Assembly (NCBI GenBank): GCA_051294375.1
Contig: JBJCIZ010000378.1
Location: forward strand, 16,489-66,804
Reading direction: 5' to 3'
Length of the DNA stretch: 50,316 nt
Origin: Paraspadella gotoi
Taxonomy: Eukaryota > Animalia > Chaetognatha
Shown here: piece by piece, positions 1 to 50,316 of the stretch
Layout: each line of letters begins with the position of its first letter
How positions within the stretch are numbered: position 1 is the first letter of the stretch
The notes under the pieces: model-generated
Told to the model about the DNA's origin: nothing
Database searches by the model: none
What the model saw: the letters and a program-made list of their open reading frames with translations, nothing else
Translations under genes and position numbers: made by a program

Positions 1-126
1 ATGAAATGAATCCTAGTCAAATTTTCTAAGCACTGCCCTGATCTTTGAATTCCCTTGCCGACAGATTTTTGTATTTTGTTTGCAAAATTTTATTTCTAAA
101 CAAGTGGTCACGGATCATAAGAGAGT

Positions 127-1355
127 TCAAGTTGATGTTATTTCAGCTGGCGTTGAAGATGTTGTTGGGGTTGGGGACGCTGTTGGAATTGCTGTTGGTG
201 TTGCAGGAAACCTAGCTGGAAGAGTTGACCTTGTCACGGGAACTAATATGGGTGGTGACTCAGGTCTACGTTCTGTGAATTTTTTTACCGATGAATCATG
301 AAGTGACGAATGGTGAAACCCATTGCAGACAGCACAATGACGATTAGACCGACAATGCTTGGAGACATGACCGGGCGTCAGACATCTAAAACAGAGTCGA
401 TGATTAGTAGCAAATAATTTCTTGTCATTGAAATGGAGAGTTCTGAATTGGAAGCAGTGGGTTATTGGGTGGTCATTTCTACAAAAGAGACAGGTCATAG
501 ATTTTGAANNNNNNNNNNNNNNNNNNNNNNNNNNNNNNNNNNNNNNNNNNNNNNNNNNNNNNNNNNNNNNNNNNNNNNNNNNNNNNNNNNNNNNNNNNNN
601 NNNNNNNNNNNNNNNNNNNNNNNNNNNNNNNNNNNNNNNNNNNNNNNNNNNNNNNNNNNNNNNNNNNNNNNNNNNNNNNNNNNNNNNNNNNNNNNNNNNN
701 NNNNNNNNNNNNNNNNNNNNNNNNNNNNNNNNNNNNNNNNNNGGAGAGGTAGAATTTTCTTTCCTATCATTTTTATCATTTAAAGGCAAGGTCACGTCGA
801 GTGGCGTGTCAAGGTGAGCCGTTTTTGACAGACTTTCTTTTTTCTCCTTTAACACTATTTTGATGTCACGCAGTTCCTTTTCTTTTATACTAAGCTCTAT
901 CTGAAGCTGTGAGACCTTTTTATTTTCAATTTCCATTCGCGCGACCTTTTCCTTTGTTTCTTTTAGCTCTTGCTTTATGTTGCAAAGTTCCAGTTCTTTT
1001 TCATTAAGTTCTTTGTTTCTTTTGTCGAGTTTAATTTGAAACTGTGAAATCTTTTCATTTTCTTTTTCCATTCTCACGACTATATCCTTTTTTTCTTTTA
1101 GCTGCTTCTTTACGTTGTTAAGCTCCAGTTCTTTTTCTTTAAGTTCCTTGCTACTGTTGTCGAGTTTGAACTGAATTTGTATAATTTTGTCATTTTTGTT
1201 TTTCATTTCTGCAAGTTTTTCTTTAGTTTCCTTTAGTTCTCTCTTGATGTCATAGAGTTCTTGTTCTTTTTTGCAGAGTTCGTTCCTTCCTTTGTCCAGT
1301 TTTAACTGGATTTGGGAAATTTTTTCATTCTGGTTTTTCATCCCTGCTAGTTCCT
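127..1355 (-). CDS. Coiled-coil + BEL/Pao-type triple zinc-knuckle protein (Gag-like), 3' part; contains a sequence gap
   Basis: ORF 127..1341 has ~4 tandem 45-aa coiled-coil units, then CLFCRNDHPITHC...CFRCLTPGHVSKHC...CAVCNGFHHSSLH (BEL/Pao Gag Cys-His array) and a P/T-rich tail. Bases 1-1355 are the reverse complement of ~22222-23503. Confidence 0.75.
509..742. other. Assembly gap (234 N)
   Basis: Run of N; the equivalent segment in the copy at ~22837-22995 is only ~160 bp. Confidence 1.
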
Positions 1356-2478
1356 GAGGAGAAGATGAACGATTTTTTCTTTGTCAAAGGAGATGAAACA
1401 TTAAAAACAAAGGAAAAACGATTTTTTTAATGTAAAAAAAGATAAACACGTAGAAAACACCGGCAAACAATATTTTCAATGTAAAGGCTAAAATAGTTAT
1501 AGAAGGGAATGGAATATCTATTATTAAAAACCGGAGTGGCGATAGCCACTAGAAAGGTGAGAACGACCCTGAAAAGTTCGGGTTCAATACGACATACAGC
1601 TTCACATCATCAAGGTTTTAAAATTGGGTGAGGACAGTTATTAAATATGTTTTTTTTACGTTTTACAATCAAAACAAACAAATTTCCTCTCTTTTATTTT
1701 TATGTCTCCTTCTCTCTCTCTTTTTCTCTTTTAATTATATGTAGATTTCTCACCTCTCAAGAAGATAAAAATGTTAAAAAATACCAGAAAACGACTTTTC
1801 CTTTGTAAAAAGATATGAAAACGTTAAAAATAACAGAAAACGATTTTTCGAATGTAAAAAGAAATAAAAACGTTAAATACACCGGCACGACGACATTTCA
1901 TATGTAAAAAGAGATAAAACGTTTAAAACACCACCAAACGATTTTCCAATATGAAAAGAGATAAAAACGTAGAAAACACCGGCAAATGATATTTTCAATG
2001 TAAAAGAAATAAAAACGTTAAAACTTCGCAAACAACTTTTCAATATAAAAGAGAATAAAAACGTTAAAAACACCGAAAAGTCTTTTCTATTGTAAAAAAG
2101 GATAAAAACGTTGAAAAACCCCAGAAAACAACTTCTTAATTGTTAAAGGAGATGAAAACTTTAAAAACAAAAAAAAACCGCTTTTTTCAAAATGTAAAAA
2201 GATATAAAACGTAGAAAACACCGGAAAACGATATTTTCAAATAAAAAAGAAATAAAAAAAAGTAAAAACTTCTGCAAACAAGATCATCGAGGTTGTTAAA
2301 ATTGGGTGAGGACAGTTATTAAATATGTTATTTTTACGTTTTAATCGAATCAAAACAAATTTTCCTCTCTTTTATTTTTATGTCTCCTTCTCTCTCTTCT
2401 CTTTTAATTATACGTAGCTTTCTCTCACTTCAAAAGATAAAAACGTTAGAAATAACAGAAAACGTTTTTTTCCAATTA
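1356..2478. repeat. ~50-bp AT-rich satellite (A-rich orientation) with spacer blocks
   Basis: Units like AAAAGAGATAAAAACGTTAAAAACACCGGCAAACGACTTTTCCAATGTA; reverse complement of ~29205-30305. Confidence 0.9.
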
Positions 2479-2790
2479 GATATGCATGTAGTTTCGCCGT
2501 CCGTGGCATTTTTCTCAATATTTTTTATAATCGATCGATAGGAAATGATGTCAATATTGCGCATGCAAATTTCAAGTCAATCGCCAACGCGTTTAGAAAT
2601 GGCAGGCATTCCTCTTCGCAAAACAGATTCGCGATCGAAAAAATAATTTTTTTGGTTCACTAATCGTTTGAACTAGCGCTCGCTTCGTAGTTATTTTTAT
2701 TTAAGCGGCGAACGATCGAGCGGAGAAGCCGGTAAGCGAAAAAATGCTCGTTCGGGTCTAATTGAATTTTTTTTAAAAAACAAATAGCCG
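2479..2790. mobile_element. Probable non-autonomous DNA transposon fragment (second copy ~28900-29204)
   Basis: CpG-rich island; the second copy reads CCGATTGACTTGAAATTTTG, a motif also at ~48848. No termini identified. Confidence 0.35.
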
Positions 2791-2943
2791 AATAATATTA
2801 AATACAAACGAATTAAGATAAAATGAATTGCAGAAGAATTAAGAGGAAAACTAATCTTTTTTAAATTCAACTAATAAATCAAAATGTGTGTTGCAAGGAC
2901 AGGATTTTAAGTTCAACAAACCAAATTTTAGCGAACATGGTTA

Positions 2944-3340
2944 TCAAATCCCTCTTTCCTTATGACGTAGCAGCGAATCTCTCTCGCCTTCAAACCAGGT
3001 GGGTAGATGGCGAGTAGGCGGCTGGCCGCGTCTCGGAGGCGCCGCAGGGACGGTCGGGGCGCCGTCTACTTTGTCGACGAAAGGTTTGAGACGGTCGACC
3101 GAGACGTCATCTAGGCGGCCTGTGAAATCGAGATGAATAGACTTGGCGCAACGAGAGACGATCTTGAAAGGGCCGTCATAAATCTGCGCCAAAGGGCGTC
3201 GCGGCAGACAAGCACGAAACGGCAGTTTTTGAGGCCGTCCGGGATTCTGTGGGGATGATCAGCGTGCGAGTCCCGTCGACCGGTCGTAAACGCATCCACT
3301 TCGCGCCGCAACACAAAGCTTTTAAATTTTCTATCAACTC
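2944..3340 (-). pseudogene. Gypsy integrase C-terminal (GPY/F) fragment, CsRN1-like
   Basis: Two frames join as IPDGLKNCRFVLVCRDA / YDGPFKIVSRCAKSIHLDFTGRLDDVSVDRLKPF, matching the YDGPF...V(S/T)xDRLKP integrase tail; frameshifted. Confidence 0.85.
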
Positions 3341-4186
3341 ATAAAAAATACCTGCAGCCGGCAGTTGGTAATTAATTGTTTAATTTAGGGTTTCGGTTAG
3401 GGATAATGTTGGATCGGGGGATAGGGATAATGATTAAGTTAGAAATAGTACTAACACAAAATTTTAATAATTTAATACACATTGGTCATAAACTACGCTA
3501 CATTTACAAGAAAAAGAAAATCTGACTAGCTGGATGACTGAGGGACAGGATCGGGATCAACAGAAACGACGAGGAAGCAGTTACGACGGTGAGAGCGACG
3601 ACGAAAGGAATGACGCATGGAACGACGATGGAAGCAGCTAAAAGAGAAGTTTTGTGCGTGTGTTTGAGTCCGCTGCTTCAGGAGCCGCCAGAAGGGGCCA
3701 GTAGATAAGCCAGTTAGATTATATTTATATATAGTATTACTACTAACCCTATAAATGTTAAAATCTCAAATGTTTTTCCCAAATTTTTTTTTATAGATTT
3801 GGGATTTGCCATAAAAAGTGCTAAAAAGAAATATAATTTCTTATTTAAAAAATTCTTTTATTAGTTGGTCAATAATCAAAAAAACTTTAAAAAAATTTTA
3901 AGCTGAAAATTAACTTTTATGTATTAAATATAATTTTGTAAATTTTTAACCAACTTAATCAATTAATGAAAGAATTTTTAAAATATTTTTATATTTTTCT
4001 TATATCAACTTTTGGTGAAGAATTCAAATTTGCCAGCAAAATTAAAAAAAGCCCATCTTGAAATTTTAAGATATTATAAGGATAGATAAACACAAAATAA
4101 TTTTTTTTATAAAATTAATGGATATTCATAATTTTGTTTTCTTTTAACTATCAGTTAGAGGGGCATTGCTATTACGTTCACCTTCT

Positions 4187-4420
4187 GTCGCGACCCGGTG
4201 GATGATTAAGTAATACCATCAGCACATGACTATTAGGTACTGGGATCAATCCCTAATGGTACCCTACTGGGCGGGAAGCGTGAGGGACAGCCCTAAATCG
4301 CCTTTGGGGCCTGGATATACCCTAAAGCCTGGTTGGAAGCCTAGGACTCGTTCCATTGCTGCTGGAGGGTGCAAAGAAGATACGAACAGTCTTCTGCCAG
4401 CTAGTGTCTTATCCACAGGA
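4187..4420 (+). mobile_element. Possible tRNA-derived SINE (second copy ~27275-27507, minus strand)
   Basis: ~230-bp GC-rich island in AT-rich DNA with a T-arm/B-box-like hairpin GGGATCAATCCC ~55 nt from its start; A box is poor. Confidence 0.35.
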
Positions 4421-5345
4421 TCGTCAAAAATATAAAGCTGTAAATATGAAGCCATAAACCAGTCGAATTGTTTAGAAAAAGAACCGCTTAAAAAGTGAAA
4501 TGGAAAATTAGTAAAACCATCAGAATAATAATCCGTGATATACTAAATACAGCTCGTTAAAACCTTGTATTGTTTAAATGTGCAACCTGTTTATCAGTGC
4601 TCTGAAAATAAATTGATATGCTTACTTTGTATTTCAACTGGAAGAAACCCTACAATAAAGTATGACAACTTTTTATTTTTTTAAAGCTTTTAGAATGCAT
4701 GGAACCAAATATTATTATAGCAAAAGCAAGAAACGTAATTCAAAAAAACAAACAACTGATTAAGCTTGCTCACTTTTGGGTATGCAGTTACTTACTTCTG
4801 TGCTCCTAAGGATACTGACATATAGTCAAATTAGGGGTAATATCTATTAATATCTAATAATTTGGAATAACAATATTTTATTTCATATAAATCAATACAT
4901 AAAATTAACAAAATAATTTTTCAACTAAAAAAAATTTGCTTGAGACGCCAATCGTTCTTCGTAATGCAGACAAAACAAAATCTGGAGAAAAAGAAAGAAA
5001 TTAAATATTTTATACTTACTCATACTTATATATTTTTATATATTTATTTCTTTTCATATTAACAATGCTATTATATATTAACAAATAACTGATTTGCATA
5101 AATTCGGAAGCAACAGAAATACCTGCCTTCCACAGCTGAGTCAGATTTGCATCAAGCGGTTTGACGTGCGAACATCTTAGTGGTGAGTAACAGAGGTGAC
5201 CTTTTATAATTTTTAAATTTCAAATGATAGTTATATTAAAAATTGACGGTGCATAGGCTAATTAAAATCAAACAGCAGCATAAAAATAAACTTGTGTGTC
5301 TTACATTTAAAATCATCCTTCAGATAGAGGAATTCTAAAGTCCCT

Positions 5346-5761
5346 GGCAACTCGAGTTGACCTCGGTCATCAAGATAACCTCAGTCACAAAAGAATTCTT
5401 TCACCGAACTACAGTGAGGCCTAGTCACCGTCGTCGTCGTCGTCTGCCTTCTCTTTTATATTGTGAAAAAAGATCATTCCAATCTCAAGCCAAAAACAGA
5501 AAACTATTTTTTATCTCTCTCTTTTATTCGATGTCAGAATTATTATTATAAACTACATTTAAACCCATTGAATCTTTTTCAAGTATATTGTCAATTTATT
5601 ATTGTTTTTGAATATTTATAATTCAGTGTTGAAACGTAAACCTTTTTTTTGCTTTGTTATTGACTTTTTAAGGGATTAATATAAAATTAATTAAATTAAA
5701 TCAACTACTTAATTCTTTGTGACAGAGGTGATCTTGATGACCAAGGTCAACTCGAGTCGCC
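5346..5761. mobile_element. MITE with ~51-bp terminal inverted repeats
   Basis: GGCAACTCGAGTTGACCTCGGTCATCAAGATAACCTCAGTCACAAAAGAATT vs reverse complement of the right end GGCGACTCGAGTTGACCTTGGTCATCAAGATCACCTCTGTCACAAAGAATT. Flanks AAAGTCCCT / AAATGTCCA resemble a decayed 9-bp (MULE-type) TSD. Confidence 0.8.
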
Positions 5762-6498
5762 AAATGTCCATTAATGTTACTATTATTACTACAAATACGT
5801 ACCTCCATATTTATATTTAAAACTTCAGTCTTAGGGTCAATGTTGACATCATTTTCCGAACTGGAATTTAGGAGATATGTGACTGGCCATTCGTCGTGCG
5901 TCATTTTGGTGCTGACTGCTGAGCTTTGACGCTTGATCCTTAGCATCAAGTCTAAAGTAAATTAACATGCAAAAACAGGCAAATATTTGTTGGTTTATAG
6001 CTTATAGTTGTAGAAGCTCCTTAACATTGATTTTCATTATTTGCATCTCCCATACTTCCTTACCGTATGCTCTTTCCACCGCATCCTCATCTCAATAACA
6101 CTCAAAACGCTCTGAAGGAGTAACGTTTTTTGGCGCCGTGGTTGATGAAGCAAGCACGAGTCGAGAAAGCGTTGAAAAGGGTGGGAAAACCAAGGTCCAA
6201 AAATTAAAGTCACAGTAAAAAAATTATTACTTAAGCAAATAGATTATTAATCTATAAAGCAAGTATATTTCATGAATAAAAAACATCATATATTAGTATA
6301 TATATATATCAAATATCATTATATTAGTAAATTTTCACATTTAAATACTATATACTATATAAGAAAAGCTCACGGCTCCTTTACCAGATCAAAAACTTGA
6401 ATTCAATATTAAAATTTGAAATAAATGTAAGAATTTAATAAATTTTATTATATATTAGATTTAATTTTATTCTTTATTTAGAGTATGTTCTTTTATAA

Positions 6499-6553
6499 TG
6501 TTATGGGGAGAGGAATGTTAGTGTTGTCTTCTGGAAATAGAGGGAGCATCTAT
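6499..6553. mobile_element. Isolated 55-bp copy of the LTR terminus at 40484 (also 25145-25199, reverse)
   Basis: TGTTATGGGGAGAGGAATGTTAGTGTTGTCTTCTGGAAATAGAGGGAGCATCTAT matches 40484-40538 with a few substitutions. Confidence 0.75.
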
Positions 6554-7584
6554 ATCTTAATATTTATCTAATATTTTTATAATATTGATTAAATAATATT
6601 TTAAATTGTTTCCTTAGATAAACGATAGTAAAAGACTACCTCATATTTTTTGTTACAGAACTTCAAATAATGCAATTTAAAGGTCAAAATAATTAGCATA
6701 TTTTATTAATTGTTGTATTTTAATATTTGTATATTTTTTTAATAATGCACTTATTTTATACAAATTAAAATTTAAATAATTCGTAGCAATTTAAAATATT
6801 TTTTTTACATAAATTTATTCAAAAAAATTTTGAAAAATAAAACCATCTAAAAATTAAAAAAGTGAAAAACTGGGACTAATTTAAATTGAATATTTTGCAC
6901 AGAAAAATTCATAAAAATTACATTCTAAATATAGTATCATAAATGGTAAGAACTTATCATTGACATTGTTATCTCGGAAATAAAATTTAACGACACAGTT
7001 CCGCACGATATGTACAGTTAACAGACATTGGGACACACTGTATTTAGTATTTACCTTTCATCCTCCTTCGTCGCTTTCTTACAAGATTGAAGCAGCGTTG
7101 GGTGGAAGTTTTCTCATGCGCAAAAGATCGATTGTTAAAAACTGTCTGGCACTTGGTGGACGTGTATTAAAGTTCATAAACATTCTAATTGAAGTGACAA
7201 ATAGTGGTAAAATTTTACTTTCGCCAAGCAGCGTTTGGCGTCGGTGAAAGTAAAATTATGCAATGCAATGCAAACATATAGAATATAGAATTATTGATCC
7301 AAAATTTCGGCCTTCCTGGAAATCAATACGCTCTGGAGGCCTATGGGAAAGCGAAGAGCAAAGTTTTTCTTAAAGAATTAACGGAAAAAAGAGGAACGAA
7401 ATGGAACAGAAGAGATAACATTCTGGGAAAAAAAATAAAGGAATTCAGATATCATAATCTTTTTTTAATATTTTTATTTTTGTTATATAAAATTGGTACA
7501 ACTAATATATATTTGGGTAAAAATTAAGGTTACAATAAATTATAGTTAAGAATAAATTAAGAATAAGTGTAAGTTAATTAGAAA

Positions 7585-7835
7585 AATAAGTTAAGGTTAA
7601 AAATAAGTTAGGGGTAAGTTAGGGTTAAGGGTAAGTTTAGGTTAAGGGTAAGTTTAGGTTAGGGTAAGTTTGGGTTAAAGATAAGTTAGGGTAAGGGTAA
7701 GTTATGGTTGAGGGTAAGTTAGGGTTAAGGGTAATTAGGGTTTCAGGGTAAGTTTTAGGTTATGGGTAAGTTTAGGTTAGGGGTAAGTTTGGGTTAAGGG
7801 TAAGTTTTGGTTAAGGGTAAAATTTAGGGGTAAAT
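7585..7835 (+). repeat. Telomere-like ~17-18-bp minisatellite (GGTAAGTTAGGGTTAAG)n
   Basis: Degenerate units containing TTAGGG/TTAAGGG/TTTAGG. Confidence 0.85.
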
Positions 7836-7867
7836 TAAAGTTAAATTTAAAATTAAATTTCGGCTTA

Positions 7868-10381
7868 AATATACAATAATTTAACATTTTTAAAAAAAAT
7901 ATTTAAATAATAATAAATTTATAAAAAAATATATAATAATCAAGATAGAGGCTCACCTTACCGCCAGAACCTCTCTCTCCCCGGGCCTTCTCTTCCCCCT
8001 CTCAACGCCTCCTCCTCCCCTCGTCGTCCCCTCCTCTTCATCCCCGGAGTCACGGATAGAGTCTTGGAGATCGGACAGTCTCTCTCAACTTCTCTCTCGG
8101 TCTCGGGTCTGCAAACCTTCCTCTCCCTTCTCTCCCTTTTATGTACCCTTGCTCCCTTTGTTGTAGCTATTTACCCATTACCAATATATTCCTTACCCTT
8201 CTTACCTCTTTTCCCTGATGAGAGACTAGTTAGAACCTACCTTTAGCTAGATACCCATCTTCCCAGTGACGCCCAATCAGGCTCTCCCCAAGGTTTAACC
8301 TTCCCAGGATTAAGTTTCCTGCTCTACCGACTAAACTGGCTAACCGGCAAACCCTCCCAACCCACCCTAATTTTTTTTTCTTCCATCTTTCCTAATCTTA
8401 ATTTTTTTTCATCCTAATTTTTTTCTTATCTTCCTCGTGCGCAAAAAAAACAAACAAAAAACTCTACCTGATATTTTCACAAAAAATTTTTTCTCTGCAT
8501 TGCGCAAAATCGTTTGAAAAAAACTGTTTCTTTCAACTCAAGCCAAATGAAAATAGAAGAAGAACCACGCCCATCTCACACATAAACAGTAAGATCACTA
8601 ATCCGCCCTTTTTATTTTTAGCTAATCCGGGACATTTAGTGTTGTACTGTAACACAATAAAATCATAATCTTTCTGCCTTTTAGCAAAATAATCCGGGCC
8701 ATTAATGTAATTCTTTTTCCCTTCCTATTTTTCCTTACTATTTTACTATCTCCTTCACTCAAATTCAATTTTGATAGTTTCGATTTTATAATATTTTTGC
8801 TTCACTGTTAAATTTTAACTTTACACTGCCTCACTATTTTAACTTCAATTTTATTCTGTATTCTACTGTTCCATTACTGTACTCAGTATTCCTTTTAATT
8901 ATACTATTTTCACTCACTATTTCCATTTTCATACTTTGTCTATTTTAACACATTCCTATTTCGCTTTTTATTAATTCACTATTTCAACTCTCTATTTCAA
9001 TCTTCATACACTTACTATTTTAACTCACCATTTCCGACTTTCGATTCACTAATTCAACTAACTATTACGATTTTCATTGAATCACTATTTTCATCTCTCT
9101 ATTTCAATTTTTATATATTCACTATTTTGATTCACTCTTTCGATTTTTATTGCTACACAAACATTAACTCACCATTCCGACTTTCGATTCACTAATGCAC
9201 CATTTCATTTTCATTGATCACAATATTTTCACTCACTTTTTCGATTTATTTTTAACTATTTCAACGCACAATTTCTATCTTTCTCCTAAAACTACCGTCC
9301 CTCTCTTTATTTTAGCCTTTCATCCTTCACAATTTCTTTGCTGCCGCACTGATCCCCCCCTCTCTCCACCGATGGATTCGAATCGCGCATTCTTTTACTA
9401 ACCCTCCCCTCCTTGACCCGTGAGTCGATCCTCGATCCAGCGTTCTTTTTTTCGCGTATTTTTCTTCATTTGCTCTTCTTCCTATCCTCTCTTCTCTCTT
9501 CCCTTTACCTTGCACTTCTCTTTCCTCATCCATTTCTCACTCGATAGAGCAGCTGCAACGAGGTTTGACCTCTGGCGAAAATACTGAACGCCATCCCCAA
9601 ACCCTAGATTCTCCATCTCTCCCTCTTGCCGTCTCTTACCCGCTCTCAAAAACCATGAAACTCTGAAAAGTCGAAAACCGAAAAAAAAAAAGATCGTTGA
9701 CCGCTCCCTTTTCTTTCTCTCTGGACTTCGTCGTCACGTGATCTGGCTTCGCTCCCTCTCCCTTCTTGAACGTTTCGTCTCTCTCTCTCTCTCTTTCCTT
9801 TTTTTTTTCTCTCTCTCTCTCCTCCTGGTCAAAATCTCTCGCTTGTTGCTGCACACTTAACGTCGTCACGTGATCAGGCAACGCTACAAGAAAAAACCAG
9901 ATCTGACTGAGCTCCCTATCCCTTTAAAAAAAAAAAAAATCTCGCCGCTGAGTTTGCCTCTCCTCTCTCTCTCTCTCTCGCTCCTCTCACTATCTCTCTC
10001 TCTTTCTCTCTCTTCCCTCTCCCTCTCTCTCACTTCCTCTCTCTCTCACATCTTCTCTCCTCTCACTCCCTCTCTCGTTTCTTCTTGGTTTCTTTGTCCT
10101 TTCTCAGAATGATACCATTCAATATGAGGATGAATACTCTCAATTTATGAGGAAGCTCCCTGGACCGACGTTGTTCCCAATCTATTTCAAACATAGAAAA
10201 CAGGTTTGAGAAATTAGAAAAGGTTCTAATAGACAAAATAGTAGGCGCGTATGAGTCCAGAATAGATCAATGGGATACAAGATATTCACAACTTCGATCT
10301 TTGTACGACAAAAGAGGAGACGGACTTCTTGAGAGCAAACAAAAGCTTTATGACTTAACTCAAGAGCTAAAAGAACTAAGG
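7868..10381 (+). repeat. Direct copy of 19712-22221 (upstream region and 5' part of the Gag-like gene)
   Basis: Collinear match from AATATACAATAATTTAAC to ...AACTAAGG, ending at an N gap. Confidence 0.95.
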
Positions 10382-10406
10382 NNNNNNNNNNNNNNNNNNN
10401 NNNNNN
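10382..10406. other. Assembly gap (25 N)
   Basis: Run of 25 N. Confidence 1.
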
Positions 10407-12918
10407 CCTCACTATTTTAACTTCAATTTTATTCTTATTCTTACTGTTCCATTACTGTAACTCATATTCCTTTTAATTATACTATTTTCACTCACTATTT
10501 TCCATTCATACTTTGTCTATTTTAACACACCATTTCTCTTTTATTAATTCACTATTTCAACTCTCTATTTCAATCTTCATACACTTACTATTTTAACTCA
10601 CCATTTCCACTTTCGATTCACTAATTCAACTAACTATTACATTTTCATTAATCACTATTTTCATCTCTCTATTTCAATTTTTATATATTCACTATTTTGA
10701 TTCACTTTCTTATTTTTATTTCTACACAAACATTAACTCACCATTCCACTTTCATTCACTAATGCACCATTTCCATTTTCATTTATTCACAAATATTTTC
10801 ACTACTTTCTTATTTTATATACTATTTCAACCACAATTTCTATCTTTCTCCTAAACTACCGTCCCTCTCTTTATTTAGCCTTTCATCCTTCACAATTTCT
10901 TTCTCCCACTTATCCCCCCCTCTCTCCTCACCATTATTCGAATCCATTTTTTACTAACCCTCCCCTCCTGACCCGTGAGTCGATCCTCGATCCAGCGTCT
11001 TTTTTTCGCTATTTTTCTTCATTTGCTCTTCTTCCTATCCTCCTCTCTCTCTTTCCCTTTACCTTGCACTTCTCTTTCCTCATCCATTTCTCACTCGATA
11101 ACAGCTGCAACATTTGACCTCTGCAAAATACTGAACCCATCCCCAACCCCTAATTCTCCATCTCTCCCTCTTGCCGTCTCTTACCCCTCTCAAAAACCAT
11201 GAAACTCTGAAAAGTCAAAACCAAAAAAAAAAAGATCTTACGCCTCCCTTTTCTTTCTCTCTGGACTTCGTCTCACGTGATCTGGCTTCGCTCCCTCTCC
11301 CTTCTTGAACGTTTCGTCTCTCTCTCTCTCTTTCCTTTTTTTTTCTCTCTCTCTCTCTCTTCCTTTCAAAATCTCTCCTTGTTGCTTCACACTTAACGTC
11401 GTCACGTGATCAGGCAACCTACAAAAAAAACCAGATCTGACTGACTCCCTATCCCTTTAAAAAAAAAAAAAATCTCGCCGCTGAGTTTGCCTCTCCTCTC
11501 TCTCTCTCTCTCGTCCCTCTCACTATCTCTCTCTTTTCTCTTCTCTCCCCCCTCTCTCTCACTTCTCTCTCTCTTCACTCTTCTCTCCCTCTCACTCCCT
11601 CTCCGCTTTTCTTCTTTTCTTTATCTTTCTCTAAATAAATTAAAGTTCTCTTGTCAAAATTATCTACCATTTCCAACTATATATATAATTTACTTCTCTA
11701 TTTATACCTTTAATCTTTCTATCGGCATTCCACTTACTCTCTAAAATCTCTCTTCATACATTCTTCCAAATTAAATAAAACCAAAATATTTTCATCAATT
11801 AAATTATAACCTTACTAGACAGATAATATCTATTATCTAACATAATATAACTTATTAAATTATAAATCTTAAATAATCATAAAAAATACTACAAATTCTT
11901 AAAAAAACAAAAAGCTTTATCAAGCAATAACTCTATACTTAATATAAACTAAATACAAAAACTTTCATAAATGAAAATCAAATACAAGTATTTCACAAAT
12001 TCAATTATAAAATTGACAACACCCGATTAATAACTCCTCAAGAAATAACATATCTTAATAATTCCGATATAGTACTTTAAATTAAACACAAATTTTATAA
12101 AAAAATTATTATAAATCAACGAAACCGATTTCACTTACTCTCCCTCACTACTCCAACCTTACGCTACAAATTATAAAAATTTAAACTTTCTCCTATCTCC
12201 TGTCTTCTTACCGTCCTCTGCTTACAACATCCTCGATTCTATACAATAATTATTTCTCCACACATTTCTTCATCTAATCAAGAAATCCTTTCTAAATATA
12301 TTCTCTCAAATAACACTCAATCTCAATTAAAAAACACTCAAAACTTGCTTACTCTCCTCCTCAACCTCTAACAAATCTTTACCTGTCTACTTCTCCAATA
12401 CCACTCAATAACGCCACTCTTACAATTCATAACTCTTATTAATTACAGTAAATTATTTATCTACCAAACCTCTACTTCTTTTAATTCTCTCCCTCATTCT
12501 CCAATCATTCTTTCTAATTCTTTCTCTCAGATTTTCACATTCCTCAACTTTCGATATTCGATCTCTATAAACCACAAAACTAACTTTCATTTACCACCCC
12601 CATTAGTTTTCCATACTTATCAACTTTTCCATCAATCGAACATCACAGAACCAACAACACGCAACTTCCTAACAACAACATCGAACATTCAATAGCCTAA
12701 AACATCCAATTCACCAACAATTTCTCTACAACCCAACATCACTTCTTCCAAATCCATCCAATATAATATTCTTCAAACTCCATCTCTTATTATCTTCTAC
12801 TCATCTCCAATTAAAACCATAAATAAAATATTTTAAACAAAACATAAAATACTTTTTCATATGTAATCAAATAACAATCAATCCTCTCAAATTTTTATTA
12901 AAGATTTATTCTAAAACC
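10407..12918 (+). repeat. G-depleted low-quality copy of the Gag-like locus (~20668 onward)
   Basis: Aligns to 20668+ with G residues deleted (TTCTGTATTC to TTCTTATTC); the zinc-knuckle region is recognisable around 12360-12560. Confidence 0.85.
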
Positions 12919-13352
12919 TGAGGCAGTGTAAAGTTAAAATTTAACAGTGAAGCAAAATATTATAAAATCGAAACTATCAAAATTGAATTTGAGTGAAGGA
13001 GATAGTAAAATAGTAAGGAAAAATAGGAAGGGAAAAGAATTACATTAATGGCCCGGATTATTTTGCTAAAAGGCAGAAAGATTATGATTTTATTGTGTTA
13101 CAGTACAACACTAAATGTCCCGGATTAGCTAAAAATAAAAAGGGCGGATTAGTGATCTTACTGTTTATTGTGTGAGATGGGCGTGGTTCTTCTTCCTATT
13201 TTCATTTGGCGTTGAGTTGAAGAAACAGTTTTTTTCAAACGATTTTGCGCAATGCAGAGAAAAAATTTTTTTGTGAAATATCAGGTAGAGTTTTTTGTTT
13301 GTTTTTTTTGCGCACGAGGAAGATAAGAAAAAAATTAGGATGAAAAAAAAAG
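12919..13352 (-). repeat. Reverse-complement copy of ~20245-20672
   Basis: TGAGGCAGTGTAAAG...AAATTAGGATGAAAAAAA is the reverse complement of that interval. Confidence 0.95.
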
Positions 13353-16300
13353 AGGAGAGGATCAAACAATTTCCTCTTTTTTTTTTATGTCCCTCTCCAT
13401 CTCTCTTTTTCTCTTTAATTTTTTATGTAGCTTTCTTCCTCTCACTCTCAATAGATAAAAACGTTAAATCACACCAGAAAACGACGCTTTTTTCTGTAAA
13501 GGATATGACAACTTTAAAAATAACAGAAAACGAAGAATACTAATTTTTTCAGGGAGAATGTGAAGAGATTAGAGAAAGTAAAAACTGTTTGAAAAACACA
13601 GAAACGGAAACGTTGCTTTTTCACCAATGGATCACCAAAAAATGAGTTAAAGAAAAACGATAAACGAGACTTCTTTCTAAAAAAGCAGAGATAGTATTGA
13701 AGTAATGTTAAATATAACCAGAATTAACCGGTCCAAGACGATATTAGTTATACGCAAGAGATAACAACTTTAAAAGACAGAAGATAAAAACGCTGTGTTG
13801 TCCCAGATGTATAGATGTGTAGAAGGAGATAACTAGTTTAAGTTCGTAAACACAGCAGAATACTGAAGAAACACGTGACGGAAAACGATAATTTTCAAAG
13901 AAAGAAATAAAAACGTTAAATACTTCTGCAATACATCATCGAAAGGTTGTTAAAATTGGGTGAGGACAAGTTAATTAATATCGTTTTTAGGTTTACACAA
14001 AACAAACAAATTTCCTCTCTTTTATTTTTATGTCTCCTTCTCTCTCTCTTTTTCTCTTATTATTATTGTAGTTTCTCATCACTCTCAATAGAAAAAAACT
14101 GTTAAAAAAACCAGAAAACGACTTTCTTTCTCTGTAAAAAGATATAAACTTTAAAAATAACAGAAAAACGATTTTTCACATGTAAAAAGAAATAAAAACT
14201 TAAAAAAATACACGGCAAACGACTTTTCAATGTAAAAAAGATAAACGTTTAAAAACACCAAAAGCGACTTTTCTCAATAGATGAAAAGTAGATAAAACGT
14301 TAAGAAAATCAATTCCGGCAATGATATTTTCAAATGTAATAACAATAAAAAACTAAACGAAAAATGCTTTTTCCATTATTAAAAGAGATTAAAAACGTTA
14401 AAACAACCGAAAGAATTTTATTGTAAAAGGAAAAAAGTAAAAACCCAAACGACTTCTAATGAAAGATGAAACTTAAACAAAACCTTTTTTAAGTAGAACG
14501 TAAAACACGAAATAATCAAATAAGTAAAAGAAACTTCAAAATCACGAGGTGTTCAAAATTGGGTGATGACACGTTATTAAATATCGTTATTTATACTTAA
14601 TCGAATGCAAAACAATTTCCTTGCTTTTATTTTTATGTCTCCTTCTCTCTCTCTTCTCTCTTAATTTATACGTAGCTTCTCTCACTTCAATAAGATAAAA
14701 CGTTAAGATACACCAGAAAACGAACTTTTTCTCTGTAAAAAGATATGAAGAACTTTAAAAATAACATAAAAACGAGTTTTTCCAATGTAAAAAGAAATAA
14801 AAACTTTAAAAAAAAACGGCAAACGTTTTTTTCCAATGTAAAAAGAGTAAAAAAAGAGCGATAAAACGACTTTTCTAAAGTAAAAAGTATAAAAACGTTA
14901 AAGTACACCGGCAGACGATATTTCCAAAGAGAATAACAACTTTAAAAACAGAAAAACGCTTTTTTCGCAATGTAAAAGAGATAAAATTTCTAAAACACCG
15001 AAAACGATATTTTAAAGAAAAAAAGAAATAAAAACGTTTAAATACTTTCTGCAAAATAAATCAATCGAGCGTTGTTAAAATTGGGGTGAAGGAACAGTTA
15101 TTAAATATCTTTTTAAAACAAACTATTTCCTCTTTTTTTTTATGTCTCCTTCTCTTATCTCTTTCTGCTTTAATTTTATGTAGCTTCCTCACTCACTCTC
15201 AATGAGATAAAAACGTTAAATGACACCAAAAAAGACTTTTTTTCCTACCTAAAAGAGCATATGAAGAACTTTAAAAAAACAAGAAAACGATTTTTTTCCA
15301 ATGTAAAAGCAAGAATAAAAACTTTAAAAAAGTGAAACGCAACGTTTTTCCAATGTAAAAAAAATGTAAAAAAACACCGGATAAACGACTTTTCTAAAGT
15401 AAAAAGTGGATAAAAACGTTTAAAATATAGCACGCGCAACGATATTTCCAAAGAAAGGACTAACAACTTTTTAAACAACAACAGAAAAAACTGCTTTTTC
15501 CTAATTCAAAGAAAGATAAAAAATTTGCTAAAACACCGTGACAAAACGATATTTCAAAGAAAAAGAAATAAAACGTTAAATACTTCTGCAAATAACATCA
15601 TCGAGGTTGGTTAAATGGGTCCGAGGACAGTTATTAAAATCTTTGTATATCAAAACAAACAAATTCCCTCTTTATATTTTTATGTCGCCTCTCTCTCCCT
15701 TTCTCTTTATTTTATGTTAGCTATTCTCTCACTCCAATAGATAAAACGTTATAAATAACACCAGAAACGACTTTTTTCTCTGGTAAAAAGATTGAAAACT
15801 TTAAAATAACAGAGAAACGATTTTTTCCAATGAAAAGAAATAAAAAACTTATAAAAACAACCGGGCAAAACGATTTTTCCAATGGTAAAAAGAAGTTAAA
15901 AACACCGAACATAAGAACGTTTTCCTAAAGTAAAAGTAATAAAACGTTAATATACACCGGCAGACGATATTTTCCAAAGAGAGTGACTACAACTTTAAAA
16001 GCAAAGAACAAACGCTTTTTTCCAATGTAAAAGAGATAAAAAATTTCTAAAACCACCGGAAACGAATATTTTCAAAGAAAAAGAAATAAAAACGTTAAAT
16101 ACTTCTGCAAATAACATCATCGAGGTTGTTTAATAATTGCCGGTGAGGACAGTTATTAAATATTCTTTTTACAAAACAAACAAATTTCCTCTCTTTTATT
16201 TTATGTCTCCTTCTTCTCTCTCTTTTCTCTCTAATTTATGTAGCTTTTCTCTCACTTCTCAAAAGATTAAAAACGTTAAATACAGAAAACGCTTTTTCTC

Positions 16301-19250
16301 TGTAAAAAAGAATCATGAAAACTTTAAAAATAACAGAAAACGATTGTTTTCCCCAATGTAAAAAGAAATAAAACTTTAAAAAAAAAAGGGCCCAACGTTT
16401 TTCCAATTAAAAAGAGTTAAATACACAGGCCGATAAGACGACTTTTCTAAAGTAAAAGTAATAAAAACTGTAAATACACCGGCAGACGATATTTCAACAG
16501 AGATAACAACTTTAAAAACAAGAAAAAACGCTTTTTCCCAAATGTAAAAAGAGATTAAAATTTTCTAAACACCAGGAAAAACGATATTTTCAAAGAAAAA
16601 AGAAATAAACAACGTTAAATACTTTGCAGAATAAACATCATCAGGTTGTTAAATTGGGTATACGGACAGTTATTAAATATCTTTTTAATACCGTTTTATC
16701 TAAAACAAAACAAATTTCCTCTCTTTTATTTGTTATGTCTTCCTTCTTCTCTCTCTTTTCTCGTTTAATTTTATGTAAGCTTTCTCTAACTCTACAAAGA
16801 TAAAAAGAGTTAAATACACCACGAAACTGACTTTTTCTTCTCTGTAAAAAGCATCATAGAAACTTTTAAAAAATACAAAGAAACGATTTTTTCAATGTAA
16901 AACGAAAATAAAAACTTTAAATAAACAAACGGGCAAACGATGTTTTTCCACATGTTTAAAAGACGTTAAAAAACATGTAATCGATCTCTAAACGATAAAA
17001 AGTATAAAAACTGGTTAAAAGTAACGGCAGGACACTATTTTCCAAAGAATAACATCTTTAAAACAAAGAAAAACCGCTTTTCAATTGTAAAAAGAGATAC
17101 AAAATTTTAAAACACCGAAACGATATTTTCAAAAGCAAAAAGAAATAAAAACGGTTATAATACTTTCTGCAATAACATCATTCGAAGGTTGTTAAAATAG
17201 GGTTGAGGACAGTTATTAAATATCTTTTTATCAAAAACAAACAAATTTCTCTCTGTTTATTTTTTATGTCTCCTTCTCTCTCTCTTCTTGCTCTTTAATT
17301 TTTTATGTAGCTTTCTCTCACTCTCAAAGATAAAAACGTTAAATTACACCACTGAAAACGACTTTTTTATCTGTGAAAAAATATGAAAACTCTTAAAAAT
17401 AACAAAAACGACTTTTTTCCATAGTAAAAAGAAATTAAAAACTTAAAAAAACACGGCAAACGATGTTTTCCAATGTAAAAAGAGTTTAAAAACAACCGAT
17501 AAAACGACTTTTCTAAAGTAAAAAGCTGGGATGAAAAACGTTAAAATACACGCGGCTAGACGGATATTTACCAAAGAGAAAACAACTTTAAAAAACAGAA
17601 AAAAACGCTTTTTCCAATGTAATAAGAGAGATAAAAAATTTCTTAAAACATACGGAAAGACGTATATTTTCAAAGAAAAAAAGAAATAAAAACGTTAAAT
17701 ACTTCTGCAAATAACATCATCGAGGTCGTTAAAATTGCGGGTAAGGACAGTTCATTAAATATCTTTTTTAGTCATCAAAAAAACAAATTTCCTCTCTTTT
17801 TATTTTTATGTCTCCTTCTCCTCTCTCTTTTCTCTTTAATTTAATGTAAGCTTTCTCTCACTCTCAATATGGGATTAAAAACGTTAAAATACAACCAGAA
17901 AGACGACCTTTTTCTCTGGTAAAAAGAGTATGAAAACTTATAAAAAATAACAGAAAACGATTTTTTTCCAATGTGTAAAAAGAAATAAAAGAACTTTAAA
18001 AAAACAAGGCAAACGCTTTTTCTCCAATGTAAAAAGAGTTAAAACACCGATAAACGACTTTTTCTAAGTAAAAGTAATAAAAACGTTAAATACACCGGCG
18101 AGACGATCATTTCCAAAGAAGATTAACAACTTTAAAAAAAAGAAAAACGCTTTTTCCAATGTAAAAAGAGATAAAAAATTTTTCTGAAAACACCGGAAAA
18201 ACCGATATTTTCAAAGGAAAAAGAAATAAAAACAGTTATATACTTCTGCAAATAAACAATCATCGAGGTGTTAAAAATTGGGTGAGGACAGTTATTAAAT
18301 ATCTTTTTAATTACGTAATCAAAGTCAAACAAATTTCCTCTTTTTATTTTTATGTCTCTTCTCTCTTCTTTTCTCTTTTAATTTTTATGAGAGCTTTCTC
18401 TCATCCTCTGCAAAAGATAAAAACGTTAAATACACCATAGAAACGACTTTTTCTCGTTGTAAAATAGCATATAAACTTTAACCAATAAGCAATAAAACCA
18501 GTTTTTCTCCAATGTAAAAAATAGAAAAAAAACTTTAAAAAAAAAGAAACTTTTTTTCCAATTTAAAAAACATTAAAAAATCACCTGAATAAACATCTTT
18601 TTCTAAATAAAAATATATAAAAACTTTAATACCAGCCCTCACTATGATTTCCACCAAGAGTAGATAAGACAACTTTAAAAACAAGAAAAACACGCTTTTG
18701 TCCAATAAAACTCTAGTAAAGAACCTAGAATAACATTGACAAACACTCGAAATCGATTTTTTCCAAATAGAAAAAATGAAATAAAAACTTAGAATATACT
18801 TCCTGCAAATAACATCATCTAGTTTGTAAAATTTGCTGGTGAACATCTATTAAATTCTTCTTTATCCAGAAACAAACAAAATTTTCTCTCTTTTATTTTT
18901 ATGTCTCCTTCTCTCTCTCTTTTCTCTCTTTAATTTTATTTATCTTTTCTCGACTCCTTCTAATAGATAAAAACGTTAAATACACAAGAAAACGACTTTT
19001 TTCTCTGTAAAAAGAATATGAAAACTTTAAAAAATAACAGAAAAACGATTTTCCAACATGTAAAGAAAATAAAAACTTTAAAAAAAACGGCAAAGTTTTT
19101 TCCAATGTAAAAGAGTTACAAACACCGATAAACGACTTTTCTAAAAGAAAAAGTAATAAAAATGTTAAATACAAGAGCGCAAGACGATATTTTCCAAAGA
19201 GATAACAATTTAAAAACCAAGAAAAAACGCTTTTTTTCCAATGTAAAAAG
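13353..19250. repeat. Higher-order satellite array: ~11 units of ~520-600 bp built from the ~50-bp monomer; raw-read quality
   Basis: Marker AAATTGGGTGAGGACAGTTATTAAAT recurs near 13955, 14560, 15080, 15615, 16140, 16650, 17200, 17735, 18275 and 18830, with dense random indels. Confidence 0.9.
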
Positions 19251-19686
19251 ACAAGATAGAGGGGCGTTTACCGCCACAGCTCTTTCCCCATCCCCGTCGT
19301 CCCCTCCTCATCCCTCCCATCCCCGCCGAGTCAACGGCCTGAGCTTCGGGACAAGGAATTACTCTCAGCTCCCAGTCACAGGTTGGGTTGCAACCCGAAC
19401 CTCGTCCCTCTCTCCTTTGTGACTCCTGCTCTATTTTGTAGCTAGTTTTACTTACCTAATTATATTATCCTAGTACCCATTGTCTTACCTCTTTCCTGCC
19501 TGATGAGAGACTAGTTAGACCTACCTTTAGCTAGATACCCATCTTCCCAGTGACGCCCCAATCAGGGCCTCTCCCCAAGGTTTAACTTCCCAGGATTAAG
19601 TTTCCCTGCTCTACCGACTAACTGGCTAACCGGCAAACCCTCCCAACCCACCCTAATTTTTTTCTTCCATCTTTCCTAATCTTTAA
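19251..19686 (+). repeat. Noisy copy of ~19783-20245
   Basis: CAAGATAGAGG...CTGATGAGAGACTAGTTAG...CTTTCCTAATCTT matches the block after the next gap. Confidence 0.9.
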
Positions 19687-19711
19687 NNNNNNNNNNNNNN
19701 NNNNNNNNNNN
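19687..19711. other. Assembly gap (25 N)
   Basis: Run of 25 N. Confidence 1.
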
Positions 19712-21561
19712 AATATACAATAATTTAACATTTTAAAAAAAATATTTAAATAATAATAAATTTATAAAAAATATAATAATAATCAAGATAGAGGCTCACC
19801 TTACGCCAGAACCTCTCTCTCCCCGGGCCTTCTCTTCCCCCTCTCAACGCCTCCTCCTCCCCTCGTCGTCCCCTCCTCTTCATCCCCGGAGTCACGGATA
19901 GAGTCTTGGAGATCGGACAGTCTCTCTCAACTTCTCCTCTCGGTCTCGGGGTCTGCAAACCTTCCCTCTCCCTTCTCTCCCTTTTATGTACCCTTGCTCC
20001 CTTTGTTGTAGCTATTTACCCATTACCAATATATTCCTTACCCTTCTTACCTCTTTTCCCTGATGAGAGACTAGTTAGAACCTACCTTTAGCTAGATACC
20101 CATCTTCCCAGTGACGCCCAATCAGGCCTCTCCCAAGGTTTAACCTTCCCAGGATTAAGTTTCCCTGCTCTACCGACTAACTGGCTAACCGGCAAACCCT
20201 CCAACCCACCCTAATTTTTTTTCTTCCATCTTTCCTAATCTTAATTTTTTTCATCCTAATTTTTTTCTTATTCTTCCTCGTGCGCAAAAAAAACAAACAA
20301 AAAACTCTACCTGATATTTCACAAAAAATTTTTTTCTCTGCATTGCGCAAAATCGTGAAAAAACTGTTTCTTTCAACTCAACGCCAAATGAAAATAGAAG
20401 AAGAACCACGCCCATCTCACACAATAAACAGTAAGATCACTATCCGCCCTTTTTATTTTTAGCTAATCCGGGACATTTAGTGTTGTACTGTAACACAATA
20501 AAATCATAATCTTCTTGCCTTTTAGCAAAATAATCCGGGCCATTAATGTAATTCTTTTCCCTTCCTATTTTTCCTTACTATTTTACTATCTCCTTCACTC
20601 AAATTCAATTTTGATAGTTCGATTTTATAATATTTTTGCTTCACTGTTAAATTTTAACTTTACACTGCCTCACTATTTTAACTTCAATTTTATTCTGTAT
20701 TCTTACTGTTCCATTACTGTAACTCAGTATTCCTTTTAATTATACTATTTTCACTCACTATTTTCATTTTCATACTTTGTCTATTTTAACACACCATTTT
20801 CGCTTTTTATTAATTCACTATTTCAACTCTCTATTTCAATCTTCATACACTTACTATTTTAACTCACCATTTCCGACTTTCGATTCACTAATTCAACTAA
20901 CTATTACGATTTTCATTGAATCACTATTTTCATCTCTCTATTTCAATTTTTTATATTTCACTATTTTGATTCACTCTTTCGATTTTTTATGCTACACAAC
21001 ATTAACTCACCATTCCGACTTTCGATTCACTAATGCACCATTCGATTTTCATTGATTTCAAATATTTTCACTCACTTTTTCGATTATTTTTTTACTATCA
21101 ACGCACCAATTTCTATTCTTTCTCCTAAACTACCGTCCCTCTCTTTATTTAGCCTTTCATCCTTCACAATTTCTTTTCTGCCGCACTGATCCCCCCCTCT
21201 CTCTCACCGATGGATTCGATCGCGCATTCTTTTACTAACCCTCCCCTCTGACCGTGAGTCGATCCTCGATCCAGCGTCTTTTTTCGCGATTTTTCTTCAT
21301 TTGCTCTTCTTCCTATCCTCCTCTTCTCTCTTCCCTTTACCTTGCACTTTCTTTCCTCATCCATTTCTCACTCGATAGCAGCAGCTGCAACGAGGTTTGA
21401 CCTCTCTGAGCAATACTGAACGCCATCCCCAAACTCCCTAGATTCTCCATCTCTCCCTCTTGCCGTCTCTTACCCGCTCTCAAAAACCATGAAACTCTGA
21501 AAAGTCGAAAACCAAAAAAAAAAAGATCGTTGACCGCTCCCTTTTCTTTCTCTCTGGACTT

Positions 21562-21709
21562 CGTCGTCACGTGATCTGGCTTCGCTCCCTCTCCCTTCTT
21601 GAACGTTTCGTCTCTCTCTCTCTCTCTTTCCTTTTTTTTTCTCTCTCTCTCTCTCTTCCTGGTCAAAATCTCTCGCTTGTTGCTGCACACTTAACGTCGT
21701 CACGTGATC
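21562..21709. promoter_or_regulatory. Pair of extended E-boxes (CGTCGTCACGTGATC x2) upstream of the Gag-like ORF
   Basis: Identical 15-mers at 21562-21576 and 21695-21709; also present in the copy at ~9729/9861. Confidence 0.4.
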
Positions 21710-21945
21710 AGCAACCTACAAGAAAAAACCAGATCTGACTGAGCTCCCTATCCCTTTAAAAAAAAAAAAAATCTCGCCGCTGAGTTTGCCTCTCCTCTCT
21801 CTCTCTCTCTCGCTTCCCTCTCACTATCTCTCTCCTTTTCTCTCTCTCTCCCTCTCCCTCTCTCTCATTTCCTCTCTCTCTACATCTTCTCTCCCTCTCA
21901 CTCCCTCTCTCCGTTTCTTCTTGGTTTCTTTGTCCCTTTCTCAGA

Positions 21946-23487
21946 ATGGATACCATTCAATATGAGGATGAATACTCTCAATTTATGAGGAAGCTCCCTG
22001 GAACCGACGTTGTTCCCAATCTATTTCAAACATAGAAAACAGGTTTGAGAAATTAGAAAAGGTTCTAATAGACAAAATAGTAGGCGCGTATGAGTCCAGA
22101 ATAGATCAATGGGATACAAGATATTCACAACTTCGATCTTTGTACGACAAAAGAGGAGACGGACTTCTTGAGAGCAAACAAAAGCTTTATGACTTAACTC
22201 AAGAGCTAAAAGAAACTAAGGAGGAACTAGCAGGGATGAAAAACCAGAATGAAAAAATTTCCCAAATCCAGTTAAAACTGGACAAAGGAAGGAACGAACT
22301 CTGCAAAAAAGAACAAGAACTCTATGACATCAAGAGAGAAACTAAAGGAAACTAAAGAAAAACTTGCAGAAATGAAAAACAAAAATGACAAAATTATACA
22401 AATTCAGTTCAAACTCGACAAACAGTAGCAAGGAACTTAAAGAAAAGAACTGGAGCTTAACAACGTAAAGAAGCAGCTAAAAGAAAAAAAGGATATAGTC
22501 GTGAGAAATGGAAAAAGAAAATGAAAAGATTTCACAGTTTCAAATTAAACTCGACAAAAGAAACAAAGAACTTAATGAAAAGAAACTGGAACTTTGCAAC
22601 ATAAAGCAAGAGCTAAAAGAAACAAAGGAAAAGGTCGCGCGAATGGAAATTGAAAATAAAAAGGTCTCACAGCTTCAGATTAGAGCTTAGTATAAAAGAA
22701 AAGGAACTGCGTGACATCAAAATAGTGTTAAAGGAGAAAAAAGAAAGTCTTCAAAAACGGCTCACCTTGACACGCCACTCGACGTGACCTTGCCTTTAAA
22801 TGATAAAAATGATAGGAAAGAAAATTCTACCTCTCCTGTCTCTCTCCCTCTACCGCAGCCTCCAACTACAAAAAAATGTCCTTGGCGCCAATCCTTCCAT
22901 CATCTAATTGGAAATCCGCGCCAAGGAGATATGCGCTAATAATGAAAGCCCCAACTCAATTAAAAACACCAAAATTTTTTCCTCTCTCCTCAATCTTCAA
23001 AATCTATGACCTGTCTCTTTTGTAGAAATGACCACCCAATAACCCACTGCTTCCAATTCAGAACTCTCCATTTCAATGACAAGAAATTATTTGCTACTAA
23101 TCATCGACTCTGTTTTAGATGTCTGACGCCCCGGTCATGTCTCCAAGCATTGTCGGTCTAATCTTGTCATTGTGCTGTCTGCAAGGGTTTCACCATTCGT
23201 CACTTCATGATTCATCGGTAAAAAAATTCACAGAACGTAGACCTGAGTCACCACCCATATTAGTTCCCGTGACAAGGTCAACTCTTCCAGCTAGGTTTCC
23301 TGCAACACCAACAGCAATTCCAACAGCGTCCCCAACCCCAACAACATCTTCAACGCCAGCTGAAAATAACATCAACTTGAACTCTCTTATGATCCCTGAC
23401 CACTTGTTTAGAAATAAAATTTTGCAAACAAAATACAAAAATCATGTCGGCAAGGAATTCAAAGATCAGGCGTGCTTTAAAAATTGA
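21946..23487 (+). CDS. Full-length coiled-coil + BEL/Pao zinc-knuckle (Gag-like) gene, broken by probable sequencing indels
   Basis: ATG at 21946 follows a long pyrimidine tract ending TCTCAG. ORF pieces 22140-22355, 22508-22690 and 23119-23487 match the continuous frame at 127-1341(-). Confidence 0.7.
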
Positions 23488-23857
23488 CTAGGATTCATTT
23501 CATTTCATTCCATTCATTACCAAGGATGAGTGAGGAAGGGCTATCAGGACCCTTTCATGTCAGAAACCACATTAAAAGAATGAACTTATATTTGTTGTGA
23601 AAACCAAGAGAAAAATTAAAGCCTACCCAAAGAATATTTAATGGAAAATATCAATTGCTACCCCTATAAGTGCGCATTACCGGAACAAAATTACCATAGG
23701 ATGTGACACCACTTCTCTCTGAACATAACAACAAGTCATATATCCACGCCGATGGGTGGAATGAGAGAAATAGGTGAGCATGAATCACATGATTACTCCA
23801 AGTACTAAAACATCTCTCTCTATTTAAGCCGAAATTTAATTTTAAATTTAACTTTAA

Positions 23858-24110
23858 TTTACCCCTAATTTACCCTTAACCCAAACTTACCCTTAACCCA
23901 AACTTACCCCTAACCTAAACTTACCCATAACCTAAACTTACCCTGAACCCTAACTTACCCTTAACCCTAACTTACCCTCAACCATAACTTACCCTTAACC
24001 CTAACTTATCTTTAACCCAAACTTACCCCTAACCTAAACTTACCCTTAACCTAAACTTACCCTTAACCCTAACTTACCCCTAACTTATTTTTAACCTTAA
24101 CTTATTTTTC
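23858..24110 (-). repeat. Telomere-like minisatellite (CTTACCCTTAACCCTAA)n
   Basis: Reverse complement of 7585-7835. Confidence 0.85.
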
Positions 24111-25749
24111 TAATTAACTTACACTTATTCTTAATTTATTCTTAACTATAATTTATTGTAACCTTAATTTTTACCCAAATATATATTAGTTGTACCAATT
24201 TTATATAACAAAAATAAAAAATATTAAAAAAAAGATTATGATATCTGAATTCCTTTATTTTTTTTCCCCAGAATGTTATCCTCTTCTGTTCCATTTCGTT
24301 CCTCTTTTTTCCGTTAATTCTTTAAGAAAAACTTTGCTCTTCGCTTTCCCATAGGCCTCCAGAGCGTATTGATTTCCAGGAAGGCCGAAATTTGGATCAA
24401 TAATTCTATATTCTATATGTTTGCATTGCATTGCATAATTTTACTTTCACCGACGCCAAAACGCTGCTTGGCGAAAGTAAAATTTTACCACTATTTGTCA
24501 CTTCAATTAGAATGTTTATGAACTTTAATACACGTCCACCAAGTGCCAGACAGTTTTTAACAATCGATCTTTTGCGCATGAGAAAACTTCCACGCCAACG
24601 CTGCTTCAATCTTGTAAGAAAGCGACGAAGGAGGATGAAAGGTAAATACTAAATACAGGTGTCCAATGTCTGTTAACTTGTACATATCGTGCGGAACTGT
24701 GTCGTTAAATTTTATTTCCGAGATAACAATGTCAATGATAAGTTCTTACCATTTATGATACTATATTTAGAATGTAATTTTTATGAATTTTTCTGTGCAA
24801 AAATATTCAATTTAAATTAGTCCCAGTTTTTCACTTTTTTTAATTTTTAGATGGTTTTATTTTTCAAAATTTTTTTGAATAAATTTATGTAAAAAAAATA
24901 TTTTAAATTGCTACGAATTATTTAAATTTTAATTTGTATAAAATAAGTGCATTATTAAAAAAATATACAAATATTAAAATACAACAATTAATAAAAATAT
25001 GCTAATTATTTTGACCTTTAAATTGCATTATTTGAAGTTCTGTAACAAAAAATATGAGGTAGTCTTTTACTATCGTTTATCTAAGGAAACAATTTAAAAT
25101 ATTATTTAATCAATATTATAAAAATATTAGATAAATATTAAGATATAGATGCTCCCTCTATTTCCAGAAGACAACACTAACATTCCTCTCCCCATAACAT
25201 TATAAAAGAACATACTCTAAATAAAGAATAAAATTAAATCTAATATATAATAAAATTTATTAAATTCTTACATTTATTTCAAAATTTTAATATTGAATTC
25301 AAGTTTTTTGATCTGGTAAAGGAGCCGTGAGCTTTTCTTATATAGTATATAGTATTTAAATGTGAAAATTTACTAATATAATGATATTTGATATATATAT
25401 ATACTAATATATGATGTTTTTTATTCATGAAATATACTTGCTTTATAGATTAATAAATCTATTTGCTTAAGTAATAATTTTTTTTACTGTGACTTTAATT
25501 TTTGGACCTTGGTTTTTCCCACCCTTTTCAACGCTTTCTCGACTCGTGCTTGCTTCATCAACCACGGCGCCAAAAAACGTTACTCCTTCAGAGCGTTTGA
25601 GTGTTATTGAGATGAGGATGCGGTGGAAGAAGCATACGGTAAGGAAGTATGGGAGATGCAAATAATGAAAATCAATGTTAAGGAGCTTCTACAACTATAA
25701 GCTATAAACCAACAAATATTTGCTGTTTTTGCATGTTAATTTACTTTAG

Positions 25750-25895
25750 ACTTGATGCTAAGGATCAAGCGTCAAAGCTCAGCAGTCAGCACCAAAATGA
25801 CGCACGAATGGCCAGTCACATATCTCCTAAATTCCAGTTCGGAAAATGATGTCAACATTGACCCTAAGACTGAAGTTTTAAATATAAATATGGAG
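25750..25895 (+). CDS. Candidate internal exon of an unidentified host gene or pseudogene
   Basis: Bounded by TTTACTTTAG| and GAG|GTACGT; open frame LMLRIKRQSSAVSTKMTHEWPVTYLLNSSSENDVNIDPKTEVLNINME; other exon-like islands lie nearby. Confidence 0.35.
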
Positions 25896-25936
25896 GTACG
25901 TATTTGTAGTAATAATAGTAACATTAATGGACATTT

Positions 25937-26353
25937 GGCGACTCGAGTTGACCTTGGTCATCAAGATCACCTCTGTCACAAAGAATTAAGTAGTTGATTT
26001 AATTTAATTAATTTTATATTAACTCCTTAAAAAGTCAATAACAAAGCAAAAAAAGGTTTACGTTTCAACACTGAATTATAAATATTCAAAACAATAATAA
26101 ATTGACAATATACTTGAAAAAGATTCAATGGGGTTTAAATGTAGTTTATAATAATAATTCTGACATCGAATAAAAGAGAGAGATAAAAAATAGTTTTCTG
26201 TTTTTGGCTTGAGATTGGAATGATCTTTTTTCACAATATAAAAGAGAGAAGGCAGACGACGACGACGACGGTGACTGAGGCCTCACTGTAGTTCGGTGAA
26301 AGAATTCTTTGTGACTGAGGTTATCTTGATGACCGAGGTCAACTCGAGTTGCC
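25937..26353. mobile_element. MITE with ~51-bp TIRs (second copy of 5346-5761)
   Basis: Inverted repeats at 25937-25988 and 26304-26353. Confidence 0.8.
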
Positions 26354-28342
26354 AGGGACTTTAGAATTCCTCTATCTGAAGGATGATTTTAAATGTAAGA
26401 CACACAAGTTTATTTTTTATGCTGCTGTTTGTATTTTAATTAGCCTATGCACCGTCAATTTTTAATATAACTATCATTTGAAATTTAAAAATTATAAAGG
26501 TCACCTCTGTTACTCACCACTAAGATGTTCGCACGTCAAACCGCTTGATGCAAATCTGACTCAGCTGTGGAAGGCAGGTATTTCTGTTGCTTCCGAATTA
26601 TGCAAATCAGTTATTTGTAATATATAATAGCATTGTTAATATGAAAAGAAATAAATAATATAAAAATATATAAGTATGAGTAAGTATAAATATTTAAGTT
26701 TCCTTTCTTTTTCTCCAGATTTTGTTTTTGTCTGCATTACGAAGAACGATGGCGTCTCAAGCAAATTTTTTTATAGTTGAAAAATTATTTTGTTAATTTT
26801 ATGTATTGATTTATATGAAATAAAATATTGTTATTCCAAATTATTAGATATTAATAGATATTTACCCCTAATTTGACTATATGTCAGTATCCTTAGGAGA
26901 CAGTAAGTAATCTCATACCCAAAAGTGAGCAAGCTTAATCAGTTGTTTGTTTTTTTGAATTACGTTTCTTGCTTTTGCTATAATAATATTTGGTTCCATG
27001 CATTCTAAAAGCTTTAAAAAAATAAAAAGTTGTCATACTTTATTGTAGGGTTTCTCCAGTTGAAAATACAAAGTAAGCATATCAATTTATTTTCAGAGCA
27101 CTGATAAACAGGTTGCACATTTAAACATACAAGGTTTTAACGAGCTGTATTTAGTATATCACGGATTATTATTCTGATGGTTTTACTAATTTTCCATTTC
27201 ACTTTTTAAGCGGTTCTTTTCTAAACAATTCGACTGGTTTATGGCTTCATATTTACAGCTTTATATTTTTGACGATCCTGTGGATAAGACACTAAGCTGG
27301 CAGAAGACTGTTCGTATCTTCTTTGCACCCTCAGCAGCAATGGAACGAGTCCTAGGCTTCCAACCAGGCTTTAGGGTTATCCAGGCCCCAAAGGCGATTT
27401 AGGGCTGTCCTCACGCTTCCCGCCCAGTAGGTACCATTAGGGATTGATCCCAGTACCTAATAGTCATGTGCTGATGGTATTACTTAATCATCCACCGGGT
27501 CGCGACAGAAGGTGAACGTAATAGCAATGCCCCTCTACTGATAGTAAAAGAAAACAAAATTATGAATATCCATTAATTTATAAAAAAAATTATTTTGTGT
27601 TTATCTATCCTTATAATATCTTAAAATTTCAAGATGGGCTTTTTTTAATTTTGCTGGCAAATTTGAATTCTTCACCAAAAGTTGATATAAGAAAATATAA
27701 ATATATTTTAAAAATTCTTTCATTAATTGATTAAGTTGGTTAAAAATTTACAAAATTATATTTAATACATAAAAAGTTAATTTTCAGCTTAAAATTTTTT
27801 AAAGTTTTTTTGATTATTGACCAACTTAATAAAAGAATTTTTAAATAAGAATTATATTTCTTTTTAGCACTTTTTATGGCAAATCCAAATCTATAAAAAA
27901 AATTTGGAAAAAACATTTGAGATTTTAACATTTATAGGGTTAGTAGTAATACTATATATAAATATAATCTACTGGCTTATCTACTGGCCCCTTCTGGCGG
28001 CTCCTGAAGCAGCGGACTCAAACACACGCACAAAACTTCTCTTTAGCTGCTTCCATCGTCGTTCCATGCGTCATTCCTTTCGTCGTCGCTCTCACCGTCG
28101 TAACTGCTTCCTCGTCGTTTCTGTTGATCCCGATCCTGTCCGCTCAGTCATCCAGCTAGTCAGATTTCTTTTTCTTGTAAATGTAGCGTAGTTTATGACC
28201 AATGTGTAGTTTAATTATTAAAATTTTGTGTTAGTACTATTTCTAACTTAATCATTATCCCTATCCCCCGATCCAACATTATCCCTAACCGAAACCCTAA
28301 ATTAAACAATTAATTACCAACTGCCGGCTGCAGGTATTTTTT

Positions 28343-28755
28343 ATGAGTGATAGAAAATTTAAAAGCTTTGTGTTGCGGCGCGAAGTGGATGCGTTACGAC
28401 CGGTCGACGGGACTCGCCACGCTGATCATCCCCACAGAATCCCGGACGGCCTCCAAAACTGCCGTTTCGTGCTTGTCTGCCGCGACGCCCTTTGGCGCAG
28501 ATTTATGACGGCCCTTTCAAGATCGTCTCTCGTGGCGCCAAGTCTATTCATCTCGATTTCACAGGCCGCCTAGATGACGTCTCGGTCGACCGTCTCAAAC
28601 CTTTCGTCGACAAAGTAGACGGCGCCCCGACCGTCCCTGCGGCGCCTCCGAGACGCGGCCAGCCGCCTACTCGCCATCTACCCACCTGGTTTGAAGCGAG
28701 AGAGATTCGCTGCTACGTCATAAGGAAAGAGGGATTTGATAACCATGTTCGCTAA
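28343..28755 (+). pseudogene. Gypsy integrase C-terminal (GPY/F) fragment, CsRN1-like (second copy)
   Basis: ORFs 28343-28573 and 28492-28755 carry ...CRFVLVCRDA / YDGPFKIV...VSVDRLKPF. Confidence 0.85.
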
Positions 28756-29204
28756 AATTGGTTTGTTGAACTTAAAATTCCTGTCCTTGCAACACACATT
28801 TTGATTTATTAGTTGAATTTAAAAAGATTAGTTTTCCTCTTAATTGTTCTGCGAATTCATTTATCTTAATTCGTTTGTATTTAATATTATTCGGCTATTT
28901 GTTTTTTAAAAAAAATTCAATTAGGACCCGAACGAGCATTTTTCGCTTACCGGCTTCTCCGCTCGATCGTTCGCCGCTTAAATAAAAATAACTACGAAGC
29001 GAGCGCTAGTTCAAACGATTAGTGGAACCAAAAAAATTATTTTTCGATCGCGAATCTGTTTTGCGAAGAGGAATGCCTGCCATTTCTAAACGCGTTGGCC
29101 GATTGACTTGAAATTTTGCATGCGCAATATTGACATCATTTCCTATCGATCGATATAAAAATATATGAGAAAATGCCACGGACGGCGAAACTACATGCAT
29201 ATCT

Positions 29205-32200
29205 AATTGGAAAAAAACGTTTTCTGTTATTTCTAACGTTTTTATCTTTTGAGAGTGAGAGAAAGCTACGTATAATTAAAAGAGAAGAGAGAGAAGGAGA
29301 CATAAAAATAAAAGAGAGGAAATTTGTTTGATTCGATAAAACGTAAAAATAACATATTTAATAACTGTCCTCACCCAATTTTAACAACCTCGATGATCTT
29401 GTTTGCAGAAGTTTTTAACTTTTTTATTTCTTTTTTATTTGAAAATATCGTTTTCCGGTGTTTTCTACGTTTTATATCTTTTTACATTTGAAAAAGCGGT
29501 TTTTTTTGTTTTTAAAGTTTTCATCTCCTTTAACAATTAAGAAGTTGTTTTCTGGGGTTTTCAACGTTTTTATCCTTTTTTACAATAGAAAAGACTTTTT
29601 CGGTGTTTTTAACGTTTTTATCTCTTTTTATATTGAAAAAGTTGTTTGCCGAAGTTTTTAACGTTTTTATTTCTTTTTACATTGAAAATATCATTTGCCG
29701 GTGTTTTCTACGTTTTTATCTCTTTTCATATTGGAAAAGTCGTTTGGTGGTGTTTTAAACGTTTTTATCTCTTTTTACATATGAAATGTCGTCTGCCGGT
29801 GTATTTAACGTTTTTATTTCTTTTTACATTGGAAAAATCGTTTTCTGTTATTTTTAACGTTTTCATATCTTTTTACAAAGGAAAAGTCGTTTTCTGGTAT
29901 TTTTAACATTTTTATCTCTTGAGAGTGAGAGAAATCTACATATAATTAAAAGAGAAAAGAGAGAGAGAAGGAGACATAAAAATAAAAGAGAGGAAATTTG
30001 TTTGTTTTGATAAAACGTAAAAAAAACATATTTAATAACTGTCCTCACCCAATTTAAAAACCTTGATGATGTGAAGCTGTATGTCGTATTGAACCACGAA
30101 CTTTCAGGGTCGTTCTCACTTTCTTAGTGGCTATCGCCACTCCGGTTTTTAATAAATAGATATTCCATTCCCTTCTATAACTATTTTAGCCTTTACATTG
30201 AAAATATTGTTTGCCGGTGTTTTCTACGTGTTTATCTTTTTTTACATTAAAAAAATCGTTTTTCCTTGTTTTTAATGTTTCATCTCTTTTTACAAAGAAA
30301 AAATCGTTTTTCTATGTTTTTAACGTTTTCAGCTCTTTTTACATAGGAAAAAAAAAGGAGAAGTCGTTTTTCAGTGTTTTTAACGTTTTTAGCTTTTTTT
30401 ACATAGGAAAAGAAAAAGGAAAAGTCATTTTTTGGTGTTTTTAACGTTTTCATCTCTTTTTACAAAAGAAAAGTCGTTTGTTGATGTTTTTAACGTTTTT
30501 AGCTATTTTTACATAGGAATAGTCGTTTGACGGTTTTTTCAGCGGTTTTATTTCTGTTTTTATTGGAAAAGTCGTTTGCCAAAGTTTTTAAAGTTTTTAA
30601 TTCTTTTTACATTGGAAAAGTGCTTTTTCGGTGTTTTTAACGTTTTCATTTTTTTTACTAGGAAAAAGTCGTTTTCGGTGTTTTTAACGTTTTTATCTCA
30701 TTCTACAAAAGAAAAGTCGTTTTATGGTGTTTTTAACGTTGTTATCTCTTTATACAATCAAAAAGTTGTTTGCCGGTGTATTAACTATTTGTATATTGAA
30801 AAAGTTGTTTGCAGAAGTTTTTAACGTTTTTATTTCTTTTTTCTTTGAAAATTTCGTTTTCCGGTATTTTCTACGTTTTTATCTCTTTTTACATTGGAAA
30901 AAGCGTTTTTCTTCGTTCTTAAAGTTTTTATCTCTTTTTATATTGAAGAAGTTGTTTTCTGGTGTTTTCAACGTTTTTATCATTTTTTACAATGGAAAAG
31001 ACGTTTTTCGCTGTTTTTAACGTTTTTTAGCTCTTTTTACATAGGAATACCGTTTGCCGGTGTATTTAATGTTTTTATCTCTTTTTACATTAAAAAAGTT
31101 GTTTGTCGGTGTTTTTAACTTTTTATCTCTTTTTATATTGCAAAAAATGTTTGTCGAAGTTTTTAACGTTTTTATTTCTTTTTACATTGAAAATATCGTT
31201 TGCCGGTGTTTTCTACGTTTTTATCTCTTTTTACATCGGAAAAAGCGTTTTTCTTTGTTTTTAAAGTTTTTATCTCTTTGGAAAAGAAGTTTGCTAGTGT
31301 TTTTAACGTTTTTATCTCTTTTTATATGGTAAAGGTCGTCTGCCGGTGTATTTAACGTTTTCATCTCTTGAAAAAGTTGTTTGTCTCTTTTTACATTGGA
31401 AAAAGCGTTTTTCTTTGTTTCTAAAGTTTTTATCTCTTTTTATATTGGAAATGTCGTTTATCGGTGTTTTTAACGTTTTTATCTCTTGAGAGTTAGATAA
31501 AGCTACATATAATTAAAAGAGAAATGAGAGAGAGAAAGAGACATAAAAATAAAAGAGAAGAAATTTGTTTGTTTTGATAAAACGTAAAAAAAACATATTT
31601 AATATCTGTCCTCACCCAATTTTAACAACCTCGATGATGTGAAGCTGTATGTCGTAATGAACCACAAACTTTCAGGGTCGCTGTCACTTTCTTAGTGGCT
31701 ATCGCCACTGCGGTTTTTAATAAATAGATATTCCATTCCCTTTTATAATTATTGTAGCCTGTACATTGAAAATATTGTTTGCCGGTGTTTTCTACGTGTT
31801 TATCTTTTTTTATATTGAAAAAAACGTTTTTCTTTGTTTTTAAAGTTTTCATCTCTTTTTACAAAGGAATAGTCGTTTTTCGGTGTTTTTAACGTTTTTA
31901 GCTCTTTTTACATAGAAAAAGAAAACGGAGAAGTCGTTTTTCGGTGTTTTTAACGTTTTTAGCTCTTTTTACATAGGAAAAGGAAAAGGAAAAGTCATTT
32001 TTCGGTGTTTTTAACGTTTTATCTCTTTTTACAAAAGAAAAGTCGTTTTTTGATGTTTTTAACGTTTTTAGCTTTTTTTACATAGGAATAGTTGTTTGAC
32101 GGGTTTTTCAACGGTTTCATTTTTTTTTATTGGAAAAGTCCTTTGCCATAGTTTTTAACGTTTTTAACTTTTTTTACATTGGAAAAGTGCTTTTTAGGTT

Positions 32201-33608
32201 TTTTTAACGTTTTCATTTTTTTTACTAGGAAAAAGTCGTATTCCGGTGTTTTTAACGTTTTTATCTCATTCTACAAAAGAAAAGTCGTTTACTGGTATTT
32301 TTAACGTTTTTATCTCTTCATACAGTCAAAAAGTTGTTTGCCGGTGTTTTTAACGTTTTTATTTCTTTTTTCTTTGAAAATATCATTTTCCGTTGTTTTC
32401 TACGTTTTTATCTCTTTTTACACTGGAAAAAGCGTTTTTCTTTGTTTTTAAAGTTTTATCTTTTTTTACATTGAAGAAGTTGTTTTCTGATGTTTTCAAC
32501 GTTTTTATTCTTTTTTACAATGAAAAAGACGTTTTTCGGTGTTTTTAACGTTTTTATCTTTTTTGACATTGGAAAAGTCGTTTTCCGGTGTTTTTAACGT
32601 TTTTAGCTCTTTTTACATAGGAAAAGTCGTTTGCCGGTGTATTTAACGTTTTTATCTTTTTTTACATTGGAAAAGTTGTTTGTTGGTGTTTTTTATCTCT
32701 TTTTACATTGGGAAAATCGTTTGCCGGTTTTTTTAAAGTTTTTTTTCTTTTTATATTGGAAAAGAAGTTTGCTAGTGTTTTTAAAGTTTTTATTTTACAT
32801 TGAAAAAGTCCTTTGTCGATGTTTTTAACCTTTTTATCTCTTTTTATATATAAACATTTTCACTTATTTAATATGATATATTTTAAAAATTTTTTTGGAA
32901 AAATCATTAACGCCACATATTTAACTAGGAAATAATACGTTTTGGCGTACTTTTTACGCCACCAGCGCCAACAAACATGTAAAAAAAAAAGAAATCAAAT
33001 CGGAATCCAATACTACTATGTATTTTTAATCAAAAAAAAGCGTTTTCCAAAATTTTAGTTGAATATCCTTGATAGCAGTAAGGAGGCAGAAACGTTACTC
33101 CAAATTGACGTAAATCAGTTGGCGTAAATCAAATATTTAAAAGTCAAACTTGGAATTAACGATTAAAGTACACTTCGATTGGCTTAATATAAGGTTTAAA
33201 ACCAATGAAGAAAATCAGTATTTTTAAAAATTTTGTGCAATACCCTACCTTTGTCGATGTTTTTAACCTTTTATCTCTTTTTATATTGAAAAAGTTGTTT
33301 GCCGAAGTTTTTAACGTTTTTATTTCATTTTACATTGAAAATATCGTTTGCCGGTGTTTTCTATGTTTTTATCTCTTTTTACATTGGAAAAAGCATTTTT
33401 CTTTGTTTCTAAAGTTTTTATCTCTTTTTATATTGGAAAAGTCGTTTGTCGGTGTTTTTAATGCATTTATTTCTTTTTACATTGAAAAAATCGTTTTCTG
33501 TTATTTTTAACGTTTTCATATCTTTTTACAAAGGAAAAGTCGTTTTCTGCTGTTTTTAACGTTTTTATCTCTTGAGAGTGAGAGAAAGCTACTTATAATT
33601 AAAAGAGT
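29205..33608 (-). repeat. ~50-bp satellite, T-rich orientation, with ~1.56-kb higher-order duplication
   Basis: Monomer TACATTGGAAAAGTCGTTTGCCGGTGTTTTTAACGTTTTTATCTCTTTT; a unique ~130-bp spacer recurs at ~30060 and ~31625. Confidence 0.95.
32850..33247 (-). mobile_element. ~400-bp insertion in satellite, one end hAT-like
   Basis: Non-satellite block whose minus strand starts TAGGGTATTGCAC, with repeated TGGCGT/ACGCCA motifs; flanked by a 39-40-bp direct duplication. Confidence 0.5.
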
Positions 33609-36062
33609 TTTGGTTGTAAAAAGAGATAAAAACGTTAAAAACGCCAGAAAACGACTTTTCTTTTGTAGAATGAGATAAAAACACTGGCAAACAACTTTTT
33701 CAATGTATAAAAAGATAAACACGTTAAAAACACCGGCGTACGACTTTTTCTATCTAAAAAGAGATAAAAAAGTTAAAAACACCGACAATCGGCTTTTTTA
33801 ATTTAAAAAAGTTAAAAACACAGACAAACGACTTTTCCTTTGTAAAAAAAAAAAAAGTTAAAAACACCGGCAGACGACTTTTCCAATGTAAAAAAAGTTA
33901 AACACGTTGAAAACACCGGCCAACGACTTTTTTAATAAAAAAAGAAATAAAAACGCTAAAAACTTTGGCAAACTACTTTTACAATGTAACAAAAGATAAA
34001 AACTTTTAAAAAACCAGCAAACGACTATTCCTATATAAAAAAGCTAAAAACGTTAAAAACACCGGAAAACGATTTTTCCTTTGTAAAAATATATAAAAAC
34101 GTTAAAAATAACAGAAAACGATTTTTTAATGTAAAAAGGAATAAAAACGTTAAAAAAATCGGAAAACGACTTTTCCAATATAAAATAAGATAAAAACGTT
34201 GAAAACATCGGCAAACGACTTTTTCATTATAAAAAGAAATAAAAACGCTAAAAACTATAGCAAACAGCTTTTTCTATATAAAAAAGGATGAAAAGGTTAA
34301 AAACACTGGAAAACGATTTTTCCTATGTAAAAAGAGATAAAAGCGTTAAAAACACCGATAAACGACTTTTCCAATGTAAAAAGAAATAAAAACGTAGAAA
34401 ATACCGGCAAATGATATTTTCAATGTAAAAAAAATAAAAACGTTAAAAACTTCGGCAAACAACTTTTTCAATAAAAAAAAAGATAAAATGGTTAAAAACA
34501 ACGGCAAACTACTTTTTGCTTGTATAAAGAGATAAAAACGTTAAAAACACCAGAAAACGACTTTTCTTTTGTAGAATGAGATAATAACGTTAAAAACACT
34601 GGAAAACGACTTTTCCTTAATAAAAAAAATGTAAACGTTAAAAACACTGGAAAACGACTTTTCTAATGCAAAAAGAGATAAAAACGTTAAAAACACAGAA
34701 AAAGCACTTTTCCAATGTAAAATGAAATAAAAACGTTAAAAACTTTGGCAAACGACTTTTCCAATAAAGAAAGAAATAAAACCGTTGAAAACCCCGTCAA
34801 ACGACTATTCCTATGAAAAAATTCCAAAAATGTTAAAAACACCGGAAAACGACTTTTCCTTTGTAAAAAGATATGAAAACGTTAAAAATAACAGAAAACG
34901 ATTTTTCCAATGTAAAAACTAAAAAGAGATAAAAACGTTAAGGCCAGGGATCACTCAACCTAAAATTGTAGAAATCTCAATTTAATGTATATTAATCATT
35001 TTTTCGCGTCCCGTAAGAGGTTTTCTATTAAAAATAATCGAAAACTTTTAAAAATCTACCTAAAATGTTCATAAAAATTTAAGCAAAATTTTTTCTTCGG
35101 TAAAACTAGATTTTTAAGAGAAAATATTTTTTTAAATGTAAGGTAAATTTTTACAACCAAATTTTTAACTTAAAACTGATTCTTTACAGTAAGCTCAATT
35201 TCTACTTCTTATATTTAATTCTTCTTTTGGGGCAAGTACGTACTTGGAGTTGTATCACTAATAAGTCTAATAAACTACTCTACACATTTTCCAGACGGGT
35301 TTTTATGCTTTTATGAGTTAAAAAACTTATCCAATTTATTTCAATTTGACTTTTTACTTTATGTAAATGTTTATATCATAAAATAGTTGCCCTATTTTCT
35401 AGGGAATCTCTGAAAAAAAAATCAAACCTGGATTAAGAAAATTAAAAACAGTAAGCCGTTTTTTTAAGACATTGGCGTTGAAAAAAACTCCATCATCACA
35501 TCCCGTGTTTGTGTATGTTGTGGTGAATCTTGCAAGAGTAATGAGTACAGAATTTAACTTTCTTGACGAAGAGAAGTTAAAAACGAAGAGTTGCAGCTCA
35601 AACCGTTGGACTCTTCTTGAAGAAAAAAATATCTTGGCAAGAAAGGAAAGGTGGGAAGATTCTATGAGCGCGTTTTTGAAAAAACTTTTTTCGTTTCAAA
35701 GATATCAAGGAATTAATCCCAAAAATTGACTAAAATAATAAAATTTTCTATGAAGGAAGGCAAATTTTGAAAGTATCTTTTCATAGAATTGGAGTCCGTG
35801 ACCTAAAGATAATTCATTCCAAATTTCATGAGAAACCGCCTTACCGTTTGGGCTGCAACTCTTCAAATAGGTTTCTTTTATTTTATATAGTAAAAAAAAA
35901 TCGAAAAAACGATAACGCCTTTGAAAAAATAGTAAAGTGAATACATTTTCGGAATCATCAGGAGCTCTCCTTTCGAAATCCGAGCTTGGTTTTAGCCTAA
36001 TTATAATTTAAATTGAGTGATCCCGGACCTTAAAAACACAGGAAAACGACTTTTCCAATGTA
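33609..36062 (+). repeat. ~50-bp satellite, A-rich orientation (interrupted at 34942-36029)
   Basis: Same monomer in the opposite orientation; resumes for ~30 bp after the insertion. Confidence 0.9.
34942..36029. mobile_element. Non-autonomous Kolobok-like DNA transposon (1088 bp)
   Basis: TTAA at 34938-34941 and 36030-36033; TIRs GGCCAGGGATCACTCAA / GGTCCGGGATCACTCAA (reverse complement). Removing it restores the satellite unit AAAAACGTTAAAAACAC. Confidence 0.85.
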
Positions 36063-37376
36063 AATATTAGAATTAATTTTTCTTTTTGATATAATAAGAG
36101 AACCAAACTTCCGTCACTTGATGTCGTCAGGTTACTTGTAAATATGCGTTTGTGGATTCCAAATATGTTTTTAAAATTGACCTACGTAGACGCGCATAGA
36201 CGCGATATGCCTTAAAAGCAAGTTGTTTGGTTTGGTTCCACTTAAATTTTTAGCTTCGACCGTGTCAATTGGTAATAAAAAAAATGATTTTCTTTGATAT
36301 CTTTTGAACTAAAAATGATAGAACGATGAGACTGGTATCATATTAAAGCCATAATTATGGGGCATCTTTTCCATATAATTTTTAAAAAATATTTCAAAGG
36401 ATATTTTTGAAATCTTGATTGGAATCTTAGTCACTTGGCCACCTTTAAAAAAAAAAAATATAGATTCTGAAAGAGAAAAGATTAAATTATGTTTCTGATA
36501 TAAACAGAAATTTTCTATACCTCAAATGTTTATATAATTACTAAGGATAATGATTATCATTTTGTTGAAAACAAAAAAATTTAAAAAATTCATGTAGGAA
36601 CCTTAAAAAACATATGATTTAAATATGATAATTTAGGAGTTCAAACTTTGTTCCCCCTGATTTAAAAACTACTGACATAGGGCTAAAAGACTGTATTATC
36701 AGATTTTTAAATTTTAAGATTTAGTTCTGTCTCTGAGGCCTGGCAGAAAAAAATTATCAAAATTTTGTTTTATGTCATAATGCTATCATAAAATAATTTT
36801 AATGCATCATGTGAGGTATCATATGAAAGCTAACGATGTCTGCTACATGACAGAACGTCGAAAAAAATTATATTAATAAAAATAAAAAATCACCAGACTA
36901 CCCTACTAATGGTTTTTAATATGTGCCTTACACTTTAATCTGCTGAATAAAATCAAAATAAATAAAATCAGTCATATATGTAGACTCTTAGACCGACTTA
37001 TACATATTGGTATAAACCGCCCCCGACCAGGATTCGATCCTGTAATCTAAGTTCCTAGTAGCCTGGATTTACAGCTTGGTGCGAACCCGGCAACTGGAAT
37101 TTCGAATTCAAAAATTCCTATTTAAAGCTTTAATAGAAATCGATACCTTTTGTTTTTCCCAGATTTAAACTCCTTATCTTAAATTAAAAATGACATTTTT
37201 TAAAGATTTTTGGTAGTATCTCAATAAATATTTATCGTAAATAGTTGGCAATAGGCTCAAAATTAAGGTCACATCCTATAGTTTATGTATATATATATAT
37301 ATATCACATCATTATGGTAAATTATTTAAGGAAAGAGTTTAAATTGTGATTCAGCAACGAATTTATTTAATAATAA

Positions 37377-37417
37377 ACGGACATGTTTCGGTTCGGTTTA
37401 CGAACCTTCATCAGCGC
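37377..37417 (-). ncRNA. Minimal type I hammerhead ribozyme
   Basis: Minus strand: GCG CTGATGA A GGTTCG TAAAC CGAACC GAAA CATG TC^ CGT; core boxes, 6-bp stem II, palindromic CATG stem III. Confidence 0.9.
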
Positions 37418-37423
37418 AGTTAA

Positions 37424-38481
37424 GAAAAAGGGTCATTCAATTCAACTTCAAAATGGGCAAAAATGGAGTACAGATTCAGAAAGCTAAGCTCCTGGCGATT
37501 CCGAAAATGTATTCACTTTAAACATTTGATGCATTCTACCCCATTTTATATCGGTTTTAATTATAATATAAAATAAAAGAAACCTATATGGTGGACTAAA
37601 ATCCACCAACCGTTCATCAGCGGCCATTTGTGCCGGAAGCAAGTCTTTCGCCTCCCAACCCAAAGGTCCGGGGTTCTAGCCCGGTGGTCGTCTGGCAGTT
37701 AAGAGGGACGGGGCGCTTAACCCACCTGTAACATGGTGTTTCAGCCTGATCCGAAGCTCAGGGACTGCTTTTATTGAACGGTTCTGTCACTAACACACAA
37801 CAAGCATTCCTGTCTCTTCACCTATCTGAAGAGTTGCAGGTCAAACCAAAATGCCAATCCATCTGATATTTTTTATGAATTTTTTATTACTGAATTAGAA
37901 AAATGTAATAGAGAGACATTTTTAAATTTCAACTTGTATCCTTGAAAATGAAACGTTTTTAAACTTTAACCCTGAATTCTTTCTAACTGGAACGCGTTTA
38001 TCAAAATGTCTCTCTATTACATTTTTACAAATGTTTTTAAGATTGCTAATCAAATTTTTAATTCAATATTATTGCAGTCGTTTAGGCTGCAACTCTTCAA
38101 ATTCAGTGTAGATTCATTGTAGCTCGAATTTCTTTACCATCTGTTTAACTGAAGATATGGTTCATGACTGGAAAAACCAACAGAATAACGAGATTAATTG
38201 TTTAATTCTCCCCTTCTAAACTCACCCATACCGTGTTTTTAACTTCTTACCTAGAATTTTTTAAAACCAGATTGAAAAACAAATCTTTAAAAAAGTGCTT
38301 ACCCATTTAACTTAAACAATTTTGTTATTTACCCATTTAAAAAAAATGATTAAAAACAGATTGTTTACATATAAATAAAAACTTATTTTTTTGTGATTAC
38401 TGATGATTATAATGAATTTCTCGATATATTAGCTCTAATACATCAATGATTATGTATTGTTATGCTGAATGACCTTTCCTC
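37424..38481. mobile_element. Non-autonomous Kolobok-like DNA transposon (1058 bp) nested in the pLTR
   Basis: TTAA at 37420-37423 and 38482-38485; TIRs GAAAAAGGGTCATTCA / GAGGAAAGGTCATTCA; the empty site CTGTCT-TTAA-CTGCGC is visible at 39732-39747. Confidence 0.9.
37620..37810 (+). mobile_element. tRNA-derived SINE nested in the Kolobok-like element
   Basis: GC-rich island with tRNA-like TCGCCTCCCAACCCAAAGGTCCGGGGTTCTAGCCCGG (B box GGTTCTAGCCC, T-arm hairpin) and a CA-rich tail. Confidence 0.6.
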
Positions 38482-39236
38482 TTAAAGACAGTTGTGAAAT
38501 ATTTAATTTTTTGGTGCATAAAGAAGGGAGAGAGAGAGAGAGGGAGAGAGAGAGAGAGGGCAAAGTTTTCCAACACAGAGTTGAGAAAGAAGAGTGGTGA
38601 AATGTGTGAGGACTGGTTAAGTTAGGGACTGAGATGTTGAATTTTTGTGAAGGTAAAGTGAAATGGTGAAAGAGAGAGAGAGAGAGAGAGAGAGAAAGAT
38701 AATACATTATACAATGTAAAAATAGTAAAAATAGTGTAGGCTAAAGTAATAACAATTAACTGCTAATAAATTAGGTTAAATTAGTGAGTTTGAAATAGTT
38801 TTGGTTTAAGGAAAAAAAGAGAAAATGAAATTTTGAAAGATTAGTTTCTGATGGATAAGTTTTAGTAAAGTTAAAGTATAAGAATTAAGATAGAGTTCAA
38901 AATGAGCTGGCCCCCTTTGTTTTTTGCAAATGAAGGGTCATAGCAAAGATGTCGGGTCATTGGCGTGTCAGTGGCTGAGATGACAGTGTTGTCGAGCTTA
39001 TGTGTGCGGGACTTGGAAGGATTCCTTGCGGGAAGATTCCTAAGGCTACTCGAATGTTTCTCTGGCCTGGTACGCCTGCCGACTGCCCTCTTCTCGCCTG
39101 CTTGCGAGGCGGGCGACTGTCCGTTCTCGCTGATTTTGCAGCGGGAGGCGCAGACTCCTCTCCCTCCTCCTGTAGCCGTTGTTTTGTTCGGCGCTCATTT
39201 CACAGAGAGAGGGAATGAGGGATAGGCATCGTTTGC

Positions 39237-39673
39237 CTATTGTCTGCGCAAAGGTCTCCGCCCATCTCGTTGAGTGGAGATAGGAGAATCATTGTGCAGG
39301 CGTGGTGGAGACGGGGTCTCCACCACGCTTTTGAGAAGCGAATCATAGCTTGGAGGGAGGTTGAATCGTCCTCCATCACGATTCAAAGAGGGCTCGAGGG
39401 CTTTGGTGTAAATTGCCTCTCTAATGCCTCTTGAGAACCAGTTCGGGTCATGAGACAGCACGAGACAGTCTGTTTCTCTAAATAAGTGGACAGGTAATGG
39501 CCTCAGGCATCGCGGTAGGGCTTTGTGTGCTGTTGGAAACGGTCTATAAGAGATTTGCCTGTCTCGCCTATGTATGCTGCTGTACAGGCTTGGTTGCCCG
39601 CCTCTGCACAGGCCACCAAATAGACAGCTCCTGATGTTTTCGGTCTGGGGATTTTATCTTTTGGTTTCATCAA
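39237..39673 (-). pseudogene. Penelope-type GIY-YIG endonuclease domain, disrupted
   Basis: KPKDK...SGAVYLVAC...CTAAYIGETGKSLIDRFQQH, then LSHDPNWFSRGIREAIY...PSLNRDGGRFNLPPSYDSLL in a second frame. Confidence 0.92.
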
Positions 39674-39743
39674 TTGTTCTCTCTTTCTCTCTCTCCCTTG
39701 TTTATGCACCAAATAATTAAATATTTCACAACTGTCTTTAACT

Positions 39744-39784
39744 GCGCTGATGAAGGTTCGTAAACCGAACCGAAACAAGTCCGT
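39744..39784 (+). ncRNA. Minimal type I hammerhead ribozyme (inverted pLTR copy)
   Basis: GCG CTGATGA A GGTTCG TAAAC CGAACC GAAA CAAG TC^ CGT; predicted cleavage after 39781. Confidence 0.85.
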
Positions 39785-40678
39785 TTATTATTAAATAAAC
39801 TCGTTGCTGAATCACAATTTAAACTTTTTCCTTATGTCCCAAAGGCAACGAAAAAGAAAGGAAATTATAACAGGGTAAATTATTTAAAAATTAAAATTAA
39901 TATTTTTTTCAAATTTTTGGGGGAAGATGTACCTATATTGAAGCTTGAAGAAAAAATTTATTTTTAAATTAATTGAAAGAAGACTGTCTATAAAACTCGT
40001 TGTGATCCTCAATTTTTTAGTTTAAAGTCTTTTTAACCAAAAGTCGGAGAAAGTTGGGAGTGGTCTTAAATTAAAGCTCTAGGTTTACTAATATCGTTTG
40101 ACATAGAGAGGTTTGAATATTTTGCAAAATTAGTACAAAAGTTATCAAATTTTCTCAAAAATTAACTTACCAACTTCAACTGCAATTAAAAAAAAACTGA
40201 GTTTGGAATATATTTTCGACTTAGCCTAAGCTCTTGTCCTGACAGCAACCTTTCAGGTTTTCATCATTCCAGAGATGGTATATTTCCATATTTTTTTTCC
40301 TCCTATAAAAAGAAACATGCTTAGATATAAAAAATTTCAAAGTTGCTTGTTTTACTATATTAGACTAAGTTAGATAGCTATTTTTTAAATGAATATAAAA
40401 GTTGAGTATATTTTACATAAGTATTTGATTTAGCTATTATTTATTTCATAAATATTTATTTCGTAAATATTTATTTCATATAATGTTATGGGGAGAGGAA
40501 AGTTAATGCTGTCTTCTGGAAATAGAGGGAGCATCTATTTCAGGAAATGTATGAATACAAGGTGGAAACTAGTGAACTAACCGGTAAACTGAGAAAAAAA
40601 GGAAAGAGAAGAGAAGATAAAAAAGAAAAGAGGCAAAGATAAGAATTGAATCGCGAAGGTAGAAAAGTAGAATTAGAA

Positions 40679-40900
40679 GAAATAGAAAAGATAAATGAGG
40701 AAGAGAAGGAGAGAAACTCAAAGGTAGAAAAGATAAGAGAGGAAGAGAAGTAGAGAAGCTCAAAGGTAGAAAATATAAGTGAGGAAGAGAAGAATAGAAG
40801 TTCAAAGGTGGAATAGAAAAGTGAGGAAGAGAAAAATAGAACCTCTAAGGTAGAAAAGATAAGTGAGGAAGAAAATAATAGAAGCGGAAAGGTAGAGAGG
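40679..40900. repeat. 42-bp purine-rich minisatellite, ~5 copies
   Basis: AAGGT at 40721, 40763, 40805, 40847 and 40889 (exact 42-bp period). Confidence 0.9.
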
Positions 40901-41010
40901 AAAAGTGACGTAGAGATCTCGCTCTCTCGCTCTTCTGCTTTGTTCCTCTTTCCATCCCACGTCGAACTATTTCTGGCTCGGAGGGCGGAGAACAACAACT
41001 CGGCTGAATT

Positions 41011-41047
<37 letters not shown>

Positions 41048-41124
41048 AGCTCCGACTGTCACTCTCTCTCTCAAACGATCTCAGTAATAGAATTTTTACA
41101 AGCAGAAGTAGAGGTGACGTAATG

Positions 41125-41666
41125 CTAATAAATTATATTTACTAATTTTGTTCAATTATAAGAATGATTATAAAAGAAATAAATAATAAATAAGTATGAA
41201 AATATTACTTGTAAGTCGATTATCTCGTGATTGAATCATCTTAAAATGATAAAAATGGGTTCATCTGAAAGGTCTTGAAAAATGCATCAGGATGAATACA
41301 TAATGAAATATATTTGGTATAAAATTAAATCTAAAAGGTTATCTAAAGCAATAATAACAAATAACGTTAAAATTTATTTTATTATTTTTTCTCATTTGTC
41401 CTTACTTAGTTTAATTACAAAAAAGCCTTAAAGTTTAAACTATTTAATTTTACTTTTTACAAACAGGAGTAAATATGACTTAATTCTAATAAATTATATT
41501 AAATAATTTTATACTATTATAATAAATGATTATAAAAAAAATAAATAATAAAGAAATATGAAAATATTACTTGTAAGTCGATTATCTTGTGAATGAATTA
41601 TCTTAAAATGATGGAAATGGGTTCATCTGAAAGGTCTTGAAAAATGCATTAGGATAAATACATAAT
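41125..41666. repeat. Direct duplication (~180 bp conserved, ~362-bp spacing)
   Basis: CTAATAAATTATATT...GGGTTCATCTGAAAGGTCTTGAAAAATGCAT...ATACATAAT at ~41125-41304 and ~41487-41666. Confidence 0.9.
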
Positions 41667-41677
41667 TTCACTTATTT

Positions 41678-41912
41678 GCTTGAAACTTGAAACTTGAAAC
41701 TTGACTAAGCCACAGACGTTAGCGCTAAGGGTTTGGCGCCGATTTGCAGCTTCCGAGAGACCGTCAAGACTCGTTGGCAACTCCGTGGCATTGCCGTAAC
41801 AACGCACTAGAAACGCCGTGGCAGAGCCGTTCCTCTTTATGCGATATGTCTCCCTGGGAAGGAGACAAAGAAAGGGTTACTGGAAAGGTAACTTAGCGAA
41901 GGTAGGCCCTAT
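41678..41912 (-). mobile_element. Short retroposon (SINE or LINE 3' end) with (CAAGTTT)n tail
   Basis: GC-rich ~210-bp island ending on the minus strand in TCAAGTTTCAAGTTTCAAGTTTCAAG. Confidence 0.45.
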
Positions 41913-42390
41913 GTTTGTATAATGACGTTCTGGTTTGTATATATACCTTTTAAACAAGCTAACAAGTTATGAAATTGGTACTATCAATATAAAAATCATC
42001 CATTTAATTAATAAATAAGTGTTGGTAACGTGACTTGTGGCCCTCAAAAAGATGACGGATAGAGAGCTGGATTATGCATAATCTGTCTAATTAGTTTTTT
42101 GAAGTTACCTGAAATAATTGTAGATTTGCCCCAGTTGTAAAATGTAATTTAAACCATGATAAAATATTGCTTCTTACTCCCTTGAGATCTAAAAATGGAA
42201 TGCACTTAATTCTCTGCCTCCTTCCCGTCTCTCTTCCTTTGTTTATCTAATTCCCTAAATGTTTACAAAATAGGAGCCGAGCTCTGAGAATCTACAGAAT
42301 ATTAAACTTTGAAACTAAGAAAATTTAGAGAGACAAAAATTGAATGAAAGTTAATAACTAAATTGGAGGCCAATTAAAATATTACTAACA

Positions 42391-42400
42391 TCTCCCCCCC
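42391..42400 (-). promoter_or_regulatory. Polypurine tract (plus-strand primer)
   Basis: Minus strand reads GGGGGGGAGA immediately followed by TGTTAGTAAT. Confidence 0.75.
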
Positions 42401-42873
42401 AAAACAAATTTTGTTAAAAGGCAGGTAAATAAACAAGCTAACAATTAGTACAAATGATTACATGTAAAGCACTAATACAAATAATCTTAATAGTTATGAC
42501 AGCATTACAATTGATCACATTTAGCTAAATATAGGAAAAGTAAATAAAGGTTAAAAATAAATCGACGCTGCATTTAATAAGTAAATCGTAGCAAAATATA
42601 AAAGTGTTTTGAGAAGAAGGCAAAACTGTTGGCCAAACAGTTCGGTAAAGGTTACAATAAATCAATTTTATTTTGGATCCAATTACAAAATATAAATAAA
42701 CATTTCACAAAACATTCTCACGCAATATCTCGATCGTTCATCGTTCGGATCATTCACACTCGATCTATTTTCGATATCTTATCAAAATTCTCGCTTCGAT
42801 TTAATTCGGTCGGATTGGTTCGTTCAATCGTCGAAACTAAACTCATCTTGCTCTTCCTACTCACGAGTCCGAA

Positions 42874-44031
42874 ATGGTAAGTGTGACGGATAAGTTCAGT
42901 ATCTTCTTCTAAAGTGCGCAAATTATATTTCAGAACTTGTTTTCAATAAAATTTATCGTAACATTAAATTAATCTTTACACCTTAAATAAAAAAATGTTC
43001 AGAATGATTTCCGTAATCATTATCTTGCTTTTTCTCGGCCTTTCGGAGACGAGCTCAGACGTGCTGAGCCCAGAGGAAGGGCTCGCAGTGCTGTGCCGGC
43101 AGCCTCAGTTCGCTGAGGCCGTCGAGTGCCGCAATGCGGTTCTTCCGACGGGCGACGCCGTCTTTTTAACGGCGGCGGTCGGGACAGCGACAACTCCGAA
43201 TTTAATTTCGAGTTCGACGCCGTCTTTGGTCGTTTGCTCGTACGCAATGACGGCTCTAGAGAAGGTGCTAGTTTCGATCGGCGGCTGCATAGGAACATAT
43301 ATCATAATCGTTTTTGTTTTGCGTTTCGGCGCAAAGATGGGTTGGGTCGATGCCCTTACCCTGGCGGCCAGTAGAGGGAGGGGGCCAGGTGCCAGGTGTG
43401 TGTGGCATGTATACCAAAATCCGGAAGTGCCCGATACACTAGAGATGCAGATGTCTAAGGTTAATTATACTTCGATAGAGCCAGAGCGGGTTTTTAGTAA
43501 CATTTTATATATCGATTTGGTAAGAATTTTCATAACCCTAATTCAGAATACTTTTCGTTTAGTCTGCTGCGCCTTTTTACACGCTTCTTGCCAAACTCGG
43601 CTGGAAATACGGGAAATCATGTTCGATTCCCGTCACCACTCAGGGTGTGTTCGGCATCTGTCAGCCCGACCACTCATCACTCTATTTGGTCATTCTTGTC
43701 ACGCTATCAATCGTCTGTCTCGCCTTACTCATTGGCATCGTCGTTCTGCAATGTCGTTGTTGTGTCGGTAAGTGACAGGTGCAGATTAATTCAGTGCTGA
43801 CATGCAAAAATTTGATATATTATTGAAATGAAATTTTGCAAATAAATCGTGCAGACAGATAGTAAAAAGGGTGCAAACAAATTTGTGATTTCAGGATCGT
43901 CAAGTTCAAAGTATCGTTTATCAGTTCCTTCTCTGCTCAGTCATCGCAACAAGAGTAAGAAACGCCCGGTCGCGCCTCAGCGCAAATCGAAAAACCAAAT
44001 CGTCGACATCGAAGATCACTCCGAAGTCTAG
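42874..44031 (+). CDS. Predicted spliced small single-pass membrane protein (114 aa), FAST/p10-like; exons 42874-42876, 43563-43767, 43895-44031
   Basis: ATG|GTAAGT donor; TTTTCGTTTAG| phase-0 acceptor; G|GTAAGT...ATTTCAG|GA in-frame junction. Product: MSAAPFYTLLAKLGWKYGKSCSIPVTTQGVFGICQPDHSSLYLVILVTLSIVCLALLIGIVVLQCRCCVGSSSSKYRLSVPSLLSHRNKSKKRPVAPQRKSKNQIVDIEDHSEV. The first exon is uncertain (other phase-0 donors at 43460 and 43520). Confidence 0.6.
42995..43519 (+). CDS. Signal-peptide type I membrane protein of unknown function (5' part of ORF 42995-43771)
   Basis: A-rich context before ATG; hydrophobic leader MISVIIILLFLGLSETSS; CRQPQFAEAVEC (Cx10C); S/T-rich stalk; TM VLVSIGGCIGTYIIIVFVL followed by R..K; GC-rich coding-like composition. 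True C-terminus unclear. Confidence 0.6.
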
Positions 44032-44134
44032 GTGAGAAGACACAATTAGTAAATATTTCGATGTAATTACAATCCCATTAATAATTATATTAATCCTTTC
44101 AGTTTCGTTGAGTTGAGATTTAAGCAAAGTTCGA

Positions 44135-44379
44135 AAATAAGTTCTTCAACGATTTTTATTTTTGTACGGACATGTTTCGACTCTTTTTCGAGCCTTCATC
44201 AGCGTTAATAAATATTTACAAATTTGTGCAAAAGAAGGGAGAGAGAGAGAGAGAGAGAGAGAGAAAGAAAGAGAGAGGGCAAAAAGTTTCCAACACAGAG
44301 ATAGTGGTTTAAAGAATGAGTACAGTTTAAGTTGAGGACAGATCAGTTGTGAAAAAAAGTGAAATGGTCAATTGGTGAA

Positions 44380-44410
<31 letters not shown>

Positions 44411-44589
44411 AACAGAGAGAGACAAAATAATACATTGTGCAATGTACAACCAGGAATAAGTTTAAACTAATAGTGAATTTAACAATTAATCTAATAATAA
44501 ATCGATAGTAATGAAAGGAAAGAAAGTTTTTAAATGTGAAATGATACATTTTTTGTGAGGGATAGATAAGTGACTGTTAAAGTGAAAAA
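44135..44589 (-). mobile_element. Solo/partial Penelope-like pLTR, diverged relative of 38490-38900
   Basis: Shares GTGCA.AAGAAGGG(GA)nGGGCAAA..TTTCCAACACAGAG and AAAGTGAAATGGT..(GA)n..ATAATACATT with 38514-38710; carries a hammerhead. Confidence 0.75.
44166..44205 (-). ncRNA. Minimal type I hammerhead ribozyme (variant)
   Basis: Minus strand: ACG CTGATGA A GGCTC GAAAAA GAGTC GAAA CATG TC^ CGT. Confidence 0.9.
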
Positions 44590-44955
44590 TTAAGAATCAT
44601 TTTGAGCTCTATCATAATTGATGATTTGTTTAGCTCGTTCCTTCGATACATGAGAACGAATGATTTGACAAATGGGTAGTAATATCTTAGTATTATCAAT
44701 AATGTTTTGTACTTTATACATCCCGGTTCCCACTCTCTCTAAAACTTCATAAGCGGCGACAATTTGTTTCTGTAATTTTTTATTCATGTTGGTCGCAAAA
44801 GACATTCGTTTTCGAAATACTATGTCTCCTTTACTTAACGCTTTGGTTTTATCTCGAGGATTTAAATGTTGCTGATAAGATAATAAATTCTTATATGCCG
44901 CAAAATGAATTTCACGGTGCATTTCTAATAACATATTAAATGCTAATGCATTGAT
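44590..44955 (-). pseudogene. C-terminus of a Gypsy-type integrase (SH3-like domain), 5'-truncated
   Basis: LSKGDIVFRKRM...KKLQ...YEVLERVGTGMYKVQN fits the GDxV...KL...YxV...YxV integrase C-terminal pattern; the GPY motif itself is not conserved. Confidence 0.65.
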
Positions 44956-45097
44956 CTGCCACTTCCGCCCATAACTCAAAGTACGCCGTTTCATGCTCTT
45001 CATCGATCATATCTCGCTCGTGCCAGCGCTGCGGAAGAAGGCAGAACCTCGCACCATGAGGCAGACCTACCAGTTGGCGGGCATCGCCGAATTTAAG
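44954..45097 (+). pseudogene. Gypsy RNase H fragment, CsRN1-like
   Basis: ICHFRP*LKVRRFMLFIDHISLVPALRKKAEPRTMRQTYQLAGIAEF resembles the HFR..LEGR.F...TDH..L......P...RQ...L..I.EF RNase H end. Confidence 0.75.
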
Positions 45098-45197
45098 GAG
45101 CCGCTGCAGATTGAAAAGGTTGTTCCAAGGGTTGGATTGTCCCTGGGTTGTACCTCTTCTAGTGTGCTGACAACAAGGAAGTATTAGAGATGGTACT

Positions 45198-47121
45198 GTG
45201 ATGTCGCATGCCATTCCTAAGACTGAGCGGAATCAAAGCCGCCCTTGCAAGGCCACTGAGGGACAATCTTCCCACTCAAGCAGGCAGTCAAGGAGTGTGA
45301 GGAATTGGGGATCAGCCAGCTTAGTAACTGAAAAAAGATTTAATGAGCAAGATTTTACCCTGTCCTCTAAGTCTTATGAACAGAAGAAGATAGAGGTTGA
45401 GGACAGAAAGAGAGAGTATGAAAAGGAAAAGCTGGAATTAGAAGAAAGGCTCAGAGAATTGAATGAAAAGAAAAGAGCCAGAAAGAAGGAAGAAAGGAGA
45501 AGGAAAGCCTCCAAGGAAAGAAGAAAGGATTTAGATAAGAAAAGAACTAAGGCTGTTCTTATGGCTAGATCACAAATGACAACTCAGGAGTTGGTTGAAT
45601 ATTTGCAAAAAAGACGCTCCTCTGAGAAAAAAGATGTCATTTGTGATAATGATAAATGTATGACCTCTTCCAGCTCTACTGAAGCTCAGGAGTTGAAGTC
45701 CTTTGGAAATCCAGAGGCAGTTTTCTCCTTCAGTGACGGCACTTCCATCAATGCTGAAGATAAAGAACAGAAAACTGCTCAACCAAATTTTGAATTAGGA
45801 TCTGTTAATACCGCCTCTTCCAGTAAACCTGATGCAGAGGATTGGAATCCAGATCAAAGTATTGAAGAAAGTGTGATCTCCTCCAGTGAAGACCCCAAGG
45901 CTACCACTGTCGAGATGGATCCTAAAATTAAGATGACAGATAATGACTGTCAGCATTTGGCCAGTCTGACTAACCCTTTGGAAAATGTTCATGCCTTGGC
46001 GGATTATCCAGCCATGCTGAATGTCCATAGAGATGAGTCTGACTTGAAAATCTCCACTCACCCTGGTGGTGTCGACTGTGACCCATTCTGACACAAATTT
46101 ACCAACTGAGGTGACCCTGGAGAGAGAGAAGCTGACTGATCAGTAAAATCCGGACTCCAGGCCAGAATTTGGTCACCCACCTATTGAAAAAGAGGGTCAA
46201 GTACCCAACAAAAAGATTGACTGGATCTTGGCAGCGGATCTGCAGCATAACTCTTTTGGAGAAGCTGCTCCAGCTCATGAGGTTGGCCAGGGTGGTGATT
46301 TTCCCACTCTTCCCATCTACTGAGTTGGAAACTGCTGATCGATTAGGTTTTTCCAGGCAAAATTGCCTGAATGAGAATCTAGAGTTGAAGACAGAATCAG
46401 GACAAGGTTGTAGCAGACATGCCTGCTAGAAATGATGCCCAGACTCTTAAGAACTTAGAAAATGAAAATGATATTGGTTTAGAAGTTCACCTTCTGAAGC
46501 AGAAGGCTGGAGCCCTAATAAATCTGATATGGAAAATACTGAAGATGATTGTCAGCAGCAGGCTGCTCCAATGAGCCTATCTCAGGAGGCTGAACCTACA
46601 GGTCGATGCCAATCTGTAGTGAACCTCCAAAGAGGTGGCAAGTCTGGATTGACAGCCTTTATGGCACACTTTGGGGCTGGACTGTGACCGGGAAGAAAAG
46701 CCTTTCAGGACCAGTTCTGTCTGCTTTGATTACCCTGAATCTATATACTACTGTAAAGAAGGTTGAATTGTCAAAAGAAAAACATGATTTAACCCCGTCA
46801 GTAGATTTGCAGCAAACCTCTTTCAAAGGTGCTGCTCCGCCTGTTCCAGAGCTGGAATCTGCTGATGGAGGGGGCTCCGCCTTAAAGCATGACCCAGAGA
46901 GAAAGCAAAGGTCATGTGGGCGACGTAATGCCAAAAGACGAAGTAAGAAAAGAAATGGTACAATGAATGACAGACTGACTGACCTTGTTGACAGTCAGAC
47001 AAGTGGTAAACGTCAGAACATGTCAAAGGAACCTGCTGGTGAAAGATTGAAACGTGAAAGGAGGACCTCCGCTGGTCAGCAGAAGGAGGGGGGAGAGCCT
47101 TCAACAAGGGTTCCCCTTTAG
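45198..47121 (+). pseudogene. Disrupted low-complexity coding region (charged coiled coil, acidic/Ser-rich, basic tail); unknown product
   Basis: ORFs 45198-46091 (297 aa) and 46606-47121 with coding-like composition between them; AATAAA at 47211-47216. Confidence 0.5.
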
Positions 47122-48631
47122 TCTGTTTGGCTATTTTATATTGTATTGTTTTCTTGGTGTAAATACTTTACCTAGCTATTATTTGTACATGTTGTGCTTT
47201 TTAAATTGTTAATAAAAACAAAATTGGAATGCGTGATATATCAGTCATCTCCTCGTCATTTGAAAGAAAAAAGACGGAAAAATGTAAAAATGACGTAACT
47301 CGTTAAGCGGATTATTCCTCTCTTCAATTTTACTAGTTTTTTTCCTCTTTCGTTTTTCATTTTTTCTATCTCCATCTCTCTCTTTTACAACTTTACCCCA
47401 TCTCCCACTCATCATTAATCTACCTTTTTTCGCTCTTACTTTTTTCTCAACCTCTCTTCCTTCACTTTCTTCACCTCTCAATTACACTTATATATCTTTT
47501 CCTTCACTTCCTCCATCTTCTCTATTCACTCTTCCTCCCTCTTCTCTTCTATTTCCTTTCCCTCTCCTCTCTCATCATTTCCTCTCTCTACTTCCTCTGC
47601 CCCTTTATCTTTCTCCTCCCTTTCCCCCTCACTCCTCTCCCTCTATTTTTTCATCCCTCTCCGTCTCCCGCATTTCGCAATAAACATAATCCGTGTCGCG
47701 ATTGAGACTCGCGAGTCCCATTGACTTAACGACGCCACGAGTCCTTTTTTTTTCAACCAAAAAATAAAGAAGAAAACTTTCTTTGCCCTCCTTTCTTTTT
47801 ATCTTCTTTTTATCTTCCTGTCCTTTTTTAGATAAGTTTTTTCTCCAAACCTTTCGTTTCCTTAACCCTTTTCGTCCTGTTTATATTTTTCTTCGATGTT
47901 TTACTTTTTTCTACAAATAATTTTCCTTCGCCCGACTCCACCCCACACTGCCCGATTTTTCAAAAAGACCTCCAGGTTAACGCAAACAAAAAGAGAGAGA
48001 TTCGACCGTACGACCTCGTTCGCCCTCTCTCTCTTTTACCGGTTTGCTCCCGCCCTTTCTCTCTCATTTAAGTAAGGTAGAGCAGAGATTTCGACATGAA
48101 AACCAGAATGGATTTTATTCTCAGAAATATAATCAAGCGAAGAAACGGAGTGAGAATTAGAGAGACGAATAAATCGATTACAAAAAACGATCAGTATTTA
48201 TACAGGTCAATGCGATCATCGACACGGGTTCATTTTCCGCGATGGCAAGAATGCTCTTCTTCTCATTTGGTCCGTTCCGATGGTGATTCGTCCAATGAGA
48301 GAATCTTCGGCGATTCTATCCGCAGTCGCGGATGCCGATTCCATTTTGGTTTCGATTAGATATGGCTTTCTCATCTTGAAATAGCTTTGAAATTTCATAT
48401 TCCATTTGGATTCAAATATTTTTGGTTTGAATTTCCACTTCAATATTTGGTTATCATTGAAGGCAGGCTCGATCCTATTCTTTTAAGATTTTTTAGTCGG
48501 ATCTGCTTTCAGCAGATCCCGGACTCTATAATTCACTTTGTCGGTCCGTTGTCCGCCCCCTCAATATTGTCGGGCAGTCACTTATATCGATCAGCAGAAC
48601 ATCAAATTATGATAAATTATGCAAAAAAAAC

Positions 48632-48960
48632 GATGTCCGTCCATCCGTCCCACCTTAGCAAAAAACTCCAAATTACTCTTGATTGGATGGATGGATTGGA
48701 ATGAAATTTTGTGTGTGGGTAGGGAAGTGTGTGATTGAGCTGGATATGAAGTTTCGATGGAATCGTGCAAGTGAAATGAGTTTAAATGGAAAAAACAAAA
48801 AAATATATTTCACTATTTGAACACCAATTACTCATGGGTGGATGGGGCGATTGACTTGAAATTTTGTATTTGGGGTGGAAAGAGTGTGTGATTAAACTGG
48901 AAATCAAGTTTCGATGGAATCGTTTGAGTGGAAATGAGTTTAAATGGAAAAAAACAAAGA
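48632..48960 (+). mobile_element. DINE-1/Helentron-like non-autonomous element fragment
   Basis: GTCCGTCCATCCGTCC microsatellite, then GGATGGATTGGAATGAAATTTTG and a ~160-bp internal duplication (AAGTTTCGATGGAATCG x2). Confidence 0.45.
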
Positions 48961-49018
48961 ACCTGTTTCCTAATTGATTTGCTTCTTTTTCTTTTTAATT
49001 TAAAGGTAAATGCAAGAT

Positions 49019-49216
49019 GTAATTAATTAATCAATAATTAATTCGTAATTAATCAATTAGTACAATTATTAATCAATAATCTAATTAATCAAATTAATTA
49101 ATTCAATCCGTTAATTAATCATCAAAACAAACATTTTGGATCAAATTAATTGCATAATTCATAATTAATTAAATAATTAACTTGAATAAATTAATTATTA
49201 ATTAATTAATTAATTA
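49019..49216. repeat. (TAAT)-rich low-complexity tract
   Basis: Repeated AATTAATT/AATC words. Confidence 0.85.
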
Positions 49217-49379
49217 CCGATAAAGATCGTGGGCAGATCCGACATTGTTTGCTCAAACTTGTTTATTATTTTTGGTCTTGCTGTTGAGAGATCGTCTGGG
49301 AGTCTTGTCAGATGCAGTTGAGCCTCTCTCACGACGAGACTTTCCTACCCTGCGACTCGGGAGAGCCAAGTCTCTCTAC

Positions 49380-49465
49380 AGAGAAAGAGAGAGAGTAAGA
49401 GAGAAGAGAGAGAGAGAAGAGAGAGAGAAAGAAGAGAGAGAAAGAGAAAAAAAGAGAGAGAGAGA
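49380..49465. repeat. Imperfect (GA)n microsatellite
   Basis: Direct reading. Confidence 0.95.
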
Positions 49466-49834
49466 TAAAAATACGTATAATAACCGAAAATTAACTAAAA
49501 ACAACGCGCTCTTTTCCCTTTCTATTTTTCTCTTCTTCGATCTTCATTATGCATGAGAAATGAGGAAACCAACCACTGACCAAGATTGACAAAATATGTG
49601 TTTTGCATGTTGTAGTTTTAGAAACATATTCCTTTAAAATATTTTAATAAATATAAATATTTTGAAAGCTAAAAAAGAAAAATTTCTTTAAAATATGTAT
49701 GTTTAAATTATATCAATTTTAATAATTATAAAATAAAAACAATTTAGAATATTTTTTAGAGTTTAGACTAATCATTAAATTGGTGACACTAATCGGAGGT
49801 GGGTGGGGATGTGGCTAAGGGCGGATTGAAAATA

Positions 49835-50316
49835 TGGCAGTGGTTTTAGGAGATAGGCGGACGGAGGAAGGAGCAGGCGTTAAGAGGTCTTTTTGAAAAT
49901 CAGGCAGTGTGTAGGAGATAGGCGGACGGAGGAAGGAGCAGGGCGTTAACCTGGAGGTCTTTTGAAAAATCAGGCAGTGTGTAGGAGATAGGCGGACGGA
50001 GGAAGGAGCAGGGCGTTAACCTGGAGGTCTTTTTGAAAATCAGGCAGTGTGTAGGAGATAGGGCGGACGGAGGAAGGAGCAGGGCGTTAACCTGGAGGTC
50101 TTTTTGAAAAATCGGCAGTGTGTAGGAGATAGGCGGACGGAGGAAGGAGCAGGGCGTTAACCTGGAGGTCTTTTTTGAAAAATGCGGCAGTGTGTAGGAG
50201 ATAGGCGGACGGAGGAAGGAGCAGGGCGTTAACCTGGAGGTCTTTTTGAAAAATCGGGCAGTGTGTAGGAGATAGCGCGGACGGAGGACGACAGGAAGGC
50301 AGGTGCCGGTTAACCG
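49835..50316. repeat. 70-72-bp GC-rich tandem repeat, ~7 copies, running off the window end
   Basis: CAGGCAGTGT at 49901, 49971 and 50041; unit GGCAGTGTGTAGGAGATAGGCGGACGGAGGAAGGAGCAGGGCGTTAACCTGGAGGTCTTTTTGAAAAATCA. Confidence 0.97.

Follow-up and report, generated by a model that had tools for sequence, protein, structure and literature searches.

The question raised by this locus is what an LTR retrotransposon without a visible envelope gene does with a gene for a small membrane protein, placed in the env position and read from the opposite strand. The locus lies in a 50,316-nt stretch of a Paraspadella gotoi contig (JBJCIZ010000378.1), which was analysed at its full length and is here called the window. 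A sequence-only reading had proposed a hidden spliced frame of 114 aa, built like the p10 FAST fusogens of reoviruses. What we regard as solid, at the level of sequence, is that the LTR element holds a putative membrane-protein gene that is antisense, selected and predicted to consist of several exons. That its product is a fusogen is a reasonable lead, suggested by its layout.

The element is recognised from its 3' end. The 3' LTR, 371 bp on the minus strand at 42020..42390, has TG...CA ends and a terminal inverted repeat that matches at 8 of 9 positions, and it is flush with a polypurine tract (PPT) of 10 purines on the same strand (42391..42400); inverted TG...CA ends with a preceding PPT are the features of a Ty3/Gypsy element, and both are present. 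What appears to be left of pol is a C-terminal, SH3-like integrase fragment at 44593..45006 (minus strand), which resembles PF24626 SH3_Tf2-1 at E 4-5e-4, a weak match with 20.7-20.9 bits, below the curated cut-off of 30. No homologue of this integrase end was found by word-based search or among viral and metagenome contigs. Since the PPT and the integrase end are both on the minus strand, this is the sense strand of the element, and the small-protein gene on the plus strand is antisense, just as the sequence-only reading had described. The gene is placed between the integrase-like end and the PPT with the 3' LTR, which is the env position. Its linkage to the PPT and LTR is direct; its linkage to pol we infer, because an insertion, an AG-rich repeat of about 450 bp (44140..44590, limits approximate, no strand assigned), stands between the two, and no listed contig spans it.

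Neither a second LTR copy, that is, a 5' LTR, within the 50,316-nt window nor a PBS, gag or RT of the same element copy among the window ORFs (ORF list and Pfam) was recognised. The earlier placement in an LTR retrotransposon therefore holds for the LTR, the PPT and the integrase-like end, and has to be narrowed in that this copy is a truncated, interrupted Gypsy-type fragment. There is no long sense-strand env ORF between the integrase end and the PPT. The longest frame there, 119 aa at 43108-43464 on the minus strand, overlaps exon A of the gene and was set aside as a shadow of it; two of its three ungapped sites are synonymous as compared to three of three in exon A, a difference that is not decisive. 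Around the element we also observed a 240-bp direct repeat, 85% identical, just beyond the 3' LTR (41093-41332 and 41454-41694), and, on the plus strand, a charged 306-aa ORF without family (45171-46091). The latter follows a plus-strand frame at 44975-45184, which shares some sequence with the integrase fragment at the upstream end of that fragment and which we take to resemble a Gypsy RNase H end; Pfam gave no match for this frame. The inserted repeat shares one end with 39678-39862, part of a fragment (39240-39862) that we presume, from a GIY-YIG-like motif, to be Penelope-like. The end of this fragment recurs inside the LTR element (44094-44256) and, by eye, near 37360-37420, beside the AG-rich repeat.

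The 114-aa frame itself was found as proposed. The ATG at 42874-76, 43563-43767 and 43895-44031 join in frame to 345 nt, or 114 aa and a stop, and the boundaries are all of the GT-AG type, with the acceptor AG at 43561-62, the donor 43767|GTAAGT and the acceptor TTTCAG at 43894. It is also true that the frame opens exactly after the acceptor; this is no separate evidence, as the TAG of the acceptor is itself an in-frame stop. The earlier gene model was incomplete, though, because what it took for an intron of 686 nt holds a further coding-like exon, exon A, at 43003-43459. The simplest reading of the sequence is a predicted four-exon gene with two isoforms, one of 114 aa in which exon A is skipped and one of 265 aa in which it is included.

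All parts of this predicted gene are on the plus strand. Exon 1 (42691..42876; GC 0.40) would be 5' untranslated, with a TATA-like site, and ends in the ATG before a GTAAGT donor, which places a putative plus-strand promoter and start site near the 3' LTR. Intron 1 (42877..43002; 126 nt, GT-AG, GC 0.26) leads to exon A (43003..43459; GC 0.55), with its own ATG at 43004, a signal-peptide-like N-terminus, Cys residues, a TM (KD19 2.54) and a weak phase-0 donor. Intron 2 (43460..43562; GC 0.30) has 103 nt, about 128 in one of the diverged copies described below (contig 5), and is indel-rich between copies. Exon B (43563..43767; GC 0.50) encodes a Cys21-Cys34 loop, a TM and the juxtamembrane Cys in a frame that appears to be under purifying selection, and is followed by intron 3 (43768..43894; 127 nt, GTAAGT...TTTCAG, GC 0.31) and exon C (43895..44031; GC 0.47), with a Ser-rich linker, a basic patch, a C-terminal SEV and the stop. 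The GC content thus changes in blocks, 47-55% in exons A-C as compared to 26-31% in the introns (Fisher P 3e-13 and 8e-8, the former for exon A, 0.55, against introns, 0.29). By these blocks and the synonymous excess reported below, the locus looks like a real gene. At exon C there is a second open frame on the plus strand (43895-44035, 46 codons), also basic at its end, and exon A joined to it directly would give 198 aa. A read-through frame of 267 codons (42968-43771) was dismissed as the one translated over exon B, where 0 of 11 differences are synonymous in it.

To judge whether the frame is kept, diverged relatives in one public run (X1) were used, in which 257 records aligned to 41000-45300, most of them less than 95% alike. 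Of 316 differences, 40 were listed, and they lie outside exon C and the splice sites. In exon B, 8 of the 11 listed differences are synonymous in the 114-aa frame, as compared to 28% expected (P=0.003), with most of the sites coming from one contig and the 11 belonging to the 40 listed rows out of 316. The two other plus frames of exon B have 1 and 0 synonymous differences among the same 11, and the minus frames, which contain 4-6 stops, have 0, 5 and 3. The diverged copies have no indels in exon B; contig 5 carries 25 extra letters, all of them within 43444-43508. Judging by these differences, the exon B frame is under purifying selection between copies. The coding region between pol and the PPT, which is the feature expected of an antisense ORF (aORF), is accordingly kept across copies, in this one run. 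In X1 contigs the region also stays together with the LTR, and one contig aligns from exactly 42020, the LTR end, with 23 other letters before it, that is, with a different flank. The contigs are continuous across both intron 2 and intron 3, and of three listed joints none coincides with a predicted splice junction; the RNA status of X1 is only guessed, and this continuity says nothing on expression.

The cysteines, whose conservation across copies bears on the proposed fusogen, gave a divided result. In loop codons 21-34 there are three listed differences, all synonymous and none of them at Cys21 or Cys34. In the CRCC motif, Cys65 and Cys68 are without a listed difference, while Cys67, one of the two adjacent cysteines, is changed in all four X1 contigs that cover 43758.

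The predicted 114-aa protein has Cys residues at positions 21, 34, 53, 65, 67 and 68, a single hydrophobic peak (KD19 3.18, residues 44-62; TM 41-63 by eye), a K/R cluster at 87-102 and a C-terminal SEV, presumably a class I PDZ consensus; an N-terminal hydrophobic peak is absent. The features named by the sequence-only reading, i.e. the Cys loop, TM, CRCC, basic patch, SEV and lack of a signal peptide, were thereby all recovered in the frame. The frame stands above chance. In the whole window, 179 frames run for 66 codons or more without a stop, and it is one of only 2 that reach a KD19 of 2.8, the other being 34% GC and rich in F, L and I; the synonymous excess in exon B points the same way. 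The loop between Cys21 and Cys34 has 12 residues, 5 of them hydrophobic, and ends 6-9 residues before the TM. A net charge of -1 before the TM and +3 after it favours an N-out orientation. There is 1 K/R in residues 63-72, 3 in 63-82 and 8 in 86-102, so that the cluster starts about 25 residues past the TM. The predicted size of 114 aa and the tail of about 52 aa are valid only with exon A skipped. In the AF2 model of exon B, residues 37-67 form one long helix, predicted with confidence; the N-terminal helix is weak and the loop is disordered. The hydrophobic moment is 0.46-0.54 at residues 9-22, and in the tail values above 0.45 are confined to the basic window at 99.

No homologue of exon B was found by word-based search, by HMMER against 1.84 billion representatives, in the PDB, in Pfam or in viral and metagenome contigs, and none of exon A by word-based search or in viral and metagenome contigs. 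A viral-contig match to exon B (L001, 19 residues, 53%) was rejected as chance; it falls within an 83-aa ORF that is unrelated and has phage-like surroundings. The best Foldseek hit of the exon B model among viral models (BFVD), with an E of 4.6, was rejected too. In the ESM Atlas all neighbours score below 0.9. The two highest scores (0.86 and 0.81) belong to clusters without a name, recorded for the most part from arthropods, and the named neighbours are SMIM3, coronavirus E, PRIMA1, influenza M2, TMEM213, TMIE and stannin. Because these look-alikes are generic single-pass proteins, a TM with juxtamembrane Cys and a basic tail is not specific to fusogens.

Is the protein then a p10? Published descriptions give p10 as a protein of about 95-98 aa with a central TM and an ecto- and an endodomain of about 40 residues each. 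Its cystine loop of 11 residues (Cys9-Cys21) is N-terminal, an MPER of 13 residues comes after it, and next to the TM there is a conserved, palmitoylated di-Cys with a basic motif close by. FAST proteins at large have a polybasic cluster beside the TM, with an amphipathic helix adjoining it, and span the membrane once, N-out and C-in, lacking a signal peptide. The resemblance to p10 of avian and Nelson Bay orthoreovirus is real in outline, with a size of about 100 aa, an ectodomain of about 40 aa, two Cys around a moderately hydrophobic loop, a TM, Cys right after it and basic residues in the tail. The architecture claimed earlier stands to that extent, while its finer points do not hold or are doubtful. 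The loop has 12 residues at 21-34 instead of 11 at 9-21, the 6-9 residues from Cys34 to the TM are too few for the 13-residue MPER of p10 or its 9-residue conserved motif, the basic cluster is distant, about 25 residues past the TM, and the adjacent di-Cys is put in doubt by the X1 contigs, in which Cys67 differs. Pfam includes a p10 model, and no p10 homology was seen in Pfam to E 10, in the PDB, among the 1.84 billion representatives or among BFVD folds, in agreement with the caution of the sequence-only reading that the similarity was architectural and not a measured homology. On account of the loop length and position, the distant basic cluster and the lack of homology, we do not class the 114-aa protein as p10; specific p10 kinship is not supported, and the protein would be a p10 analogue outside the p10 family. 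In PMC12945298, loop length is reported to be critical for ARV p10, and the putative FASTs of pistolviruses have loops of 10-14 residues.

A close parallel is found in insects. The sequence-only reading had mentioned FAST-like proteins in env-less insect Gypsy elements, and these correspond to the sORF2 proteins of Voichek 2025 (10.1101/2025.03.14.642691), from the MDG1 group. As described in that study, its 105 candidates are all in sense orientation and were selected for MGxxxS/T, sORF2 is downstream of pol in 7 of 22 Lepidoptera cases, and the sORF2 of Stalker1/2 is also without MGxxxS/T. The authors state that their screen left out non-myristoylated, palmitoylated types. They also report that the 412 sORF2 gave no cell fusion in heterologous assays and that long-read transcripts of five Drosophila elements were unspliced. 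The likeness to our case is a small single-TM protein with a basic tail in an LTR element without visible env, and the sORF2 ectodomain is given there as 10-50 aa. On the other hand, the gene described here is antisense and predicted to be spliced, and its protein starts with MS, with Ser as residue 2 and no MGxxxS/T; a Cys loop and juxtamembrane Cys are found in place of the myristoylation motif.

The antisense position has precedents of another kind; one of them, HIV-1 ASP, differs from the present gene in overlapping env. An antisense ORF between pol and the 3' LTR is found in maize Grande (gene23), RIRE2, Retand (TRP28) and Botrytis Boty, as it is here; gene23 is reported to have its own promoter (PMC7264820), and PMC11963269 also treats such ORFs. 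These are plant or fungal genes, with nuclear or DNA-binding products where studied, and the parts of the sources at hand mention no intron or TM product for them. Among retroviruses, HTLV-1 HBZ, which is spliced and a nuclear bZIP protein, and HIV-1 ASP, which is transmembrane, are both antisense and driven from the 3' LTR side, according to PMC10186651. They differ from the present gene in belonging to vertebrate retroviruses with env, and neither is described there as a fusogen. Further sources behind these comparisons are PMC3961370, PMC4402516, PMC8220671, PMC12477816 and PMC13524379. In the literature covered, no LTR element of an animal was described with an antisense gene that has introns and encodes a membrane protein; Repbase, subscription journals and the Voichek supplements (fig. 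S10 and the list of 105) lay outside this scope and may bear on novelty.

We tentatively put first that this antisense gene in the env position, conserved between copies and predicted to be spliced, gives a 114-aa single-pass protein that would act in the manner of FAST or sORF2 and help pass capsids to the neighbouring cell. The reason is that the element has no visible env and has retained, at the place of env, a small membrane protein whose Cys-flanked loop is constrained. We suppose that the gene is driven by a promoter on the plus strand beside the 3' LTR, that its introns are kept since they lie antisense to the genomic RNA undergoing reverse transcription, and that this placement would allow control separate from gag-pol. 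When exon A is skipped, the exon-1 ATG would open exon B. From the charges around the TM, -1 and +3, the protein would be N-out, and the Cys21-Cys34 disulfide loop together with an N-terminal amphipathic helix might engage the facing membrane, with the juxtamembrane Cys acylated and the basic, PDZ-type tail placing the protein at cell contacts. A bolder version is possible, if doubtful, namely that env has been replaced by an intron-containing antisense gene with its own promoter, from which alternative splicing yields both a non-myristoylated, cystine-loop fusogen of p10 style and a longer signal-peptide form, and that FAST-like spread was invented independently.

The FAST-like role has two close rivals. 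It is rather doubtful, and still to be weighed seriously, that the 114-aa protein is made and is not a fusogen at all, and instead serves as a viroporin-like or host-modulating accessory, through ion leak, as a budding or trafficking aid, by superinfection block or by scaffold binding of its tail. Coronavirus E and influenza M2 (0.78) are among the Atlas look-alikes, next to small cellular single-pass proteins, although scores below 0.9 are leads only. The features specific to p10 are lacking. The antisense retroviral proteins are accessory or regulatory, HBZ being spliced and nuclear and HIV ASP transmembrane (PMC10186651), and FAST proteins have themselves been proposed to stem from non-fusogenic, viroporin-like precursors (PMC7412057). 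Such an accessory would, however, have no need of a constrained Cys-flanked loop, 5 of 12 residues hydrophobic, in an ectodomain of about 40 residues, which is a FAST hallmark, nor does it explain why the gene sits in the env position of an element that has no visible env.

The second rival is more doubtful. It holds that exon A is always included, so that the product is a 265-aa precursor with a signal peptide, a Cys domain and two TMs, or a type I protein from exon A only, and that the 114-aa type III protein is not the primary product. As we see it, the 114-aa protein is a predicted exon-skipped form in competition with the 265-aa form. That inclusion is the default is suggested by the three similar introns, since those flanking exon A (126 and 103-128 nt) resemble intron 3 (127 nt), and the GC contrast of exon A with the introns (P=3e-13) points the same way. 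With the weak donor at 43459, which is in phase 0, the selected frame of exon B continues that of exon A, for a total of 265 aa; in contig 5, a donor of consensus type appears to lie equally far, 15 bases, from the anchor at 43444 that both sequences share. All three of the ungapped differences listed for exon A are synonymous. Three further rows (43452-55), from a gapped part of the alignment and non-synonymous as they stand there, were left out of this count, which with them would be 3 of 6.

There are also precedents for the layout of the longer form. Rotifer Vesta4 ORF3 has 220-230 aa and two TM regions with Cys between (PMC5408684), and PMCV p33 undergoes cleavage, its C-terminal half being FAST-like (PMC12945298). 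Going by the descriptions and in layout only, Vesta4 and Vesta6c ORF3 and pistolvirus p33, p34 and p42, with 200-300 aa and either two hydrophobic regions with Cys between or a signal sequence and a FAST-like C-terminal half, fit the 265-aa model. The RXXR site, coiled coil and chemokine-like domain of these proteins were not seen here (the RXXR site by eye), and the available descriptions mention neither introns nor an antisense orientation for them. Against constant inclusion of exon A speaks that in this copy the exon-1 ATG lies, in the spliced form, 4 bases ahead of the ATG of exon A and out of frame with exon A, giving a 38-codon product, while it is in frame with exon B, as expected for the skip isoform. 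With a signal peptide and two TMs, the basic and Cys-rich tail would probably end up extracellular, contrary to the charge rule, and one of the X1 contigs differs from the window sequence across 42944-43037, the signal-peptide region. For exon A, the model made by AF2 was too poor to be informative (pLDDT 42). An AKxGW word common to exons A and B was rejected as not significant (E 0.088).

That the locus is a captured host gene, a decaying passive remnant without present role or a set of chance frames is unlikely: ordinary spliceosomal introns that would survive only in antisense may fit a captured gene, this copy is truncated and interrupted, and the selection signal, 11 of 40 listed rows out of 316, is mostly from one contig, but the synonymous excess and the lack of indels between diverged copies, the movement of the region with the LTR in X1 contigs, one with a different LTR flank, and the lack of a cellular homologue among 1.84 billion representatives all speak against it.

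Earlier screens for envelope-independent spread of retrotransposons, to go by Voichek 2025, considered unspliced myristoylated ORFs in arthropods only and found sense-strand genes only. Such screens would miss the class represented here, membrane-protein genes in the env position that are under selection, antisense and split by introns. If the FAST-like role is true, this kind of spread would be served by a gene that is invisible to six-frame ORF screens. The gene also makes it possible to test in a concrete case whether fusogens of the FAST-like, cystine-loop type have arisen anew outside reoviruses. Should it not cause fusion, a membrane protein would still join the antisense accessory genes, of which the reviewed ones are nuclear or of unassigned function.

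The rest of the window is rich in repeats. Three frames with a coiled coil and Cys/His knuckles, at 130-1383 (minus strand), 21972-22352 and 23119-23484 (both plus strand), we take to resemble BEL/Pao gag; one of them has an N gap, and similar pieces occur twice, in opposite orientation. The segments at about 2988-6704 and 24994-28696 form a large inverted duplication, 96-100% identical and about 18-25 kb apart, which is either a real fold-back or an assembly artefact and which includes a Gypsy integrase-like C-terminal fragment at 2947-3258 (minus strand) and 28426-28752 (plus strand). Satellite arrays with a 49-nt unit occur in both orientations at 29400-35000, 1350-2490 and 13450-19250, and 17-nt tandem repeats at 7508-7837 and 23799-24166, the first of these with TTAGGG-like words. 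Near the end of the window, at 49851-50252, there is a 70-72-nt tandem repeat, 40 bases of which recur inverted at 47944-47983.
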